Assembly (NCBI GenBank): GCA_018696595.1
Contig: JABHQW010000005.1
Coordinates: 1 to 64,000 of the forward strand
DNA: 64,000 nucleotides
Reading direction: 5' to 3'
Source: Candidatus Woesearchaeota archaeon
GTDB lineage: Archaea; Nanobdellota; Nanobdellia; Woesearchaeales; GW2011-AR9
A model generated the notes under the pieces. That model made no database searches. It had not been told where the DNA came from and saw only the letters and a list, made by a program, of their open reading frames with translations. Below, piece after piece: positions 1 through 64,000 of the stretch. Position numbers and translations under genes: made by a program. Positions within the stretch are counted from its first letter, which is position 1, and the number at the start of each line of letters is the position of its first letter.

Positions 1-978
1 CTCTTCTTCAAATTCTTTAGCGATATCTTTATCAGTAATAATCAGAACATTCTCATCATTCCTAGTATCTCCACCACCAGTTGGATTAAATGATCCAGTT
101 ACAACAGTTTCTTCATCGATGACGAAAACCTTATGATGCATGTTCTGCTTGTTGCCATCTTTAATCACATCTAAATCTTGGCCAATTAGTGATTCATAAA
201 CAGAATATTTAGTAACTTGTCTGGCTTCCATTACTCCCTGAATCTCAATATCTTCTAAACTTTTCAATAAGATAATATTTCCAATCCCTTCATTTGTAAA
301 TGAGAAAGTCATAAAGTGAATAGATTTCTTTGCTTTCTTTAATTCATCTTTCACTTTATCTGCACAATGATCTTCTGGACAGAAATAATTCTTGATAGTT
401 ATTCCATCAAGTTCAATCACAGGATTTAAAACTGGATCGCCTTTCTTAAAAGTACCGCTCCACATCTCTTGAAACTCTGCTTCATAATTAGTAGCAAGAG
501 CTTTAGATTCAATTAGAACCAAATTGTTGTTATTCTTAGTTGCACCGTTATTAGTTGGGTTCATACTTCCGGAAAAGATTTTCTTACCATCAACAATACA
601 AAACTTATTATGCATTAATCCCCATTTATCTTCAACAACAAACTCATGATTGAATTTCTTCAGATAATCATTATCAGTAACAATTTTAACATCAATTTCT
701 TTTTCTTTCTCCAAAAGTTTCTTTTGTAAAGATTCTAATCCTATATCAAACAAAGCGCAATGTAAAGTTTCTTCAGCAGTATCAATGAACTCAATCAAAA
801 CAGACTCACAATCTTCTCGCGGACAGAAATAAACTTCAATATTTCCAGTATCTCCGATTAGAGTGTTTACTTTTGTTTCTGTAATAGTTGCAGAAGTAAT
901 GTTTTCTAAATCAAAGTCTAGGAAGTAAGACCCTGCCATTAATAGAACAAACAATAAACCAAGAATCACCTTTTTCAT
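1..978 (-). CDS. Phospholipase D superfamily protein with two HKD motifs (3' end runs off the window)
   Basis: Not in the ORF track; translated by hand from the ATG at 978: MKKVILGLLFVLLMAGSYF... (signal/anchor), then MHNKFCIVDGKKIFSGSMN and MHHKVFVIDEETVVTGSFN (HxKxxxxD motifs). Confidence 0.9.
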   Translation of the reverse strand, partial: MKKVILGLLFVLLMAGSYFLDFDLENITSATITETKVNTLIGDTGNIEVYFCPREDCESVLIEFIDTAEETLHCALFDIGLESLQKKLLEKEKEIDVKIVTDNDYLKKFNHEFVVEDKWGLMHNKFCIVDGKKIFSGSMNPTNNGATKNNNNLVLIESKALATNYEAEFQEMWSGTFKKGDPVLNPVIELDGITIKNYFCPEDHCADKVKDELKKAKKSIHFMTFSFTNEGIGNIILLKSLEDIEIQGVMEARQVTKYSVYESLIGQDLDVIKDGNKQNMHHKVFVIDEETVVTGSFNPTGGGDTRNDENVLIITDKDIAKEFEEE

Positions 979-999
979 TTATTTTAGTAAGATTGAAAT

Positions 1000-1017
1000 A
1001 TTACTTAAACATTTCTA
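1000..1017 (-). promoter_or_regulatory. BRE-TATA promoter of the PLD gene; exact 18-bp copy at 1332-1349
   Basis: Minus strand TAGAAATGTTTAAGTAAT occurs at 1000-1017 and 1332-1349, each ~22 nt upstream of an ATG (978 and 1309). Confidence 0.65.
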
Positions 1018-1309
1018 CTATCGAGGATGTAGTATAGCTACCATCTGAACGGTAAAAACGATTTGGAGGCATTCCAGTAGGATCAGGAATACCTTCAGCA
1101 CGAAAATCATCTGCGGTTTCACAGCCTTGCAACATTGCCCTAATTAACCAATAAGCCCTTACACCACGTGGATCCTCAGAACCAGCAAACACTTCTCTTA
1201 AAGGAGGACCTTCTGCAATTTCTTTCATATATATTAGATGGGCCATACGATCTCCGATAACATAATTCAATCCTTCATCCACTTTATCATTAATAGCTGT
1301 ATCTCCCAT
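1001..1309 (-). CDS. Hypothetical protein (102 aa)
   Basis: ORF with its own upstream TATA motif; no recognisable domain. Confidence 0.6.
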   Translation of the reverse strand: MGDTAINDKVDEGLNYVIGDRMAHLIYMKEIAEGPPLREVFAGSEDPRGVRAYWLIRAMLQGCETADDFRAEGIPDPTGMPPNRFYRSDGSYTTSSIVEMFK

Positions 1310-1403
1310 ATTTAATAAAGTAATGAGAACAATTACTTAAACATTTCTAAGTTGTAGTCTCTAGTAAAGATAAATTTAAATAATTGTTTAGAATTAAAAA
1401 AAC

Positions 1404-1739
1404 ATGACAACTACAAGAGAAATCGGAAAAGGATTGGAAGAAATGTTAAAGAAAGATGGAGAAGGCATTAGAATTGGAACTCTTGTTGAAAATCATCGAT
1501 TAGATGTACAGACACACAGATATGAAGAGAATATAGTTTACAAAGCTTCTTGGGATGGGGTAGATTTAACATTAACATTATCTAAAAAAGATGGCCATTG
1601 GAACATTCAGAATTATCCAGACCAAACACCACATAAAACAAAATTATTATTAAATCGCTTTCTTAACGCTTCTTATCAGACTCTCTTAGAAATGCATGAA
1701 ACATCATACCCTATTCTTTTAGAAAAAGGTTTAATTTGA
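1404..1739 (+). CDS. Hypothetical protein (111 aa)
   Basis: ORF preceded by TTTAAATA; no recognisable domain. Confidence 0.6.
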   Translation: MTTTREIGKGLEEMLKKDGEGIRIGTLVENHRLDVQTHRYEENIVYKASWDGVDLTLTLSKKDGHWNIQNYPDQTPHKTKLLLNRFLNASYQTLLEMHETSYPILLEKGLI

Positions 1740-1802
1740 TTAGTTATTCCCAAATATTTATATATTAAAAACTACTTCTCAAGTTAAAAGAGGTGCATTC
1801 AA

Positions 1803-2828
1803 ATGAAAAAGATATTCGCAATAAGTACAATTTTAATATTCTGTTTAAGTTTCCTAGCAATTGCAGGACCAGACTTAACAGTAATGGATTTAGATATAGA
1901 CGCAGATTCAATTGTTCCAGGTGAAAAGTATCATTATACAATTGATATCAAAAATGTTGGAGATGAAGATTCATTTACAAGATTAGCAAATTTCTATTAC
2001 ATTGATGAAGAATATAAAGGAACTTATCCAGGAGCATTATTAACAGTACTAAGTGATAGAGCTCAGACAGAGATTTCTACGGTTACTATCATTGCTGCAG
2101 ATGGAAGTGAATCAAAAGTTACACCAGAAGACGGAACTATTCTTTACATGGCTCCTGCAGAATCTGAAGAAAGAATTCAGGAAAGAATTGAAGGCATGAT
2201 GGCAAGAGCAGACACTTTTGGATGGACTGAAGAAGAAATTCAAGAGAACATTGAAAACATTCAAGAAACGTTTGGTAATCCACACGAGGACGGAGTAGAA
2301 GGTCTTTTCATCACATTAGCACCGGGAGAAACGGTGAGATATGATTCAAAAGATACTTACCAGGGTTTTGGGGCATTAAGTTTTCCAGTTAGTACATTAA
2401 GTATTGATCCAATCCCAGTAACTTTAACCTTTGAGATTGACCCATTATTAGAATCTGATGATAACATTAACAATAATGTTTATACAACAGAGTTGGTAAT
2501 GGAACCAAACGTCATCCAAGGACCAAAAGAAGAAACCGATAAGAATAGAGAGCTAGACGACGAAAATGAATACTTCGCTTATGCTCTTGGTTGTACAACA
2601 ATTCAAGGTAAAGAGATTTGTGTTTCAGGAGACGACCCAAACATTCCGGATGAAGAAGAAAGTTTAATCATTTCTGTGGATGGGGTTGAACAAGAATATT
2701 CCCTTTACGGATTAATGATGGCTTGGCTTAACAACTTCTTTGGAGATGGTAAGGTAGCACCAACTGAGATAGTTAATGGAGTAGAAATCAGATTGTACGA
2801 CAACGGGTTTAAGTTTACCTTTGTTTAA
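1803..2828 (+). CDS. Secreted protein with a CARDB/Ig-like domain
   Basis: Signal peptide, then PDLTVMDL...IKNVG and later ITLAPGET...IDPLLESDDNINNN (CARDB hallmarks); RBS GAGGTG. Confidence 0.7.
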   Translation: MKKIFAISTILIFCLSFLAIAGPDLTVMDLDIDADSIVPGEKYHYTIDIKNVGDEDSFTRLANFYYIDEEYKGTYPGALLTVLSDRAQTEISTVTIIAADGSESKVTPEDGTILYMAPAESEERIQERIEGMMARADTFGWTEEEIQENIENIQETFGNPHEDGVEGLFITLAPGETVRYDSKDTYQGFGALSFPVSTLSIDPIPVTLTFEIDPLLESDDNINNNVYTTELVMEPNVIQGPKEETDKNRELDDENEYFAYALGCTTIQGKEICVSGDDPNIPDEEESLIISVDGVEQEYSLYGLMMAWLNNFFGDGKVAPTEIVNGVEIRLYDNGFKFTFV

Positions 2829-2845
2829 TTTTTTTTTATTTCTTT

Positions 2846-5455
2846 TTAATTTTTTAGATTAGAAAAGAATTTCTTTATTTCTTCTTCTGTAAGTTCAAAT
2901 CCTTTTTGTTTAACACTAAGAAGATCCATTTCTCCAACTTTCTCAAAAATTTCCATTAATTCTTTCTCTGATTGAAATAATTGTAATTGTTTAGGAATCT
3001 TAAAATAGTGATCCATTTCCTTCATGAACCTAAAAAATTCTAAAGAAGTAGCCATGTTATGAACTTCATCAAAAACTTCTTCCACCACTCTTTGATTAAA
3101 AATTGAGAAATAAATTGCTTTTTTAGGTAATAGCTTTCCAATTAAATGCCTATTTTTATAATTGATTTCAATTGATTTCATAATTCCTTTATCAATAAGT
3201 TTTTTTGTTTCGTTTTTATCAAACAGTTTGTTTTGTAATATTTCTCCCCCCGCCTGATAGGTTTTATGTCTTGTTTTAATCCTACCAGTAATAAAATTAA
3301 AAATATATTGTTTCTCGAGAATAAATTTCTTTATTTTTTCATACTTCTTAAATAGTTTTTTATATTCTTTACTAGATTCATTCAATCGTTGTAATTCCCA
3401 GTAAATTAAACCAATCTTTTGAAAATAATGATACGAGACATAATTAAGTTTAGTAAGAACATTGGCTAATTCCGGATTTTCTTTTTTAACTTTTTGGAAA
3501 ACAGGTTCATCGATCAACATTACCATCTCTTCTTTATACTTTGGTAAATAATAATCAATATCGTTGATATAATTTTTCTGCTCTTTACGATAATTTTGAT
3601 ACCACTCTTTAAATTTAAATTCAGGAGTTCTTCGTATTGCTTCATCTAAAGCACTTTCATTAATTTCAGAAAGGTTCAAGTATCTTCCAAATAATTTGAA
3701 TATTCTTTTATTTTCTTTTTGTAAATGTTTTTCTATCCTCATTCCTCGACTACTATAAATAGAATAAGAAATTTCCTTTTCAATAGACTTTTTAATCCCG
3801 GATAAAATAAGATAAAAATAACCAATAGCATAAAATTCATTGCCAAAAACTCTTCCTAAAGTGTCAGGCAACACATAATTCTTGTTTAAAGATAGTTCTC
3901 TGATTTTTATCATAGCCGAAGAAAAACTATTAACAAATCTAGGTGAATCAAAGATAATGCCATTGTAAATATAATGAATATGTTTCTTGCCAGAAACTAT
4001 TTGAGCATCACGCCATTGTGTAATAGAATCAGAACGCAAATCACAAAGAAACTGCACTAACGCATTAATTCTTGGTGTAGGGTTAAGTTTGTATACTAAA
4101 TTCACTTCATAGTTACTATTAGGATTATTGATTTCATCAAAATGATGGGTTAGTTCATGTATCCACATATGTAAACGTGATATTAAATTATCATAAATTA
4201 CTTTTGGAAACTGATTATTAACACTATTATAATAAGCTTCCAAAGTCGTTTTAAATTCCTTTATATTAAGTGATAATTGAGGTTTATTTCTGTCATAATC
4301 CCAATTTTTGATATTAGGAACATTACTAAACCCTTTACCAACCTGATATGCTTTCTTTTCCTCAAAAAAGTGATTCTTTTCAGCAAACTCAACACAAAAT
4401 AAAGAAAAGTTAATTAGTAGACCATTAATGGACTCTACTAAGGCTGCTAATGACTCACCAGTTCCGGGTTGACAAGCCGCCCCATAAGAGGTTAAATCTC
4501 TAATACAACAATTAACATCAATATAATTTGATCTAATCAGTTTAGTTGATGATTTTAAATATGCTAATTTTAATATCAATTTTAAAAAGTTTAATAATAA
4601 CAGTGTGAAGCCATTTACATCTTCTTTGAAAAATTTAACCAATGCTTCAAATTTTGCTCTCTTTTCTAAAGCTTCTGATTCACCAAGATGAATATCGCGA
4701 AAATATGTTTTTTTAATATCTTCAATTAATTTGTCAGTAAACACCTCTTCAATAAATTCAACTTTATACATGTGGTGGATATAAACATGAAAATGAATTT
4801 TTGGTTTAAAAGTACCATACTTGTTTCTTAAAACAATATCTGGAGTCCAATCCTCTTCAACAGAATATTTCTTTAACATTTTTAAATCTTTATTAGAAAT
4901 GCCTCTTTCTTTTTGCATAAGATATTCTTTAGCCAGAATCAGTTTCCCTATAGGTTTTGTGTCAAATTCATTTTTTAAAGGAGTTTCATGAAGATATTCA
5001 ATAAATAACCCTTGAAGAATTTTATCTCCATAACGAAGTTGAAATGTTTCATTATAGAAACGTTGCATCTCCAGTTTTAATGGTGAAGGGAATTCTCCAA
5101 ATTCCTGTTTTACTTTTTGTCGAAACTCCATGAATTTATTATACCAAAATGTATAAGTATTCTCCAGCTCATTACAATTTTTAATAATCTTATTTAAGAT
5201 GCTAGGGTAATTGTGTTTTTCAAGTTTTTTTATCCCACTCACAATTTCTTTAGATCTTTTTTCTGAACTTTTAACGGTTCTATGATTAATCTCAAACATA
5301 ATATCTTTATAATAATGTCTTATAAAATCATTCATTGACTCGTTCAGATCATCAAGTCCTTTCTTAAATTTTATAAGAAATTCATCTTGGTACCATTTCA
5401 TGAACTGTTTAAAAGAATTAATTATTTCATCATACTCTTTTTTACTAGTAATCAT
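2846..5455 (-). CDS. Large hypothetical protein with an HExxH (HELTH) zincin-like motif
   Basis: 869-aa ORF containing LHMWIHELTHHFDE. Confidence 0.6.
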   Translation of the reverse strand: MITSKKEYDEIINSFKQFMKWYQDEFLIKFKKGLDDLNESMNDFIRHYYKDIMFEINHRTVKSSEKRSKEIVSGIKKLEKHNYPSILNKIIKNCNELENTYTFWYNKFMEFRQKVKQEFGEFPSPLKLEMQRFYNETFQLRYGDKILQGLFIEYLHETPLKNEFDTKPIGKLILAKEYLMQKERGISNKDLKMLKKYSVEEDWTPDIVLRNKYGTFKPKIHFHVYIHHMYKVEFIEEVFTDKLIEDIKKTYFRDIHLGESEALEKRAKFEALVKFFKEDVNGFTLLLLNFLKLILKLAYLKSSTKLIRSNYIDVNCCIRDLTSYGAACQPGTGESLAALVESINGLLINFSLFCVEFAEKNHFFEEKKAYQVGKGFSNVPNIKNWDYDRNKPQLSLNIKEFKTTLEAYYNSVNNQFPKVIYDNLISRLHMWIHELTHHFDEINNPNSNYEVNLVYKLNPTPRINALVQFLCDLRSDSITQWRDAQIVSGKKHIHYIYNGIIFDSPRFVNSFSSAMIKIRELSLNKNYVLPDTLGRVFGNEFYAIGYFYLILSGIKKSIEKEISYSIYSSRGMRIEKHLQKENKRIFKLFGRYLNLSEINESALDEAIRRTPEFKFKEWYQNYRKEQKNYINDIDYYLPKYKEEMVMLIDEPVFQKVKKENPELANVLTKLNYVSYHYFQKIGLIYWELQRLNESSKEYKKLFKKYEKIKKFILEKQYIFNFITGRIKTRHKTYQAGGEILQNKLFDKNETKKLIDKGIMKSIEINYKNRHLIGKLLPKKAIYFSIFNQRVVEEVFDEVHNMATSLEFFRFMKEMDHYFKIPKQLQLFQSEKELMEIFEKVGEMDLLSVKQKGFELTEEEIKKFFSNLKN

Positions 5456-5491
5456 TAAAAAAAGAAAAGAAAAAGAAATATATAAAATTAT

Positions 5492-6067
5492 CTATTGTCT
5501 TCTTAAGTTAGCTCTTCTACTTGGTCTAGCTTTCTCATAACCGTGACCTTTTCCACGTAATCCACGAGATTTTCTTCCTGCGCTAGTTTTACCATGGAAT
5601 ACTCTAGAGCCATGTTTCTTATCTTGTAACCAAGTTAAGTTTTTATCAGACTTAATAACCGGATGGTTTGGATCAACAAGAATAATTTCGTACCAGTAAG
5701 ATTTACCATCTTCTGCCACCCAATAAGAGTTCAGAACTGTAAGGTTCAAAAACTTCTTCTGACAACGTTCCTCAGCAATTTGTTTATAATTCTTATTTAG
5801 ATCTAATCTTGTTCCGTACCTTTTTGGACGCCTACCTTTCTTAATCTGCGGTCGAGTATGACCACCACGAGGAACTCTTTGTCTAACGACAATAAAACCT
5901 TGTTTAGCTTTATATCCTAAAGAACGAGCTCGATCAATCCGAGTAGGTTTTTCTATTTTAACAGTTACGTTTTCTTTACGCCACTTAATTAATCTTTCAC
6001 GCCACAATTCTGGCATGTTTGCCTTTGGTTTCTTCCAAAGATCTCTTACTTGTTTGTATAAACTCAT
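5492..6067 (-). CDS. rpl15e: 50S ribosomal protein L15e
   Basis: Motifs RLIKWRKE, PTRIDRARSLGYKAKQG, LNSYWVAEDG, SAGRKSRGL. Start moved to the ATG at 6067, which follows RBS GGAGG. Confidence 0.97.
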   Translation of the reverse strand: MSLYKQVRDLWKKPKANMPELWRERLIKWRKENVTVKIEKPTRIDRARSLGYKAKQGFIVVRQRVPRGGHTRPQIKKGRRPKRYGTRLDLNKNYKQIAEERCQKKFLNLTVLNSYWVAEDGKSYWYEIILVDPNHPVIKSDKNLTWLQDKKHGSRVFHGKTSAGRKSRGLRGKGHGYEKARPSRRANLRRQ

Positions 6068-6098
6068 TTTATTTAGCCTCCTAATTTGCTTCAATTTT

Positions 6099-6136
6099 AT
6101 ACCAGTTCAGGCAAGCTACTGCCCACATTCGAGTAT
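6099..6136 (-). promoter_or_regulatory. Candidate ribosomal-protein leader hairpin in the rpl15e 5' UTR
   Basis: Minus strand AUACU-CGAAUGU-GGGCAG-UAGC-UUGCCU-GAACU-GGUAU lies between the TATA (~6160) and the RBS. Confidence 0.45.
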
Positions 6137-6181
6137 TTTATACTAAAAAGAGGGGTTATTTAAAAAGGTTACCTTAAGAAT

Positions 6182-6571
6182 TTACCAAAAGAATTTCCAT
6201 CTCTTGTCTTGCTGTTTCTCTTTAGCAAGATCTTTCAATCCAGCAGATTTAGCATTTAGTAAGAATTGTTTAGCAACTGCCTTTAATCTTAAATTATTAA
6301 TATCAGCATCATTTTGAAAAAACTCATATTTCTCCAATAAAGTGTCAAGAACACCGGCTTGAGTTTCCAGATTAATATGAATTATTCCATCACTAGCAAC
6401 TTTACGTTCTGTTTCTAAATCTTTCAATTTTTGTAGTTCAGGCAATAATGATTTAACATCATAATGAATGTCATTTAGAAATTCAACGATTGCATCAACA
6501 TCTTTAACTATGTCAACCTGATACTTTGCTTCTTTCTTTTTAGAACGTTTCCACCAACTCTTTTTTACCAT
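6182..6571 (-). CDS. Hypothetical protein (129 aa)
   Basis: ORF with upstream TTTATAAG; helical, no known domain. Confidence 0.7.
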   Translation of the reverse strand: MVKKSWWKRSKKKEAKYQVDIVKDVDAIVEFLNDIHYDVKSLLPELQKLKDLETERKVASDGIIHINLETQAGVLDTLLEKYEFFQNDADINNLRLKAVAKQFLLNAKSAGLKDLAKEKQQDKRWKFFW

Positions 6572-6636
6572 ATTACAAATAAATCTTTTTTATCTTATAA
6601 ACTTTACCATTTGAATAAAGTTTAATTATTAATTTT

Positions 6637-6750
6637 GAGCAACATCGGGTTCGCTTCTTTTAAGGATTTTATAAGTGCGGGCCCTTCCCGTAAGGATCCC
6701 CCGCAGATTAATGTTTAGTTTTATAGAACACTCACATATTGATGGTGCTC
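6637..6750 (-). ncRNA. Putative structured RNA, family A copy 1 (unassigned)
   Basis: Closing stem GAGCACCAUC/GAUGUUGCUC, inner UGCGG/CCGCA stem capped by CC-UUAC-GG; shares UGUGAG, UCUGCGG and GAAGCGAACC with 12819-12939. Confidence 0.65.
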
Positions 6751-6766
6751 AAAAATAAGTACTTGC

Positions 6767-7414
6767 TTACCTTTCAATAACTATCCCTAATGGTCTAACA
6801 GCATCTACAAACAAAATTTTAGCCCAACCCAAATAAGGAATCTTAATCATACCTTTACCAAAGATCCGATCTTCAGAGATCTTCTCTTCTCCAAGACTGC
6901 CAGATAAACTCTGCTTATTATGATCTCCTTTAGTTTGGTAATAATACGAACCCTCTTCTTCCCAAACTTTTACAACTCGATGAATTATTGGTTGAATTTG
7001 ACTCCCTTGAAAGATTAATACATCTCCGGGATCAATATTATCTTTATTTGCTCTCCAGAGAATAATCACATCCCCTTTTCTAAAACCATCCCTAAATGGA
7101 AATTTCTTAAACTCTTCTTTAGTAATTCCGTTAGATTCATACCATTGTCCACAAACTTGCCAATAACTGTCAAAAGATTCTGGGAATTCAACAAATTTCT
7201 GACCACAAATAATGTCATTATGGGTTCCGTGTTCCATACTTTCAGAGATTACTGCTACTATCGGAAATGAAGTTCCTAAAACAAGTCCTAAAACTGGATA
7301 AACAATAAACCTAATAACTAAGAAAGCTACGATTATATTAGCGATCCAACTCCAGACGCTATCGTCTTCCCAAAAGAACTTCCAAGCTCTCTTACTATGA
7401 TCTCTTACTCCCAT
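6767..7414 (-). CDS. Signal peptidase I (S26, archaeal/Sec11 type)
   Basis: TM segment, catalytic Ser in VISESME, GDVIIL, IIHRVV, TKGDHN. Confidence 0.9.
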   Translation of the reverse strand: MGVRDHSKRAWKFFWEDDSVWSWIANIIVAFLVIRFIVYPVLGLVLGTSFPIVAVISESMEHGTHNDIICGQKFVEFPESFDSYWQVCGQWYESNGITKEEFKKFPFRDGFRKGDVIILWRANKDNIDPGDVLIFQGSQIQPIIHRVVKVWEEEGSYYYQTKGDHNKQSLSGSLGEEKISEDRIFGKGMIKIPYLGWAKILFVDAVRPLGIVIER

Positions 7415-7477
7415 TGTAAGATATTATTATTTGTTTATTTAAAAACCTTTTTATAGATTAAAATAATACAATTACCC

Positions 7478-8284
7478 ATGTATCCAGAGCTTATCAAAGA
7501 AATCAAAAAGAAAAAAGAATTATCTGAATTAGATAATAAGTTCATCAAAGAAGAACTAGATCGTTTTTTCAAAAGAGAACCAAAAATTTTCAAGAATCTA
7601 AAAGAACAAACAAATCCGAAAGCTAAAGATTACAAAATTGTCATTAAAGAAGTTCGTGCAAAGTTAAGAAGATCTTATGGATTATTTCGTGTAGAAAAGG
7701 AAAGTAAAGATTTGAAAGAATTATTTAAGAAGAAAGATTACCAAAAAGTATTGGAAACACATTCTTCTACTAAAGAAAGATTACCTTTCTACAATCAATT
7801 ATACAAAAAAATATTCAAAGTAACAGGAAAACCAAAAACAATTCTTGATTTAGGAGCAGGATTAAATCCCCTGTCATATGAGTTTATGAAAACGAGATCA
7901 GAATATTACGCTTATGATTTAAGTAAAGAAGAAGTTAAAGTCTTGAATCAATTTTTCAAAGATAAAAATATTAACGGCAAAGCAGGGATTTTAGATTTAT
8001 TAGAAACAAATAAAGTAAAAAAGTTACCGAAAGCAGACATCGCTTTCTTATTCAAAATGACTGATGTTTTAGATAAAGGCAAAGGCCATAAAACTTCTGA
8101 GAAAATAATTACAGCAATCCCCGCAAAGTTTATTGTAGTAAGTTTTCCAACCTTAACAATGTCTGGTAAACCAATGAACCATCCCAGAAGAGGTTGGATT
8201 GAATTAATGTGTAAACGCCTAGAATACAAGTTCCAAGTTCTTGAATTTAGTAATGAAATTTTTTATGTAGTTAAAAAATCATAG
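7478..8284 (+). CDS. 16S rRNA methyltransferase of the FmrO/ArmA/Rmt (m7G1405) family
   Basis: LETHSSTKERLP, ILDLGAGLNPLS, YYAYDL, DIAFLFK, IVVSFPTLTMSG motifs match this family. Confidence 0.8.
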   Translation: MYPELIKEIKKKKELSELDNKFIKEELDRFFKREPKIFKNLKEQTNPKAKDYKIVIKEVRAKLRRSYGLFRVEKESKDLKELFKKKDYQKVLETHSSTKERLPFYNQLYKKIFKVTGKPKTILDLGAGLNPLSYEFMKTRSEYYAYDLSKEEVKVLNQFFKDKNINGKAGILDLLETNKVKKLPKADIAFLFKMTDVLDKGKGHKTSEKIITAIPAKFIVVSFPTLTMSGKPMNHPRRGWIELMCKRLEYKFQVLEFSNEIFYVVKKS

Positions 8285-8319
8285 AAATTCTTTTAAATTG
8301 GGCTGAATAATAGATAAAA

Positions 8320-8544
8320 ATGGAAAAAGAATATACTTGTAATTATTGTCAGAAACAAATAGAAAAACCCGAAGATGGAGTTATTGATCAAGTTAGTGGA
8401 AACTATTACCACAATGCAAAAGGATGTCCAATAAAAGATAAATCGTTGGGAGATAGTTGTTCTGAAATGCGCAATGGCACATTAGTAGAAAGAGTGCAGT
8501 CCCATTTAGTACCATTAATAGACTTAGTAAAACCAACAGATTAA
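8320..8544 (+). CDS. Small Cys/His-containing hypothetical protein
   Basis: CxxC...H...C pattern (YTCNYC, YHNAKGC); its stop overlaps the convergent ATPase stop. Confidence 0.5.
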   Translation: MEKEYTCNYCQKQIEKPEDGVIDQVSGNYYHNAKGCPIKDKSLGDSCSEMRNGTLVERVQSHLVPLIDLVKPTD

Positions 8545-10829
8545 CTAACCTTCTTCTTAGCTTCTTTTCTTAACCATTCTTTATACTCAAACAATATCCT
8601 AGAAGGATCTAAATCACCATATTTCTCTTTAGTTCTATCAGAAATTAATTTAAACATATCATTAGCAGTAACCACAAATTCTGCTTCCAGAATAGAATCG
8701 TCGTTCAGTTCTATAGCAATATCGTTAATCGCTTGTTTACAATCTGCTCTTAATTGAATATTGTTCCAGACGGCATCCCAATCACCAGCAAACTCTTTAA
8801 CTTTTCCCGCCATCCGTTTCAAGATTTCAGAGTTTCCGTTAATCAAATTATCAGTAATTTCCATTTGGTCTGTCTTAGGATTATAAATCATTAAATCAAC
8901 AAAGGCACCTTCAGCTAAAGGATCTTCTTCCCATTTTTTTCTAACTTCAGTGATTCTTAAAACTCGTTTATATTTTTTCAAACCAGAAATTACAGGATTG
9001 GTAGTTACGATAATATCGATTGCTTTAAATGAAGTTTTAGGAACACCAATATCGTTAACAACTCTGTCATAAACACCATAAGGAGAATCAGCGTGGATTG
9101 TTCCCGCTACAACGTTAGCAGCAGCACCAACACGCATTGCTTCAAACAAAGCAATTGCTTCCTTACTTCTAACCTCTCCAACAAAGATTGCTGAATCGCC
9201 AAGACGTAATGTTGATCTAATCCCAATACTAGGATCAACCTCCGAACCAGGAGAAGCTAAAGCACCAGCAACTTTCATGTTCTCAATATTATAACCAAGA
9301 GCACGCATAGCTTCTTGAGGAAGTTCAAAAGTATCTTCAATAGTAATAATTCTTGAACGTCGACTCATTTCAACAAGAAAACTTCCCAACAAACTACTTT
9401 TTCCAGAAGACCTTGTTCCAGCAACAAGAATCGTTGCATTGTTATCAATAATAAAACTAAGCAATCCCGCAGCAAGTGCATCCATGTATCTAATCTTTGA
9501 TTGCATGTATAACGGAAAGGTCCAAGGAAAATCTCTGTGTCTTCTAAAAGAGAAAGCTAAACCATTAGGACTTAAAGGAGCAGTAATCGCTGAAACCCTG
9601 GAAGAAAAACCCTCTACTTTTAATTCTGTATCTAAGATAGGATTTGCTTCATCTAAAGGCCTTCCCGAAATTAATCTTAACTTGGTTGCCCAAGAATCAA
9701 CTTCTTGCCTAGTCGGATAAATGTTTGTATAACAATCACCATAATCTTGATGAACAATAAAAATAGGTAATTCTCCATTTGGAGCGTTAATGTTTACGTC
9801 CTGAACTTTTGGATCTGATAATAAAAGTTCAATCAAACCAAAACCAACAGTGTAACGTAACAATGCTTTGGCTAATTCATCAATTTGTTCGTCAGAAACT
9901 TTTAAATTTTTATGTTTAACTAAATCAGAGATTAAATCGTTCCCAATATTCAAAAAGACTTCCCTCATTCTTTGGGGATCAACAAACTCTTCTCTTGTTG
10001 GCTTATGTTCAGACATAATTCTTTTAGCGTCATCAAGCAATTCGTAAACCTCTTCAGTAAATCGAAACTCTGGCGGAGTAAGATGATACATCGTTTTTAT
10101 GTTGTTATCAAAAGAGAAAACATTAACTTGACATTTATCTTTCCCATCACCAAAATCATAACTTTCCGCTAAATTCCCTTCAGGGAATTCGCTAATTAGT
10201 TTTGTATACATAAAGTCTGGCCGAGTAGTAGGATGGAAAATATTTCCATAAACTTCTCTTTTCCCTAATTCATAACCTTGAGAATGTGGCATTAACAATT
10301 GAATCAATTTTAATTGTTCAATTTTCTGAATTGCATCAACCATGATTTGAATATATCTTTGTTGAGAATGAGCATGTCTTTCATCAATCAAATTATTTAG
10401 TTTGGTTTTCTCTCTTCGTTCTAATCGTTTTAAAGAAACATAAGCTGCAAAAGGATCTTCTTTAAGTTTTTTGGCAATAATATTCTGAAATTCTGCATAA
10501 CTTCCTCTAACATATCGTTCATGTTGTGGATCAGTTACAATCTGAGAATATTGATACCTTTCATCTTTGTTCATTCTCTTGTAAAGAGAAGCCAACTCTA
10601 ATAATAAATGAGTTTGTGAATAATCATATTCATATTCTCTAAGTTGAGTAAGGGTTATAATTGTAACTCCTGTGTTTTCTAGTAAAGCATCAATTACTTT
10701 AGCCATACAGAACTCACTATATTCAATTGAAGGTGGAAACGTACATTTCTCTACAGAAATCTTTAGAATCTTATTTTCTCCTTCATGATAAGTTTCGTAT
10801 TCAAAACACTTTTTATCTGGTATCGCCAT
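8541..10829 (-). CDS. Type II/IV secretion or type IV pilus-like assembly ATPase (VirB11/CpaF/ArlI family) with long N-terminal extension
   Basis: Walker A GTRSSGKS, Asp box ITIEDTFEL, Walker B IFVGEVRSKEA, His box GTIHADS. Confidence 0.9.
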   Translation of the reverse strand: MAIPDKKCFEYETYHEGENKILKISVEKCTFPPSIEYSEFCMAKVIDALLENTGVTIITLTQLREYEYDYSQTHLLLELASLYKRMNKDERYQYSQIVTDPQHERYVRGSYAEFQNIIAKKLKEDPFAAYVSLKRLERREKTKLNNLIDERHAHSQQRYIQIMVDAIQKIEQLKLIQLLMPHSQGYELGKREVYGNIFHPTTRPDFMYTKLISEFPEGNLAESYDFGDGKDKCQVNVFSFDNNIKTMYHLTPPEFRFTEEVYELLDDAKRIMSEHKPTREEFVDPQRMREVFLNIGNDLISDLVKHKNLKVSDEQIDELAKALLRYTVGFGLIELLLSDPKVQDVNINAPNGELPIFIVHQDYGDCYTNIYPTRQEVDSWATKLRLISGRPLDEANPILDTELKVEGFSSRVSAITAPLSPNGLAFSFRRHRDFPWTFPLYMQSKIRYMDALAAGLLSFIIDNNATILVAGTRSSGKSSLLGSFLVEMSRRSRIITIEDTFELPQEAMRALGYNIENMKVAGALASPGSEVDPSIGIRSTLRLGDSAIFVGEVRSKEAIALFEAMRVGAAANVVAGTIHADSPYGVYDRVVNDIGVPKTSFKAIDIIVTTNPVISGLKKYKRVLRITEVRKKWEEDPLAEGAFVDLMIYNPKTDQMEITDNLINGNSEILKRMAGKVKEFAGDWDAVWNNIQLRADCKQAINDIAIELNDDSILEAEFVVTANDMFKLISDRTKEKYGDLDPSRILFEYKEWLRKEAKKKVS

Positions 10830-10834
10830 CTTTT

Positions 10835-11236
10835 TTAGTTTTGTTCTTCATTTATTAATTTTAATAATAAACTAATAATCTTTTCTATCTTAGAAGCATT
10901 AGATTCGATAAAACTTTCTTTGACACTAAATCCTTCATAAGAGATTCTATTTCTGTAATCTCTTAAATCTTGAATGAATTGTTTAGTAGAAATGTGAAGT
11001 TTATACTTATCACAAACATAATCAATAATCTGGAAATGTGCGCCCTCTCCTTTTATCTTGACACCATCCAAAGCGTTTAAAGCTTCCATTAATTTCCTAA
11101 TAATGTCATAATAATCTGTTAAAGTATTAGAAGGGTACTTCTCTTTATTTGTCTCTTTTAATCTGTCTAAAGTTATCTTAGCCATCTCTGTTAAAGATTT
11201 TGCTTTTGCTTTATCTGGGGCTGTATTGATAATCAT
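10835..11236 (-). CDS. HEPN-like protein (putative toxin of an MNT-HEPN pair)
   Basis: Helical 133-aa ORF, motif LRDYRNRISY; 1-nt overlap with the upstream MNT gene. Confidence 0.6.
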   Translation of the reverse strand: MIINTAPDKAKAKSLTEMAKITLDRLKETNKEKYPSNTLTDYYDIIRKLMEALNALDGVKIKGEGAHFQIIDYVCDKYKLHISTKQFIQDLRDYRNRISYEGFSVKESFIESNASKIEKIISLLLKLINEEQN

Positions 11237-11781
11237 TAGTAGCCCTCCAAGTAACCTTCTAAAACAAGACCATTGATAATATTATTTTTTAAATCTTCAG
11301 GATATTTCTTAAAATGATCTTTGAAATGTAGTTGAATGTTTCTATGTAATGATTTTTGAAATTTGTTTAAGTTCATCTCCTCTTTTTTACATTCGACAAA
11401 TAGATCAATATCACTATCTTCAATGTCTTCTCCTTTTTGAAAACTTCCAAAGAGAACAATAGATTTTGGCATCAAATTGTCTTTTAAAAACTCAATTAAT
11501 TTTGATTCTTGTAGCTGAATCAAATTAGATATCTTCTTTTGTTTTTTATACTCTTTATCATTTATGTTGGCTTTATAGATGGGAAAAGTTCTTTTCCCTT
11601 TCTGCTCATGATGTTCCGTAATAATTGATAACCTCTTAAGTTCTAAAAGATGTTTTTTGACAGCAGTATGAGCTAAATTGGCTTTTTGACTAATTTCTAT
11701 CAAATAATGATCTTTAGTCGGCTCATTAAAAAAAACGCCGGCAACTTGTAAAATACTACATTTTTGTAACATATATGACAA
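11236..11781 (-). CDS. HTH + minimal nucleotidyltransferase (MNT)
   Basis: N-terminal wHTH (LIEISQKANLAHTAVKKHLLEL); IVLFGSFQKG...SDIDLFV Pol-beta motif. Confidence 0.85.
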   Translation of the reverse strand: MSYMLQKCSILQVAGVFFNEPTKDHYLIEISQKANLAHTAVKKHLLELKRLSIITEHHEQKGKRTFPIYKANINDKEYKKQKKISNLIQLQESKLIEFLKDNLMPKSIVLFGSFQKGEDIEDSDIDLFVECKKEEMNLNKFQKSLHRNIQLHFKDHFKKYPEDLKNNIINGLVLEGYLEGY

Positions 11782-11817
11782 CTATGTAACACCACTATTT
11801 AAATGTTGTTGTCTGAT

Positions 11818-11920
11818 GTACATATTTAGTTAGACTTGCACGCCACGATTACGGGAGCTTACTTATTAACAATTTTTGGCTCCCGTGTGGCTCCATTGGC
11901 AAAGCCAACTAAATATGTAC
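11818..11920 (-). ncRNA. Putative structured RNA/hairpin, family B copy 1 (unassigned)
   Basis: 14-bp perfect basal stem GTACATATTTAGTT; core UGC-CAAUGGA-GCCAC-(ACGGGAGC..GCUCCCGU)-AAUC-GUGGC-GU-GCA. Strand inferred from the flanking genes. Confidence 0.6.
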
Positions 11921-11967
11921 TGTCGGGTGTTACTTTTTTGTAAGACGTATGACATTTATGTAATATG

Positions 11968-12267
11968 TTAACATAATCGTTTCAAAACATCCTGTAGAAT
12001 TCCATCTCTTAATCCATAATTACCAGTGTTACAGCTGGCTACGATTTTATCATTACTTGGATACCATTGAAGAGAGATTCGATAAGTGTCTTCATAATTT
12101 GGTTTGCGAGAATCTTTGCCTGCTCCAATTTGATTTCTTAAAAAAGTTTCTAGAACTTCCCCTTTACCTATATCATTGCAATCCCCACTAATTTCAAATG
12201 GACCATTTACGGTATAATCAATAATAATAGTTAAGTAATCTTTCATTATTTTAATGATTAGATTCAT
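11968..12267 (-). CDS. Hypothetical protein (99 aa)
   Basis: ORF with upstream TATA-like motif; no domain recognised. Confidence 0.55.
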   Translation of the reverse strand: MNLIIKIMKDYLTIIIDYTVNGPFEISGDCNDIGKGEVLETFLRNQIGAGKDSRKPNYEDTYRISLQWYPSNDKIVASCNTGNYGLRDGILQDVLKRLC

Positions 12268-12358
12268 TCCATTAATAAATATTTATATCTTAAAAAACAC
12301 AATACTACTCTGGAGTACTCCCATAACTTTATTATATTAATTTCTTTATATCATAGTT

Positions 12359-12811
12359 ATGGACTTAAATTTCGGTGGAAAAGCAAAGAAAGAAGAGCAA
12401 CAACAACCAGAACAGCAAGGGTTTGATCCTGCTAAGTTATATCTCTGGGTGAAAGCTTTAGAAAGCAAAATCAATAATCTTTTAAGAGAAGTAGATTTGA
12501 TTAAGAATGATTTCATTAAGAAAAATAACGAAGTTAGAAAAGAATTGAAAACATTTAATGAAGATTTACTTGATTCTAAACATAAACAAGATAAAACTAT
12601 TGAAAAGATTGATTTAATTATTAAAGAGCTTAAACAAACTGCGGGTGTTGAAGAAGTACAAACATTAAAGAAGTATATGGAATTGTGGAATCCATTAAAC
12701 TTTGTTACTCAAAGAGATTTAGACCGAAGAATTGAAGAGAAACTTAATAATCCCAGGTATAGTAAATTAAAAGAAGTTAAAAAAGAAGAAACGCATAGTC
12801 CGTTTAATTAA
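12359..12811 (+). CDS. Coiled-coil hypothetical protein
   Basis: Heptad-rich ORF ending ..LKKYMELWNPLNFVT..; resembles proteins I recall as conserved in DPANN archaea. Confidence 0.75.
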   Translation: MDLNFGGKAKKEEQQQPEQQGFDPAKLYLWVKALESKINNLLREVDLIKNDFIKKNNEVRKELKTFNEDLLDSKHKQDKTIEKIDLIIKELKQTAGVEEVQTLKKYMELWNPLNFVTQRDLDRRIEEKLNNPRYSKLKEVKKEETHSPFN

Positions 12812-12818
12812 AACAAAT

Positions 12819-12939
12819 GAGCAGCGCCAAGTTGTGAGCGTTTTATCATAAAAAACATAAGTCTGCGGTGGGGGTCGTCCCTTACGGGGGTGAACCGCAC
12901 TAAGAAAATAAACATAAAGGAAGCGAACCGGCTCTGCTC
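12819..12939 (+). ncRNA. Putative structured RNA, family A copy 2 (unassigned)
   Basis: Closing stem GAGCAGCGCC/GGCUCUGCUC, UGUGAG, UCUGCGG..CCC-UUAC-GGG..CCGCAC, A-rich linker, GAAGCGAACC. Confidence 0.65.
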
Positions 12940-12979
12940 AACAAATAACAATTATAAAATAAATAAAAAGGTGATAATA

Positions 12980-13573
12980 ATGGCAACAAATCCAGTACAA
13001 CATATTTTAGAATTGAGACAGCAAGGTCTTTCTGATGAAGTGATTACTCAAGAACTTACCCGTAAAGGGATGAGCCCACAAGATGTAGGTATGGCTATGG
13101 AACAAGCTGATACCCCACCAATGCCAGGCGGAGGAGCCCCACAAATGGGTAATCCTGCAGGAGGACAAGACATGCCACCAGGCCCAGGACAAGCTCCAAT
13201 GGGGCCAGGACAATCTGCAGCAGCAATGCCTGCCGAAGAGAGCAACATCTATGAAAGGGTTGAAGCGATCGTAGAAAGTATGATTGACGAGAAATGGGAT
13301 GATTTGATCGCTGAAGTTAGAAAAATTGTTGAATGGAAAGATAAGATTGAAGAGAAGCAAAACAGTATGATGAACGATTTAGAGAAACTTAAAGAAGACT
13401 TTAAAACTTTACATCAAGGAGTTCTTGGCAAGTTAGAAGATTATGATCATCGAATGCAAGATGTAGGCACAGAATTAAAAGCTGTAGGTAAAGTGTTTAA
13501 GGATGTTATTCCTGAGTTTGTAGATAATGTTAAAGAATTGAAAGATATTACTCGAGGAGCTAAAAGAGAATAA
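12980..13573 (+). CDS. Coiled-coil hypothetical protein with a Pro/Gly/Met-rich linker
   Basis: ATG at 12980 follows RBS GGTGAT; the track's GTG start at 12890 lies inside the structured RNA. Confidence 0.8.
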   Translation: MATNPVQHILELRQQGLSDEVITQELTRKGMSPQDVGMAMEQADTPPMPGGGAPQMGNPAGGQDMPPGPGQAPMGPGQSAAAMPAEESNIYERVEAIVESMIDEKWDDLIAEVRKIVEWKDKIEEKQNSMMNDLEKLKEDFKTLHQGVLGKLEDYDHRMQDVGTELKAVGKVFKDVIPEFVDNVKELKDITRGAKRE

Positions 13574-13605
13574 AAAGAAAAAGTTTATTTTTTTATTTCC
13601 TATTT

Positions 13606-14163
13606 CTATCCGCCGCTCAAAAAGGCAATTGCAAAGATAGCAATTCCAAACAAGATAATCAAACCTAGAACTTTTGGATGAAACAAAGTAGACATTAAAC
13701 TTCCAGAGAAACTGGTACTAGCAACACCCCCACTTGTGGAAACAGTTGTAACATTATCCCCATCAGAGAAAGCAGCTTCAGTTAAACCTTGTCCAGCAAC
13801 GTTTCCAATTGCAGCTAAAAGAATGATTAAACTAATACCAATAATTGCCCAGTAAACAGTCTTATCTGCTATCGCTGCAGCCAAATTAATGTTCTTATCA
13901 AAAGTTTGGAAAATTAAAAGCATTAAAACAAAAAAGATAATAACAACCACAAACCAAGGAATCATAAAACTGATAACACTAACTAAAGTTTCAGACAATA
14001 AAATCATAAATGCTGCAGCTGCAGCAACAATAGCGTTAATGCCCATAGCTTTACCAAGGGCTTCAGTTTTCTGTAAAATTGCAAACACTATACACCAAAC
14101 TGCTAATGCAACAAAAATTACATCAAAGTACTGTAACAATCCCAAATCTAACACGGTTGCCAT
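13606..14163 (-). CDS. Multi-pass membrane protein, paralog 3 of a tandem trio
   Basis: Motif IVFAILQKTEALG..NAIVA shared with the two neighbours. Confidence 0.8.
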   Translation of the reverse strand: MATVLDLGLLQYFDVIFVALAVWCIVFAILQKTEALGKAMGINAIVAAAAAFMILLSETLVSVISFMIPWFVVVIIFFVLMLLIFQTFDKNINLAAAIADKTVYWAIIGISLIILLAAIGNVAGQGLTEAAFSDGDNVTTVSTSGGVASTSFSGSLMSTLFHPKVLGLIILFGIAIFAIAFLSGG

Positions 14164-14176
14164 TTTTATTTCCTAA

Positions 14177-14758
14177 TTATCTTTTTTCAGCCAATTTGCC
14201 TAAAACATCTCCAATTCGGCCAAATGCAGTTTTATCTCCAGGTTTCTTTGGTTCTTTAACAACAAACCAAACAATTACTCCGAAGACAAGTAAAATTATC
14301 ATCAACTCAGTTACTTCTGACGTCCACCAATAAAATACATCTGATGGTCCCACCCAAAAGTTTAATGCTGAACCAAAAATGTAAACTACAAAACCTAATG
14401 AAGCAATTGCAATAACTGGTGCCATTGCGCTAGTAAAGTCTGTTCCAAAGATTCCCATTAAGATTAATAACATAATAGCTGCCACTGCAACTAAAGCTAT
14501 ACTTGGTATGGATTCATTCATAACTTGCACTGGATCATAACCAAGAGGATAATATCCCATTAAGTGTGGAACTACAAATAGTAAAGCGATTACTAAAGCA
14601 ATAATTACATTAAAATTCTTTTTATCCCCTAAAATCTGTGTTTTTTGCATCACCGCATAGATGATTGTAAACACTAATAAGAATGGTAGTAAAAAATCCA
14701 TAATTCCATACGCCTGAAAATAGTACCCTAATTTTGAAAATCCGCCAGCAAAAGCCAT
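14177..14758 (-). CDS. Multi-pass membrane protein, paralog 2 of a tandem trio
   Basis: LLPFLLVFTIIYAVMQKTQILG..KKNFNVIIALV. Confidence 0.8.
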   Translation of the reverse strand: MAFAGGFSKLGYYFQAYGIMDFLLPFLLVFTIIYAVMQKTQILGDKKNFNVIIALVIALLFVVPHLMGYYPLGYDPVQVMNESIPSIALVAVAAIMLLILMGIFGTDFTSAMAPVIAIASLGFVVYIFGSALNFWVGPSDVFYWWTSEVTELMIILLVFGVIVWFVVKEPKKPGDKTAFGRIGDVLGKLAEKR

Positions 14759-14833
14759 TTTTGTTATCCTCCAATTGTGTTAATGATGATTATTTTTTAT
14801 TTATTTTTTTCTATTTGTTTATTTTTATTTTAA

Positions 14834-15388
14834 TTAATCTTTCTTTGCACTCGCTGGATTAGGATCACGAACAATGTAAACCATAAATCCGGCAATTACG
14901 GCTAAGAATATAATTCCTGCCGCCCATTCACTATCCCAATAAATAAAGACCGCAAATATAAATTTTAACCAATCTAAAGCATTTAGGAAAATGACCACAA
15001 TGCCAATGAACATTAAAATCATGAAAAATTTGGTCCAACCTGGAAACTTCTCAAGAGTAAACTCCCCAGTTCCAAAAAAGACACCAACTAACATTAAAAA
15101 GCAAACAGCTAAGATTAATAGTAAAACAACGTGAGACATAACCTCGCTAATTAATGAAACTAGTTGAGAAGAAGCAATCACTAAAAAAGCAACAACAAAA
15201 GCAACCATTGAATTTAGATTCTTTTTTGTAGTTTCATTCCCACCTACGTTTTCAACACCCAATACTTTTGTTTTTTCTAGAATTGCAAACATAATAGTAA
15301 AAACTAGTAAGAAAGGCAAGATAATGTCATAAACACCGATCTTTGCTAAAAAGTCAATAACTCCGCGAAAAATGCTTTCCTCTACCAT
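14834..15388 (-). CDS. Multi-pass membrane protein, paralog 1 of a tandem trio
   Basis: ILPFLLVFTIMFAILEKTKVLG..KKNLNSMVAFV. Confidence 0.8.
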   Translation of the reverse strand: MVEESIFRGVIDFLAKIGVYDIILPFLLVFTIMFAILEKTKVLGVENVGGNETTKKNLNSMVAFVVAFLVIASSQLVSLISEVMSHVVLLLILAVCFLMLVGVFFGTGEFTLEKFPGWTKFFMILMFIGIVVIFLNALDWLKFIFAVFIYWDSEWAAGIIFLAVIAGFMVYIVRDPNPASAKKD

Positions 15389-15462
15389 CTAAAGTGTATA
15401 CCTCTTTTAATGTACTTTAATAAAAAAGGAGAGTATATAAATGTTTCTTTTCAAATGGAAGG

Positions 15463-16965
15463 TTGGAAGCGAAGACTTTAAATAGAAGTATAATTTTATT
15501 TTTTATTAAATTAAGAAAGTTTGAGGTGGAAAAAGTGAGGGGAAAGGTATTTTTATCATGTTTAGTAGTGTTGCTGTTTGTACTTTCAGTAAGCGTTTGT
15601 GCAGAATCAAGCATTAAAGTTACAAATCTCAAAAATAACATTGCAATTGGCGAGAAAGCCAAATTTAAATTAGAAATTACTAACAATGCTGAAGAAAAGC
15701 AAAGGTATAGCATTTATTCTTTACAGTCCGGCCAAGGTTGGAACGTTGATCCTTACCCCCTAAGAGATAAAATTATCGAACTTCTACCTGGAAAAAGTTA
15801 TAGTACAACAATTCAAGCAGAACCCTTGGAAACTTTTTCACCGGGTATCTATTATGTTCAAATTTCAATTGCTAGTGACTTAGGAGAAGCTTATAGTAAA
15901 TCATTAAAAATTTATCTTAGTCCAGAAAAACCGATTGATTATCTTCCTTCAATCAAAGCAACAATAGATATGGACGAAAAGATTAATCCAAAAGAAGCGG
16001 TATCAATCAAGATGTTTCTTGAAAATAAAAACCCGTTAGATTTATCAGATTTAAAAATAAAAATTCAAAGTGAGATGCCAGAGTTTGTTAAAGAGCTCTC
16101 AGTTAATTTACCACCATTAGAGAAAAAAACAGTAGAGTTTACAATAAGCCCAAATAAGTATCAACAACCAAAAGACTATACATTATTTTTCGTTTTTGAG
16201 AAGAATGGCGAAGTGGCTAAGATTATAGAACAAAAAGTAGAAATTTTGTCATTATTACCAGACTTCAAAACAGAAGTGAAAGGAGAAACTATTGTTTTAA
16301 AAACATTCAATGAATTAATAGCAACCAATGAAGGAAATGTTTTAAACACACAGACTGTCAAACATCCAATTTCGTTATGGAAATCCTTGATTACAATTAG
16401 TAATGGTAAAACCCAAAAGATTGAAGGAGAAAGATATTTGACTTGGGAAGCAACATTATCTCCAAATGAATCTGTTGCCCTTAACTTTACAACAAATTAT
16501 AGGATTTTACTCTATGTACTAATTGTTTTGATTGTAGGTGCTTCATTTTACTTCTATGTACAATCACCTTTAGTAATTAGTAAAGAAGCGATAACAACAA
16601 GAGATGGAGAAGACCAAGACACACTATCTGAGATCAAGATCACCTTAGAAGTTAAAAATAAAACAACCAAACCTATTAAAGAAATTAACATAACAGATTT
16701 AGTTCCAGGCATTGCTAATGTAGAAAAAAGCTTGGAGTTAGGCACTTTAAGGCCAAAAGAAGTCAGACATACTAAACAAGGAACTAAAGTTATTTGGTCT
16801 CTTGCAGAGTTAGATGCTCACGAACATAGGTTAATTACTTATAAAGTTAAAGCTAAACTTAACATTGTAGGAACATTTAGCTTGCCAAGAGCAATAGTAG
16901 ATTATAAAAAAGGCAAGAAGAAAATTAAAAAATCTTACTCAAACATTTTTCGTTTGAGTAGCTAA
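15463..16965 (+). CDS. Membrane-anchored Ig-like/S-layer-associated protein (start uncertain, possibly ~15526)
   Basis: N-terminal hydrophobic signal, repeated beta-sandwich-like segments, internal TM (ILLYVLIVLIVGASFYF), cytoplasmic C-terminal domain. Confidence 0.7.
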   Translation: MEAKTLNRSIILFFIKLRKFEVEKVRGKVFLSCLVVLLFVLSVSVCAESSIKVTNLKNNIAIGEKAKFKLEITNNAEEKQRYSIYSLQSGQGWNVDPYPLRDKIIELLPGKSYSTTIQAEPLETFSPGIYYVQISIASDLGEAYSKSLKIYLSPEKPIDYLPSIKATIDMDEKINPKEAVSIKMFLENKNPLDLSDLKIKIQSEMPEFVKELSVNLPPLEKKTVEFTISPNKYQQPKDYTLFFVFEKNGEVAKIIEQKVEILSLLPDFKTEVKGETIVLKTFNELIATNEGNVLNTQTVKHPISLWKSLITISNGKTQKIEGERYLTWEATLSPNESVALNFTTNYRILLYVLIVLIVGASFYFYVQSPLVISKEAITTRDGEDQDTLSEIKITLEVKNKTTKPIKEINITDLVPGIANVEKSLELGTLRPKEVRHTKQGTKVIWSLAELDAHEHRLITYKVKAKLNIVGTFSLPRAIVDYKKGKKKIKKSYSNIFRLSS

Positions 16966-17056
16966 ATGTAATTGTTAGAGCATAAAAACATTTATATATA
17001 AGAGTGTTATCAATATTAAATAAACATAAATAATTACAATCAAACGAAGAGAGGGC

Positions 17057-17455
17057 GTGAAAATGAAGGATTTTTTTTTACAATTAAAGGACAAATTTGC
17101 AAAACCAATAGAAGAAGACGAAGATTTAGAACAAACAGATACTTATGTAGAGTTGGGTGCTGCACCTAGTAAAGATGAGCAATCTAAAGTTTTAGTTCGA
17201 CCTTTTGTTATTGAAGAGTTTGAAGACATTAAAGAGATCTTAGATGTCTTAAGGGAAGGATCTACAATTGCTTTAGTTAACATTAAGCCATTAAAAGACA
17301 AAGATTTAGTGGAGCTTAAGAGAGCAGTTTCCAAGTTAAGAAAGACTTGCGAAGCAATTGAAGGAGACATTGCTGGGTTTGGAGAAGATTATGTTGTAGC
17401 AGTACCATACTTTGCATCCATCCATAGAAATAAAGTTACTCAGTTAGACGAGTAA
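17057..17455 (+). CDS. sepF: Cell division protein SepF
   Basis: EFEDIKEILDVLREGSTIALVNI..LKRAVSKLRKTCEAIEGDIAG..YVVAVP is the archaeal SepF core. Confidence 0.85.
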   Translation: MKMKDFFLQLKDKFAKPIEEDEDLEQTDTYVELGAAPSKDEQSKVLVRPFVIEEFEDIKEILDVLREGSTIALVNIKPLKDKDLVELKRAVSKLRKTCEAIEGDIAGFGEDYVVAVPYFASIHRNKVTQLDE

Positions 17456-17485
17456 TTGTTTTTATTTTCTTTTTTATTTATTATT

Positions 17486-20400
17486 TTAATAATTCTTAAC
17501 TCTGAAAATTAAATAAATACTAGATAGAATTACAATTAACCCAATGATACCCACTAAAACTAATCCCTGGGTTCCTAAATCAGAAAATGTATCTACAGAA
17601 AATGCCCCTGTGATTAAACTAAACATTCCAGATTCTGGTTCGTTTTCTTCTGTCTTAGAATTGTCTGCTTCTAAAATTTCTTGAACTTCAACAGTTTCTT
17701 CAACTAACTTGGTTTCAGGTTCTTCTTCAATCTCTTCAATAGGAGTATCAGCAACTGTTTCAGTTACAGCAGCAGAAGTTACTGTTGTAGATCCTCCACT
17801 ATTAGAACTTCCCCCAGAACCGCCTCCAGATCCGCCTCCAGATCCGCCAGACCCACCACTAGAACTAGAATCACTGGAGTCAGAATCACTACTTGCACAA
17901 GCACTACAACTTCCGCCACAATCTGTTCCCGTTTCATCACCGTTCTGAGAACTGTCTGAACAGGAAGTGAAAGTTACAAAATAAGTGCCAATATTTTGAT
18001 TATTAGAATTGTCAAAAGCGCTAACATTAATTTGATGAACCCCAACATCTTCATTTTCAAACGTAATAGTCCAAGAACATTCTTTAGTTGTGCTGTCAGT
18101 ATCTTCACAATAAGAATCTGTGGGGAAAGTTATGTTGTCAAAAAGAACAGTCAAATCTGAGATGCCAGAATAATCATTTACAGTAACACCTAAAGACATT
18201 GCCCCGTCCCTTTCTAAATGCACTTCAGAATCGTAAACAGTAGAGATTTCAGGACCAATACTTTCGTTAGCAATTATAACAATTTCCCTTGAAACATTCC
18301 CATAAGAATCAGAAACTCCAACACTAACTGTAAAAGTTCCAGCTGAACTATAAATATGACTTGGATTTTGTTCAGTTGAAGTTGTAGAATCACCAAAGTC
18401 CCATAAGTAAGTCAGAGCATCCCCGTCGGAATCAGAAGCGATTGTAGTAAATTGTGTTTCTGCTCCCACCTCAACAACAATATTATCGTCAGGAGCAGTA
18501 ATATTAATTATTGGTAAACGATTTTGAACAATAAAAATAAACAATTCAGAAACCCCAACATTTCCAGCAAAATCTGTTGCATAAAAGCGATAACTAACAA
18601 CCTCTTGATTAGATAAATTACTATTTCCTTCAAAAGAATAATTATAAGTATTATTTGATTCTAGGTCCATCGAATAATTAATCCAAGTCCCAGAAAAATT
18701 TGAAGAGAACAAAACAGCAGAATTATCTAAATTATTATCTGAAACATCAACAGTAAGAATAACAAAATTTTCATTATAAACAATTCCTGGGTCTCGAGTA
18801 ATTGCAGATAAGAAAGGAGTAGCTCTATCCACAGTGAATTGTACCTCTTCTCTCACTGAATTGTTAAAATCGTCTGTGGCAAAAACAAGTAAGGTATAAA
18901 CCCCATCTACTAAAGAAACAGAATCGTTTAGGATAAAATAATTATAAGTTAGATTTGAAAAAGAGTTATTTTGTATCAAAACTCCAGAAGTATTAGTAAT
19001 ATTAAATCCTATAACAGAAAAGAGATCTCCATCCGATAATGTAATATTGAGATTAAAGTCATTATTGTAATATGAATTGTTAGTAGGAAGATTAAAAGTA
19101 ATGATGGTTACGTTATCAGTAACATTCCCTGTATTATTATCTGATTGATTAGACTCTTCAGAAACAATAAAGTCAACAGTTCTTAGTTCAGTAATGTTAA
19201 TATTATTTGCTAAATCAAACCCATATACACGATAATTATAAGTTCCATTGGATAAGTTTGTTTTTGTCAAATAAAAGTTAGCCTCGCTACCAGACATTGA
19301 TTGATTAGTTGAATTAAGCCCATCATCCCATTCTAATACTGCTTGACCAAGATGTTCATTACTAGTAATGTTAATTATAAAGGTAGAGTTTTCTTCGCTT
19401 GCATCCATCGGAGTAGGGTCCACAAAATTAATTCTTGGAATGGTTGCATCTAAAGAAATGATTGCTTGATAAACATCAACCAAAGAAAAGTTCAATTCAT
19501 TTCTATTATCATAAACACTCTTACCAGTAGACTGTAAAATTGATTTTATTTCTGCTGGTGTTAAAGTAGCATTATTAATTTGTTTACTAAACTGTTGTAA
19601 TAACATTGCGGTTCCAGCAACATGGGGAGCAGCCATCGAAGTTCCACTTTTGGTACCAAACTTATCTAAAAGAATTGTAGACTTAATTGCGTGGCCAGGA
19701 GCTAAAACACCGAGAATAGGAGCAGTATTAAACCCAGAAACCTGACCAGATTTGGTTACAGAACCCACTGAAGTAACATTCTCTCCACAAGAAGGAGCAG
19801 TTATTCCCAAAGCACCTTTACTATTTCCCGAAGAAGCATCAACAAAAATTCCTTGTGAAGCCGCCCAACTAGATTTTGCTGCCAAGGGATCATTAGCATC
19901 ACAAGTGGTTAAATAAGGAATTTCATTTCCTTGATTATCAGTTACACCAATACTCATTGTAATTGCAGAAATGTTAAATTTCGATGCATTGTAAACACAC
20001 CAATCAATTGCAGCTAAAGCATAAGCAGTATTTCCAGAACCAGAATCAGAAAAAACTTTCATTGCTACAATTTTTGCTCCTGGGGCGACGCCACGATACT
20101 TTGAATCTTCAGAAGCAACAATTCCTGCGACGTGAGTTCCATGACCATGAACATCTTGAGGATCATTATCATTATTACCAAAATCATAACCCCTAATTAC
20201 TTTTTCACAACTATTATTCAAGAATTCTTCAGTAGTACAACCACCTAAAGCAGAATGAGTATAATCCACACCAGTATCAATGATACAAACCGTTTCTCCG
20301 TTTCCGTCAAGATTAATCCCATTGTAAGTTAAATCGTTAACATCATCCGCATTAATTAAAGAAACAGAATCGTCTAGTGAGAAAGTAATGGGATTGTTAA

Positions 20401-20875
20401 AATCAATTCTTTCAACATTAGAATTTTCTTTAAGTTTCTCTAATCCCTTTTTAGTAATTTCTCCAGCAATAGCGTTAATAGTAATATATTGTTGTTCTAC
20501 TTTTAGTTCTGGTTGTTCAGTAACACCCAAAAAACCTCCTTGTTCTTCCAATTCAAAACCAGACAAAACTTCTTCTTGTTTTTCTTTAATGGCTTCAACA
20601 CGTTCTCCAAGATTTTCTGTTTGAGTTCCTTCGTCCTCTCTCAAGGAGATGATTACAGACACTTTTCCTTCTTGAACCCCAATAGCATTCCCAGTGATTG
20701 AATTGCCTTCCGGATTAGACAAAAGTCTCTCTATTGTAGGATCAACAATAACTTCTGACAAAGGACTGATTTCAGTTTGAGAAGTAAAATCTAAGTTAGC
20801 AACAAAAAAGTTAATGAAGAACAAACTAACAATAAGCAATATTGCTGTTCCAATTACACGCCCTCTTTTATTCAT
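17486..20875 (-). CDS. Surface-anchored subtilisin-like S8 protease with Ig/PKD domains
   Basis: Catalytic triad motifs IIDTG, HGHGTHVAG, GTSMAAPHV; PKD motif LWDFGD; Ser/Gly linker; C-terminal TM. Confidence 0.92.
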   Translation of the reverse strand: MNKRGRVIGTAILLIVSLFFINFFVANLDFTSQTEISPLSEVIVDPTIERLLSNPEGNSITGNAIGVQEGKVSVIISLREDEGTQTENLGERVEAIKEKQEEVLSGFELEEQGGFLGVTEQPELKVEQQYITINAIAGEITKKGLEKLKENSNVERIDFNNPITFSLDDSVSLINADDVNDLTYNGINLDGNGETVCIIDTGVDYTHSALGGCTTEEFLNNSCEKVIRGYDFGNNDNDPQDVHGHGTHVAGIVASEDSKYRGVAPGAKIVAMKVFSDSGSGNTAYALAAIDWCVYNASKFNISAITMSIGVTDNQGNEIPYLTTCDANDPLAAKSSWAASQGIFVDASSGNSKGALGITAPSCGENVTSVGSVTKSGQVSGFNTAPILGVLAPGHAIKSTILLDKFGTKSGTSMAAPHVAGTAMLLQQFSKQINNATLTPAEIKSILQSTGKSVYDNRNELNFSLVDVYQAIISLDATIPRINFVDPTPMDASEENSTFIINITSNEHLGQAVLEWDDGLNSTNQSMSGSEANFYLTKTNLSNGTYNYRVYGFDLANNINITELRTVDFIVSEESNQSDNNTGNVTDNVTIITFNLPTNNSYYNNDFNLNITLSDGDLFSVIGFNITNTSGVLIQNNSFSNLTYNYFILNDSVSLVDGVYTLLVFATDDFNNSVREEVQFTVDRATPFLSAITRDPGIVYNENFVILTVDVSDNNLDNSAVLFSSNFSGTWINYSMDLESNNTYNYSFEGNSNLSNQEVVSYRFYATDFAGNVGVSELFIFIVQNRLPIINITAPDDNIVVEVGAETQFTTIASDSDGDALTYLWDFGDSTTSTEQNPSHIYSSAGTFTVSVGVSDSYGNVSREIVIIANESIGPEISTVYDSEVHLERDGAMSLGVTVNDYSGISDLTVLFDNITFPTDSYCEDTDSTTKECSWTITFENEDVGVHQINVSAFDNSNNQNIGTYFVTFTSCSDSSQNGDETGTDCGGSCSACASSDSDSSDSSSSGGSGGSGGGSGGGSGGSSNSGGSTTVTSAAVTETVADTPIEEIEEEPETKLVEETVEVQEILEADNSKTEENEPESGMFSLITGAFSVDTFSDLGTQGLVLVGIIGLIVILSSIYLIFRVKNY
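17820..17848. repeat. 12-bp tandem repeat encoding the GGS linker of the S8 protease
   Basis: CCGCCTCCAGAT x2 plus a partial third copy. Confidence 0.7.
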
Positions 20876-20895
20876 CTTTGATGTTTGTGATTGTT

Positions 20896-21813
20896 TTAAA
20901 TTAACATTAAGCCGTTATTATTTTCTAACAATATAGCCCCAATGCCCTTGCCTAAGTTAAATGAAAGATCTGTAAATACTTGTGACAAGACGTCTAAGAG
21001 TCCCACTTCCTTTTGATACACTAAAAAGTTAACCTCTTCTAGACCATAAGTTTCTTGAATATATTCTTTAGCAATTTCTTTATCTCCCAGTTGATCAATC
21101 AATCCCAAGTCAAGTGCTTCCACTCCTAAAAAGATTTCTCCAGTTGCTAGTTTTTCCACTTGACTTTTCTCAAGATTTCTATTATTGGCAATCTCTTCAA
21201 TGAAATAATCATGAATTTTATTTATTTTACCTTGAAGATATTTCTCTTCATCCTCAGTTAACTTCTTAAATGGAGTGCCAACATCTTTTTTGTCACCTGC
21301 AACTAATCTTTGATAACTAATACCGTATTTATCCATTAGGTCACTAAATTCCATATAAGAAGATAACACACCTATGCTTCCAGTAATAGACATCTTGTTA
21401 GCAATAATATGATCTGTTGCAGAAGCAACCCAATAACCACCAGAAGCCCCAGCTTCTCTAATTAAAGAAACAGTTGGCTTTTTTGTTCTTTTAATTGCTG
21501 TAGCAATTTCGTCAGTAGCAACTGCACTACCGCCTGGAGAATTAATTTCAATTAGTATTACTTCAATCTGTTCATTCTCTGCAGCAGATTCTATGAATCT
21601 TACGATGTCTTTAGAGGAGATTGTACTTGATCCTAGATAACTCGCCCCATTACCAGTAATTGTTCCTTCTACTGAAATCAAAGCCACGTTCTCTGCTTCA
21701 TAGTTTATGAAAGATGAGAATAATGGAATTACAATGAAACCAACAATGATTACAGACAATACTGCAAGAAATATAGGTACTACTAGACTTTTCTTTTGTT
21801 TCCTCTTTTTCAT
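20896..21813 (-). CDS. sppA: Signal peptide peptidase SppA (S49)
   Basis: INSPGGS, ASGGYWVA, TGSIGV, KDVGTPF motifs. Confidence 0.92.
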   Translation of the reverse strand: MKKRKQKKSLVVPIFLAVLSVIIVGFIVIPLFSSFINYEAENVALISVEGTITGNGASYLGSSTISSKDIVRFIESAAENEQIEVILIEINSPGGSAVATDEIATAIKRTKKPTVSLIREAGASGGYWVASATDHIIANKMSITGSIGVLSSYMEFSDLMDKYGISYQRLVAGDKKDVGTPFKKLTEDEEKYLQGKINKIHDYFIEEIANNRNLEKSQVEKLATGEIFLGVEALDLGLIDQLGDKEIAKEYIQETYGLEEVNFLVYQKEVGLLDVLSQVFTDLSFNLGKGIGAILLENNNGLMLI

Positions 21814-21880
21814 TATAAGAATAAAATGTAAAAAGTATATAAATCTTGTTGTTAAAATAAAATCAATTAAGTTATTAAAT

Positions 21881-22513
21881 TTAAGAATGATATCGGTCCC
21901 TAGCTTTTGGATGAGAGGCTAGAACAATAATTTTCGCATTCCCGGAATCACCCTCTACTTTATCAGTAATATCTTCAACTGCAAAGTCCATATTTCTAGT
22001 TAAAACTTTTTTTAAGTATCCGCGAGAAACATTTAAAGTATCAGCTAACTTTGTTTGACTAACATCAGAATCATAACCACACAACCCAGCAAGTTGATCT
22101 TTTCCAATACTGTAAGCCGGCAAGATCTGATCTGGCTTCCAGGTCCATTCTGGACAACTTAACTCGTCTGCAACTTCAGTTAAGACTGAAACTAAACGAG
22201 ATTCTCCATGAACACAATGTAATTCAATCCTAGTAAGGAGATTATTTCGTTCATATGTTGGGGGATGAACTTCTTGATGGTCATTCTCCATCCCTAAAAT
22301 AACTGTCTTTCGAGGATCATCAATAACGGCCAGTGCTGTATAATAAATTGTTTCAAATTCATCATCAACATCCTCACCATGTTCAATTTTCTCGTACCAT
22401 AAACCCCTATGATGTAATTCACTAATAAGGTTCTGCATTCCTTGTGTTTTTTCTTCAATAGTATAGCCAGTTAATAAAACGACTCTCCCTGGTCTAATTA
22501 TATCTTTATCCAT
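21881..22513 (-). CDS. Hypothetical protein (210 aa)
   Basis: ORF with upstream TATA; no domain recognised. Confidence 0.6.
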   Translation of the reverse strand: MDKDIIRPGRVVLLTGYTIEEKTQGMQNLISELHHRGLWYEKIEHGEDVDDEFETIYYTALAVIDDPRKTVILGMENDHQEVHPPTYERNNLLTRIELHCVHGESRLVSVLTEVADELSCPEWTWKPDQILPAYSIGKDQLAGLCGYDSDVSQTKLADTLNVSRGYLKKVLTRNMDFAVEDITDKVEGDSGNAKIIVLASHPKARDRYHS

Positions 22514-22581
22514 GATTAGAATGTGTTTTGTGTTTAGTTATAAATATTGTTTAACTAGAAGATATAGGTCAGGAAGAAAAG

Positions 22582-23073
22582 TTATAAAGATTTTAACAAA
22601 GCATCCATGGCAGAAACTACACCTGGGCGCTCTTTTCTAGCAGGAAAAATATGAAAATGTAAATGGTCAATTGTTTGGCCCGCTTCTTTTCCTCGATTCC
22701 CCCCAGAGTTATATCCAGTGGGCATAATTCTTAAATCAGGATGACTAAGCATCTTCTCAGCACAATGGCCAGCTTTTTCAAAAGATGGTTTTTGTTTAAC
22801 CATTTCATAAAAAGCAACAACTCTTTCAACATCTGTGTCATAAATCCTTTGTAGTTCTTCAAAAGCCTCGGGAATAGCACATAAAAGCCCCCTTGATTCC
22901 ATACTACCTAGTTCTCTTAAATCTTCAACATGTCTCCTTGGAAAAACAAGTAATTGCCCTGGAATAATTGGATCAAACGTTAATATTGCACCAGCATGTT
23001 GGTTCTCGTAGATTAAAGTGCCATTCTGTTTCCAAATAGCATAATCATCGCAAAAAATATCTTTCTGATCCAT
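22582..23073 (-). CDS. HIT family nucleotide hydrolase
   Basis: PIIPGQLLVFPRRH and AGQTIDHLHFHIFP. Confidence 0.85.
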   Translation of the reverse strand: MDQKDIFCDDYAIWKQNGTLIYENQHAGAILTFDPIIPGQLLVFPRRHVEDLRELGSMESRGLLCAIPEAFEELQRIYDTDVERVVAFYEMVKQKPSFEKAGHCAEKMLSHPDLRIMPTGYNSGGNRGKEAGQTIDHLHFHIFPARKERPGVVSAMDALLKSL

Positions 23074-23120
23074 AAATATTCAAAACCAGGGTGTTTTTAT
23101 AAAGTTTAGTTAGAAAAATG

Positions 23121-23190
23121 TAGCCCCGTTCAGACACCAATTGAATAACTATTCACAAATAAGGGCCTACTTGTAGGGACTCGAACCATC
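23121..23190 (-). pseudogene. Degenerate tRNA 3' remnant (putative distal att site)
   Basis: Minus strand ..GGTTCGAG..(hairpins)..TCTGAACGGGGCTA, i.e. a T-loop motif plus the same GGGGCTA acceptor end as tRNA-Gln. Confidence 0.55.
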
Positions 23191-23480
23191 TGGATTGACT
23201 CCTTTTTTATGTATGTAGAAATTGATTGAGATTTATAAATCTTTGCAGAAATATTAGTTTCGTATATAGAAATTAGTGTTTTTTAAAATTGTCAAATTGA
23301 TTATAAAAATTCTGTATGTGGTTAATTTTTTGATTTCTTTAATTCTTGAAAAAGTCTGAATTTTTTCACCATACAAAACCACATTTTTTCACTAAAAATA
23401 GGCATTTTCTCGTCGATAAAAAGATTTTTATAGAAGTTATACTCTTAATCAATTTATTACTTTTTTGATGGAAAAATAAA

Positions 23481-23621
23481 ATGAAAAATAAACAAATGAT
23501 TTTCAAGCTGGAAATGGACTTATACGAAAGAGTAAGAAGTCAAGCTTTCCGAAGAAGGACAAGTATGTCTGAATTATGCAGAAAATCGTTAAGTTGTTTT
23601 TTGGAGAATATTGATGACTAA
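23481..23621 (+). CDS. Small ribbon-helix-helix (CopG-like) regulator, 46 aa
   Basis: Below the track threshold; hand translation MKNKQMIFKLEMDLYERVRSQAFRRRTSMSELCRKSLSCFLENIDD. Confidence 0.7.
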   Translation: MKNKQMIFKLEMDLYERVRSQAFRRRTSMSELCRKSLSCFLENIDD

Positions 23622-23739
23622 AACATTAATTGATGAGCTACAACTTATTGAAAAGAATATATATCTTAATAGAATTCGTTCTAATCGTAGTTTAAGGCCC
23701 CTAGAGAAAAATTCAAAGGAAGGTGGGGATTTATCATGA
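23614..23739 (+). CDS. Small hypothetical ORF (41 aa)
   Basis: Overlaps both neighbours (start inside the RHH gene end, ATGA overlap with 23736), suggesting translational coupling. Confidence 0.35.
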   Translation: MTKTLIDELQLIEKNIYLNRIRSNRSLRPLEKNSKEGGDLS

Positions 23740-23975
23740 GAATTACACCTCTAAAAGCTGTTAGACTCAAATGTCTTGAAGATTGTATGTGTGGTGCTTT
23801 TAATGAAGTTAAAGCATGTTCAAGTATTTCTTGTAACTTATGGAAATTCAGATTAAATAAACACCCATTCACTAAAAAAAATAGAAATGATCCTTTCTTA
23901 CAAGAATCTAATTTTGAAGGATTGGAAAATAAATCTGCTAAGGAAGTGATAAAAATTATTGAAAATAAGAAATAG
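23736..23975 (+). CDS. Cys-rich small mobile-element protein (probable Zn-binding)
   Basis: TPLKAVRLKCLEDC..EVKAC..SCNLWKFRL, a pattern I recall from small phage/ICE proteins; RBS GGTGGGGA. Confidence 0.7.
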   Translation: MRITPLKAVRLKCLEDCMCGAFNEVKACSSISCNLWKFRLNKHPFTKKNRNDPFLQESNFEGLENKSAKEVIKIIENKK

Positions 23976-24043
23976 ATTGTAGACGAGATGATTAGTATAC
24001 GAAACTCCAAAGTGTTTGAAGGAGGAATTGAAAAGGATTAAAA

Positions 24044-24235
24044 ATGGAAATAATCAAGATTGTATGGAAAGATAATGGAAAAACAAAGATTGCTAAAGGT
24101 AGTCTTATTGAAGAAGATAATTCATTTATCACCGTAGCATCTGAAAGTGGGGATAACATTTCTGTTTCAAAATCATTTATTGTTTCTATAAAGAGATACA
24201 ATAAAATATTTGAGAAAGGTGATTCAAATGCCTGA
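24044..24235 (+). CDS. Small Sm/Hfq-like fold protein
   Basis: Five-strand pattern IKIVWKD / KIAKGSLIEED / SFITV / ISVSKSFI / VSIK. Confidence 0.5.
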   Translation: MEIIKIVWKDNGKTKIAKGSLIEEDNSFITVASESGDNISVSKSFIVSIKRYNKIFEKGDSNA

Positions 24236-25190
24236 CTCAATACAAATAATGTCTCTTAGAAATCTTATTGAAAGTGATATTCCAGAGCCAGAATGGTGGG
24301 TTAAAGATATTTTACCGAAAAGAGGAACTACTATTATAGGGGGCGATAGTGGAAATAAAAAAACATTTCTTGCATTAGAAATTGCAATTAAATGTAGTAC
24401 TGGGGGAGATTTTCTTGATATGTTTGAATGTAAAAAAGCTAAAGTTCTATATATTGATGAAGAGAATGATAAATCTTTAATTAAATCAAGAATGATAAAA
24501 TTATTGAAAGGAAATCAAATATATGAAATTCCCAATCTTCTTGCTTTTGCTTTTGGAAATCAATTAAAATTAAATAAAAAAGGTAAAGGTTTATTAGATA
24601 AATTATTAACTGAATATAAACCAGATATAGTAATCTTGGATTCTATGGTTCGTTTTATTGAGGGGGATGAAGATAGGTCTTCAGATGTAAAAAAGAATAC
24701 TGGCGTTTTGAAATTTTTAACAAATAAACATAATTGTAGCTTTCTTGTATTGCATCATACTACTAAAAGAAAACCTGGAAGTAAACATTCTCTTAGAGGA
24801 TCAGGGGAATTTTCAGCATTTGTTGATTTATTGATAATGGTGAGTGGAACTGTTAACTTAAAGCTTAAACAAGAAAAAAATAGATATGATGGTGCAGTCG
24901 AGATTGGAGGATTTGAATTAATTGATTGTGAAAACAATGGTTTGAAAGTTGTTTCCATTGAAATTGATAAAAATACAAAGACTAAATTTGAGCAATCAAA
25001 AGAGATAATACCCAAATGGATTTCAGAAAAGAAAGTGTCACAGAAAGTATCTTTTAATGATATTTGGAAATATATGGAATCAAAAGGGTTCAAGAGAAGT
25101 TTAATTTCTAAAGCTCTTAAAACAATTAGTGAAGAAGGAATATTAGTCAAACATAAACATGGAATTTATGAAATTCCAAAATCCAATTGA
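24228..25190 (+). CDS. RecA/RepA-type AAA helicase-like ATPase with C-terminal wHTH
   Basis: WWVKDILP..TTIIGGDSGNKKT (variant Walker A), VLYIDEEN, IVILDS, LVLHHTTK, LRGSG. Start taken at MPDS. Confidence 0.8.
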   Translation: MPDSIQIMSLRNLIESDIPEPEWWVKDILPKRGTTIIGGDSGNKKTFLALEIAIKCSTGGDFLDMFECKKAKVLYIDEENDKSLIKSRMIKLLKGNQIYEIPNLLAFAFGNQLKLNKKGKGLLDKLLTEYKPDIVILDSMVRFIEGDEDRSSDVKKNTGVLKFLTNKHNCSFLVLHHTTKRKPGSKHSLRGSGEFSAFVDLLIMVSGTVNLKLKQEKNRYDGAVEIGGFELIDCENNGLKVVSIEIDKNTKTKFEQSKEIIPKWISEKKVSQKVSFNDIWKYMESKGFKRSLISKALKTISEEGILVKHKHGIYEIPKSN

Positions 25191-25204
25191 TATAAGGACA
25201 TAGG

Positions 25205-25249
25205 TTGGAAAACTTTTAACCCTTAAGGGTGTTAAAAGTAATTTTCCAA
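25205..25249. repeat. 45-bp imperfect palindrome just downstream of the helicase gene (candidate origin or terminator)
   Basis: TTGGAAAA-CTTTTAAC-CCTTAAGG-GT-GTTAAAAG-TAA-TTTTCCAA, with nearby TTCCA(A) repeats. Confidence 0.55.
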
Positions 25250-25322
25250 TATTCCAAATTCCAGATGTTTCAAATTAAGAGGATTGGATTTTGGATTTTT
25301 AATTAAGCGAGGTAAAACTAAA

Positions 25323-25703
25323 ATGGGAAGATATGTAACAGGAGATTGGAAATGGAAATTTGAATTAGGTGAACAAAATAGTTCATTTGGTAGAATAATG
25401 GAACAAATTTGTATGAACTGTAGCAAATGCAATTGTAAAAGAGAAGGGCCAACTAATATTCGTGGTGAATTGAGTGAAAAAATAGAATTAGATATAAAAG
25501 ACCCAAAGGAGTTCATCAATTCTTGTATGAAATTCATTGGTAACTTTAAAAGAAAACGTCTAGAAGAGAAATATATCTCTAAACATGGTGACTTGATATT
25601 CGAGAAAGAATATTGGGACAAACTAATGATTAGAACTTTCTTAAAAGATATGAAAGAAGATTTGTACTATAAAGAAATTTTGCATTTTTATGTGGAACAT
25701 TAA
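25323..25703 (+). CDS. Hypothetical protein
   Basis: ATG after GAGGT; MGRYVTGDWKWKF... Confidence 0.6.
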   Translation: MGRYVTGDWKWKFELGEQNSSFGRIMEQICMNCSKCNCKREGPTNIRGELSEKIELDIKDPKEFINSCMKFIGNFKRKRLEEKYISKHGDLIFEKEYWDKLMIRTFLKDMKEDLYYKEILHFYVEH

Positions 25704-26085
25704 TTTGATATTTAATGATGACCTATAAATTGGAAATTTTCACAAAAGATATATTTCGCCCACCTCATTATATTAAAGGTTCAAAATTGCAAGTTTTTAG
25801 TAACCATTGTAAGTTCTTAATATTTCTAAACTTTTAGTAAAATGGATGATTTATTTTTTTGAAATGTCTTCAATAGGTTATATTATTTATTGAAAAATAT
25901 TATAGTTAATATAAACTATTATTTGGGCCATTTTTTATAAAAATAAATGACTCATTTTAGCTCCAATCAATATTTATAATGTTATATATAACAAAACCTA
26001 AAATAATGGTTAGTTTCCTTACTAGAAAGGCAATTTTAGTGAAAAATTTATTGATTTTAAGTCATTTTGTATGGCAAAACGAGTG

Positions 26086-26148
26086 GGATCTATATTTTTA
26101 GATCCAAAAAACCAAAACCTTTATATAAGGATCTACATTTATAGATCT
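26086..26148 (+). promoter_or_regulatory. BREX promoter: TATA box flanked by two 20-bp operator-like palindromes
   Basis: GGATCTA-TATTTT-TAGATCC (26086-26105), TTTATATA (26120-26127), GGATCTA-CATTTA-TAGATCT (26129-26148), ATG at 26150. Confidence 0.75.
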
Positions 26149-26149
26149 C

Positions 26150-26923
26150 ATGAGTTCAAAAAATGTAACTTTGAATGTGGATTCCAGATTATATGACCAA
26201 TATAGATCATATTGCAGAAAAAATAGAGTATTAGTTTCTCAACAATTTGAAATTATGATGGAAGAAAAGGTTGGTTCTAGTTACAAAAAAGAAAAATCCA
26301 AATCTAAAATTATATCTAATGGAGGTATTAACAAATATGTTGGTTCTTTAACTGGCGAGCCAATTATGATTCATGAGAATAAAATTGTTGCAAACTTATT
26401 ATTAAAAGACCAATCTCCTAGTTCTATTAAGGAACTTGTTGTTCAAGAAAACTTATTTGGATACAAGACCACTAAAAGTATCCCAAAAAGAGTGAATTCT
26501 ATCTTAAAGAGAATAGGAAATCTTGATAATTTATTGCTTAATAAGATTGTTAATGATCTAAGCGGTGATGGAAGAGTTGTAATTTTATATTCTATTTATT
26601 TAAGGGATAGATTATTTAATGAATTATTGAATGAATTGATTATAGAAAAATTTGCTATAAGGGATTTTGAATTTGAAAAGAGAATGATCCAAAAGTTCAT
26701 TAGCGATAAGTCCGAAGATGAGAAAAAGATTCAAGAATTTACTAAAGAAACAAAAGATAAGTTAGGAACTGTTATGTTTAATATTTTAAAGGAAGTAGGA
26801 TTAGTTGTATCACTAGATAAATCATACAAATTACATAATTTAATGATTAGTTCTGAGTTGAGAAATTATTATGAAAATAAAGGAGAAACTAAATTTCTAA
26901 GAAGTTTGGGTGCATCATTATGA
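26150..26923 (+). CDS. brxA: BrxA (DUF1819) with N-terminal RHH fusion
   Basis: KYVGSLTGE..ENLFG..LYSIYLRDRLF BrxA core from ~residue 62; first ~40 aa (NVTLNVDSRLYDQYRSYC..VSQQFE) are RHH-like. Confidence 0.85.
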   Translation: MSSKNVTLNVDSRLYDQYRSYCRKNRVLVSQQFEIMMEEKVGSSYKKEKSKSKIISNGGINKYVGSLTGEPIMIHENKIVANLLLKDQSPSSIKELVVQENLFGYKTTKSIPKRVNSILKRIGNLDNLLLNKIVNDLSGDGRVVILYSIYLRDRLFNELLNELIIEKFAIRDFEFEKRMIQKFISDKSEDEKKIQEFTKETKDKLGTVMFNILKEVGLVVSLDKSYKLHNLMISSELRNYYENKGETKFLRSLGASL

Positions 26924-27501
26924 AAATTGAAGAACGACTGGATAAGTTAAATGAAAAGTTACAGGAAACTCGTTTTTTAGAAATGAAAGGTCTTGGAAAT
27001 GAAGTTCCTTTTTATATATTTGATTATCCTGCTGAAAAAGAATTGTTAATTAGAGAAACTGTTGCTAAACTTAAAGATTCTTTTTTGAAAAAAGAAATTA
27101 ATATTCTAGAGATAAATTTATATGATTTAGTATTAGGTGTTTTGTTTGAAAGAATTCCTACTGAAAAAATTATTGATTATGAAAAAAAGAAAGGATCAAA
27201 CGAATTACTAAATAAGCTTCGACCTATGCTTAAAATAGATCTTGTTAAAGAAAAAATTGCTTCTCTTTTATCTAAAGAAAAATACAATATTATATTTTTA
27301 ACAGGAATTGGTAATGCTTGGCCATTAATCAGATCTCATAAAGTACTAAATAATCTACAATCTGTAATTAGTAAAATTCCTTTGGTTGTTTTTTATCCAG
27401 GCCACTATACTAAATATGATTTAAATTTATTTGGAAAGTTTAAAGATGCTAATTATTACCGTGCATTTAGATTAATAGATTATGCTGAGGAGGAGAATTA
27501 A
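26920..27501 (+). CDS. brxB: BrxB (DUF1788)
   Basis: GLGNEVPFYIFDYP..LTGIGNAWPLIRSH..VVFYPGHY..YYRAF. Confidence 0.92.
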   Translation: MKIEERLDKLNEKLQETRFLEMKGLGNEVPFYIFDYPAEKELLIRETVAKLKDSFLKKEINILEINLYDLVLGVLFERIPTEKIIDYEKKKGSNELLNKLRPMLKIDLVKEKIASLLSKEKYNIIFLTGIGNAWPLIRSHKVLNNLQSVISKIPLVVFYPGHYTKYDLNLFGKFKDANYYRAFRLIDYAEEEN

Positions 27502-27502
27502 A

Positions 27503-30500
27503 ATGGAAAATTCAATAAAAATCAAAGAAATGTTTACAAAAGATATTACACGAGATATTAATGGAGTAATTAAAGTAGATCAAAAGGATGAAAATCATGT
27601 TTATACTGAATTAGATGAATATGTAATCACCCAAGAAACTAGAAAATATTTTGATGTGTTCTTTGAGAGATTTATTGAATCAATAGATAGTCCTACTGAT
27701 AAAATTGGAGTATGGGTTTCAGGATTTTTTGGATCTGGTAAGTCTCATTTTATCAAAATGATTTCATATCTTCTTGAAAACAAGGAGATCAAAGGTAAAA
27801 AACCATTAGAGTTCTTTAAAGAAAAAATAAATGATCCTCAGATAACTAGTAATATTGAAAAAGCAGTAGGAAAAGGAACAAAAGATGTTATCTTGTTTAA
27901 CATTGATTCTAAAGCAAACTCAGCAGGTGCAGGTGCAGAACAAATAGTTAATGTGTTTATGAAAGTATTTAATGAAAAAAGAGGTTATCTTGGTGATGTA
28001 TTTTGGATTGCGGAGTTAGAAGAAGATTTAGATTATAAAGGGCTATATGATAAATTTAAAGAAGAGTTCAAAAAAATATCTGGCAACACTTGGGAATCAA
28101 AAAGAGAAGCATATGCATTTGAACAAGATGCAATCATAGAAGCACTTAATAAAATTGATTATCAAAGTAAAGAGTCTTTAGAAAGATTGTTTGAAAGTGA
28201 TGGAAGTTCTTATTCATTAAGTGTAGAAAAATTTGCTAATAAAGTTAAGAAATATTGTGATAAAAAAGGAAAGGATCATCAAGTTTTGTTCTTAGTGGAT
28301 GAAGTTGGACAATATATTGGAGAAAGTAGCGATTTAATGCTTAATTTACAAACAGTAGTAGAAGATTTAGGAACAAGATTACAAGGAAAGTCGTGGGTTA
28401 TAGTAACATCTCAGGCAGACATAGATACAATTACTAAAGAACAAGTAAAAGGAGGAGATTTTTCTAAGATTCAGGGAAGGTTTGGAAAACCTTTGAACTT
28501 ATCAAGTGCTAATGTTGATGAAGTTATAAAGAAAAGGCTTCTTGAAAAAACTCCAGAAATAAAGAAATCATTAGAATCTTATTATGGGGAGAAAGAAACT
28601 ATTCTTAAAAATTTAATCTCTTTTACACAAGGAACTGCTGAAATGAAAAGCTATTCTTCAGCAGAAGGATTTTCTGAAGTATATCCTTTTGTTCCATACC
28701 AATTTAATTTATTGCAGAAAGTATTTGATCAAATAAGAATCACAGGATTTACAGGAAAACACCTTGCAAAAGGTGAGCGTTCTATGTTAAGTGCGTTTAA
28801 AGAATCAACTGAAAACTTAGTTGAGAATTCAATGGGTATATTAGTTCCTTTTTCAGATTTTTACAATTCAATTGAAAGTTTTTTAGATCCAATAATCAAA
28901 AGAACTATTGATCATGCAAAAGCGAATACTAGATTGAATGAGCAAGATATAAAACTATTAGAAACTTTATTCTTAATTAAACATATTAAAGAAATTAAAA
29001 GTAATGTAGATAATTTAACTGTTCTTTCAATTAACAATATTGATGAAGATAAACTTCAATTAAAGAAAAGTATTATTGAAAGTTTAGATAAGCTTAAAGC
29101 AGAAACATTAATTCATCAATCTGATGATTGTTATTATTTTTTAACAAATGAAGAACAAGAAATTAATAAAGAAATTAAAAATCAAGATGTTGATAGACAT
29201 TCAGTTAGGGATGATATTTTTAATATTGTTTATGATGATATCTGTCCTCCAAAATATGGGATATACCAATTTAATAAAATTCTTGATGATAGAACCAAAC
29301 CAATTCAAAAAGCAGATCTTACAATAAAATTTGTGACTCCTCAATATGTAGAACCAATTTATAGTGATCAACAAAACATTGGTGGAAGTAAACAATGTAT
29401 CATAGATTCAACAGATACTTTGTTAATTATTTTTCCAGAAAATAGTGAGTTTGTAGAACAAATAAAAGAAAATAGAAAAATTAGCAGTTACTTAGCTCAT
29501 AAGTACTCTAATAGTCAACCAGATGTAATTAAAAAAATACTCGATGAGAAAACTGGAGAAAGAGATAAATTAAAAAGTCTTGCAAAAGAAAATATTAGAT
29601 CTAGATTAGTAGAAGCTGAAGTTTATATAGATAATACTAAAGTAGATCTTGATTTTAAAGATCCTGCAGACTTTATTAAAGAAGGATTAAAGATCCTAGT
29701 AGAAAATGTATATAGGAAAGCAGGACACATAACCCAGGAGTATGAAACAGAAGATGATCTTAGAAGAATTCTTCAAAACAATGATATGGAAAAATGGGGT
29801 ATTGGAAATACAACTAATGCTAATGCAATAAAAGAAGTTTTAGATTATATTAAAGCAAATCATGAACAAAATGTAAAACTTTTATTGGGAGAAATAAAAT
29901 CAAAATATACAAAGAAACCATATGGTTGGAAAGAGATGACTATTGCTGGAATTCTTACTATTCTTTACATAAAAGAAGATATTACAATCAAATATCAACA
30001 AGAAGTAGTTAGTTATGATGTAGATAAAGTAACAAAATATCTGTCAAAAAGAGATTATTCTGATAAAATCCGTATTGGTCTTCGTGAAAAAGCTGGAGAA
30101 CAAGAGATAAATGAAGTTAAAAAATTACTTAGAGAATTATTTGAGAAAACAGATATTCCTTCAACTGAAACTGATTTGTATAATTATACAAAAAAAGAAA
30201 TTGATGAATTACAAGCTTTTTGTAGTAGTACTTTGAATGAATATTCAATAAATTCATATCCTGGAAAAGAAGCAGTTGATAAACTTGAGAAATACTTAGG
30301 TGGTTATAAATTTTTAACTGAACCTAGTTTATTACTAAAACATCTTGCAGAAACAAAAGATGAATTTAAAGAGCTTCTTGAAGAAGTTAATCCTGTTAAG
30401 AATTTCTTTAAAAGTACTCAGATTAAGATATTTTCTGAAGGAAGAGAAAAATTAGAAAGATTCGAAAGAAACAAAGTTTATTTGACTGTAAAAGGTAAAA

Positions 30501-31024
30501 CTAACTTTGATGATTTGAAAAAAATAATTGATCTTCAATCACCATACAAAGAAATTAAAAATATTCCTTTACTAACAAAAGGTATAGAAACTGAATTAAG
30601 TTCTGTTGCAAAGGATAAAAAAACTAATTTGATATCTGCAGTTGATAATTCTGTTAAATTAGTACAAGAAGAATTAAACAAGCACACTAAACTTTCTGAA
30701 GACTTTAAGACAGCTATTTTTACAAGATTAAATGATCTTAAAGGAGTATTGGAAAAATCAGAAGATTGTACTCTAATAGTAAGTCAGAAAACAAGAATTG
30801 ACGAAACAAAAGGAACCCTATTTGAAGAAATAAGTCATGAAGTACAAAGAATTGCAGAAGAAGAAGGGAAGAAAGATACTAGAACAACAAAAAGCATTTC
30901 TGGGGGAGAGTTCTTTGGATATCCTAAAACCATTGAAAATGAAGAAGATATTAAAAAATATCTAAAAGAACTAGAAGAAAAACTTAAAGACCTAATTAAA
31001 AAGCAAAATCTGAGGGTTTACTAA
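27503..31024 (+). CDS. brxC: BrxC P-loop ATPase
   Basis: RDINGVIKVDQ, WVSGFFGSGKSHF, FLVDEVGQYI, VYPFVPYQF. Confidence 0.95.
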   Translation: MENSIKIKEMFTKDITRDINGVIKVDQKDENHVYTELDEYVITQETRKYFDVFFERFIESIDSPTDKIGVWVSGFFGSGKSHFIKMISYLLENKEIKGKKPLEFFKEKINDPQITSNIEKAVGKGTKDVILFNIDSKANSAGAGAEQIVNVFMKVFNEKRGYLGDVFWIAELEEDLDYKGLYDKFKEEFKKISGNTWESKREAYAFEQDAIIEALNKIDYQSKESLERLFESDGSSYSLSVEKFANKVKKYCDKKGKDHQVLFLVDEVGQYIGESSDLMLNLQTVVEDLGTRLQGKSWVIVTSQADIDTITKEQVKGGDFSKIQGRFGKPLNLSSANVDEVIKKRLLEKTPEIKKSLESYYGEKETILKNLISFTQGTAEMKSYSSAEGFSEVYPFVPYQFNLLQKVFDQIRITGFTGKHLAKGERSMLSAFKESTENLVENSMGILVPFSDFYNSIESFLDPIIKRTIDHAKANTRLNEQDIKLLETLFLIKHIKEIKSNVDNLTVLSINNIDEDKLQLKKSIIESLDKLKAETLIHQSDDCYYFLTNEEQEINKEIKNQDVDRHSVRDDIFNIVYDDICPPKYGIYQFNKILDDRTKPIQKADLTIKFVTPQYVEPIYSDQQNIGGSKQCIIDSTDTLLIIFPENSEFVEQIKENRKISSYLAHKYSNSQPDVIKKILDEKTGERDKLKSLAKENIRSRLVEAEVYIDNTKVDLDFKDPADFIKEGLKILVENVYRKAGHITQEYETEDDLRRILQNNDMEKWGIGNTTNANAIKEVLDYIKANHEQNVKLLLGEIKSKYTKKPYGWKEMTIAGILTILYIKEDITIKYQQEVVSYDVDKVTKYLSKRDYSDKIRIGLREKAGEQEINEVKKLLRELFEKTDIPSTETDLYNYTKKEIDELQAFCSSTLNEYSINSYPGKEAVDKLEKYLGGYKFLTEPSLLLKHLAETKDEFKELLEEVNPVKNFFKSTQIKIFSEGREKLERFERNKVYLTVKGKTNFDDLKKIIDLQSPYKEIKNIPLLTKGIETELSSVAKDKKTNLISAVDNSVKLVQEELNKHTKLSEDFKTAIFTRLNDLKGVLEKSEDCTLIVSQKTRIDETKGTLFEEISHEVQRIAEEEGKKDTRTTKSISGGEFFGYPKTIENEEDIKKYLKELEEKLKDLIKKQNLRVY

Positions 31025-34000
31025 TGAATAATAAGAAAACTTCATTATTTGCTGATACTTTAAGAGAGAAATTAAGAGCTGAAGTAATTGCAAAAGCTGG
31101 CAAATTAGGTTTTACATCATCAGGTATAGCTGATGTTAAAGAATATGAAGATTCAATAATTATTAATGGGCAAGTATTTGGAACAGATCTAAAAAAACAA
31201 AGAGCAGAATTTAAAGAAGTTATTCTAAAGAAAGGATATGAAGTTGTTATTGATGAAATTACTTATACTTGGTTTAATAGATTAGTTGCTTTAAAGTTCA
31301 TGAGTGAAAATGGATATGTTCCAATTAAAGTATTTAGTAGTTCTATTGAAGGAAATGCTGAACCAGATCTTCTTACAAACTGCCTTGACATAGATTTTAT
31401 GCAAATAGACAAAAAAAAGTTATTAGAACTTAAAACTGCTGGAGATGACGAAGAACTCTATAAGTTCTTAATATTATCATTATGTAATCATTTGAATACA
31501 ATCATGCCTTTCTTGTTTGAAAAAATAGCTGATTATACAGAACTAATGTTTCCAGAGAAATTATTACGAACAGATTCTATATTAGTGGATATTAATTCAA
31601 TAATTCCAACAGAAGATTGGAAAGAAGTAGAAGTAATTGGATGGTTGTATCAAGATTATATTAACCCAAGAAAAGATGAAGTATTTGCAAAACTAAAGAA
31701 AAATGTTAAGATTTCAAAAGAAAATATTCCTGCTGCAACTCAATTGTTTACTCCTAAATGGATTGTTAAATATCTAGTTGAAAACTCAGTTGGCAGATTA
31801 TGGTTAGAATCAAATCCAAATGCTGATTTGCAAAGTAAATTAAAATATTTTATTGATCAAGAATTTGAAGTTCCTTCTGATAAAGTTGTTTCTCCTGAAG
31901 AAATAACAGTATTAGATCCTGCAATGGGATCAGGACACATGCTCGTATATGCATTTGAAGTTTTATTTAATATTTACAAATCTCAAGGATATACTGAATC
32001 TGAAATTGCACAAACAATAATTAATGAGAACTTGTATGGCCTTGAAATAGATAACAGATCAACACAACTTGCAGGATTTGCAGTAGTAATGAAAGCAAGA
32101 GAATATGATAAGGACTTATTTTCAAAAGAAATTGATCTTAATCTAGTAGCAATACAAGAAACACCATTAGAATGTCCAATAGATGAGAAAAAATATCCAG
32201 AACTTTCACATTTATGGAAGTTTTTTTACGATGCAAAGAACTATGGATCCATCTTGAATGTAGAAGGCTATGATTTCAATAAAATAGATGAAGAATATTT
32301 ATCTTTTATCAAAAGTTATTCCTTAACAGCACACTTTGATAGAGAACTAATTGCAGGAATCATTAAACAAGCAAAGATCATGAGTGCAAAGTATGATGTG
32401 GTTGTTACAAATCCCCCTTATATGGGGACTAAGGGAATGAATATTGATTTAAGAGATTATGCAAAAAAACATTTCCCAAATACTAAATCAGATTTGATGA
32501 CTATTTTTATGGAAAAAGGACTTCTGCTGTGTAATAAACGAGGTTATATGGCCATGATTAATATACCTTCGTGGATGTTTTTATCAAGTTACACATTATT
32601 CAGAAAAGAATTACTTTTAAATAATTATATTTCATCAATTTTGTTAAATGGAAGGGGTGTTTTTGGATCAGATTTTGGATCTGTAACATTTGTTTTTAAA
32701 AAGGAATTAATTAATAAAAACAGTATATTTCGAAAATTATATGATAATCCTGTATCTGTAAGAAATAATGAAGTTATCAAATCAATCTTTTTAAATAAAG
32801 AGGATAAACGATATATTTTAAAACAAGAATCTTTTTTAAAAATACCAGGTAATACTTTTGCATTTTGGATTTCTGAAAAAATATTAGATCATTTTGAGAA
32901 ATGTACCCCCTTAAGAAATGAATCAGTACCGAGGCAAGGTTTAGCTACAGGCGACAATGATTCTTTTTTAAGATTTTGGCAAGAAATATCTCTAAAAACA
33001 ATTTCATTTAATTCAAAAGATATTAATACCTTTCATAATTCTAATAAAATGTATGCTCCATATAGTAAAGGGGGAGAATTTAGAAAATGGTATGGCAATA
33101 ATGAATTATTAATTAAATTTGATAAAAATTCATTTGAAAAATTATCAAATCAAGGAAACAATTTACCTTCAAAACAATATTATTTTAAAGAAGCACTAAC
33201 TTGGTCATTTATAGGTAGAACTGCTCTAGGTGTGAGATATAGAAAAAAAGGATCAGTTTTTGATGTACAAGGTTCTTCAATATTCCCAAAGTCTCAGATG
33301 ATTTTATACATACTTGGATTTATGTGCTCTAGATTAGTTAATGAATTTATTTCTATTTTAAATCCTACTATGAGTTTCCAAGTTGGCAACATCGGAGATT
33401 TACCAATAATCTTTCCATCTGATGACGCAATAAAACAAAAGATTGATCAACTAACTCAAGAGAACATCGACATCTCAAAAGAAGAATGGGATTCTCGAGA
33501 GACTTCTTGGGATTTTAAGGTTAACGAATTAATCAAACATAAAGATGAGTCTAATAAGTTAGATGTTGCTTTTAGAAACTATTGTGAGTATTGGAAAGAG
33601 AAGTTTTTCAAGCTACACAAAAATGAGGAAGAACTAAACCAGTTATTCATAGATATTTATGATCTTAATGATGAGCTTGACAATAAAGTTCCTTTAAATG
33701 AAATTACTATTCTAAAAGAAGAGTCTGAGATTAAAGATGATCAATTAGTTTTCAAAAAAGAAGTTATTGTTAAGCAATTCTTGTCATACATTGTTGGTTG
33801 TATGTTTGGAAGATATAATCCTGAAAAAGAAGGGTTAATACTTGCTAATCAAGGAGAAACAATAAGTGATTTTCCAATACAATCTCAGTTTAAACCAGAT
33901 GATGACAATCTCATCCCAGTAACAGATAAAGATTATTTCCCTGATGATATTGTTGGAAAAGTAAAAGAGTTCCTAAAAACATATTTCGGAGCAAACAATA

Positions 34001-34449
34001 TTACTGAAAATTTAGATTTTATAGCATCAGGACTCAAGGGATCTGGATCATCTGAAGAAAAGATTAGAAGATACTTCCTAAAAGACTTCTTTAATGATCA
34101 TAAAAAGACATACAAGAAAAAACCTATTTACTGGTTGTTTACATCTGGAAAAAATCAAGGTTTTAACACATTAATCTACATGCACAGATACAATAAAGAA
34201 TTATTGGCAAAAATGAGAATGGATTATTTACATGAATTACAAGGTAAGATAGAAGCAAATATTAGCACAATTAGAGATGATGATGCAAGATCACAAAGAG
34301 AAAAAGAAGATTTGTCAAGACAATATGAAGAGATGAAGAAGTATGATGAATTATTGAATCATAAAGCTTCAGAATATATCGAGATTGATCTAGATGATGG
34401 CGTAACAGTTAATCATGCTAAATTCAAAGATCTTGTGGAGAGTATTTAA
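31024..34449 (+). CDS. pglX: BREX-1 adenine methyltransferase PglX (BrxX)
   Basis: YTWFNRLVAL, PAATQLFTPKWIV, DPAMGSGH, NPPY, KKPIYWLF, DLDDGV. Confidence 0.95.
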   Translation: MNNKKTSLFADTLREKLRAEVIAKAGKLGFTSSGIADVKEYEDSIIINGQVFGTDLKKQRAEFKEVILKKGYEVVIDEITYTWFNRLVALKFMSENGYVPIKVFSSSIEGNAEPDLLTNCLDIDFMQIDKKKLLELKTAGDDEELYKFLILSLCNHLNTIMPFLFEKIADYTELMFPEKLLRTDSILVDINSIIPTEDWKEVEVIGWLYQDYINPRKDEVFAKLKKNVKISKENIPAATQLFTPKWIVKYLVENSVGRLWLESNPNADLQSKLKYFIDQEFEVPSDKVVSPEEITVLDPAMGSGHMLVYAFEVLFNIYKSQGYTESEIAQTIINENLYGLEIDNRSTQLAGFAVVMKAREYDKDLFSKEIDLNLVAIQETPLECPIDEKKYPELSHLWKFFYDAKNYGSILNVEGYDFNKIDEEYLSFIKSYSLTAHFDRELIAGIIKQAKIMSAKYDVVVTNPPYMGTKGMNIDLRDYAKKHFPNTKSDLMTIFMEKGLLLCNKRGYMAMINIPSWMFLSSYTLFRKELLLNNYISSILLNGRGVFGSDFGSVTFVFKKELINKNSIFRKLYDNPVSVRNNEVIKSIFLNKEDKRYILKQESFLKIPGNTFAFWISEKILDHFEKCTPLRNESVPRQGLATGDNDSFLRFWQEISLKTISFNSKDINTFHNSNKMYAPYSKGGEFRKWYGNNELLIKFDKNSFEKLSNQGNNLPSKQYYFKEALTWSFIGRTALGVRYRKKGSVFDVQGSSIFPKSQMILYILGFMCSRLVNEFISILNPTMSFQVGNIGDLPIIFPSDDAIKQKIDQLTQENIDISKEEWDSRETSWDFKVNELIKHKDESNKLDVAFRNYCEYWKEKFFKLHKNEEELNQLFIDIYDLNDELDNKVPLNEITILKEESEIKDDQLVFKKEVIVKQFLSYIVGCMFGRYNPEKEGLILANQGETISDFPIQSQFKPDDDNLIPVTDKDYFPDDIVGKVKEFLKTYFGANNITENLDFIASGLKGSGSSEEKIRRYFLKDFFNDHKKTYKKKPIYWLFTSGKNQGFNTLIYMHRYNKELLAKMRMDYLHELQGKIEANISTIRDDDARSQREKEDLSRQYEEMKKYDELLNHKASEYIEIDLDDGVTVNHAKFKDLVESI

Positions 34450-34450
34450 G

Positions 34451-37024
34451 ATGGCAAATGTAGAAAAAACAATAAAAGGATTACTATCTAAATTTAACGC
34501 CAGAGAATCTTATGAAACTAGAAAAATTGTTTTTTGGTATGATACAGATAAAACAGCAAAAGAAGAAGATATCAAAGAAATTCAATCAGAACTAGAAAAA
34601 CAAGATATTAAAATAGTAATCTTAAAAAATAACTTTTTTGAAATAAAAAAGATTATAGAACATGACAATCCAGAATCTAACTTCCTAGTTTATTCTCAAG
34701 AAAACGAAAAGAAATATGAAGAAAATTGGTTATTAGATGTTCAATTATACTCAACAAGGTTTGAAAATAGCCGAGTTGCAGATGTAAAAAGTATTTTTAA
34801 TATAGATGGATCCAAATTGGATAAATTTATTGATGCACATTATAACTTTTTTCAAAGCAAAACAAGAGTTGAGCTATTAATACAACTCTATCATCCCTCA
34901 TGGGATGAAAGTGATTTTGAAAAAGGATTATTAGCAGTTATAACAAGAACAAAAGTTCTTGATACAAATAGTATTGTTAGGAATTTATTAATAAAGTCAT
35001 TAGAAGAACAAGAAAATGAATTTTGGTTGGATATTGAAAAGTATAACATTTCTTCTTCGTTTTGGGATTTAGTAAAAAATACTTATGGATATAAATCAGA
35101 TTATCCAAAGCTATCAAAATTATTTTATAGTTTTATAGTAACACATATTGAATATCATACAAAAACAATCCTTAAAGGATATAATTCATATATTAATGAA
35201 AGAAAAAATGATTGTGAAGTATTTTTAAACAGTTGGATTAGAGATTCTGAAAATCTAAAAGCATATCAAGAATATGCATCTCATTTTGAAGAATCAAATT
35301 TTGATGATTTAAGATCTCAATTTGATAAAAAGACTAATAAGGATATCTGTGAGGCTGAAGCATTGGAATTCTTTGATAAAGCTTTGATCATAAACATTTC
35401 AAATCAGTTGTCTAATAATGGTCAGAATTATTCATCATATAAAGAATTAATAGAACATAGAAAAGGAAAGGTTTGGTATAAAAATTATAAGCCAGTATAT
35501 CAAGCATTAGATAGTGCTATTTCTTTATTTGAATTTATTTCAGGAGAAAAGATTGATCCTAATTCATTATCTAAATTATATTCCTTATACAAAACTAAAT
35601 ATCATAAAGCAGATTATTATTATAGAAAATTCTATGAGCATTTTGATCAATGTAAAAGTGACATACTTAAGAAGAAATTGCGTTCTGAAGTAGAAAAGAT
35701 ATATCATAACAAATTTTTAGATAGATTTATTGAAATTTGGACAAATGCAGTAACTTCTGAAAATAAAAAGGATTGGAGTATTGGATCTAATTCAACACAA
35801 AATGAGTTTTATGATTTGTATGTTAAAAAGTATGCATCTAAAAAAAATAAAGTAGTAATTATAATTTCTGATGCTTTGAGATATGAAGTTGCAAATGAAT
35901 TAAAAAATAAATTAAATGTCCAATTAAGGGGGTCAACAGAGATTAAAGACTTAGTTGGAGTAGTTCCTTCTTGTACTAAAATTGGTATGGCTTCATTATT
36001 ACCTCACAAAACTTTAAACTATAATCAAGGAACAGTATCCTGCGATGGTATTAACACTCAAGGAATCAAAAATAGAGAAAAAATACTACAAAACAAGAAT
36101 AATGATTCAATAGCAATTAATTACAAAGAATTAATTAGACTAACACGACAACAAACAAGAGATTTATTTAGAGGAATGAATGTAGTATACATTTATCATA
36201 ATAAGATTGATGATGTTGGTGATAATGCTAATTCAGAAAATGAAGTATTTAGTGCATGTAAGAATGCAATTGATGAAATAAAAACTTTAATCAATGATTT
36301 AACTAATTCAATTTCATTAGCAAATATAATTGTAACTGCAGATCATGGGTTTATATATAAGAGAGAAACATTAAAAGATGTAGATAAAGTTGAATTGAAC
36401 AGATTTAATAGAACAAATATTGTTGATTCTTCAAAAAGATATGTTGTTACTAATGAAAATATCGATATGGATAATGTTCATAAATTCTCGTTAGATTATG
36501 CAGAAGGAGATCTTTTAGTATATGTACCTAAAGGTAATTTGAGATTTAAAACTCAAGGTGCTGGAGTTAACTTTGTTCATGGAGGAATAACTCCTCAAGA
36601 AATAACAATTCCTGTCTTAGTGTATAAACATACTAGATCTGACAAAGATTTAGATAAAAAGAATGTTAAACATGGATATGTGAATGTAACTTTATTAAAT
36701 ACTTCTAGAAAAATAACCACTAACATAACTCCAATTAACTTGTATCAAACTGAGAAAGTAACTGAAAAATTAAAACCAATTAAATGCAAAATTTCTTTGA
36801 TTGATCCAGATACTAAAGAAAAAGTTAGTGATGAAAAAACATTAATTATTGATAGCGGTTCAGAAAATCCAGATAGAAGAAAATACAATACAAATCTTAC
36901 ACTTAAATCATCTGTTGAAAATAAAAAACATCTATTAAGGATATTAAAAGTTGAAGAGGAAAAAGAAGAATTAATTCAATTTGATATAGATTTAGCTATG
37001 ACAAATGATTTTGATGATTTTTAG
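34451..37024 (+). CDS. pglZ: PglZ (BrxZ) alkaline-phosphatase-family nuclease
   Basis: RKIVFWYD, IISDALRYEV, VPSCTKIGMASLLP, TADHGF, FVHGGITPQE. Confidence 0.95.
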   Translation: MANVEKTIKGLLSKFNARESYETRKIVFWYDTDKTAKEEDIKEIQSELEKQDIKIVILKNNFFEIKKIIEHDNPESNFLVYSQENEKKYEENWLLDVQLYSTRFENSRVADVKSIFNIDGSKLDKFIDAHYNFFQSKTRVELLIQLYHPSWDESDFEKGLLAVITRTKVLDTNSIVRNLLIKSLEEQENEFWLDIEKYNISSSFWDLVKNTYGYKSDYPKLSKLFYSFIVTHIEYHTKTILKGYNSYINERKNDCEVFLNSWIRDSENLKAYQEYASHFEESNFDDLRSQFDKKTNKDICEAEALEFFDKALIINISNQLSNNGQNYSSYKELIEHRKGKVWYKNYKPVYQALDSAISLFEFISGEKIDPNSLSKLYSLYKTKYHKADYYYRKFYEHFDQCKSDILKKKLRSEVEKIYHNKFLDRFIEIWTNAVTSENKKDWSIGSNSTQNEFYDLYVKKYASKKNKVVIIISDALRYEVANELKNKLNVQLRGSTEIKDLVGVVPSCTKIGMASLLPHKTLNYNQGTVSCDGINTQGIKNREKILQNKNNDSIAINYKELIRLTRQQTRDLFRGMNVVYIYHNKIDDVGDNANSENEVFSACKNAIDEIKTLINDLTNSISLANIIVTADHGFIYKRETLKDVDKVELNRFNRTNIVDSSKRYVVTNENIDMDNVHKFSLDYAEGDLLVYVPKGNLRFKTQGAGVNFVHGGITPQEITIPVLVYKHTRSDKDLDKKNVKHGYVNVTLLNTSRKITTNITPINLYQTEKVTEKLKPIKCKISLIDPDTKEKVSDEKTLIIDSGSENPDRRKYNTNLTLKSSVENKKHLLRILKVEEEKEELIQFDIDLAMTNDFDDF

Positions 37025-37036
37025 GAGGGTAAAAAA

Positions 37037-39067
37037 ATGGTCGAACAAGATACTGATATAAAATTAAACGAAGTATTTGCAGGAAAAGTAGTGAGGAAAG
37101 ATTTAACTAAAACTTTAGGTAAAAGTGAAAATGTTCCAATATATGTAATAGAGTATCTTTTAGGGCAATATTGTGCAACTGATGACGATAATATCATAAA
37201 AGAAGGATTACAAAAAGTTAAAAATATTTTAGCAGATAACTTTGTTCGACCAGATGAAGCTGAAAAAGTAAAATCAAATATCAGGGAAAAAGGATACTAT
37301 ACTGTCATTGATAAAGTCACAGTTAAATTAAATGAAAGACGAGATGTTTATGAAGCAGAATTTTCAAATTTGGGATTAAAGGGTGTTGAAGTAGAACCAA
37401 ATGATGTTAAAAGATTTGAAAAACTTCTTTGCGGAGGTATTTGGTGCATTCTTAAAATAAGCTATTCAACTGAAGAATCTAAAAATCCATTTATTATTGA
37501 AAGTTTAAAACCAATTCAAATTGCTAGTATGAAAATTCAGGAGTTTATAGATGCGAGGGAAAAATTCCAGACTGAAGAGTGGATTGATGTTATTTTAAGA
37601 TCTATAGGGATGGAACCAACTCAATTAGAAGAGAAAACTAAATGGCATATCCTGGAAAGACTTGTACCTTTAATAGAGAATAATTATAATTTAGTAGAAC
37701 TTGGCCCAAGAAGTACAGGAAAATCTCATGTTTACAAAGAAATTTCTGCCAATTCTATTTTAATGTCTGGTGGTCAAACTACAGTTGCAAATCTATTCTA
37801 TAATATGTCCACTAGAAAAATAGGTCTTGTGGGTTATTGGGATGTAGTTGCATTTGATGAAGTTGCAGGAATGAACTTTAAAGATAAAGATGGAATTCAA
37901 ATCATGAAAGATTATATGGCATCAGGATCATTTGCAAGAGGAAAAGAGGAAAAGAATGCTAATGCTTCAATAGTATTTGTAGGTAATATTAATCAAAGCG
38001 TTTCATCATTGTTAAAAACTGCACATCTATTTCAACCATTTCCAGAATCTATGAATAATGATAGTGCTTTCTTTGATAGGATTCATTACTATTTACCTGG
38101 ATGGGAAGTTCCAAAATTTAAACCAGAACATTTCACAGATAGATATGGATTTATTGTTGATTATTTTGCAGAATTTCTAAGGGAAATGAGAAAAAGAAAT
38201 TTTAGTGATCAAATTAGTAGCTATTTCAAACTTGGTAATAACCTAAATCAAAGAGATGTAATTGCAGTTACAAAAACATTCTCTGGATTAATGAAATTAT
38301 TGTATCCTAATCAAAAAGCAACTAAAGAAGAAATACAACAAGTTCTTGAATATTCACTTGAAGGGAGAAGAAGAGTGAAAGAACAACTAAAGAGAATGGG
38401 AGGGATGGAATTCTTTGATGTTAATTTTTCATATATAGATAATGAAACTTTAGAAGAACATTTTGTAAGTGTGCCTGAATCAGGAGGAAACAAATTAATT
38501 CCTGAAGGAGTTATGAATCCAGGACATATATTCACAGTAGGATATGCTAATGGTACAAAAATAGGTGTCTATAAACTTGAATTACAAGTAGTTAATGGAA
38601 CAGGAAAATTTGAAAAATCTGGTTTAAACTCTAATGCCAAAGCAAAAGAAGCCGCAAATACTGCAATAAATTATTTTAAAGCAAATGCTAAAAACATTAG
38701 CCAAATGATCAAGTATAAAGAAAAAGATTATTTCTTACACATACAAGATCAGTATGGTGTTGGTCTAACTTCAGACATTGCTCTTGCATACTTCATTAGT
38801 TTATGCTCTGGATCATTAAATAAGCCAGTAGATGAACAATTAGTGGTGTTAGGTACTATGACTATAGGTGGATCTATTAATTCAATAGAGAACCTAGCAG
38901 ATCAATTACAAATATGTTTGGAAGCAGGAGCAAAGAAAATATTATTGCCTATGTCTTCTGCAGGAAAAATGTCTTCAGTACCTCCGGAATTATTTAGTAA
39001 ATTTCAAATTGCATTTTATTCAGACCCAATAGATGCAGTTTACAAAGCATTGGGGTTTAATCATTAG
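37037..39067 (+). CDS. brxL: BrxL (MCM-like AAA+ with Lon-like domain)
   Basis: GKVVRKDL, ELGPRSTGKSH, VAFDEVAG, AFFDRIH, C-terminal Lon-like domain. Confidence 0.95.
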   Translation: MVEQDTDIKLNEVFAGKVVRKDLTKTLGKSENVPIYVIEYLLGQYCATDDDNIIKEGLQKVKNILADNFVRPDEAEKVKSNIREKGYYTVIDKVTVKLNERRDVYEAEFSNLGLKGVEVEPNDVKRFEKLLCGGIWCILKISYSTEESKNPFIIESLKPIQIASMKIQEFIDAREKFQTEEWIDVILRSIGMEPTQLEEKTKWHILERLVPLIENNYNLVELGPRSTGKSHVYKEISANSILMSGGQTTVANLFYNMSTRKIGLVGYWDVVAFDEVAGMNFKDKDGIQIMKDYMASGSFARGKEEKNANASIVFVGNINQSVSSLLKTAHLFQPFPESMNNDSAFFDRIHYYLPGWEVPKFKPEHFTDRYGFIVDYFAEFLREMRKRNFSDQISSYFKLGNNLNQRDVIAVTKTFSGLMKLLYPNQKATKEEIQQVLEYSLEGRRRVKEQLKRMGGMEFFDVNFSYIDNETLEEHFVSVPESGGNKLIPEGVMNPGHIFTVGYANGTKIGVYKLELQVVNGTGKFEKSGLNSNAKAKEAANTAINYFKANAKNISQMIKYKEKDYFLHIQDQYGVGLTSDIALAYFISLCSGSLNKPVDEQLVVLGTMTIGGSINSIENLADQLQICLEAGAKKILLPMSSAGKMSSVPPELFSKFQIAFYSDPIDAVYKALGFNH

Positions 39068-39075
39068 ATGTTAAA

Positions 39076-42000
39076 ATGACAAACGAAATAAAAACTCAAG
39101 TGGATAAAGCATGTGTGATACTTGCAGGTGCAGGAACTGGTAAATCTTACACTATTAAACAAAAAGCCAAATATCTCGTTGAAGAATTAAAGTATAATCC
39201 TGAAGAAATCCTTTGTCTTACTTTTTCAAATGAAGCAACTAATTCACTAAAGAAAGGAATGCAAGAAGAGATTAATTCAACAGAAGATGTTGATGTTAAA
39301 ACATTTCATGCATTTTGTGCAGATATATTAAGAGAAGAAGGTCATTTAGTTGGCGTTCAAGAAGGTTTTGAGATATTGCTTCCTGATGATGCTAAGATTT
39401 TTATGCATAAATATTTAGAAATTAAACCTTATTGGTCAAACAGATACATAAACACAATATCTACTGCAAAAGATTTTGGTATTAGTATAGATGATATTAA
39501 AGGACATTTGAATAAATTAAAAGAGAACTTGTCTGGAGATAATCTTGAAGAACAAACAACTGAAATGAAAGTTGAATTAAAAACTCTTTATCTTGAAGAA
39601 AACACTAAAGAACTTAGGGAGCGAAAAAAAGAAATACAACAATTCTTGAAGGGATTTGATAATTATTCTAGATTAAAAGAATTTATCAAAGCATGGGATG
39701 ATTTTGACAATTTAAAAAAAGAAAAAAATTATCTTGATTTTTCAGATCTTAATTTTTTTACATTAAAATTATTTAGAGAATTTGGTGCAAAAAAAGATAA
39801 ATACAAATATGTATTTATAGACGAATTTCAAGATACAAATAAATTACAATTTGAGTTAATAGAATTCATTGCAGGACAAAATATCACAGTAGTTGGAGAT
39901 CCAAATCAATCAATTTATGGGTTTAGAGGATCGTATAAAGAAAGTTTTGAACATTTTAAGAAAGTTTTCAAAGTAGAAGAAGTTCATAAACTTGATAAAA
40001 GTTGGAGATCACCAAATCAAATTCTTAATGCATCTCATGAATTAATAAAAAATAATTATGAAAATCCTGAAGATTGTATTAACATTCAAAATGCTAATGG
40101 GGATGAAGGCGATAAAGTTAATGTAATTGAACTTGTAAATAAATATGAAGAAGCTAGATATATTGCTGATTTAGTGCAGAAAAAGATAGATGAAGGAATT
40201 TCTAAAGATGAAATTTGTATTCTTCATAGAACTCATAAACAAGCTGAAGAAATAAAAAAAGCATTAGAACTTAAGAACATACAATTTATTTCAGCAGGAA
40301 AAATAGATCTACTTCAAAAAAGAGAGATAAGGACAGTAATAGGATATTTAAGCATATTATCAAATTTAATTAATAGATCTGGTACTGGGGAACAGTCATG
40401 GTGGGATTTATTTCATTTTCAAAATACATTAAGTCCAGAAGACTCAGTTAAAATTGGAAGATATCTTAAAAAACATAACAAACATGAAATGCCTATAGAA
40501 GATCAAATAGGGATCGATGAATTATTATTAAATTCTATCTCAGAGTTGAACCTATCGAATGAAGCAAAAGTAATTATAAAAAGAGTAGTTGATCTGTTAA
40601 GAGAAATACTTAAATCTTCAAACAAGCCATTACCAGAGATAATCCTTGATATATTTGAAATTTCTGGATTGAATAGGGCTTTTAGTCATCAAAGAAATAT
40701 TCAGAACATTGAAAGTTTAATGAATTTAAAAAAATTCTATGAAATTGCGAAGAATTATTATAATTTACATGAAAAAAATCTAACTGAATTTATTAAGTAT
40801 CTAGAAATGGTTGACACTTTAGGAGTTAGTATAGATGCATCAAAAATATTACACATTGATGCTGTTAGATTAATGACGATTCATGCGTCAAAAGGATTGG
40901 AATTTGATGTAATTATAACTTGTAATCTTGCAAAAGATAGATTCCCTGTTGGTAGGACAAGGAATGAACCATTAATTCCTAAAGAATTGTTACCAGATTT
41001 CAAGGCACAAATAGATGATTGGAAAGAAGAAGGTCTTAATGAAAAGGAAATTGAAAAGAAAATAAAAGATTATGATAAGTCTATTCAATTATTTGAAGAA
41101 AGAAGACTTTGTTATGTAGCTTGGACTAGGGCTAAGAAGGAATTACATTTAACTTATGCAAGAAGTTATAATGATGAACCAGATTCAACGACAAAATCAA
41201 TTTTTTTAGACGAAATAAAATATACTGAAACTTGTGAATTTGTAAAAGATGATGAAGAAAAATCATTATTGATTGCACCAAATTCTAATTATGAAATTTA
41301 CAAATCTATGTTAAAAAATCAATTAATGAACTCTTTAGATACTGAAGGCGTAGATGATTTGAAGAAAAGATTAATCACTTATTTGGTTTGTAGGGATAAA
41401 AAATTAATTGAGGATGATTCATCAGATAAAGCTGAATTACAAAGGCATTTAGATAAATGTAATGAAGATGTATCTGGAATTAAATTTAATTCTTCAGATT
41501 TTACATTTAGTCCAACAGCATTAATTGAATATTCGGAATGTCCAAAAAAGTTTGAACTTAGCAAGATATATCAAATGCCTCAAAGAGGAGATTTTGAATC
41601 AGACGGTGGAGGGGCATCACTTGGATCTTTTATTCATAAAGTCTTAGAATTAGGAGTAGATCAAAAAACAGACAAATTGGAAGGATATATTGAATTAGCA
41701 AAGAAATTAGTTAAAGATAATGAATGGGAATCAATAAATATTAATGATGCAATTCCTTTAATTGAAATATTCTGGGAGAGAAATAAAAATAAAATAAATG
41801 AAAACTCCAAAACTGAATTAAAACTGCCTGTAGAAATCGAAGGTTTTAGATTTTTTGGCCTTGCAGATAGAGTAGATACATTGGATGATGGAACAGTTGA
41901 AATTGTGGATTATAAAACAAATAAAGATGCGATACCTCCTAAAAAAAGGGCATTGCAATTAGGTTTTTACGCATTAGCTCTTCAATCAAAAGGATTCAAA

Positions 42001-42252
42001 GTTTCAAAATTAACATTAGATATGTTAAAACTTGATAAACCAATTGAAATGAAAATTGAAGGTGATGAAGTTATTGCAGTATTGGGTTGTAATAAATCAG
42101 CCAATTTCAAATTATCAGAATTAAAAGCAGAAATAGTTGAATTAACAAAAAGTATAAAGAACGATTATGAACATTCGTTTGATTGTACTGATGATGAAAA
42201 TTCATGTAGATTTTGTGGGTATAAATTTTATTGCCCTAAGTGGGATGAATAA
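39076..42252 (+). CDS. UvrD/PcrA (SF1A) helicase fused to a PD-(D/E)xK nuclease with an Fe-S Cys staple
   Basis: AGAGTGKS, IDEFQD, VGDPNQSIYGFRG, MTIHASKGLEF, EERRLCYVAWTRA; GLADRVD..IVDYKT; ECPKKF plus CRFCGYKFYCP. Confidence 0.9.
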   Translation: MTNEIKTQVDKACVILAGAGTGKSYTIKQKAKYLVEELKYNPEEILCLTFSNEATNSLKKGMQEEINSTEDVDVKTFHAFCADILREEGHLVGVQEGFEILLPDDAKIFMHKYLEIKPYWSNRYINTISTAKDFGISIDDIKGHLNKLKENLSGDNLEEQTTEMKVELKTLYLEENTKELRERKKEIQQFLKGFDNYSRLKEFIKAWDDFDNLKKEKNYLDFSDLNFFTLKLFREFGAKKDKYKYVFIDEFQDTNKLQFELIEFIAGQNITVVGDPNQSIYGFRGSYKESFEHFKKVFKVEEVHKLDKSWRSPNQILNASHELIKNNYENPEDCINIQNANGDEGDKVNVIELVNKYEEARYIADLVQKKIDEGISKDEICILHRTHKQAEEIKKALELKNIQFISAGKIDLLQKREIRTVIGYLSILSNLINRSGTGEQSWWDLFHFQNTLSPEDSVKIGRYLKKHNKHEMPIEDQIGIDELLLNSISELNLSNEAKVIIKRVVDLLREILKSSNKPLPEIILDIFEISGLNRAFSHQRNIQNIESLMNLKKFYEIAKNYYNLHEKNLTEFIKYLEMVDTLGVSIDASKILHIDAVRLMTIHASKGLEFDVIITCNLAKDRFPVGRTRNEPLIPKELLPDFKAQIDDWKEEGLNEKEIEKKIKDYDKSIQLFEERRLCYVAWTRAKKELHLTYARSYNDEPDSTTKSIFLDEIKYTETCEFVKDDEEKSLLIAPNSNYEIYKSMLKNQLMNSLDTEGVDDLKKRLITYLVCRDKKLIEDDSSDKAELQRHLDKCNEDVSGIKFNSSDFTFSPTALIEYSECPKKFELSKIYQMPQRGDFESDGGGASLGSFIHKVLELGVDQKTDKLEGYIELAKKLVKDNEWESININDAIPLIEIFWERNKNKINENSKTELKLPVEIEGFRFFGLADRVDTLDDGTVEIVDYKTNKDAIPPKKRALQLGFYALALQSKGFKVSKLTLDMLKLDKPIEMKIEGDEVIAVLGCNKSANFKLSELKAEIVELTKSIKNDYEHSFDCTDDENSCRFCGYKFYCPKWDE

Positions 42253-42280
42253 AATTATTAATAATTAAGAGGTGTTTATT

Positions 42281-42514
42281 ATGGATAAAAAAGAGGAAAT
42301 TCGTAAAAAAACTTTAGAAGAATTGGAATCTATGAAGGATAATGTAGATAATGCAATTAAGAATATTAAAAATTTCGAAGGAGTTGATTTTGGATATGAA
42401 GTTATGCAAAATGGTGCGTTTATAACAAATATAAAAAATATTATGGATCTATTAAAAGATGATAGATCATTTAATGGTGATTTTTGGGTAATAAAGAATG
42501 AAAAAATAGATTGA
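42281..42514 (+). CDS. Small hypothetical protein
   Basis: ATG after RBS GAGGTG. Confidence 0.55.
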   Translation: MDKKEEIRKKTLEELESMKDNVDNAIKNIKNFEGVDFGYEVMQNGAFITNIKNIMDLLKDDRSFNGDFWVIKNEKID

Positions 42515-42520
42515 ACAAGT

Positions 42521-43294
42521 TTAGTTATACAAAACAATAATCTCAAATTCTTCTTTATCATGATTAATCGCTTGCCAAAGAATATTACATTCTGAATTTA
42601 ATTTCTCAGTACAGATCTCTGCAATTTTATTTATTTCATCCAGAGAAGTATTTTGTGGAACTTTCATAGCAATAAGGTAGTTTGATATGCCTTCATCCTT
42701 TTTTATCAGTTCGTTTAGTTCAGAGGGTTGTTTGAACGAAAAATACGACATCTCACAAGCTTTGTCTAAGACTGATTTATGAACATCAATGAAATCAAGT
42801 CCACAAAGTCCTATTCCAAACATTACTTTTTTCCATTCTCTAAAATTAGGATTTTTTGATAATTCTTCATTATTTTGAATTTTCAAATTAGGTAAATAAT
42901 ATCTATTAACAATGTCTCCTCTTTGAATGATTGTTTGAGCAATTGCGTTAAATTGGTTCTCGTATGATTCAGTTATTTGTGGTATTGGTAATTGATAAGG
43001 TTCTTCATTTTTCGCACCAAACCAACATCCTTCAATTGTTGAAACAAATTTATCATCTTGCTTCGCAATCTTTAACAAAATTAATCCATCAGAAAAAGTT
43101 ATGCTATCATCTTCCCAAGATTCAACATCAAGTTCGTGAGGTATTTCAAATTCTTTATCATTTTGTATATCATTAAGAATCTTAAATACAACTTCTTTGT
43201 TTTCTGGTTTTTCTTCTAATAGTATATGGGCAGTATTAACTACTTCTTCTTTCAAATCTTGATATTTCATTAGTGGATCTGTATATTCTGTCAT
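42521..43294 (-). CDS. Protein with a C-terminal FtsZ C-terminal-domain-like module and no GTPase domain
   Basis: GLCGLDFIDV (T7-loop-like) ... TSLDEINKIAEICTEKLNSECNILWQAINHDKEEFEIIVL; no GGGTG(S/T)G tubulin signature. Confidence 0.65.
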   Translation of the reverse strand: MTEYTDPLMKYQDLKEEVVNTAHILLEEKPENKEVVFKILNDIQNDKEFEIPHELDVESWEDDSITFSDGLILLKIAKQDDKFVSTIEGCWFGAKNEEPYQLPIPQITESYENQFNAIAQTIIQRGDIVNRYYLPNLKIQNNEELSKNPNFREWKKVMFGIGLCGLDFIDVHKSVLDKACEMSYFSFKQPSELNELIKKDEGISNYLIAMKVPQNTSLDEINKIAEICTEKLNSECNILWQAINHDKEEFEIIVLYN

Positions 43295-43424
43295 TTTTTA
43301 TGCCTCAAAACTGTCAAAAACTGTTCCCTTTTCTATGTTTGATATATGGTTTTACCAAAGCAAAAGGGAAAACTAATCATAACTATATGAAAAGTTTAAC
43401 TACTAATAAAAGCTTTTGTTTTTT

Positions 43425-43769
43425 TCAGACTTTTATCACGATGGGGCTTTTTGGAATTTCATCCAGATTGATTATTTGCCAACCTCTACGCTTCCAATGT
43501 ATGACTAATCTTGATTTTACTGGAGGATTTGCTTTAGCTGTATCAATTAATTTCTGAAGTTGCTCTTTCATCTTTGTATCAACAGTCAGTTTTTCTTGTG
43601 AAGTGCTTTTCACTTCATCCAGATAGACTTGACCATCTTCAACAGAGATTACATCACAAACACCGAACTGTCCACAGCCACTTCCAGCAATCCTTTGTGC
43701 AAAACCAGAGCAATTCACAATCTTAACATATTTTCTTTCAGAGTCCTTGATATGTTTTTGTGAAATCAT
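43425..43769 (-). CDS. Hjc-like Holliday junction resolvase (PD-(D/E)xK)
   Basis: ERKYV..RIAGSG..CDVISVEDGQVYLDEVKS; ATGA overlap with the integrase stop. Confidence 0.8.
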   Translation of the reverse strand: MISQKHIKDSERKYVKIVNCSGFAQRIAGSGCGQFGVCDVISVEDGQVYLDEVKSTSQEKLTVDTKMKEQLQKLIDTAKANPPVKSRLVIHWKRRGWQIINLDEIPKSPIVIKV

Positions 43770-45061
43770 TTTTGCACCTCTACAGATTCTTGAGCTTCTT
43801 GAATCAATTTTGTGTTTTCACTAATGTCTCGATTCATTATTTTCATCAATTGCTCTTTTATTGCTGGATTTTGCAACAATTCCATAAGTGCTGGTTCGTA
43901 TCTTTCAAAGCCACTAACTTTTTTCTTGTAGTTGCCTACTTTGTCTGTAAGCATTTTGTTTTCAATTATTAGTTGATCGTTGATTAATCTTTCATCCATT
44001 GATTCAGATTGAAGTATTGCTCTTTCCGAAGAAAATATTTCGTTCATAACTTCAGAATTTTTTACTCCAGCTCTTTTGTAGTAGATGTCTGGTACTCGAC
44101 TTGCAAGATTCCAACCAAATCTGTAGCAAAAGTTTTGGTATGTCTTGATTCTTGTTGCGTAATAGGTGGCACTTGATGCCCTGATTCTGTGTGGAGTTAC
44201 ACTTTTACCTAAAACTTTCATTCCTTTTTGATAAAGTTTGGTTCGTATTGCATCATAGCTGTAATTAAACAAGTATGCTTCTTTGTTGTTTGGGTCTGTA
44301 TGATGTTTTTCAATATACTTTAACAAGTAAATGCTTGACAAGTATAATCCTATGGTTCTTCCATTGCCACTTTTTGCAATTGAGTTTGTTATGTTTATTG
44401 AAACATATCTTGCTTGTGCATTTGGATAAACTATATCTTTAATTTTTAGGTTAAGAATCTCGTTTATCCTTGCTCCAGAATCAAACATTAACATTACTAA
44501 AGTTTTCATCTTGAATTTGGTGAATGAATCTTTCATCAATTGGAGTTCATCTATTGAGTAGATTTGTCCTTCTGGTCTTGGTTCGTAAGTATCCATCCAT
44601 ACTACTTCTTTTGGATAAAATTCATTTTTGCCTTTTAGCCATTTCCAAAATTTTCTTATGACTTTCTTGATGGTTGCTTTAGTTGTTTCTGCATATTCTT
44701 TTCCAGTTAATGGTGATACAAGGATTCCATCTTCCAACTTTTCAACAAAATCTCTCATATCTTGTTCGTTTATTTCTCTGAACTCTTTTCCTTGCATCCA
44801 TCCATCAAAATTTCTTAAAATGCCCATTACTCTTAATGCTCGGCTTTTACCTATTGACCTTTTTTCTTGCTTTTTAGAGGGGTCACCAGTTCGCATATCT
44901 CTTAAATAATGCAAAATGTCACTTTTGTTCACACTTTTACTATCTTCAAAGAATTTAGTTTTGGCTTTATCGTACACAGATTCGTGGTCTTGTATCCATC
45001 TTCGCCCATTTTTGCCTATTCTATCTACTACTGTTTCTACAATTTGTACTTTAGTTTCCAT
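43766..45061 (-). CDS. Tyrosine recombinase/integrase
   Basis: DSGARINE (R), KSG (K), TPHRIR (HxxR), RFGW, PDIY (Y); RBS GGAGGA. Confidence 0.92.
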   Translation of the reverse strand: METKVQIVETVVDRIGKNGRRWIQDHESVYDKAKTKFFEDSKSVNKSDILHYLRDMRTGDPSKKQEKRSIGKSRALRVMGILRNFDGWMQGKEFREINEQDMRDFVEKLEDGILVSPLTGKEYAETTKATIKKVIRKFWKWLKGKNEFYPKEVVWMDTYEPRPEGQIYSIDELQLMKDSFTKFKMKTLVMLMFDSGARINEILNLKIKDIVYPNAQARYVSINITNSIAKSGNGRTIGLYLSSIYLLKYIEKHHTDPNNKEAYLFNYSYDAIRTKLYQKGMKVLGKSVTPHRIRASSATYYATRIKTYQNFCYRFGWNLASRVPDIYYKRAGVKNSEVMNEIFSSERAILQSESMDERLINDQLIIENKMLTDKVGNYKKKVSGFERYEPALMELLQNPAIKEQLMKIMNRDISENTKLIQEAQESVEVQK

Positions 45062-45209
45062 TTTTTTATTCCTCCTTATCGGAGAAATCCAGAATTAGAA
45101 TCCTCAACTTTTTGCCACTTTGTGGACAAGTTTCGTGTCTATGGATTTCAATGATTTGGTATTATCAGTCGCCCTTTGCGTGAACTTGCTTTCAGACGAG
45201 AGATAATAA

Positions 45210-45343
45210 TAGCCCCACGCGGACTTTCAAATCTTCAGGAAGATTTGTAGTCTCCCTAAAGGATATTTGAACCGCGGTCAATGCCTCTCTTTCCCAATAA
45301 AGGGTCCAAAGGGCACTATGATAGTCCACTACACCATGGGGCT
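45210..45343 (-). tRNA. tRNA-Gln(UUG) with two introns: 19 nt at 37/38 (45287-45305) and 42 nt at 59/60 (45224-45265)
   Basis: Spliced sequence AGCCCCATGGTGTAGTGGACTATCATAGTGCCCTTTGGAGGCATTGACCGCGGTTCAAATCCGCGTGGGGCTA; A1-U72; textbook BHB (CUUU/AAAG) at the canonical site. Confidence 0.92.
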
Positions 45344-45394
45344 GTAAGACTATCTTTGTCTAAGTTCTTTATAAAATTTTTGGATAATCTTTCC

Positions 45395-45772
45395 TCAATT
45401 CCCCTTAAACTTTAAGGATAAGGAATTAATACAAAAACGTTTACCCGTAGGTTTTGGGCCATCACGAAACACATGACCTAAGTGTCCACCACATTTCTTG
45501 CAAACAACCTCTTTTCTTGGAATTAATAGTTTAAAATCAGTTTTAAATTCAACAGCATCTTTCTTAGCATCATAAAAACTGGGCCAGCCACAATTAGAAT
45601 CATATTTAGTGTTAGAACCAAATAATTCATTACCACAAGCAGCACAAACATATTTTCCTTTTTTATTATGCTTAACATACTTGCCAGAAAAAGGCGCTTC
45701 TGTTCCTTTCTTTCGAAGAATATGATATTGCTCTTTAGTAAGTTTATTTTTCCATTCTTGTTCAGAAGTCAT
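45395..45772 (-). CDS. msrB: Peptide methionine sulfoxide reductase MsrB
   Basis: [37 protein letters not shown]; start taken at MTSEQ. Confidence 0.95.
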
Positions 45773-45846
45773 AAACACAAGTAATGCTTTTCTGCTTATA
45801 TAATTTTCTTTAATATACAATCTAAAAAAAGAAAAAAATGCAAAAA

Positions 45847-46269
45847 TTAAATCCCCAACGTTTGCATTAAAACGTATTGTTGTTTCTTGCTAATCTCTTG
45901 ACCTGCAAGAACACTATCGTAAATATTCTTCTCCTCTGATGTCAAAGCATCCATAATGCCCGGACAATCAGATTCCAGTTCACCCATTCTAGCAACAACA
46001 ATGCTTGGATCTAAAGTCTGCGTTAAATTCGAAACTATCCGTCCTATCCGCTCAATATCTCCACTATTTGCACTCTCATGCAAAATAGCACCAATATCAT
46101 CAGCAGGAAGAACCTTTCTGAGATTCGAATCACTAGAGATGGTTCTTCCAATCGCTCCAAGATTATGCGCTCTTACCTCACTCTCAATCATTCCACGAAA
46201 GCCGTACTGGTGAGCCACCAAAACAGTACAAATCATTCCAATTCCAATCAACATTAACATTTCAATCAT
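45847..46269 (-). CDS. Hypothetical protein with N-terminal TM
   Basis: RBS GGAGGT; hydrophobic N-terminus. Confidence 0.6.
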
Positions 46270-46560
46270 TTTATTTTACCTCCAAAGTATTTTTATTTTT
46301 TATTAATCTCAAAACCAACAATTTAATTTGCCAAGAACTAATTTTCAGACCCCATCAATTCCAGAATTTATTTTCCAGAAACTGTAAGAATTTATATTAG
46401 TTCTAATTGTATTTAATAGAAATAGTGCCAACTAGTAATAAGAAAAGTTCCTTTACCAATACTCATCGTAGTTTTCATAACTATAAAGAATCAGTAAAGG
46501 TATAAGTTACTTCCCCCGAATAAATGAGTCATAATAAGAATTAAATGATAAGAAAAGATA

Positions 46561-46692
46561 TGTGGGCGGCAGGAATTTCGAAAAAACCGCACTTGTTCCA
46601 ATTCATTAAGCACAGCTTAATACTCGAACCTGCGTAAGCACTAAGCTACTGGGTCCTAAGCCCAGCCCATTTGACCACTCTGGCACGCCCAC
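46561..46692 (-). tRNA. tRNA-Leu(UAG) with a 48-nt intron at 59/60 (46575-46622)
   Basis: GTGGGCG acceptor, CTGGG-CTTAGGA-CCCAG anticodon arm, long variable arm, GCAGG-TTCGAG[intron]T-CCTGC; UUCG/CGAA central helix. Confidence 0.92.
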
Positions 46693-46769
46693 ATAATTAT
46701 TCTTTAAAAGAGGTAAACACTTTAAAAACATTTCTATTTAGAAAGCTTAATAGAAAAAAAGGAAGAGGT

Positions 46770-47087
46770 TCACATTCCCATGAAAGTTCCAATAATCCCA
46801 AGCACTATAACAAAACAAAGAAAGAACATAACCACTGAGCTAATAACAATTCCAACAATGGCATAATTACTTCTCTCTTTCTGAACACGACTGATTATTC
46901 CAAATACTAGCCCTAAAATAGAAGCGGCTATAACAATAAAGAAGAATAAGAGAATGAATATGTCTAAAAACGAATCTTCTAAAGGTGCAATATAAGACAA
47001 TATTAAGTAAATAAAAAGGTTGACAAAGCTAACAATAGAAGATATAAAACTTATCCCGCCAAAAATATTTTTCTTTTTTTTACTCAT
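46770..47087 (-). CDS. Small membrane protein (DUF4190-like)
   Basis: Three TM segments, LGLVFGIISR..YAIVGIVIS. Confidence 0.6.
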   Translation of the reverse strand: MSKKKKNIFGGISFISSIVSFVNLFIYLILSYIAPLEDSFLDIFILLFFFIVIAASILGLVFGIISRVQKERSNYAIVGIVISSVVMFFLCFVIVLGIIGTFMGM

Positions 47088-47193
47088 AAGTTATAGTAAA
47101 TACTCTTGTTCTTTTAATATTTTTGGTTTTTATTAAACCCAAACTATAAACACATCAAAAACATTTATAAAAACAAATATAATCCTCAATCTA

Positions 47194-48642
47194 ATGGCAA
47201 AGAAAGATCAGAAAGGATTAACTGTAAAGAAAGAAGATTTCAATGAATGGTATCCGCAAGTTATTCAAAAAGCGGACTTAGCAGATTATTCATCCGTCTC
47301 TGGATGTATTGTTTACAAGCCCAATTCATATGCTATCTGGGAAAAGATCAAAGAAGTTACTGACAAGAAATTTAAAGCAGTTGGTATTAAAAATGCCTAT
47401 TTCCCATTATTAATCCCAGAATCATTATTACAAAAAGAAGCTAACCATATTGAAGGATTTGCCCCCGAAGTTGCGTGGGTAACTCATGCTGGCAATTCTA
47501 AATTGGCTGAACGCTTAGCAATTAGACCAACATCTGAAACAATCATGTACGATTCATATTCCAAGTGGATTCGTTCATACAATGATTTACCTCTTCGTAT
47601 TAACCAATGGAATAACGTTGTTAGATGGGAATTTAAACATCCAACACCATTCTTAAGAGGAAGAGAATTTTTATGGAACGAAGGACACACTTGTTTCGCT
47701 ACAAAAAAAGAAGCAGAAGCAGAAGGGCCAGAAATAATTGGAATTTATGATGATGTTTGTAAAGATTACTTAGCAATGCCTTCTTTGATTGGAAGAAAAT
47801 CTGAGAAAGAAAAGTTTGCTGGTGCTGAATATACAACAAGTTTAGAATTTATTATGCCTAACGGAAAATCTATTCAAGGACCTGATTTCCATTTTGACGG
47901 GCAAAACTTTTCCAAAGCCTTTGAGATCTCTTTCACCAACGAAAAAGGAGAAAAAGATTATGTTTGGCAAAATACATGGGCAATTTCTACCAGAATGATT
48001 GGCGTTTTAATCGCTATGCATGGAGACGATAAAGGATTAGTAATCCCACCAAAATTAGCAATAACTCAAGCAGTAATTGTTCCAATTTTATTTGAAGATT
48101 CTAAAAAAGATGTTTTAAAGAAAGCTAAAGACATCAAAAAAAGTTTAGAAAAAAAAGGAATTTCAGTTTACTTAGATGATCGTGAAAATTATAGTCCTGG
48201 TTGGAAATTTAACGAATGGGAAATGAAAGGCGTTCCCGTTAGGATTGAAATTGGACCAAGAGATTTAGAGAAACATCAAGCGATGGTCGCACGTAGAGAT
48301 ACTTCTGAGAAACAAGCTTTAGAATTAACTGCTATCGCTGATGAAGTTAGAATTTTATTAGATGACATTCATAAAAATTTATTTGATAAAGCTCAAAAAG
48401 TTTTGGATAACTGTATTGTTAAAGTGGATAATCTTAAAGATGCTAAGAAAGCTTTCAAGGACAAGAAAATTGCTTTTGCACCTTGGTGTGGTTCTGTTCC
48501 TTGTGAAGATATTTTCAAAGAAAAAAGCGGAGCCAAATCATTAAATTCTCCAGAAGAACAACCTAAACTTAAGAAAGGACAGAAATGTTCATTCTGTAAA
48601 GAAGAAGCCAAGTATTGGTTTCATTTTGGAAAAAGTTATTAA
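47194..48642 (+). CDS. proS: Prolyl-tRNA synthetase (archaeal/eukaryotic type)
   Basis: FNEWYPQV, IRPTSET, FLRGREFLWNEGHT, QNTWAISTR, C-terminal Zn-binding Cys. Confidence 0.97.
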   Translation: MAKKDQKGLTVKKEDFNEWYPQVIQKADLADYSSVSGCIVYKPNSYAIWEKIKEVTDKKFKAVGIKNAYFPLLIPESLLQKEANHIEGFAPEVAWVTHAGNSKLAERLAIRPTSETIMYDSYSKWIRSYNDLPLRINQWNNVVRWEFKHPTPFLRGREFLWNEGHTCFATKKEAEAEGPEIIGIYDDVCKDYLAMPSLIGRKSEKEKFAGAEYTTSLEFIMPNGKSIQGPDFHFDGQNFSKAFEISFTNEKGEKDYVWQNTWAISTRMIGVLIAMHGDDKGLVIPPKLAITQAVIVPILFEDSKKDVLKKAKDIKKSLEKKGISVYLDDRENYSPGWKFNEWEMKGVPVRIEIGPRDLEKHQAMVARRDTSEKQALELTAIADEVRILLDDIHKNLFDKAQKVLDNCIVKVDNLKDAKKAFKDKKIAFAPWCGSVPCEDIFKEKSGAKSLNSPEEQPKLKKGQKCSFCKEEAKYWFHFGKSY

Positions 48643-49115
48643 TCCTTGGAAACCCCATTTAAGCTTTCAAACATCTTTCTTTTTTGTGTTTCTTGGTCAA
48701 ATCCTAGTTCTTCCCATAAAGGATTGTATAACCCATTAGAAACATTTGGACGAATAACTTTACGAGTGACATTACGACCTTTAAGTTCTTGTGCGATTAA
48801 ATCAGCAAAAGTATCTGCGACGTCAACAGGAACAGGTCCAAAAGTTTCATTCGCACTATAAAAATGAATAAAACAATTCTGATCTTCAACCTGGCGAGGT
48901 TGTGGACCTTCAAAGCTCCAAGATCGAGAAACTGCAACAAAATATTTTCCACCACCAACGACCATTTGATTATTTATCAAACAATCTTTTGGGATGTCAT
49001 TTCGAAGATAAAGAAAGAGATCATTTTTATGACCCAGAGTTACCAAGAATCTGTTGTTTCCCAATAATTCATGACAAAAGTTCTTTTCTCCAAGATGATA
49101 TTCTAAATTTGACAT
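48639..49115 (-). CDS. Hypothetical protein (158 aa)
   Basis: ORF with upstream TATA; converges on proS. Confidence 0.55.
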   Translation of the reverse strand: MSNLEYHLGEKNFCHELLGNNRFLVTLGHKNDLFLYLRNDIPKDCLINNQMVVGGGKYFVAVSRSWSFEGPQPRQVEDQNCFIHFYSANETFGPVPVDVADTFADLIAQELKGRNVTRKVIRPNVSNGLYNPLWEELGFDQETQKRKMFESLNGVSKD

Positions 49116-49218
49116 TTTGGTTATAATTTGGTGATTTATTTAAAAATAATTTGGTTGTTAAGAACAATGATAGATTCAAACCACTACATTTATATTCTTA
49201 AAAGTTATGGTTCTATAG

Positions 49219-50364
49219 ATGTCGTTAAAAAAAGAGGTAATTGTACTTAGTGATATAGAAATGGGTGCAGGCAATCTTACAGATGATTTTATTAGTGATA
49301 GACTATTAGCAGAATTAATTGTAGAGTTAAGTAATCGCCCACACCCTGTTGATTTAATCTTTAACGGAGATAGTTTTGACTTCCTTAAATGCCCCTCTTT
49401 CCAAACCAACCAATTAGTTTATCACAGACACATTACAGAAAAAGTTTCATTAAATAAATTAAATCTTATTTATCATGCGCACAATAAAGTTTTTAGGGCG
49501 TTAAAGAAATTTTGTAAAACAAAAAAACACAGATTAATATTTACAATTGGAAATCATGATATGGATTTAGTTTACAAAGGAGTACAAAACAAAATAAAAG
49601 AGTATTTAGGGAAACCAAAAAATGTTTATTTCAAAGAAAAGTATCGTTACAAAAATATTTATGTTGAACACGGACAACAGTATGATTTCTTAACAAGAAT
49701 AAATTTTGACAAACTGTTTCTTTCATATAAAGGAGATACAATATTAAATCAATCATTCGTCTCATTTGGGATTATTAGCAGAGCCATGGAACTTAAAGAG
49801 AACCACCCATTTATGGAAAGGATTTTTCCTAGAAAACAGTTATTAAAGTTACATCGTTCTGCAATCAAAAAAATAACCAGAAGAACTGTTGGCTATTTTT
49901 TAAAGAGCATGTTATATTATCCAATACGTTATTATTATGATCCCACTTATACCTATCCTCGAGAATTGTTTAGAGAATTGTATTTAAGATTAAAGAATGT
50001 TCATTGGGACGTTGATAAAGTAATCCCCACATTTAAAAGAAAGAAAAGACGTTCATTAAAGCAAGGAAAAATTTTCATTTTGGGACATATTCATGAAAAA
50101 CATATTGAAGATCATAAGGGAGTTGTTATTGTTCATCCCGGAAGTTGGAGAGATGAATATGATTTAGATATGAACACAAGAAAACTAACATCACGATTAA
50201 AAAGATATGTTCAAGTTCTTGTCACAGATGAAGGAACGGAATATCAAGTGATAGATGTTCCAGTAGATAGAAGTTTTTTTAATTTTGATAAAGTTATTAA
50301 GAATGAAGTTAAGTATGTTATGCTGGCTGCTAAAGAAGAACGGTTTACTCCTGCTTTAGTTTAA
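49219..50364 (+). CDS. Calcineurin-like metallophosphoesterase
   Basis: LSDIEMG, NGDSFD, IGNHD, EHGQQYD, LGHIH. Confidence 0.8.
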   Translation: MSLKKEVIVLSDIEMGAGNLTDDFISDRLLAELIVELSNRPHPVDLIFNGDSFDFLKCPSFQTNQLVYHRHITEKVSLNKLNLIYHAHNKVFRALKKFCKTKKHRLIFTIGNHDMDLVYKGVQNKIKEYLGKPKNVYFKEKYRYKNIYVEHGQQYDFLTRINFDKLFLSYKGDTILNQSFVSFGIISRAMELKENHPFMERIFPRKQLLKLHRSAIKKITRRTVGYFLKSMLYYPIRYYYDPTYTYPRELFRELYLRLKNVHWDVDKVIPTFKRKKRRSLKQGKIFILGHIHEKHIEDHKGVVIVHPGSWRDEYDLDMNTRKLTSRLKRYVQVLVTDEGTEYQVIDVPVDRSFFNFDKVIKNEVKYVMLAAKEERFTPALV

Positions 50365-50413
50365 TCCACTTAATTACACAAAATTCTTAAAGCATTAATT
50401 ATTAATAAGAAAA

Positions 50414-50743
50414 ATGGAAATTAAAAAAAAAGAGTTGCCAGCTAAAGTGATAAGAATTTCTTTATCAGAAAACAAACAAGAAGTGGGGTGGGTAAGAGTT
50501 TACTTAATTAAAAACGAATCTCACAATTGTTATTATGCTCTTATTGAGAATCTATTTGTTAATGAAGAACATCGTAGAAAAGGTTATGGCAAACAATTAA
50601 TGTTGGCAGCAATTGAAGAAGCAAAGAAACAAAAATGTACTTGGATTATTGCTAATAGCAGATATTCCAGAGAACAGATTCATCAATTCTACCAGAAACT
50701 GGGATTTGAGGATTATGGAAAAGAGTTTAAGATGGTTCTTTGA
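50414..50743 (+). CDS. GNAT acetyltransferase
   Basis: LFVNEEHRRKGYGKQLM..FYQKLGF. Confidence 0.88.
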   Translation: MEIKKKELPAKVIRISLSENKQEVGWVRVYLIKNESHNCYYALIENLFVNEEHRRKGYGKQLMLAAIEEAKKQKCTWIIANSRYSREQIHQFYQKLGFEDYGKEFKMVL

Positions 50744-50830
50744 ATAATAGTGTTTTACTACTAATTCACAATTAACAATATTTATATAGATTAGTGATTC
50801 CATTTTAATTTCGTTTAGGGGTGGTATATT

Positions 50831-51442
50831 ATTTTAGAAAAGGAAATAGATCAATTAATAGAAAAGTATTCTAGTTTCAAAGAGATTGAATCCGCAGTTC
50901 ACCAGTTTATTCTAGAAGAAAGTTCTGTTAAAACAAAAGATAATGAAAAGAAAAAGGAAAGCCCCCTGGAGAAAGAAGTTTCTAAAGAAAAGATTGAAAA
51001 TCCAATAAAAAGCAAAGTAAAAAAAGAGGACCCTGATTTAAAAGTTGATAAAAAAGAAAAAGACACAGAAGAAACAGTTACTTCAATCGATTATTCTTTA
51101 GAAGAACAGTTTTTGGCAGAGAATTTCTATAAATCTAATCTTGATTATAATAGTTTATTTTCATATTCATTTTCTGGAGTGGGTTCTAATTCTTTTGGAG
51201 AAATTTATGAAGAGAACATGGATGAAGCTACCAGTAATAATTCTGAAACAATGGATACAGAAGAAGCAAGAGAAATGCTTGTTGCGGTTCAATATGCTAA
51301 AGTTTTAGGAACAATGACTGAATTAAGTCATGAAAAAAGAAAACAATTTACTAACTGGGTAACTTTTAACAAAGACTTGATGGGATTATTTCATTCTATG
51401 TATGCAGTAACTGGTGATGTTGATTATAGTAAGAGTTTTTAG
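50831..51442 (+). CDS. Acidic/charged hypothetical protein, probable ATT start
   Basis: The track ORF 51113-51442 is open in frame back to a TAG at 50816; RBS-like GGGGTGGT lies 5 nt before the ATT at 50831. Confidence 0.55.
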   Translation: MLEKEIDQLIEKYSSFKEIESAVHQFILEESSVKTKDNEKKKESPLEKEVSKEKIENPIKSKVKKEDPDLKVDKKEKDTEETVTSIDYSLEEQFLAENFYKSNLDYNSLFSYSFSGVGSNSFGEIYEENMDEATSNNSETMDTEEAREMLVAVQYAKVLGTMTELSHEKRKQFTNWVTFNKDLMGLFHSMYAVTGDVDYSKSF

Positions 51443-51453
51443 AAACCAAATAA

Positions 51454-51585
51454 AATTGCTGTCTGCATCATCAAGTCAAAATTAAATCAATAATCTAAAT
51501 CAAGCTCGTTGCGAGGGGTTGCTCCATCCGGGAACGCAGAGCTAACAAGAAAACATAAAGAATTTTGAAGGTGCATTAAGCAATT
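51454..51585 (+). ncRNA. Putative structured RNA, possible diverged family A relative
   Basis: Basal stems AAUUGCU/AGCAAUU and UGCAUC/GGUGCA; apical AGCUC..UGCG-AGGGG..CGGG-AA-CGCA..GAGCU; linker AAGAAAACAUAAAG resembles copy 2. Confidence 0.45.
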
Positions 51586-51687
51586 CTATAAATTTAAGAA
51601 TAGGAGAGAAAAAATAAGAAAGAAAAGAAAAAATAAAAAAACTAATAATTAAACAAAATGCAAAAAAAAGCATTTTGAAAATTGTTT

Positions 51688-53592
51688 TTAGTAATTAACT
51701 AATACTTGCACATCTCTTCCAAAGATGTTCTTCAGATCTTCAAAGACTGGTTCTTTAATGAAAGCACGCTTAGGCATTTTCAAAGAAGCAAGAGCTTTCT
51801 CAAACTCTTCCAAACTAGAATCCTTTAAAGTTCCTAAACTTCCATCTTCGTTGATTTTAGCTTTCTCAATCCTCTTCTCTTTAGCATCAATGTCATGAAT
51901 TATAAAAGCAAGATCATCAAGCAAGATAACTTCCCCATACTTGTCTCCATGCTTAACTTTAATCTTAGTTCTTTCAAGTTCCCTTCCACGTTTTCTCTGC
52001 ATGTACTCAACTAAGAACCGAATTAAGCCACCAGATCCTTTTCTAGCTTTCTCAACATCTGCTTTAGTTAATTTCTTTTTATCGCTTTTCTTTTTAGCTT
52101 CAATAATCTCATTTAAATCTCTAAGATAACGAGCAGGAACTTTTCCAGTAGAGATTAGTTCATCTTCAAATAGCTTAATAATTTCTGCATCTTGAGCTTT
52201 CTCAATACCTTCTAACTTCAAGACATCTCTGATGATTGTTATGATTTCATCATAAAGAACGACTACGCTTTTCTTATCATGCATTAGTTCAATTTCTTTA
52301 AACAATTTCTTAATTCTTTCAAGATATTTTTCTGCATTCTTAATTAGCTCATCAAGTTCGGTCCCAGACAATTCTTTCTTTGTTCCATGTTCAATCTCTT
52401 TTCTAACTTGAACATTTTTCTTTAAGATTTCTACGTATTCTGGTTCCAACAACTTTTCTCTCTTCACAAAGATTTCTTCCAAAACTTCAGGTGTTTCTTT
52501 TGGCGTAGGCGGAGGAATCCCGTACAACATTAAAGCTGCTTGAGTTGGTGTTAAGATTGCATAGAATGTATCTTCCATACCCATGTCTTTCATTTTCAAT
52601 TTAATTCTTTTAACACTTTGTTCACCAGTACTCATGAACAAATCAATTGCTTCTCTGCTTGGCTTGATTCTTCCCATTCTAAGCAACTGTTTCCAAGGCA
52701 TAAAAATACCCCGATCATAAAAGGGAACTCCGTCTCTTAACAAAGTAAAGATGATTGGATTAGCATCTTTCAAAGAATCCCAGAAGTCTGTTAAAATGTA
52801 AACCTGAATGTTTAATTTGTTTTTAATCCCAGTCATTTCTCCAGCTTCTACCCCCATTCCAATAATGATTGCTCGTAATTTATCCTTCAACTCTGCTCGA
52901 GTCATTTTCTTAACATCAGTATCATCAATTACTATCCAAACATCAATGTCTGAAGTAGCAGTAGCTCTTCCTTGTGTTAAAGATCCAGCAAGAACATAAC
53001 TTAAGATATATTTATCAAACTTCTTGATAACCATGCTTTTATGAATTTCAGCAATTTTTATTGCTGCAAGCATTCCGGTATCATAAATTGGGGCTCCCAC
53101 AGAAACCATCTTGTTCATATCATACTTAGCATCATAAGAATTCTGCCAAATGTCTGTTAACAAAACACTCTGAGCTTTGATATTTTTATCGGTCTCTTCG
53201 GCGAATTTACCGATGATACTAGAAAATTTATGATGTAATTCATCTTTACTCATCTTCTTAGAAGTGGTATCATCAACAACAACTAAAACGTGAATTTCAT
53301 CAGGATTTGGTTTCTTCTCTTCTTTTTTAGTAGCTTGCGGTGCTTGTCCTTGAGGAGCTTGTGCGGGTTGTTTTGGAGGGGGTAATAATGTAATTCCCAC
53401 AATATAATCTCCAAACTTATCAACAACTTTGTCTTTAAATTTGTCTAACTTTGTTTTGAGAGCTTTAAGTTTCTTCTCCAATTCAGGAGGCAATTTTGGT
53501 GCTCCTGCAGGAAGTTGAGGTTCATTCTTTCCCTTTGCGGGTTTTACACTTTTAGGTTTAACAGATTTATTTGATTTAGTTTTTTTTGCCAT
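51688..53592 (-). CDS. Nucleotidyltransferase-domain protein (degenerate + intact Pol-beta-like domains, HEPN-like helical region)
   Basis: VLAGSLTQG..SDIDVWIVIDD; an earlier partial repeat DEIHVLVVVDD; DTFYAILTPTQAALM. Confidence 0.75.
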   Translation of the reverse strand: MAKKTKSNKSVKPKSVKPAKGKNEPQLPAGAPKLPPELEKKLKALKTKLDKFKDKVVDKFGDYIVGITLLPPPKQPAQAPQGQAPQATKKEEKKPNPDEIHVLVVVDDTTSKKMSKDELHHKFSSIIGKFAEETDKNIKAQSVLLTDIWQNSYDAKYDMNKMVSVGAPIYDTGMLAAIKIAEIHKSMVIKKFDKYILSYVLAGSLTQGRATATSDIDVWIVIDDTDVKKMTRAELKDKLRAIIIGMGVEAGEMTGIKNKLNIQVYILTDFWDSLKDANPIIFTLLRDGVPFYDRGIFMPWKQLLRMGRIKPSREAIDLFMSTGEQSVKRIKLKMKDMGMEDTFYAILTPTQAALMLYGIPPPTPKETPEVLEEIFVKREKLLEPEYVEILKKNVQVRKEIEHGTKKELSGTELDELIKNAEKYLERIKKLFKEIELMHDKKSVVVLYDEIITIIRDVLKLEGIEKAQDAEIIKLFEDELISTGKVPARYLRDLNEIIEAKKKSDKKKLTKADVEKARKGSGGLIRFLVEYMQRKRGRELERTKIKVKHGDKYGEVILLDDLAFIIHDIDAKEKRIEKAKINEDGSLGTLKDSSLEEFEKALASLKMPKRAFIKEPVFEDLKNIFGRDVQVLVNY

Positions 53593-53788
53593 TATGATAT
53601 AATCTCCATTATTTATTTAATTATACTATTTTGACTGTCACGTAATAATCAGTCTACTATGAAATATGTTTTAAAGTATTATAATTGTTTTTATAAGTGG
53701 TGAGACCCAAAAGTCATGGTTAAGTTGAATTAAACCATTCCTCTTCAGAAAAGAAATATTTAAATAGGGCTTATGTTTACTTGGAAGT

Positions 53789-54436
53789 ATGTCTGAGAAA
53801 AAAGAGAGTGCTATTGATAAACATCAAAAAGCTTACAAGAAAATCGAACCTGCTGTTGATACTACAGATCATCATCATAGGGCAGCTTATCTTCAAGCAG
53901 AGAAAAATGTTTTGATGGATGACAAAGGGGAAATTGAGTATGGTCGTTTAGATAAAGGATTCGAAAAAGATGGCAAAAAAATAAGTGCAGAAGATGCTCG
54001 TAAGCAATTTAGAGTAGAAATGAAGGATTATTATGAAACAAATGTTGTTAAAGATTCAAAACTTAAAAAAATTCTTAAAGATATGCCTAAAGAACTAAAA
54101 AGTGGTTTTTTGAAAATATTAACTGGTTATGACGAAGATACCCTAACTCAATATCATGATACTCTAGGAGGAGGGATGAAATGGGACACCTACCAAAGAG
54201 AAGTACTCCCAGGTTTTAAGCAAGAGAAAAGACAAGCGTTAGAAAAAAATACAACAGAGCACATATCTAAAGGTGACATTAGTGACATAATTGAAGAAAC
54301 AGAAATGGAAGTTCATTCAGATCCAACACTTACTGAAGCTAAAAGATTACTAGAAGCACATAGCAGAGGTAAAGGACATATTAGTGAAGACGAAGCTAGA
54401 AGAATTCTAAAAAATAAATACAAAGGCCACAAATAG
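53789..54436 (+). CDS. Hypothetical protein (215 aa)
   Basis: ORF after TTTAAATA; helical. Confidence 0.7.
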   Translation: MSEKKESAIDKHQKAYKKIEPAVDTTDHHHRAAYLQAEKNVLMDDKGEIEYGRLDKGFEKDGKKISAEDARKQFRVEMKDYYETNVVKDSKLKKILKDMPKELKSGFLKILTGYDEDTLTQYHDTLGGGMKWDTYQREVLPGFKQEKRQALEKNTTEHISKGDISDIIEETEMEVHSDPTLTEAKRLLEAHSRGKGHISEDEARRILKNKYKGHK

Positions 54437-54506
54437 TTTTTGTTGCCACTAACCAGTAATAATAAACGAAAGGTTTATAAAGAGAGTTAACCATTTATAT
54501 TAAATA

Positions 54507-56801
54507 ATGGCTAGAAATCTTGCTTTTTTTGGAGATCCGCATGGTAACTTTCAAGGCCTAGATTTAGCTGTAAAAGTAGCTAAAGATAAAGGTATTGAAA
54601 GTAGAATTTGTTTAGGAGACATCCCCTTACATTTAGTTGCAGATTTCACAAAGGACCAGGCATCTTTCTCTTCTCAATTTAGAGAACAGATGGCTAATGG
54701 CACCCCATACAGAACAGCTGTAGAAGAAGGCCTCTATAGTGATGCACAATTAGAAAGATTAGCTAATCCACATAAACAAGCATTAGAATCATTGTTAAGA
54801 CATGGAACATCAACTTATGAACTTGTTAAACAAATTGACCCAGGGTTAAAAGTTGTTGCAGGAAACCACGACATTGAAAAACCGATTAAAGAAGTTCTTG
54901 CTGAACAATTTATGGACAATGTTGCTTCTGTAGAAAATGGATTAAAAACAGTCTGGGCATCAGGAGGGGGAAGTGTTCCAGTTGGTAATGTTGGAATTAA
55001 AGAAGGGTTTATGGCAGATGACTTTGACAACAGAGTTTATCGATTTAAAGGACTAGAAAAACTATTATTACAACCACAAGGATCAACCCAAGAAGAAAAT
55101 GAGATTGATTTATTAGTTACTCACATTCCGCCAACCATTGCAGGTAATCACGCAGATTCATATTCGGAACATGTAGTAGAAATGTTAGTGCAAAGAGACC
55201 AACTAAATTTACCATTACCAAAAACAATTGTCCATGGTCATCACCACAATAGTGATGCCTTAATAGATTGGCAAAAATATAAAGACAAACATTCTGGACA
55301 AGAAGTAGAAATTCTAACCCTTTCACCAGGAATATTAGCAAGAGAAAGGAATTCCGGGTCTCATTCTAGTTTTTGTTTAACTACATTTGATGAAGATACT
55401 AAACAGTTAATTAAAGTAGACGAATATCGTATTTACAACGCACTTTCTGGAATTAAAAAAGTTGTTTTATATGGGGAACATTTAGTTAACAACGAAGATA
55501 AGAAAATTGAATTCAACCTTATTAATAGAACAATTATTAGTGAAGCAAATCGTGAGATGTTCAAAAAAAGTTTAGATTTAGACAGACATTATGAATTGGA
55601 TAGCAAAGGACTAATTACTAGTTATGAAAATATGGCTCCAGAACAATTAGATTTTACAATTAGACAAAATTTAACTATTATTAACAGAAAAACTGAAGAA
55701 GCAACTAGAACAATTAAAAACGTTTTAGATTATGTTAAAAATGAATGGATCTGTGGAAGAAATCCAGAAAGTTCTTTTACCAATCAAGAATTATTAGAAA
55801 AACAAATTGAAACTGCAGACCTACTAGGAAAAGAAGCAGCCAAGATATTTAATGTTGATTTAGCAGAAATTGATTGTACAGCCGATGAAAGAAAATGGTA
55901 TAATAGAATCTTAATGAAAACTGCTTTTGGAATTGATTTAGATGATTTACAAGAAGCCACTGACGTTAAAAATATGACCTATGAAAGTATTGCGTTTAAT
56001 TGGGGAATGAGTTTACAAAAGAAAGTTAGCCAAGAATTGGGAGGTAGAGGACAAAGTCACATCCTAAAAGACATTACAGAAGAAATGTGGATGTCTGTAG
56101 TTGATGAAGTTTATCTTCCGCAAAACTTAGAAAGAAAAACAACCCTTAATAGAAGTGAAGCGATTGGACTTTATTCAAAAGGGCTTAATCAAGGATTATT
56201 AAGTGAAGAAGATGCCCTAGATACAGGGGCTTATCAAAAAAGACCAGGATTTGTAGGCAATCAAAAAACAGTTACTGAAATAGAAGAGATGTTTGGAATT
56301 TCTAAAGAAAAAGCCGCAACTAGTTTATACAGTAACGAAATCACTGAACTAAATCAAGAAGCAGTTCCAGACTTACAAGAAAAGATTAATGCAGGATTAA
56401 AAATATTAACAAACAATTCTGGAGACTATATTCTTACACAAGAGGGAGCTAAATATTTGACTGAAGAAAGGAAATCAGAATTAGATTATGTTCCAGTAAC
56501 AATGAAAGATTTATTAGACCAAGATAAAGTCAAACTTGTTAAGATGGAAGATGATTATTTAATTAATTATGGAGAAGGTATTGTAAAAATTAATCCTGAA
56601 GAAGAAGGTATTGACCCCCAAGATTATAACACTCAACCACTATGGCAATTTACTCAACAACAACAAACAAGGCAAAGAGAACAACAAACATTAATGAATA
56701 GATTAGCTCAACAAGGACCAGCCCAACATTTGAGAGAACAAAATAATAGTGTAAATAGACCCAATCCAGAACGATTACCGTTGCCTCCAACAAGAGAATA
56801 A
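54507..56801 (+). CDS. Metallophosphoesterase with a long unknown C-terminal region
   Basis: GDPHG, LGDIP, AGNHD, THIPP, HGHHH; Gln-rich tail. Confidence 0.8.
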   Translation: MARNLAFFGDPHGNFQGLDLAVKVAKDKGIESRICLGDIPLHLVADFTKDQASFSSQFREQMANGTPYRTAVEEGLYSDAQLERLANPHKQALESLLRHGTSTYELVKQIDPGLKVVAGNHDIEKPIKEVLAEQFMDNVASVENGLKTVWASGGGSVPVGNVGIKEGFMADDFDNRVYRFKGLEKLLLQPQGSTQEENEIDLLVTHIPPTIAGNHADSYSEHVVEMLVQRDQLNLPLPKTIVHGHHHNSDALIDWQKYKDKHSGQEVEILTLSPGILARERNSGSHSSFCLTTFDEDTKQLIKVDEYRIYNALSGIKKVVLYGEHLVNNEDKKIEFNLINRTIISEANREMFKKSLDLDRHYELDSKGLITSYENMAPEQLDFTIRQNLTIINRKTEEATRTIKNVLDYVKNEWICGRNPESSFTNQELLEKQIETADLLGKEAAKIFNVDLAEIDCTADERKWYNRILMKTAFGIDLDDLQEATDVKNMTYESIAFNWGMSLQKKVSQELGGRGQSHILKDITEEMWMSVVDEVYLPQNLERKTTLNRSEAIGLYSKGLNQGLLSEEDALDTGAYQKRPGFVGNQKTVTEIEEMFGISKEKAATSLYSNEITELNQEAVPDLQEKINAGLKILTNNSGDYILTQEGAKYLTEERKSELDYVPVTMKDLLDQDKVKLVKMEDDYLINYGEGIVKINPEEEGIDPQDYNTQPLWQFTQQQQTRQREQQTLMNRLAQQGPAQHLREQNNSVNRPNPERLPLPPTRE

Positions 56802-56890
56802 GTTTTATAAACAAAAAAGTCTTTCTTACAATTATTATCAATTCAAAGAAAATAGAAAAACTTACAAAAAGCAAATAAATTTATTAAAAA

Positions 56891-57127
56891 CTAATTATTG
56901 CCAACACTTTCTTCAAACTCTTCTGCACAAGCTTCAGAACAAAAAGTATGGGGCTCACCTTCAAATTCTTTGATAAGTTTTTTCTCATTAATTGCACCAC
57001 CACACTCGGCACATTCAACAATCTTTTCTTCATCAGTGTAACCCTTCATGAAACTTTCTTCTAAATTTTCTTCCTCAGAGTAGTTCTCTTTTTTTACATT
57101 TCCTTCTTCAGCACTATATTCTTCCAT
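56891..57127 (-). CDS. TRASH/YHS-like metal-binding protein
   Basis: CAECG..FCSEAC. Confidence 0.7.
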   Translation of the reverse strand: MEEYSAEEGNVKKENYSEEENLEESFMKGYTDEEKIVECAECGGAINEKKLIKEFEGEPHTFCSEACAEEFEESVGNN

Positions 57128-57214
57128 TTTTAGGTTATTTCGGGGGTTTTGCTTTTAAAGTTTTCTATTATACTATATATACCCATATACTTTGTGAAGG
57201 GGGGCATATAAGAA

Positions 57215-58345
57215 TTATTCCAAGATTATGCGCACAATCTTATTGATTGATCTTTCCCAAGAGAAAGAATAAGCGACTGTTTTACGAGCATTTCTACCCA
57301 AACGTTCCATTAATTCTTCATTCTTAAGCAATTTTTCAATTTTAATGGCTAACATAGTAGAACTATTCCTAGGAAAAAAGATCCCATTGTGATTACGAAT
57401 CAGATAATTCTTGATAAAACCAACCTTAGTTGCAATAACAGGTAAACCACAAGACATCGCCTCCAATGTAGCCAAAGAAGTTGTTTCTGTCAAACTAGGC
57501 ATTACAAAAATGTCCATCGCTTTAATGTATTTCTCAACATTATCAACAAAACCAGTAACTTTACAATTCTTGAGTTCTTTAAGTTTCTTAACTAATTCTG
57601 GATTCCCGTCTCCAACCATCAATAATTGTAAATTACTTTGCGCGGGTAATTTCTGAAAGGCTTCCATTAAGATGTTTATGTTTTTCTCATTAGAAATTCT
57701 TCCGACATAACCAATTACTTTTTTGTTTGGGTTAAGACCACACTTCTTTTTTTGTTCGGCTTTATCTTTTGAAGGGGAAAACTTTTCAATATCCACACCT
57801 AAACGGGCAACCTTAATGGGTGTCTTGACACCCCTCTTAACAAGTTCTTCTTTTAATTCTTGATAAGGAGCAATCACTAAAGAAGAAAGGTTTCCCAATC
57901 TTTTCATTAAAGGTTTCATAAAAAAATAAAGAATCTTTGTAAGGGGAGTAATTAGAAATTTCTTAAAAAAATCCCACAAATTAACATGCATATAAAAAAC
58001 TACTTTTTTCTTTTTTATTCTTCCTAAAACAATAGCAATCGCACTTAACATTGCTGGTCCTTGAACAAAAACAGTGTCTGTTTGATTAATTTGATTGATA
58101 ATCTTCTTGTAATTTTTGAAGGAAAATAGTTTTATTGAAGCATATCCTGATGATTTAATTATTTTAGAAACACCAATAAAAGTTATTTCCTTAGTGTCTT
58201 TTTTCTTTTCAAAGTTGGGAACAAGTAAATGATAATCAAAATCTCTATTCGCTCTTTTAGTAAATTCTTCAACAAATTTTAAAGTACCATCTATTTTAGG
58301 ATAATAAGTGTCCACCACAATTAATAGTTTTGGTTTTTCATTCAT
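57215..58345 (-). CDS. GT4 family glycosyltransferase
   Basis: GYVGRISNEKN, FVMPSLTETTSLATLEAMSCGLPVIAT. Confidence 0.92.
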   Translation of the reverse strand: MNEKPKLLIVVDTYYPKIDGTLKFVEEFTKRANRDFDYHLLVPNFEKKKDTKEITFIGVSKIIKSSGYASIKLFSFKNYKKIINQINQTDTVFVQGPAMLSAIAIVLGRIKKKKVVFYMHVNLWDFFKKFLITPLTKILYFFMKPLMKRLGNLSSLVIAPYQELKEELVKRGVKTPIKVARLGVDIEKFSPSKDKAEQKKKCGLNPNKKVIGYVGRISNEKNINILMEAFQKLPAQSNLQLLMVGDGNPELVKKLKELKNCKVTGFVDNVEKYIKAMDIFVMPSLTETTSLATLEAMSCGLPVIATKVGFIKNYLIRNHNGIFFPRNSSTMLAIKIEKLLKNEELMERLGRNARKTVAYSFSWERSINKIVRIILE

Positions 58346-58992
58346 TTTATTCGAAAGAACTTTTCCGCAAAGAGAGTTCTAATTTTAATGCCATTTTTGA
58401 TTGCTCGAAATACCAGTAAGATAAATGGATATGCAACGTGAACTTTTTGGCTTTTAAATTCTTTTAAAGCATCTAACTTTCTGGAAAATGTTTTTCTTAC
58501 GTCTACATATAAAGCAGGCCAACTTGTTTTAAACGAAACAGGATTCCAAACAGAATAAACATAAACTTCTGGTTTTGGTTGAAAATTTACTTTTTCATAA
58601 AGATCTAAAGTTATTCTTTGTACTGTTTTATGGTCTGGGTGGGGATCTTCAATACTGTGAGTGAATATTTTAGTTGGTTTCTCTTTGTTAAGAATTTTAA
58701 GTAGTTTTTCTTCCAGATGATATTTATCATAATCTTCTTGAATCTTTTGATCACCTAACTTTAGAAAGATTGTTTCGCAACCCATTAATTCTCCCGCCAC
58801 TAGAGTTTCTTGGGATCTAATTCCTTTGATAACATGATCTTTTAACCAGAAATGTGATAATTCCCCCAAAGAGAAAACAACAGAGATTACTTTCTTACCT
58901 TCTTCAATGTATTTAGCGATAGTTCCGCCTGCCCCAATAACAAAATCATCAGTATGGGCCCCAAATACAAAGATTGTCTCTTTTTTCGCCAT
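58342..58992 (-). CDS. PIG-L/LmbE family deacetylase
   Basis: AHTDDFVIGAGG, THSIEDPHPDH; 4-nt overlap with the GT4 gene. Confidence 0.88.
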   Translation of the reverse strand: MAKKETIFVFGAHTDDFVIGAGGTIAKYIEEGKKVISVVFSLGELSHFWLKDHVIKGIRSQETLVAGELMGCETIFLKLGDQKIQEDYDKYHLEEKLLKILNKEKPTKIFTHSIEDPHPDHKTVQRITLDLYEKVNFQPKPEVYVYSVWNPVSFKTSWPALYVDVRKTFSRKLDALKEFKSQKVHVAYPFILLVFRAIKNGIKIRTLFAEKFFRIK

Positions 58993-59076
58993 TGTAATGG
59001 GAAATATATTTTACTTTATTTAACTTTTTGTTTTATGGTAACTTTTATAAAGAAATAGTGAAATTAAACCTTTATT

Positions 59077-59182
59077 GCACCCGTAGTTTAATGGCTAGAA
59101 TCCGGGCCTTCCATAAGGCCTGTAATCAACTACTCGCTTTTGAAGTGAGCCTGTGATCCGGGTTCGAATCCCGGCGGGTGCA
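59077..59182 (+). tRNA. tRNA-Gly(UCC) with a 34-nt canonical intron (59114-59147)
   Basis: GCACCCG/CGGGTGC acceptor; CGGGC-CTTCCA[intron]A-GCCTG; BHB helix CUUC/GAAG. Confidence 0.92.
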
Positions 59183-59196
59183 TTTATATTTCTTAT

Positions 59197-59556
59197 TCAA
59201 CCTAACCAGATCTGATCATCTTTAGAAAGAATTGTCCCCACATAATTCTGTTCTGCAAAATATTCAACTTGTTTCTTAGTCATCTTAGAAACAGGAACGT
59301 AACCAAAATCACGTTGAGGAACAGAATGTTCAATTCTTTGTTTTTTCAATTCCGTTAGAATCTGGTTTAAACCCAAGCTACCACACCGATAAAAGTGAAA
59401 GAAAGTCTTTCCATTACCAATCTCTTTGTAACCTTGAAAATTGTAACCAGTACCAAAAATAACCACATCAAATTTAGCGCGATTACTACTAGAAGCAGCA
59501 AGCTTTTCTTCCAAAGTTTCCGAAAGTTCAGGTAGTTTAAGCACTTTCCTGCCCAA
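59197..59556 (-). CDS. Hypothetical protein
   Basis: TTG-start ORF; no domain recognised. Confidence 0.5.
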   Translation of the reverse strand: MGRKVLKLPELSETLEEKLAASSSNRAKFDVVIFGTGYNFQGYKEIGNGKTFFHFYRCGSLGLNQILTELKKQRIEHSVPQRDFGYVPVSKMTKKQVEYFAEQNYVGTILSKDDQIWLG

Positions 59557-59626
59557 ATATCAATGTAATATATAAAAGATTACATTCTGAAAGAGATAGT
59601 AAATATTAAATACTAATTATATTTCT

Positions 59627-59980
59627 TTGAGTATAGGTGATAGCATGAAGATAACTATTGATACAAAACACGACACTCATGAAGACATTCGCAAAGTGTT
59701 ACACATTCTAACTCACATTCTTGAAAACAAAGAAAGTAATGCTAAGTTAGATTCTAATTTTAATATCAATTCTAATATTAATTCAAATCCCGTAACTACT
59801 GAAGACAAACCAGCTGGATTTATGAACATGTTTGGAGATTCTTCAACATCAACACCAAGCGATGAACCCACTCAAACAGAACAAGAAACGGCTCCAGACT
59901 TCAGCAACTTCATGAATCTAATGAACAAGAAAGAAGATGATGGTGAAAATAAAGAAGAACCTAAGCTAGAGTTTTTCTAG
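59627..59980 (+). CDS. Hypothetical protein (start likely MKITID at ~59646)
   Basis: RBS GGTGAT precedes an internal ATG; low-complexity middle region. Confidence 0.65.
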   Translation: MSIGDSMKITIDTKHDTHEDIRKVLHILTHILENKESNAKLDSNFNINSNINSNPVTTEDKPAGFMNMFGDSSTSTPSDEPTQTEQETAPDFSNFMNLMNKKEDDGENKEEPKLEFF

Positions 59981-61221
59981 AAAACCCACATTAATCCCAA
60001 ACCCAAAAGAATTAGTACAACATAAAACGCTAGAATGATCTTACCAAATTTCTTTCTATCTCCAAAGATGTAAGCAATTCCGCCTTTCACACCAACATTA
60101 GTTAAAGCAGCAAGAAGAATTCCATTTCTCGCAATATCTAAAGATAAACTGGTTTTCGATAGTTGTGATAAAGAAACAGTAATTGCATCAACATCTGCAA
60201 ACCCTGAAATAAAACTTACTAAATAAACTCCTTTTGAAGACAAATAAACGTCAGCAACTTTTACTAAAGCTAAGATTACAGCAAAGAACACACCAAACTT
60301 TAATGCCGGACCCAAAGTAAAAGGAGAACTTAAATGAACTTTACCTTTAGCCTCTTTAGCTTTTCTCCATAACAGATAAGAAAAGATTGCACAGATCACA
60401 ATCAAGATTGAAATTGGCAAAATTAATTCCCACAACAATTCTTTATTAATTACAAACACTTCAATTAAAATTCTTACAAACATAATTGTATTGGCAAGAA
60501 TAACACCTAAAACCAAAGTACGATAAATCTTTGTTTCTTTCTTGCTTCTTACTGCGAAACTTGAAGTAACTGCTGTACTGGAAACTAAACCACCAAGAAT
60601 ACCAGCGATTGTAATTCCTCTTTCACCAAACCATTTCATTAACACATAACCAGCAAAACCAATCCCAGAAATGAAAACGACCATTAACCAAATAACGTAA
60701 GGATTAAACATTTCTAAAGGGCCGTAACCTTGATTTGGTAATAAAGGAAGAATAACAAAAGCAATTACTGCAAACTTTAAAGTGTCTGCCATCTCTAATG
60801 GTTTAATCTTTTTGGCAAAGTGATGCAACATTGATCGAGCATAAAGAATAATCGTAATAATAACTGCTAGGACAATTGCAAGAGTAACTTCCCCATAATA
60901 AGATAAAACGCCTAAAAAGAAAACTAAAAACCCAGCAACTTCTGATGTTGCCCCAGAATGATGCCGAGAATGGCCAGCAATGTTATAATAAGCAAAGATA
61001 ATAAGTATTCCCGTCAAGACAATACCAACAATCAGAATCATGGGAGAGATTAGTTCTCCAAGGTAAGCAGATAACGCACCAAACAAAGCAATTAATGGAA
61101 ACGTTCGAATACCAGCATAATCATTGCCTCTTTTTCTATACCTAGCATATTCTCTTTCTAGCCCGACAAGTGCTCCTAACGCTAACGCAATTAAAAAGTT
61201 TTGTAAGATTGCTAATTCCAT
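59977..61221 (-). CDS. MgtC/SapB family membrane protein with DUF4010-like C-terminus
   Basis: LGALVGLERE..AGIRTFPLIAL, GGLVSSTAVT, ISGFADVDAIT. Confidence 0.88.
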   Translation of the reverse strand: MELAILQNFLIALALGALVGLEREYARYRKRGNDYAGIRTFPLIALFGALSAYLGELISPMILIVGIVLTGILIIFAYYNIAGHSRHHSGATSEVAGFLVFFLGVLSYYGEVTLAIVLAVIITIILYARSMLHHFAKKIKPLEMADTLKFAVIAFVILPLLPNQGYGPLEMFNPYVIWLMVVFISGIGFAGYVLMKWFGERGITIAGILGGLVSSTAVTSSFAVRSKKETKIYRTLVLGVILANTIMFVRILIEVFVINKELLWELILPISILIVICAIFSYLLWRKAKEAKGKVHLSSPFTLGPALKFGVFFAVILALVKVADVYLSSKGVYLVSFISGFADVDAITVSLSQLSKTSLSLDIARNGILLAALTNVGVKGGIAYIFGDRKKFGKIILAFYVVLILLGLGLMWVF

Positions 61222-61291
61222 TAATGTACCTCTTTTTAGTTAAGTAATGTTTTTTTGTTTATATATTTAACTCACCAACTCATTTAATTTT

Positions 61292-61372
61292 GTTATAAAA
61301 CCAACATGCACGGCGCTTTAGATTTCTTCTAGCGAAGAAATGCGCCTCCATTGGCAATGTAGGTTTTATAAC
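61292..61372 (-). ncRNA. Putative structured RNA/hairpin, family B copy 2 (unassigned)
   Basis: 11-bp basal stem GTTATAAAACC; core UGC-CAAUGGA-GGCGC-(AUUUCUUC..GAAGAAAU)-CUAAA-GCGCC-GU-GCA. Confidence 0.6.
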
Positions 61373-61387
61373 TAGATGAGCAACTAT

Positions 61388-62023
61388 CTAACCACACTCT
61401 TCTTTAACGCTCTTAATAGTAAACGTGAACTGAACAGACTTAATCGTTGGATGAGTAACAACTTCACTTTTTTCACCAACTAAAACAATAATGTATTGTT
61501 CGCTAAGTAATTTCCCTGCATTCTTTTTCTTAATCTTTACAGGAACAACAATATCATCAGATTCGGGACAATAATTTGGACCGGAAGCTAAAGCCCATTC
61601 TAAAGCGCCAGCAGCAGTATAATCTCCTTGTCCTCTGTTTAAAGTAAAAGTTTGACCATCACTTGTTTCAATTACAACAGAATTAAAGTTACATTTCTCT
61701 GTACAACCTTCTGTTTTATACAGGTTCGCAATCGTCCCACAATCCCCATCAATACAGAAAGTTCCAACTTCACATTCAGCATTAGTTTGACAACCAACAG
61801 TTTCTTCTACTTCTGGTTCGGGTTCTTCAGAAACAACGGGTTCTTCAGTTTCTTCTAAAGTTGTCTCAGGAATAACTTCTTTCACTTCAGAATCAATTCC
61901 TAAGGCGTCACCTAATTTTTCATAACTCTTTTCTTTCACATAATCGTAACTCAAATATCCAGTGGAAAATAGAACAACTAAAATCAACACAATAATAATT
62001 AATAACTTTTTCATCAATATCAC
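61388..62023 (-). CDS. Membrane-anchored/secreted Cys-rich hypothetical protein
   Basis: N-terminal TM, acidic linker, several Cys (CQTNAEC..CIDGDC). Confidence 0.7.
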   Translation of the reverse strand: MILMKKLLIIIVLILVVLFSTGYLSYDYVKEKSYEKLGDALGIDSEVKEVIPETTLEETEEPVVSEEPEPEVEETVGCQTNAECEVGTFCIDGDCGTIANLYKTEGCTEKCNFNSVVIETSDGQTFTLNRGQGDYTAAGALEWALASGPNYCPESDDIVVPVKIKKKNAGKLLSEQYIIVLVGEKSEVVTHPTIKSVQFTFTIKSVKEECG

Positions 62024-62077
62024 CTGAAAATAAAGAAAGTTAATTGGTATATAAAAGTTTTTATGGTACCCTACAAT

Positions 62078-63184
62078 TTATTTCTTATCTTTATGTTTAA
62101 AATTGAAGCAACCAACAGTTCTAACATAACCATTTTTTAACAATGATTCAGTATTCAATTCTTCTGTAGCCCTACCTAAACAAGAAAAACATTTCTTTTC
62201 TTCATAGTTCTTGCAGGAATCTATACACTTACCAACATAATTATGTCCTCTAATAATCTTTGTAATGTCCTTTTCCCAAATCTCTGCCAAACTTTCCTGC
62301 TTAACATTTCCAAGAACGACTTGATCAGAAGCCACACAAGGATGTACGCCCCCTTTTTTATCAAGGTACAAATGATGATTAAATCTTGTACAGGGTGGAC
62401 TTGCTATATAAGTTCCGTGAGATTCCCATTCATTCCCGTATTCTTCTCTGTCAATCTGACTTAATTTTTCAATAACAGGTTTAGCAATTTTCTCAATAGC
62501 ATCAAGATTACAAGTTTTTCCCCTTCCACGAGAAATTGGAGTATCTGCATCAAAAATTAAATTATTATCCCGGGCATATCTAAAAATGTTTGGAAACTCT
62601 TTAGAACTTTCTTCTAAAAGGGTAGTGACTACTCCTAATCTACTTCCGTCATTATATCCTCTGTTAATCATTCTCTTTAGTGCATCATCTCTTCTTGCAG
62701 TGTATCCCTTGGAATCAACAATTTTGTCCTGGACAGCATTTATTTGGCTATTGTACTTAACCAACAATCTAATGTTTTGGTAATCGTCTAACTGATCTAA
62801 GACTTTATCTGTCAGTAAATCCCCGGTAGTAAAAATGGTGGTAAAAATATCTTTTGATTTATTGTAACCTAAAATATTGAACAAATCTGTTATATTTCTT
62901 TTATGAAATGGTTCTCCAGCCCCCACAATTCCAATTCTCGTCCCACCAAAAGAAGAGAATTCATCAATCACATCTAAAATTCTTTCAATCGAAACATTAT
63001 CTGAAGAAGAATCAACCCCACCAGACTCAGCAAAGCAATAACCACACTTAAGATGACAGCTCCCTCCAATCTCTAACCAAATTTCATCTAGTCGATCAAT
63101 TATGCAACCCAAGCCTTCGTGTGCAGATGTTTTCCAGTTTTTAATAGTTGTTTTGTTACCCATTAGTGAATAATCTAACGACAC
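62078..63184 (-). CDS. Radical SAM protein with SPASM domain
   Basis: CHLKCGYC (CxxxCxxC), GAGEP, C-terminal CTRF..GGVHPC..GNV..C...C..C..C. Confidence 0.9.
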   Translation of the reverse strand: MSLDYSLMGNKTTIKNWKTSAHEGLGCIIDRLDEIWLEIGGSCHLKCGYCFAESGGVDSSSDNVSIERILDVIDEFSSFGGTRIGIVGAGEPFHKRNITDLFNILGYNKSKDIFTTIFTTGDLLTDKVLDQLDDYQNIRLLVKYNSQINAVQDKIVDSKGYTARRDDALKRMINRGYNDGSRLGVVTTLLEESSKEFPNIFRYARDNNLIFDADTPISRGRGKTCNLDAIEKIAKPVIEKLSQIDREEYGNEWESHGTYIASPPCTRFNHHLYLDKKGGVHPCVASDQVVLGNVKQESLAEIWEKDITKIIRGHNYVGKCIDSCKNYEEKKCFSCLGRATEELNTESLLKNGYVRTVGCFNFKHKDKK

Positions 63185-63259
63185 AGTAATTAAACATTTC
63201 TATTAAAATATTTAATAAATGGAGAAAGTTTTATATAAACTATGCCCTTTTATTAAATA

Positions 63260-64000
63260 ATGACCCTAGATTTGAAAGACAAGAAAATACTTTTTGAATT
63301 AGACAAGGATAGTAATGCCAGTTTCTCAGAGATTGCTAAAAAAGTTCGACTTAGTAAAGAAGTAGTTTTTCATAGAATCAACCGACTTGTAGAAAAGAAA
63401 ATAATCTTAAAGTTTCATACTGTACCAGCAAGCTATCGATTTGGCCTAACTGCTTACAAAGTATATTTAAGATTAAGTGATATTTCAAAAGAAAACTGGG
63501 ACACATTAGTTAATTATTTAATAAAGAACAAAAAAGTTTTTTGGATTGGCACATGTAAAGGCCGGTGGGATTTAATATTTGGAATTTGGGCAAAGACAAT
63601 TGAAGATTTTTTTACAATTCATGATCAAATTTTAGATAAATTTAATAAATATATCCAGGACAAAGAACTTTCTATAAGTCGTGAGAGCTTCCAATATAAC
63701 AGAAGATGGTTTTATCATGACATATTAGACCCAGTAGAATTTAATTTTGGAGAAAAAGAAGAGAAAGTCCAATTAGATGAAAGAAATCAAGAAATATTAA
63801 ATATCTTGACAGATAATTCAAGAACAAAATTAATTGAAGTTTCCAAAAAAATTAAACTAAATTCTAAGATGGTAGCTTATAGAATTAAAAGAATGAAGAA
63901 AGAAGGAATAATAAAAGGTTACAAAATTTTATTAAACCCTTCTTTGATGGGATTTAGTACATGTAAAGCTTTTGTTTTTTTCAAAAATATAAATGAAACT
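63260..64000 (+). CDS. Lrp/AsnC-family regulator with tandem HTH domains (truncated by the window end)
   Basis: Hand translation MTLDLKDKKILFELDKDSNASFSEIAKKVRLSKEVVFHRI..; second HTH LDERNQEILNILTDNSRTKLIEVSKK. Confidence 0.88.
   Translation, partial: MTLDLKDKKILFELDKDSNASFSEIAKKVRLSKEVVFHRINRLVEKKIILKFHTVPASYRFGLTAYKVYLRLSDISKENWDTLVNYLIKNKKVFWIGTCKGRWDLIFGIWAKTIEDFFTIHDQILDKFNKYIQDKELSISRESFQYNRRWFYHDILDPVEFNFGEKEEKVQLDERNQEILNILTDNSRTKLIEVSKKIKLNSKMVAYRIKRMKKEGIIKGYKILLNPSLMGFSTCKAFVFFKNINET

Follow-up and report, generated by a model that had tools for sequence, protein, structure and literature searches.

Among the hairpin-folding MITEs of prokaryotes are Correia/NEMIS of Neisseria, ERIC/IRU, RUP and the SM-type elements of Sulfolobus. 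The subject of this report, Family A, came to attention through two copies in a stretch of 64,000 nucleotides from a Candidatus Woesearchaeota archaeon (contig JABHQW010000005.1, positions 1 to 64,000; hereafter the window). It is probably the folded core, about 125 nt long, of an order-specific MITE family, with the window copies as stranded examples. Like the prokaryotic MITEs, Family A is small, non-coding, multi-copy and intergenic, it appears to be moved in trans, and in most genomes it comes with terminal inverted repeats and target duplications. However, it departs from the hairpin MITEs in several ways. Its centre is conserved above its ends, it has a four-helix fold with compensatory change, and it contains an invariant non-Watson-Crick motif. 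It is also framed by at least eight different terminal repeats, or by none.

The MITEs derived from IS4/IS5-family elements offer a match at the ends. The transposase of this family is of the DDE_Tnp_1 kind, and the IS903 group yields 9-bp duplications. Family A resembles such MITEs in its 15-nt repeats, which start GGC, and in its 8-9-bp duplications, but the transposase is missing from most of the assemblies that bear it. Nor is the interior of Family A an internally deleted IS, because the IS with matching ends has no core. Another comparison is with REP sequences and REPINs, for which RAYT (Y1/HUH) transposases provide the mobility. Family A is likewise dispersed, intergenic and hairpin-shaped, and it keeps structure over stem sequence, so that its stems covary. 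In contrast to REPINs, which are without terminal repeats and 8-9-bp duplications, the relatives of the window copies have both, and the core is far more elaborate. A REPIN/RAYT origin was rejected on separate grounds: the genome of the window has no PF01797 match, and the same search was positive in six control genomes.

One last resemblance is to the K-turn RNAs bound by L7Ae-family proteins. The host is an archaeon and the element places tandem sheared G.A pairs beside an asymmetric internal loop. However, the Family A motif lies within a regular helix, and it occurs again in a tail, below a tri-loop. A standard K-turn was rejected, since a loop of 4-5 nt is followed by two Watson-Crick pairs and only then by the G.A pairs, instead of a 3-nt bulge directly before G.A. 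Three further candidates were set aside. The ends of the closing stem, P1, do not contain the RYYYAAC ... GTTRRRY core sites of an integron attC, and a bulge-helix-bulge intron and a small ORF were dismissed by eye.

Two Copies in the Window

Both elements lie where the sequence-only reading had placed them, and they share one architecture. Copy 1 (minus strand) occupies 6637-6750 and copy 2 (plus strand) 12819-12939. All of the motifs that the reading had described are found in each: a closing stem, UGUGAG, an AU-rich hairpin, UCUGCGG..CCGCAC, an A-rich linker and GAAGCGAACC. The closing stems of the two copies are unlike in sequence and still paired, with one C.U mismatch in each, and an alignment of copy 1 with copy 2 gives 82% column identity. 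One feature had been overlooked. UGUGAG and GCGAAC are the two strands of a second helix, P2, and pair with each other.

Copy 1 is closed by a P1 whose 5' strand (6741-6750, minus) pairs with 6637-6646. An AT-rich extension of this stem adds 8 bp on each side, which makes the whole hairpin 6629-6758, and the covariance-model match covers 6633-6753 (103 bits, E 2e-19). The 5' strand of P2 (GUGAGU, 6730-6735) pairs with 6649-6654 (GCGAAC) in the order two Watson-Crick pairs, tandem G.A/A.G, two Watson-Crick pairs. The apical domain, 6676-6705, is made up of P3 (6700-6705 with 6676-6681), a shortened G-run loop and the P4 hairpin (6686-6697), whose loop is UUAC. Copy 2 (plus strand) is closed by pairing of 12819-12828 with 12930-12939 and is matched by the covariance model over 12816-12943 (127 bits, E 1e-24). 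Its P2 pairs GUGAGC (12834-12839) with GCGAAC (12923-12928), again with tandem G.A. The AU-rich hairpin, P2a, follows at 12840-12856; this part differs among copies, and there is compensatory change in the copy at C6:121281. The apical domain, 12864-12899, comprises P3 (12864-12868 with 12895-12899), the G-run (12869-12874) and the P4 hairpin (12878-12889).

Each copy sits between co-directional ORFs and, as had been noted from the sequence, starts shortly 3' of a stop codon. The stop codon of ORF 6767-7414(-) precedes copy 1 by 16 nt, or by 8 nt if the stem extension is counted, and copy 2 begins 7 nt after the stop of ORF 12359-12811(+). The four proteins that flank the two copies have no Pfam family in common. 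A processing element in 3' UTRs or intercistronic RNA had been one of the first suggestions. It fits the position of both window copies, but the family as a whole does not share this siting, given that orientation is about random at 26 loci in other genomes (see below).

The element had been called unassigned, and Rfam searches agree. By cmscan only a tRNA in the window exceeds the gathering score. A sensitive scan of both copies (E up to 10) gave chance-level matches only, and a scan of 14 diverse members (E up to 1) gave no match. The tRNA itself, at 59077-59182 (53 bits), is 106 nt long and is therefore probably intron-bearing; ARAGORN reports zero tRNAs in the window.

A Conserved Four-Helix Fold

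The fold can be followed from the outside inward. P1 is a closing stem of 9-14 bp or longer, with a highly variable sequence. Inside it is an asymmetric loop with a conserved AA at its start. P2 is modeled as six pairs (NNGANN/NNGANN) with tandem sheared G.A pairs at the middle. Further inward come a small hairpin that varies, then P3, then an internal loop rich in purines and with a near-invariant G-run, and finally P4, the loop of which has four bases of the form NUNC. The nucleotides CAA after P1 are unpaired and invariant. Equally invariant, in all of the 42 distinct sequences, are the G and A on both strands of P2. Two copies have the strands of P2 exchanged (5' ACGAAC, 3' GUGAGU), with retention of the tandem-G.A motif.

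That the stems covary had been proposed from the two window copies, and the larger sets agree. RNAalifold, given a plain MAFFT alignment of nine copies, returns 25 pairs, of which 16 show compensatory double changes. In a larger alignment (43 members, 18 genomes), the figures from which are generous because it was fitted to the covariance model, and so leans to structure, and because its member sequences are related, canonical pairs fill 91.1% of pair cells compared with 67% in shuffles and 36-50% with slid partners, and double-change cells number 269 compared with 83 and 26-51, respectively. The nine-copy RNAalifold result and the exchange of P2 strands are independent of this model-fitted alignment.

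Distribution Among DPANN Archaea

The genome of the window (G000; 1.19 Mb, 97% complete, 8 contigs) contains nine full copies on six of its eight contigs, with scores of 103-131 bits (E 1e-19 to 1e-25) in a search that combined nhmmer with a covariance model made from the genome's own copies. Two further partial relatives have only the apical hairpin in common with Family A. The core pattern has 0 matches in 100 shuffles of the window. Members measure 114-130 nt, or about 165 nt with ends, and no frame stays open through the sense strand.

A covariance-model search of DPANN relatives had been suggested as a check, and it uncovered further family members, all in one order. The model, which describes the fold of about 125 nt, finds the element in 18 of 40 related genomes, including 14 of 23 from the same family. 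Across the order, 25 of 151 sampled genomes are positive, with 0-21 copies per genome, and the 15 positive genomes of a phylum-wide sample all belong to one order. Among the genomes searched, none outside that order has Family A. Judging from these genome sequences, Family A appears to be restricted to one order of DPANN archaea (Woesearchaeota-type) and to be patchy within it. No protein family recurs beside the element in 30 loci compared. Viral contigs gave at least 117 matches to a loose core pattern, of which the covariance model accepted 0 of 80 scored; the pattern is too loose and says nothing about viruses.

The Complete MITE in Related Genomes

In most of the other genomes the core lies between 15-nt terminal inverted repeats bounded by target duplications of 8-9 bp (G022, G013, G018, G012, G038, G003, G005, and G206). 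The usual order is inverted repeat, P1 with the core, a small 3' tail hairpin and the second inverted repeat, and the commonest repeat is GGCTCTGTCCTRAAT. The tail is 13-14 nt long and links the 3' strand of P1 to the right repeat. It forms a mini-hairpin that covaries, and it repeats the tandem-G.A motif below a loop of three or four bases. The full form reaches 20 near-identical copies in G206, where the core is more conserved than the terminal repeats, and two of the G000 copies are close relatives of this repeat-bearing form. A non-autonomous mobile RNA/DNA hairpin had been among the first candidates, and it is the one that the data support. The element is multi-copy, patchy and absent at the orthologous sites of congeners, and in other genomes it has the inverted repeats and duplications of a transposon.

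Which enzyme might move such a unit? The proposal is that a DDE transposase of the IS4/IS5 kind would act on it in trans, and that the 8-9-bp duplications would be its signature. One clue is the terminal repeat of a copy in G025 (L026), GGCTAATATGAAACC, which also forms the ends of an IS in G036. This IS (L228:1081-2099) is complete at 1019 bp, with a DDE_Tnp_1 ORF, perfect terminal repeats of 15-20 nt and a 9-bp duplication. The covariance model found no core in G036. Another clue comes from G206, in which eight contig ends break 27-55 nt into a longer repeat that opens with the MITE's own inverted repeat and then runs into either of two interiors. The broken sequences resemble the two termini of an IS that is missing from the assembly. 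A full-length IS for the commonest repeat was sought by scanning genomes and metagenome contigs with the G206 end, and this gave contig ends only. No IS with matching ends was found for the remaining repeat types, or in G000.

Transposase domains follow the element loosely. Among 40 relatives, PF01609 is present in 18, PF13610 in four and PF12762 in two. PF01609 and the element occur together in 10 genomes, the element alone in eight, PF01609 alone in eight and neither in 14, which is a weak overlap. An IS6 origin was rejected, PF13610 being absent from the MITE-rich genomes; two IS6 loci were inspected and have no matching ends. An IS1595 origin was rejected as well, since the domain is found in only two of the 40.

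Some copies are unusual in other respects. The odd-ended copies L210 and L213 (G038 and G012) are flanked by direct repeats of 13 and 17 nt, longer than the usual 8-9 nt. In G206 (L250-L269) an antisense frame is open through most of the MITE of about 170 nt, with a median of 51 codons. This may be a mere effect of pyrimidine-rich composition, although such a frame would allow read-through of antisense insertions. G206 itself (contigs L282-L286) is Woesearchaeota-type, and its public title, "uncultured Methanosarcinales archaeon," looks like a mislabel.

Solo Copies and Orthologous Sites

The copies in G000 have no shared outer repeats in their 350-nt flanks, only P1 and stem extensions that are specific to each copy. 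Four of them are 6-13 nt past a stop codon, which leaves no space for decayed 15-nt ends. In addition, there are zero domain matches in G000 for reverse transcriptase, Y1 transposase, TnpB, IS6, IS1595 or IS4/IS5. Closed by their own stem alone, in a genome in which the transposase was not found, these copies are therefore regarded as stranded "solo cores" in short intergenic spacers. All nine, including the two in the window, would have lost their outer ends or never had them.

Solo copies are also present in G004, and those of the two genomes lie 1-13 nt past stop codons. Copy 2 is abutted at its 5' and 3' ends by a perfect 7-nt direct repeat, AACAAAT (12812-12818 and 12940-12946, plus strand), possibly a target-site duplication. 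A solo copy in G004 (L014) has a direct repeat of 6 nt, and copy 1 has no target duplication. Overall, duplications are clear in just 2-3 of about 15 solo copies; the flanks of the others are mostly inverted, not direct, and merely lengthen the stem.

The orthologous sites in congeners are informative. In G001, from the same genus, the copy 2 site is clean and empty, with about 30 nt from stop codon to ATG, and the copy 1 site holds unrelated sequence. G002 has another short hairpin at both sites (L057:~1925-2000 for copy 2, L065:~1440-1500 for copy 1). These hairpins belong to a family with the motif GAGTASTGAGTMATGGGT, and their outer stem resembles P1 of the window copies. They may be a core-less relative, a relic or the mark of a shared insertion hot spot. 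A covariance-model search for relics at the orthologous sites gave no significant match, its only yield being short P1-like hairpins (7-11 bits).

A Proposed Separable Module

The commonest terminal repeat, GGCTCTGTCCTRAAT, also frames a sister core, A'. In A' the apical P3/G-run/P4 domain is as in core A, and a plain 9-bp helix takes the place of the G.A helix. G000 has two copies of A'. The converse arrangement is seen with P1. The P1 sequence of five G000 copies also closes another interior of about 45 nt at seven other sites (C4:80735-80802, C6:75314-75383, C6:246350, C3:349857, C3:284178(-), C5:44878 and C7:14492). This second hairpin family has the closing stem GAGCAGCGCC followed by AA, as in P1 of the five Family A copies, around a different interior. 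Four of its copies are nested in a larger MITE with ends beginning TTTGTATACTGC. Taken across genomes, at least eight different terminal repeats frame one core.

G005 provides a view of the junctions. Here two different palindromic MITEs each have one arm split by the core and the opposite arm unbroken, and one of the core/MITE junctions has a 7-8-nt duplication. G005 also contains derivatives without half the core, which are found at separate loci with their own duplications, one of them a perfect 8 bp. Since these core-deleted derivatives reached new sites, an intact fold is not required for transposition mediated by the terminal repeats. All copies of the host MITE in G005 bear the core or a remnant of it, and so a core-free ancestor was not found. 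On a smaller scale, a double-hairpin insertion of 45-60 nt is present in or beside the P4 loop at L049, L053, and L054 (G005) and at L192 and L193 (G022). It occurs in both core A and A', in different genomes and in both orientations. The P4 loop seems to attract insertions of an even smaller element.

The best account of these arrangements, as far as sequence comparison goes, is that the core would be a separable module that has been joined with many different ends.

RNA or DNA?

The fold may be used as RNA or as folded DNA. In G000, eight of nine copies are co-directional with their neighbours. In contrast, at the 26 loci of other genomes the orientation to flanking ORFs is about random by crude ORF calls (relative to the upstream ORF, 10 same and 16 opposite; relative to the downstream ORF, 12 and 12). 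The stems contain 20 G.U cells against 14-28 A.C cells, and therefore show no excess of RNA-type wobble. Folding with RNA parameters gives equal results for the sense and antisense strands. Folding with DNA parameters favours the sense strand in 41 of 62 copies, merely a hint because the copies are related. The tandem G.A pairs and the G-run are strand-specific, which means that one strand matters.

Competing Explanations

Several observations count against the MITE account. The window copies have no terminal repeats beyond P1, copy 1 is without a target duplication, four G000 copies leave no space for decayed ends, eight of the nine are co-directional with their neighbours, and most MITE-bearing assemblies lack a transposase. 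The account also gives no reason for the conservation of the fold, which a single round of transposition does not need but which endures longer than the ends. Moreover, the strand-specific G.A pairs and G-run point to a one-strand function that a cut-and-paste DNA element does not need. Perhaps selection keeps a single-stranded form of one strand of the element, either as folded DNA or as a transcript of the element. The core might then be a cis-acting module that aids the long-term survival of the transposon lineage, for instance by keeping the two arms together or rendering insertions tolerable, and not a host RNA gene. A more far-reaching form of this idea makes the core a functional single-stranded module (RNA or folded DNA), with two tandem-G.A sites for protein binding or catalysis, selected throughout the order. 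That is unlikely. It is unlikely to the same degree that, as this reading also has it, carriers swapped their ends at least eight times around a "cargo" fold that aids MITEs or is itself mobile by a mechanism that reads structure. What if mobility belongs to the P1-closed core in a simpler way? In such a case the hairpin would insert with a 6-7-bp duplication, and would time and again have entered, or been trapped between, the ends of unrelated MITEs, which then multiplied it as cargo. This would suit the solo copies of G000 and G004, which are too near to stop codons for outer repeats, and the direct repeats at copy 2 and L014. It would also suit the one-armed insertions in G005 with their single duplicated junction, the variety of repeats around one core and an IS in G036 that shares a repeat and has no core. 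However, G000 offers no enzyme candidate even though it is 97% complete, the tips of P1 lack conservation from one subfamily to the next, so few solo copies have a clear duplication, and a core-free ancestor of the G005 host MITE did not turn up. A self-mobile core is therefore rather doubtful, if a serious competitor to a MITE moved through its ends.

A functional RNA, expressed by the host or by the element, has to be considered alongside these. It could be a cis-acting mRNA element (a 3'-end stabiliser, a processing site or a terminator) or a small RNA acting in trans, with a protein bound at the tandem-G.A helices. Four strongly covarying helices, the invariant unpaired G.A/A.G, G-run and CAA, the recurrence of the tandem-G.A motif in P2 and in the tail hairpin of the full MITE, and the degree of conservation of the G206 core all speak for an RNA, as do the co-directional copies of G000, several of them just past a stop codon. 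The random orientation elsewhere does not, nor do the turnover of copies between congeners, the absence of an associated gene family, the lack of G.U excess, the equal folding of both strands with RNA parameters or the two Watson-Crick pairs that separate loop from G.A pairs and so distinguish the motif from a standard K-turn. On balance a functional RNA is quite improbable. A new self-cleaving ribozyme carried by a mobile element is a very remote prospect. The general picture would suit it (a compact multi-helix fold, invariant unpaired purines, a mobile carrier and no Rfam match), but no known ribozyme core is present, the orientation is random, and a DNA transposon of this sort has no need of RNA cleavage. 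In particular, a hammerhead core was rejected because the G.A-pair junction joins two helices rather than three. The thought that UGUGAG and GAAGC recall TnpB omega-RNA has fared worst. An RNA that serves a transposon nuclease or recombinase as guide or scaffold (TnpB/IscB omega-RNA or IS110 bridge RNA) would be in keeping with that loose resemblance and with a large internal loop that varies between copies. Against it, G000 has no match to PF07282 or PF01797 and thus neither TnpB nor Y1 TnpA, no neighbouring gene recurs over the 30 loci, the element is bounded by its own stem and not by an IS end, and Rfam is blank at E up to 10. Such a guide RNA is scarcely credible. The preferred reading is still that of a MITE core, with the copies of the window stranded.

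Implications

For annotation, the practical consequence is that Family A and its relatives should not be labelled RNA genes, riboswitches or omega-RNAs. Much of the scarce intergenic space in Woesearchaeota-type genomes is taken up by these elements and several sister hairpin families. Family A is an odd transposon in that its conserved part is the centre and not the ends, and in that copies survive in genomes with no visible transposase. Should the fold prove functional, Family A would be an uncommon instance of selection, at the level of a DNA transposon, for a structured nucleic-acid module, and would offer a way to study how mobile DNA lasts in very small genomes.

Follow-up and report, generated by a model that had tools for sequence, protein, structure and literature searches.

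A lineage-restricted family of intergenic hairpins in woesearchaeal genomes, probably palindromic mobile DNA elements of the MITE type

Two intergenic hairpins in a 64,000-nt stretch of woesearchaeal DNA (hereafter, the window) probably belong to a family of MITE-type mobile DNA elements that is confined to one lineage and whose members are small, palindromic (fold-back) and non-coding. In the model that we propose, each element would be one long imperfect inverted repeat, with terminal inverted repeats that form the basal stem, a conserved asymmetric core inside and a variable apical stem-loop that may carry further modules. Integration would take place at a staggered cut, into intergenic spacers and in either orientation relative to the genes. 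The source genome of the window (1.19 Mb, 97% complete) is designated G000; G001 and G002 belong to the same genus.

The features of the two hairpins are as follows.

11818..11920, + strand: copy 1, whole hairpin element (GTACATATTTAGTT-terminus subfamily; + is the strand bearing TCCATTGGC; from RNA and DNA folds and the covariance model)
11818-11831 with 11907-11920, + strand: copy 1, basal stem GTACATATTTAGTT
11838..11850, + strand: copy 1, 5' half of the core, GC-AC-GCCAC and then bulge GATT (GC 11838-39, AC 11840-41, bulge 11847-50)
11842-46 with 11887-91, + strand: copy 1, 5-bp helix, GCCAC with GTGGC
11851-58 with 11879-86, + strand: copy 1, apical stem
11887..11901, + strand: copy 1, 3' half of the core, GTGGC-TCCATTG-GC and then one unpaired A (loop TCCATTG 11892-98, GC 11899-900)
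11810..11817, + strand: TGTCTGAT, possible decayed target-site duplication of copy 1, with partner TGTCGGGT at 11921-11928 (6/8 identical; weak alone)
61292-61372, + strand: copy 2, hairpin (basal stem 61292-302 with 61362-372)
61279..61380, + strand: copy 2, extended hairpin, in which outer stem CTCATTTA / TAGATGAG surrounds the 61292-61372 hairpin
61308..61321, + strand: copy 2, 5' half of the core, GC-AC-GGCGC and then bulge TTTAG (GC AC 61308-11, bulge 61317-21)
61312-16 with 61342-46, + strand: copy 2, 5-bp helix, GGCGC with GCGCC
61322-29 with 61334-41, + strand: copy 2, apical stem
61342..61356, + strand: copy 2, 3' half of the core, GCGCC-TCCATTG-GC and then one unpaired A (loop TCCATTG 61347-53, GC 61354-55)

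Both copies folded far better than shuffled sequences. The RNA fold z-scores ranged from -5.6 to -8.2 for both copies on both strands, and the DNA fold z-scores from -6.4 to -7.0. In the DNA fold, copy 2 gained an extra outer stem, in which 61279-86 pairs with 61373-80. A covariance model (CM) built from the family matched copy 1 at C8:11827-11912 (57 bits, E = 1.7e-18) and copy 2 at C8:61298-61367 (65.1 bits, E = 9.5e-22). Therefore, the likeness of the two copies is not due to chance. Each copy sits between two minus-strand ORFs, past the stop codon of one and ahead of the TATA box and start of the other. Copy 1 is flanked by a nucleotidyltransferase-domain protein and an ORF without assignment, and copy 2, a member of the AAACCAACAT subfamily, by an MgtC/DUF4010 protein and an ORF without assignment. 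The first-pass annotation had described the two hairpins, a core common to both and their placement between the 3' end of a minus-strand gene and the next promoter, and was correct in each respect. Its CAAUGGA/GU loop is this core as seen from the minus strand.

Further copies were found by regular expression and then with covariance model R1, which was built from an alignment (A1) of 15 copies. The proposed search of the genome and its relatives turned a supposed family of two into one of 22 significant copies in G000, with more in the relatives. The G000 copies are spread over 7 contigs and dispersed singly, at a spacing of roughly 50 kb. The CM core measures 63-120 nt and the whole elements 93-219 nt; they are non-coding and lie in intergenic spacers too short for a gene. 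Near-identical copies occurred at different loci. The basal stems, which had been regarded as unrelated, fall into subfamilies that recur and are common to different genera.

The core has a fixed architecture. One arm consists of GC, AC, a 5-bp helix and a 3-5-nt bulge, and the other of the helix complement, TCNWTTG, GC and one unpaired purine. The columns C13, A14, C15 and G16 were invariant in the alignment of 15 copies, and the loop letters GCAC / TCNWTTGGC (TC-N-W-T-T/G-GG-C) were nearly invariant across 51 distinct copies from several genomes. In these 51 copies, 94.6% of the cells in the 15 modelled pairs were standard pairs, compared with 67.2% in shuffles, and 219 cells carried changes on both sides, compared with 6 one-sided G-U states. 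These results indicate that the pairing is constrained. The 5-bp helix appeared as GGCAC, GGCGC, GCCAC, GGGGC, GGCCC, GGTAC, GGGAC, AGCAC or GCCGC, each with its exact complement. Thus, the covariation of the middle helix and the structural constraint that had been proposed from two copies were borne out by the larger set.

Further modules can occupy the variable apical stem-loop, among them a second core that points the other way. Such nesting was seen in G002 and G016 and in four composites of G000: one core lies within the apical part of another, diverged and oppositely oriented core, and a third inverted repeat encloses both. The G000 composites are located as follows.

Contig 3, 284058-284235: composite bordered by the exact 9-bp duplication CTTTTCTAT
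Contig 3, 349824-349955: composite
Contig 4, 80703-80833: composite
Contig 5, 44845-44976: composite

The four G000 composites are three-layered, in the manner of a Russian doll: an inner core, a diverged opposite core (with a TTTGTATACTG...CAGTATACAAA stem) and an outer inverted repeat.

The hairpin ends were examined for target-site duplications. Candidate ends were enumerated for 42 non-redundant copies, an exact direct repeat abutting both ends was required, and permuted flanks served as the control. Exact 8-bp repeats abutted an inverted-repeat end in 7/42 copies (permuted-flank mean 0.05) and exact 9-bp repeats in 4/42 copies (permuted-flank mean 0.01), which makes 11/42 copies with a duplication of either length. 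Examples include CTTTTCTAT, GTAGAAAAA, CTATAAACA, AATTACAA and CTAAATCTT. The first of these borders the 178-nt composite at about 284.06-284.23 kb of contig 3, AATTACAA borders a 93-nt simple copy at about 122.3 kb of the same contig, and CTAAATCTT is a duplication in G002. Exact 8-9-bp direct repeats at the base of the hairpin indicate integration at a staggered cut, and the exactness of the duplications suggests that the family was recently active. The inserted unit is the whole hairpin, and the basal stems are its termini, a set of related inverted repeats (GGCTTCATCCRGAATA, GGYRCTGTCCAGAG, GGYRCTGTCAAGTT and GTRAGTATTAAGTT).

The outer terminus GGCTTCATCCRGAATA also bounds elements of 120-330 nt with other structured cargo (L105-L108, in G004 and G017). 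These two genomes have few or no family cores, and 8-9-bp duplications (GTTTATCT, GGTTAATAC) occur there too. This observation suggests that the elements have a common shell with exchangeable inner modules.

Comparison of orthologous loci provided a second line of evidence. The locus of window copy 2 measures 125 nt in G000 but 23 nt in G001, where the element is missing; in G002 it is occupied by a copy of a different subfamily. Five syntenic spacers of G002 (L075, L090, L094, L087 and L055) carry copies that are missing in G000. At the L075 site, the sequence of G000 is continuous and the flanks have no spacer between them. A further site was noted in the window itself, at about 50730-50753. 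The flanks of L055, which in G002 enclose an insertion of ~380 nt bearing a composite copy, are only ~23 nt apart in G000, and the window therefore contains an empty site. Where syntenic spacers of G000 and G002 are both occupied, the copies differ in subfamily or orientation, and most are therefore independent insertions into the same spacers. Orthology was mostly ruled out on this basis; copy 2 and G002:C19 are a possible exception.

The duplications of the window copies themselves are less distinct. Copy 1 has the degenerate 8-bp pair listed above, and two sisters from its subfamily have an exact 8-bp duplication (L027) and an 11-nt flanking repeat (L051). Copy 2 has no clear duplication in its flanks. 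L075, which belongs to the same subfamily as copy 2, is bounded by GGCACTGTCAAGTT termini, and this is the site that is empty in G000. We infer that both window copies are older insertions with decayed duplications.

The family has a narrow distribution. With the CM, copies were detected in 14 of the 35 genomes sampled from the same GTDB family; of 25 further families in the order, none had a copy. The number per genome ranged from 0 to 39, and both extremes were found within the genus (none in G001, which is 84% complete, and 39 in G002). An exact-pattern scan of species genomes returned almost only MAGs labelled Woesearchaeota or Nanoarchaeota and a few chance matches in G+C-rich bacteria. 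Among IMG/VR viral contigs, the core was not found, and the terminus gave one chance match inside coding DNA. The element also occurs in records CAZIMI010000003.1 (L146) and CAZIMI010000004.1 (L175), which are titled 'uncultured Methanosarcinales archaeon'; that organism label looks wrong.

Near-invariant loop letters, stems that change in pairs, strong folds and conservation across genera are also what a family of small structured RNA genes would show. Either a protein would bind to the internal loop and bulge, or processing of the long stems would yield small RNAs, and the gene family would have spread by duplication or by riding on mobile DNA. In keeping with such a gene, copy 1 is preceded on the + strand, at a distance of about 20 nt, by a TATA-like TATTTAAAT. 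Several results led us to regard this explanation as distinctly unlikely. The helices of functional RNAs tolerate G-U pairs, but the arms of the family stay Watson-Crick complementary without wobble intermediates. Alignment of each 5' arm with the reverse complement of its 3' arm, comprising about 1,570 pairs, gave 6 G.T, 12 A.C and 32 other mismatches. These counts show no excess of wobble and no preference for either strand. Consistently, the summed RNA fold energies of the two strands were equal (-1462.6 vs. -1461.0 kcal/mol). One copy, with GGTGC/GCGTC, offered a strand assignment by wobble pairs, but the totals show no asymmetry. In addition, the orientation relative to genes was unbiased among 34 copies (11 antisense, 7 sense, 13 in divergent spacers and 3 in convergent spacers). 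No T-run was seen at a consistent distance after the stem in 12 copies whose flanks were read by eye, and no gene family recurred beside the copies. Finally, the target-site duplications and empty sites show insertion of DNA, and a genome of the same genus has no copy.

Rfam gave no match to the family. At the gathering threshold, the only hit in the window was an intron-containing tRNA, and permissive scans around both copies returned noise only (E above 2). The tRNA gene lies at 59077-59182 on the + strand (53 bits), and its length of 106 nt implies a ~35-nt intron; no tRNA was reported anywhere in the 64-kb window by ARAGORN. By eye, RUGAUGA/CUGA boxes were absent and an ACA box was not consistent. 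The core is not a K-turn because it has no tandem G.A pairs, and the hammerhead, 11-nt tetraloop receptor and loop E readings were ruled out by inspection of geometry or sequence. The first-pass annotation had considered a ribozyme or a guide RNA. The near-absence of G-U pairs, the unbiased orientation, the duplications and the empty sites speak against both, and against a stand-alone RNA gene. Its expectation that no known Rfam family would match was upheld, and the CM E-values place the core similarity beyond chance. A protein-binding motif, also suggested there, is plausible for the asymmetric core, on DNA more likely than on RNA. In the MITE-type model, the core would be the recognition module for a predicted mobilising protein and would probably be read on a DNA hairpin or cruciform. 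The elements may have an RNA role in addition to their mobile-DNA nature.

Copies on one contig tend toward the same orientation over more than 100 kb, as seen in contigs of G000, G014, G033 and others. The sum of the per-contig majorities was 40/45 (P = 0.0006), and 28/33 (P = 0.03) after copies less than 7 kb apart were merged. The direction of neighbouring genes does not explain this shared orientation. GC skew tracks gene orientation and is therefore unusable for replichore assignment. A replication-strand bias of insertion would fit the shared orientation.

Insertion into one replication strand is expected of REP/REPIN-like elements, which are moved as single-stranded DNA hairpins by a RAYT-type (IS200/IS605 Y1 HUH) transposase. 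The family resembles them in that it is palindromic and intergenic, keeps an asymmetric hairpin while the stems vary, and has nested or doublet arrangements; Y1_Tnp genes are present in some relatives. The genomes do not pair the enzyme with the element, however. Y1_Tnp (PF01797) was absent from six genomes with copies (G000, G033, G014, G034, G035 and G012) and present in four without copies (G017, G019, G026 and G030). Moreover, IS200/IS605 and REPIN insertion is not known to make a target duplication, but duplications of 8-9 bp are present here. We consider a REPIN-like origin very improbable.

Other candidate mobilising enzymes fared no better. Besides Y1_Tnp, ten Pfam families were absent from G000, namely IS240 (IS6), DDE_Tnp_1 (IS4/IS5), IS1595, Transposase_mut (IS256), IS66, rve, the TnpB Zn-ribbon, ISL3, RVT_1 and Cas1, and the eleven families do not track the element among the relatives. 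IS6 was a candidate from the GGYRCTGT termini, which we take to resemble IS26 ends, and was rejected: its transposase was absent except in G021. IS4/IS5 was a candidate from GGCTT...GAATAA, presumably similar to the ends of IS903, an element that we assume likewise to make a 9-bp duplication; it was absent from G000, G033 and G018. IS1595, IS256, IS66, rve, TnpB, ISL3, reverse transcriptase and Cas1 were discarded on their absence from G000. Although G000 contains recently inserted repeats, none of its ORFs of 100 aa or more is multi-copy. The element termini were not found at the transposase loci fetched from relatives, a limited sample, and in 12 metagenome contigs the outer terminus occurred only as MITE-sized pairs, 120-380 bp apart. 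The 8-9-bp duplication, as read from the sequences, points to an integrase or transposase that would make a staggered cut.

Host-selected intergenic hairpins with a function in cis (bidirectional terminators, insulators, or a site for a chromatin or replication protein) would account for copies between a stop codon and the next promoter, for the T6-7 runs on both strands of most apical stems, for the occupation of the same spacers across genomes by different subfamilies in different orientations and for the chromosome-scale orientation tendency, but such an origin is very improbable, as a genome of the same genus has none, divergent-promoter spacers (13) are favoured over convergent 3'-end spacers (3), the opposite of terminators, the apical stems of 3/16 copies, window copy 1 among them, are G+C-rich and have no T runs, and the target duplications show recent insertion.

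We compared the family with known systems. Prokaryotic MITEs, such as Correia/NEMIS of Neisseria and those derived from IS elements in Haloarchaea and Sulfolobus, are likewise small (about 75-220 bp) and non-coding, have terminal inverted repeats and short target-site duplications, occur in many intergenic copies, are taxon-specific and polymorphic for presence or absence, and form one long hairpin. The family shares with MITEs its size, lack of coding sequence, terminal inverted repeats, target-site duplication and dispersed, polymorphic copies. An autonomous partner with the same termini was not found in G000, at the fetched transposase loci or in the metagenome contigs, which together are a limited sample. 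The family differs from MITEs in that its most conserved part is the internal loop-helix-bulge core and not the termini, which are of several subfamilies. Furthermore, its modules nest in alternating orientation, and no cognate insertion sequence or transposase was found among the eleven families in G000. A Woesearchaea genome ranks with the most MITE-dense archaea in a published census (PMC11602168), so the kind of element is already known; the family would add a new variant to it.

The bacterial REP/REPIN/BIME elements with RAYT (TnpA-REP) are also extragenic palindromes with alternating composites, a structure kept by paired changes and a possible single-strand bias (PMC2817692). In contrast, the family is archaeal, its copy-rich genomes lack a Y1 transposase and its target duplications are 8-9 bp. 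Integron attC sites, like the family, are folded imperfect palindromes: the base is paired, a spacer is unpaired, the inner helix is short, and there are extrahelical bases and a terminal structure that varies. Unlike attC sites, the family has no RYYYAAC/GTTRRRY boxes at the base, its basal stems vary by subfamily, and its copies are single, dispersed and bordered by target duplications rather than arranged in cassette arrays. With archaeal bulge-helix-bulge substrates and K-turn sRNAs (C/D, H/ACA), the family has in common a helix between unpaired stretches on opposite strands, a long stem and a DPANN host. A bulge-helix-bulge has two 3-nt bulges and a 4-bp helix, whereas all copies of the family have a 7-nt/2-nt internal loop, a 5-bp helix and a 4-5-nt bulge. 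The bulge-helix-bulge-like layout mentioned in the first-pass annotation was thus not confirmed, as the geometry is not 3-4-3. K-turn sRNAs differ in their tandem G.A pairs, their C/D or ACA boxes and their Rfam matches, none of which the family has. Overall, the family failed the tests for REPIN/RAYT, attC, bulge-helix-bulge, K-turn and Rfam families alike.

Several observations count against the MITE-type reading. First, no mobilising enzyme was found among the eleven Pfam families in G000. Second, conservation is stronger in the core than at the termini, an unusual pattern for a MITE. In addition, the duplications of the window copies are only degenerate (6/8 for copy 1, indistinct for copy 2). 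Finally, the reading does not predict the shared orientation along contigs. An alternative, which we consider rather unlikely, is that the core is the handle of a novel archaeal transposition system: a protein beyond the known transposase families would read the core in a hairpin of single-stranded DNA or in a cruciform and insert the element at a staggered cut of 8-9 bp, in a process coupled to one replication strand. The coupling would explain the same orientation along a contig. If this is true, the elements have spread in DPANN genomes without a recognisable transposase. In a milder version, a MITE may spread a protein-binding module that is put to use by the host.

The interpretation as MITE-type palindromic DNA removes a tempting false lead: the conserved loops and covarying stems suggested a new ribozyme or guide RNA but probably arise from a palindromic mobile element. 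Three quick tests, namely whether G-U pairs are nearly absent, whether direct repeats flank the hairpin and whether orthologous sites are empty, separate such an element from an RNA and apply to several hairpin families of Woesearchaeota. The finding places a recently active, modular and nested element in symbiont-type archaeal genomes of about 1 Mb. With eleven transposase, reverse transcriptase and Cas1 families absent, it raises the question of what moves the element. The genus-level specificity of the element could also mark contigs, plasmids or viruses as belonging to these uncultured hosts.

Follow-up and report, generated by a model that had tools for sequence, protein, structure and literature searches.

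The gene P0001 is part of a mobile element of the integrative kind, carried by a marine archaeon with a small genome (DPANN-type). It lies in the window, as we call the whole stretch of 64,000 nucleotides that was analysed, exactly where the preliminary description of this DNA had placed an open reading frame, and encodes a two-domain protein of 257 aa. The locus is made up as follows:

24210..25190, plus strand: AAA_25 (RepA/DnaB-like) ATPase with a winged-helix tail (PF13481, E 4.8e-25; PHROG primase/helicase families)
26150..42252, plus strand: cargo, type 1 BREX and then a UvrD-type helicase-PD-(D/E)XK nuclease fusion (PADLOC)
42272..42514, plus strand: small ORF of 80 aa, convergent with the P0001 gene, no family match
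42521..43294, minus strand: gene P0001, intact ORF from ATG to stop
42524..42886, minus strand: FtsZ C-terminal-domain homologue, residues 137-257 of P0001 (sequence profiles, AF2, Foldseek, Atlas, VIA)
42782..42811, minus strand: T7-like loop G162-L-C-G165-L-D167-F-I-D170-V171 (hhalign)
42887..43294, minus strand: N-terminal domain, residues 1-136 of P0001 (independent family A3)
43295..43424, minus strand: spacer of 130 nt on the 5' side of the P0001 gene (read off the sequence)
43425..43769, minus strand: Hjc-type Holliday-junction resolvase homologue (PF01870, E 6.6e-11)
43766..45061, minus strand: tyrosine integrase (PF00589, E 1.3e-9)

The integrase and Hjc genes overlap by 4 nt, and the P0001 gene follows directly downstream in the same orientation. 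In the 130-nt spacer between them and P0001, a GAGG stands 8 nt ahead of the ATG together with A/T-rich, TATA-like stretches; this may provide the gene with a promoter and a ribosome-binding site of its own. The BREX genes of the cargo are brxA, brxB, brxC, pglX, pglZ and brxL. Judged by its domains, the AAA_25 ATPase, which is encoded near the left end of an island of low G+C content (0.26-0.29 vs 0.30-0.34 in the flanks), is probably the replication helicase of the element. The integrase-Hjc backbone is constant in three loci with relatives of P0001 (L004, L006 and L014) while the cargo is swapped, with BREX here and type I or other restriction elsewhere. Hjc copies that are 87-89% identical adjoin the P0001 homologues in L004 and L006, the integrase copies of these two loci are 71-72% identical, and the 80-aa ORF has a counterpart of 67% identity at 11175-11405 of the related element L006. 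The location on a mobile element, already claimed in the preliminary description, is thus borne out by the integrase, the replication gene, the low G+C content, the variable cargo and the sporadic distribution. Between 45001-45450 and 22501-26200 there is no exact repeat of at least 12 nt that could flank the element as a direct repeat. ARAGORN predicted no tRNA in the window, and Rfam gave a single weak tRNA match (46633-46692). Contigs of four marine runs contain identical or related fragments of the island, with no island-skipping joint and no circular junction among them. A look for RNA data sets that hold the P0001 gene or its surroundings turned up none.

P0001 consists of an N-terminal domain of a separate family and a homologue of the C-terminal domain of FtsZ; the GTPase domain is absent. 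Full-length homologues with intact ORFs and 41-81% identity were found in several independent metagenomes, and identical copies of P0001 are present in several marine samples. In both domains dN/dS is 0.17-0.37, which indicates purifying selection. Neither the whole protein nor either domain by itself had a match in PADLOC or PHROGs. The N-terminal family A3 also occurs alone in other proteins, among them two paralogues in one locus (L009), and on its own sits in provirus-like gene runs. Searches of Pfam, PDB, PHROG and Atlas with this domain were negative and revealed no tubulin signal, and the tubulin GTPase family PF00091 did not match P0001 even at E 10. Residues 1-136 are another family without GTPase motifs, in agreement with the earlier remark that the N-terminal part is unrelated to FtsZ and lacks the GGGTG motif. 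AF2 modelling of full-length P0001 on an alignment of 5 sequences gave a poor result (pLDDT 57); the matches of this model in VIA were all generic, namely helical hairpins and sandwiches of the IF3-C or SepF-like kind, and were uninformative about the N-domain.

From residue ~137 to 257, P0001 is truly homologous to the C-terminal domain of FtsZ. The likeness had first been seen by eye and was reproduced by BLASTP, family profile and hhalign. In BLASTP against the proteins of the same genome, residues 162-242 aligned with residues 250-341 of FtsZ2 (E 7e-6), pairing GLCGLDFIDV of P0001 with GLVNLDFADV, and residues 201-255 aligned with 264-318 of FtsZ1 (E 1e-7). Identity to the host FtsZ C-domains is ~21-32%. 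A profile of the 24-member family found M. jannaschii FtsZ in the PDB with E 8.7e-9, and hhalign against the host FtsZ1 family gave a probability of 97.4% (E 1e-11), which fell only to 96.5% (E 7.9e-10) when the most FtsZ-like member was dropped. A six-frame search of the whole 1.19-Mb genome with the family profile matched only the P0001 gene and the two ftsZ genes. Against Pfam FtsZ_C (PF12327), P0001 scored 13.7 bits (E 0.081) and the domain alone 15.2 bits, below the gathering cut-off of 27 bits, and 10 of the 24 family members matched PF12327 (best E 4.6e-12). The family is a remote branch of FtsZ_C, set by profile and structure and not by the curated cut-off.

The predicted structure is in line with the sequence. 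The AF2 model of the C-domain is confident (pLDDT 94.2) and has the element order end of H7, T7 loop, H8, S7, H9, S8, H10, S9 and S10. In Foldseek against the PDB, all of the top 50 matches were FtsZ (E 4e-8 to 9e-7), so that both the profile and the Foldseek comparison suggested beforehand came out in favour of FtsZ. Atlas gave a structural match at TM 0.80. VIA, which is independent of Foldseek, ranked FtsZ first with Z 13.7 and an rmsd of 2.3 A over 112 residues; FtsZ, CetZ and TubZ followed at Z 7-9, and unrelated folds reached at most 5.5. The domain had been drawn from residue ~160 to 257; the homology holds there but sets in earlier, at ~146-153, and takes in the end of helix H7.

The T7 loop of P0001 aligns in hhalign with S214-L-V-N217-L-D219-Y-A-D222-V223 of the host FtsZ1. 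D167 corresponds to D219, D170 to D222 and G165 to N217. The two aspartates are among the best-conserved columns of the family, where they are part of the motif G-L-x-G-L-D-F-x-D-V: D167 is kept in 21 and D170 in 23 of the 24 members. Position 165 is Gly in 19/24 and Asn in only 1/24. The original reading of this loop, both catalytic Asp kept and the Asn replaced by Gly, was correct. Compared with archaeal FtsZ (M. jannaschii FtsZ1, PDB 1FSZ and 1W58; host FtsZ1 and FtsZ2), the fold from the end of H7 to S10 is the same; shared features are the L-x-x-L-D-x-x-D-V loop, in which both acidic residues are kept, and core positions around H10 and S9 (W-x-A). Unlike FtsZ, P0001 has no GTPase domain, Gly in place of the T7 Asn and Q in place of G in W-G-A; it is fused to an unrelated domain of 136 aa, and it is mobile and rare. 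Relative to FtsZ, ~9-11 residues between S7 and H9 are missing in the family, which has an extra conserved N-terminal helix (N141, F151, W154). P0001 stops 2 residues past strand S10 and has neither the linker nor the C-terminal peptide, the SepF-binding tail, whereas host FtsZ1 runs ~30 residues beyond its S10-equivalent end.

The family is rare, being present in 3/401 genomes sampled from the phylum, and a pattern scan of a genome collection (GTDB) found one Nanoarchaeota MAG with it. The same kind of scan found no member in the viral contigs of IMG/VR, and a pattern scan for the subgroup of stand-alone C-domains was empty. Stand-alone C-domain genes are known from a defence island, from an element with a D5-like primase-helicase, and from a site beside a Csa3/HFX_2341-type regulator. 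The association of homologues with mobile elements, which the preliminary description had wished to see checked, thus extends to these relatives, which also sit in mobile or defence contexts. No partner gene is shared across the contexts of the relatives, as would fit a universal host target. The family did not grow when proteins of near lengths were searched with the profile, and a search for larger C-domain fusions (372-2000 aa) found none, which is weak evidence. The C-domain search also matched an archaeal 190-aa FtsZ_C-only cluster in Atlas, and a 245-aa Siphoviridae protein with the C-domain fold was found in BFVD. Both fit the theme of an FtsZ derivative that has a T7-like loop but no functional nucleotide pocket, although their lineages and architectures differ from those of P0001. 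The relative in L014 might be taken for a natural split into two genes; we rejected this, as it is one frame broken by a single in-frame TAA. In the literature we found no published account of a stand-alone FtsZ C-terminal-domain family.

The host divides with FtsZ. SepF is encoded in the window at 17201-17410, and together with FtsZ1 and FtsZ2 in the genome it confirms the FtsZ-based division with which SepF had been called consistent. In the whole genome, PF00091 matches exactly two tubulin-type GTPase domains, those of FtsZ1 and FtsZ2; an orphan GTPase half that the C-domain of P0001 could complete was not found in this search. In FtsZ and tubulin, GTP hydrolysis needs the T7 loop of one subunit in the pocket of the next. 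Oliva, Cordell and Lowe reportedly found in 2004 that the isolated N- and C-terminal domains of FtsZ fold independently and that the C-domain gives the catalytic T7 residues in trans. We know of no case in nature in which the activating half of FtsZ is used alone.

On the likeliest reading, P0001 would dock its T7 face on the nucleotide face of host FtsZ1 or FtsZ2 and disturb division, a model to which we give slightly less than an even chance. The C-domain would sit on the exposed nucleotide (top) face of FtsZ1 and/or FtsZ2 and mimic the next subunit of the filament. Since P0001 itself lacks both a top face and a tail for membrane tethering, the top face of the bound FtsZ would be blocked; FtsZ monomers would be barred from the growing end, and the minus ends of filaments could be capped. 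P0001 might also trigger hydrolysis of GTP in the bound subunit, as it retains D167 and D170. Overall, the division ring would be disturbed or arrested for as long as the element is active, much as prophage-encoded inhibitors act on division in bacteria. The division inhibitor proposed at the outset is plausible as a hypothesis. The severing of filaments proposed along with it is unlikely because a free bottom-face domain docks only on an exposed top face, which leaves monomers or the minus end of the filament as targets and sequestration or minus-end capping as outcome. Abortive defence and an action on the cell that the host parasitises, both also raised at the outset, are speculation. The loss of the T7 Asn (Gly in most members), the deletion between S7 and H9 and the low identity mean that the interface may have drifted.

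The complex was also predicted, as had been proposed earlier. The host FtsZ1 core with GTP and Mg scored 0.43 with the C-domain, against 0.00 for the best of 3 controls; the runs agreed in at least 76% of the contacts, and the pLDDT of the partner was at least 83. The mark applied was reached by 58/80 solved complexes and 2/110 mismatched pairs, with a score of 0.60 or lower in only 7/80 solved complexes and in both passing mismatches, a calibration that is only rough (own alignments, riding ligand). The prediction weakly supports the pairing of the C-domain with FtsZ1, as a score without an interface, and this score may echo memory of, or likeness to, solved FtsZ filaments.

The most far-reaching version of the model is doubtful: a "rogue GAP", in which the free activating half, as a mimic of the next subunit, reaches with its T7 loop into the pocket where host FtsZ holds GTP, and sequesters or caps FtsZ from the nucleotide face, which no characterised inhibitor is known to use. 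It would be the first element-encoded antagonist of archaeal FtsZ and the first natural GAP domain of the tubulin superfamily that acts in trans.

Among the other explanations, the one that survives best, although we regard it as unlikely, is that a domain derived from FtsZ now serves the life cycle of the element in a role that has nothing to do with FtsZ, as a regulator or as an accessory of recombination or replication together with the integrase, Hjc or the replication helicase. The gene is indeed co-oriented with integrase and Hjc and just downstream of them, the sequence has diverged far from FtsZ, and the N-domain is also found alone in provirus-like gene runs. However, the best-conserved part of the family is the T7 motif of FtsZ and not a new site, and the stand-alone C-domain genes have unrelated neighbours and neither integrase nor Hjc. 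The alpha/beta sandwich is a common fold, and in structure it weakly resembles RusA, IF3-C and Rid-type folds, but the Z of 13.7 for FtsZ is far above the 4.9 for E. coli RusA. A RusA-like resolvase, considered because of the adjoining Hjc, was set aside as the main reading: the RusA-like matches in BFVD had a TM of ~0.4 and no sequence signal, whereas the FtsZ matches are far stronger and backed by sequence.

A decoy or guard is less probable. Here the free C-domain would show the face that is attacked by FtsZ antagonists, and soak up a viral division inhibitor so that host FtsZ is protected, or sense the inhibitor as one of the island's defences. In most of the informative contexts the gene does adjoin defence systems (BREX, type I RM, GmrSD, SLFN-type helicase, other RM), the C-terminal face of FtsZ is where SulA, MciZ, MinC and MipZ all bind (PMC11938149), and there is a defence protein that senses a phage inhibitor when this is bound to FtsZ (PMC13423816). 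In a good decoy one would expect the surface of the target to be preserved, though, and P0001 has little identity to host FtsZ. It has no recognisable effector domain attached and no common partner gene, the gene stays on the integrase-Hjc backbone when one defence cargo is exchanged for another, and the strongly conserved pair of catalytic Asp suits a contact with the nucleotide pocket better.

Even less credence is given to a nucleator or minus-end stabiliser, which would bind the top face as in the docking model and leave filaments stabilised, non-treadmilling or ectopically nucleated. The homology and the conservation of T7 speak for it just as they do for docking with inhibition, and it has been argued that binding to the N-terminal (minus-end) face promotes nucleation or stabilisation, so that top-face binding might have this effect unless subunits are sequestered (PMC11938149). 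Against this, a monomer with its top face occupied cannot join the growing end, so that sequestration is expected at high dose. A functionless decayed ftsZ fragment, which the preliminary description had itself considered, or an annotation artefact is barely conceivable: P0001 alone is sub-threshold for Pfam and the L014 relative has its in-frame TAA, but the ORFs are intact in independent metagenomes, identical copies recur in marine samples, dN/dS is low, AF2 is confident and the family is diverse with conserved motifs of its own.

If P0001 indeed acts by docking on FtsZ, it has functional parallels. SulA, MciZ, MinC-N and MipZ, whose complexes with FtsZ are solved or modelled, are likewise small and sequester or cap FtsZ by acting on one of its longitudinal polymerisation faces (PMC11938149). 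They have no relation to P0001 in sequence or fold, and like every well-studied FtsZ antagonist they bind the C-terminal (bottom, plus-end) face, whereas a free C-domain would bind the opposite, nucleotide face; this counts against the docking model. FtsZ inhibitors on mobile elements are common in prophages, as exemplified by lambda Kil (PMC3961180), Rac KilR (PMC12482147) and T7 Gp0.4 (PMC13423816). With Qin DicB and aCcr1, a viral and cellular RHH regulator of the Sulfolobales (PMC9976892), they are accessory genes of integrated or viral elements that stall host division. In contrast to P0001, these are short peptides or transcription factors and are not derived from FtsZ. For archaea that divide with FtsZ, a literature search brought up no description of an inhibitor encoded on such an element. 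To our knowledge, there are no natural inhibitors of archaeal FtsZ1 or FtsZ2. ARC3 of plant chloroplasts is derived from FtsZ, has lost the GTPase function and negatively regulates FtsZ assembly. It differs from P0001, which has only the C-domain of FtsZ and belongs to a mobile element, in that its FtsZ-like region is degenerate but whole and is accompanied by MORN repeats, and in that it serves the host as a spatial regulator.

If the docking model is true, a conserved and mobile activating half on its own would control a cytomotive filament in a novel manner, by mimicry of the polymer interface, and archaeal integrative elements would meddle with the division of their hosts as bacterial prophages do. 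P0001 would then offer, in addition, a ready tool with which to study how archaeal FtsZ1 and FtsZ2 behave in kinetic polarity and dynamics. Even if our guess at the function is wrong, the family demonstrates that the two halves of FtsZ can evolve separately, and this bears on models in which the tubulin fold originated by fusion of two domains.

The C-terminal part of the 257-residue protein P0001 is homologous to the C-terminal domain of FtsZ, and this homology is secure from sequence profiles, the AF2 model and the Foldseek and VIA structure matches. P0001 alone stayed below the cut-off of Pfam FtsZ_C (13.7 bits, E 0.081; cut-off 27). The alignment drawn by eye in the preliminary description was reproduced by pairwise BLASTP against both FtsZ proteins of the host: residues 162-242 match FtsZ2 250-341 (E 7e-6, beginning with GLCGLDFIDV against GLVNLDFADV) and residues 201-255 match FtsZ1 264-318 (E 1e-7). 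Homology begins around residue 146-153, slightly before the residue ~160 given there. When 1.84 billion representatives were searched exhaustively with phmmer, 31 relatives came back: three further full-length proteins, some twenty stand-alone ones (130-170 aa) that match residues ~137-257 only, and about eight that match residues ~8-133 only. Since the modules are also found separately, P0001 is a two-module fusion. The profile of the 24-sequence C-module alignment (A2) matched FtsZ of M. jannaschii with E 8.7e-9 (profile positions 30-133, FtsZ 222-334), and ten of the 24 members matched PF12327 (best E 4.6e-12). Comparison by hhalign with the alignment of the host FtsZ1 family gave 97.4% probability (E 1e-11), and 96.5% (E 7.9e-10) when P0034, the most FtsZ-like member, was left out. 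In a six-frame search of the whole genome, the A2 profile found the P0001 gene (E 8.5e-52), two ftsZ genes (E 2.7e-11 and 2.6e-10) and no further match.

Residues 135-257, modelled by AF2 with A2, gave a pLDDT of 94.2 and a pTM of 0.87. The elements of the model (helix, helix, loop, H, E, H, E, H, E, E) follow the order of the FtsZ C-terminal domain, with the end of H7 in front. The FtsZ likeness is borne out by Foldseek, in which all 50 top PDB matches were FtsZ (E 4e-8 to 9e-7, TM by query 0.60-0.75); FtsZ clusters of the ESM Atlas were matched at TM 0.80. VIA, a structure search independent of Foldseek, placed FtsZ 7yop_A first (Z 13.7, rmsd 2.3 Å, 112 residues), followed by another FtsZ (Z 8.9), CetZ (Z 8.8, 7.1) and TubZ (Z 7.7), whereas unrelated sandwiches (PurM-like, RusA, Rid, chorismate mutase) reached Z 5.5 or less.

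In the hhalign register, the synergy loop T7 of P0001, G162-L-C-G165-L-D167-F-I-D170-V171, corresponds to S214-L-V-N217-L-D219-Y-A-D222-V223 of host FtsZ1. The T7 aspartates of FtsZ extend into the GTP pocket of the adjacent subunit; D167 and D170 rank among the most constrained residues of the family. The register and the family columns thus agree with the earlier reading that both aspartates are retained and the asparagine is replaced by glycine.

Conserved columns of the C-domain family (members carrying the residue)
N141: 23/24
D170: 23/24
P213: 22/24
Q241: 22/24
D167: 21/24
F151: 21/24
W154: 20/24
G165: 19/24

Where FtsZ has the T7 asparagine, the family systematically has glycine. The entire GTPase domain is absent, as are ~9-11 residues that FtsZ has between S7 and H9. 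P0001 has neither linker nor C-terminal peptide and ends just past S10, whereas host FtsZ1 runs on for ~30 residues.

In place of the GTPase domain, residues 1-136 (42887-43294, minus strand) form a separate domain family (alignment A3), in line with the earlier statement that the N-terminal part is unrelated to FtsZ. This family is undescribed; searches of Pfam, PDB, PHROGs and the Atlas gave no match to it. The domain also stands on its own, in two copies in one DPANN MAG (L009 8001-8408 and 9433-9855) within a run of small unannotated genes adjoining an HFX_2341-type regulator, and in two relatives it is fused to Cys-rich (zinc-ribbon-like) segments.

The assembly comprises 1.19 Mb in 8 contigs and is 97% complete; the window covers bases 1-64,000 of contig C8. 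The genome encodes two canonical FtsZ proteins, FtsZ1 (354 aa) and FtsZ2 (390 aa), and no further tubulin-type GTPase domain. The SepF noted previously lies at 17201-17410 and is the only one of the genome. DNA of the window is found in marine metagenomes; named relatives of the P0001 gene come from Nanoarchaeota (DPANN) MAGs only. The gene sits at the right-hand margin of a low-G+C block (0.26-0.29 over ~24 to 44 kb vs 0.30-0.34 in both flanks), with the following features:

24210-25190, plus strand: AAA_25 RepA/DnaB-like ATPase with a linker-histone-like winged helix, near the left end of the block
26150-39067: complete type 1 BREX system, beyond the 80-aa ORF
39076-42252, plus strand: UvrD-type helicase fused to a PD-(D/E)XK nuclease (1058 aa), after BREX
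42272-42514: 80-aa ORF, convergent with the P0001 gene
42521-43294, minus strand: P0001 gene, ATG-to-stop ORF of 257 aa
43425-43769, minus strand: Hjc-type Holliday-junction resolvase, just upstream of the P0001 gene
43766-45061, minus strand: tyrosine integrase, upstream of and co-oriented with the P0001 gene

The integrase and Hjc genes overlap by 4 nt; the resolvase, an unusual partner for an integrase, is translationally coupled to it. A 130-nt spacer separates the Hjc and P0001 genes, with GAGG 8 nt before the P0001 ATG. The ATPase matches PHROG primase/helicase families and is probably the replication protein of the island, marking its left part. The helicase-nuclease gene begins 8 nt past brxL, as a seventh gene in an otherwise canonical type 1 BREX operon. 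Inside it (41068-41165, plus strand) lies a sub-threshold match to Rfam RF03531 (41.9 bits, gathering 65.2), a C. difficile "sRNA included into helicase gene"; the match most likely reflects conserved helicase coding sequence, not an RNA.

The backbone recurs, with other cargo, on related contigs (among them loci L004 and L006). The integrase is 71-72%, the P0001 gene 61-73% and Hjc, the best-conserved backbone gene, 87-89% identical; small convergent ORFs are also present. Cargo consists of type I restriction-modification, YgjP and SbcCD-like genes in L004, L005 and L006. L014, a locus of a Nanoarchaeota MAG, has a different integrase, together with a DUF2779 protein, a helicase, a methylase and, similar to that of the island, a UvrD-PD-(D/E)XK protein (UvrD_C + PDDEXK_1, 10952-12556). 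The P0001 homologue of L014 has a single in-frame TAA (2115-2117, at P0001 Glu109), so that gene callers give two ORFs of 148 and 139 aa; we rejected a split gene, as there is one reading frame, interrupted by this nonsense codon. One contig of the marine run X9 agrees with the window to 42506 and then diverges; since this break lies between the convergent ORF and the end of the P0001 gene, it may, on this single contig, mark a point of recombination between cargo and backbone. No att sites could be defined (no exact repeat of at least 12 nt between 45001-45450 and 22501-26200), and no excised form was seen in contigs of four marine runs. Some 150 nt past the start of the integrase gene (45061), complementary tRNA-acceptor-like ends are visible by eye at 45211-45343 (minus strand), where ARAGORN and Rfam called no tRNA.

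Stand-alone C-domain genes occur in a defence island (L059) that also encodes GmrSD, a Cas4-like nuclease, MazG, an SLFN-type helicase and an RM system. They further occur in an element carrying a D5-like primase-helicase, beside a Csa3/HFX_2341-type regulator, and close to genes for a small DNA ligase, PCNA and an Mrr-like nuclease; no neighbour gene is common to all these settings. At 8001-9870 of L059, a marine island, the C-domain gene (138 aa, on 11 contigs) is followed after 1 nt by a 483-aa gene recorded as DUF8426, whose product had no match in a Pfam search. With a limit of E 1e-14, members of the C-domain family turned up in 3 of the 401 genomes sampled from the phylum; none turned up in 41 genomes of the same family. 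From the backbone, the varied settings and this rarity, the P0001 gene is a rare accessory gene of mobile elements, usually with defence cargo.

What P0001 presents is the "bottom face" of FtsZ on its own (T7 loop, H8, H10/S9 side), with a strongly constrained catalytic acidic pair; the protein comes without top face, tail or fixed partner gene. The matching nucleotide face is offered in this cell by FtsZ1 and FtsZ2 only. We infer that the C-domain docks on this face like the next subunit. In current models, as cited in PMC11938149, subunits join the C-terminal (plus) end of the filament via their own N-terminal face. An FtsZ monomer with its top face occupied could then not add to a filament and would be sequestered; P0001 could also cap filament minus ends and, having both aspartates, might trigger hydrolysis in the bound subunit. 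The severing proposed in the preliminary description is not expected from the docking geometry of a bottom-face domain. Complex prediction of the C-domain with the host FtsZ1 core, GTP and Mg scored 0.43 (best of three controls 0.00), with at least 76% of contacts agreeing between runs and a partner pLDDT of at least 83. Of 80 solved complexes, 58 reached the mark, as did 2 of 110 mismatched pairs; at 0.60 or under, only 7 of the 80 and both passing mismatches did. This calibration is rough here because custom alignments and a riding ligand were used. Solved FtsZ filaments that the predictor has memorised may account for the pass, which lends weak support to docking on FtsZ1 and raises the odds only slightly. 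Elements are known to stall bacterial division with Kil (PMC3961180), KilR (PMC12482147) and Gp0.4 (PMC13423816), and aCcr1 is a precedent in ESCRT-dividing archaea (PMC9976892).

Among other explanations, an exapted fold with a role internal to the element has an appreciable but minor probability. That P0001 is a decoy or guard, showing the FtsZ face that inhibitors attack, would suit the defence-gene neighbourhood and the CapRel-Gp0.4-FtsZ precedent, but its identity to host FtsZ is low and there is no effector, and we regard this as rather improbable. P0001 could also bind FtsZ in the proposed manner with a stabilising outcome. According to PMC11938149, the characterised negative regulators (SulA, MciZ, MinC and MipZ) all bind the other, non-top face, and binding at the top face might nucleate filaments or make them more stable, except where subunits are sequestered by the binder. 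The effect of P0001 on filaments may therefore go either way; we consider the stabilising outcome distinctly improbable. A relic, or decayed ftsZ fragment, can be dismissed for practical purposes, given dN/dS values of 0.17-0.37 per domain (against three homologues of 81, 73 and 61% identity) and identical gene copies in contigs of several marine runs from different years.

The likeliest of these readings, sequestration of host FtsZ, is what we tentatively propose for P0001. The ESM Atlas holds a 59-member archaeal cluster of FtsZ_C-only proteins (~190 aa, PF12327 in all, Thermoplasmatota given for one member), and BFVD an uncharacterised 245-aa Siphoviridae protein of the same fold (A0A8S5LVA2, Foldseek E 2.6e-6); with these other FtsZ_C-only groups, the theme may extend beyond the P0001 family. 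No published description of a stand-alone FtsZ C-terminal-domain family was found in the literature searched, and the P0001 family appears to be a derivative of the FtsZ/tubulin superfamily that is new at the level of architecture.
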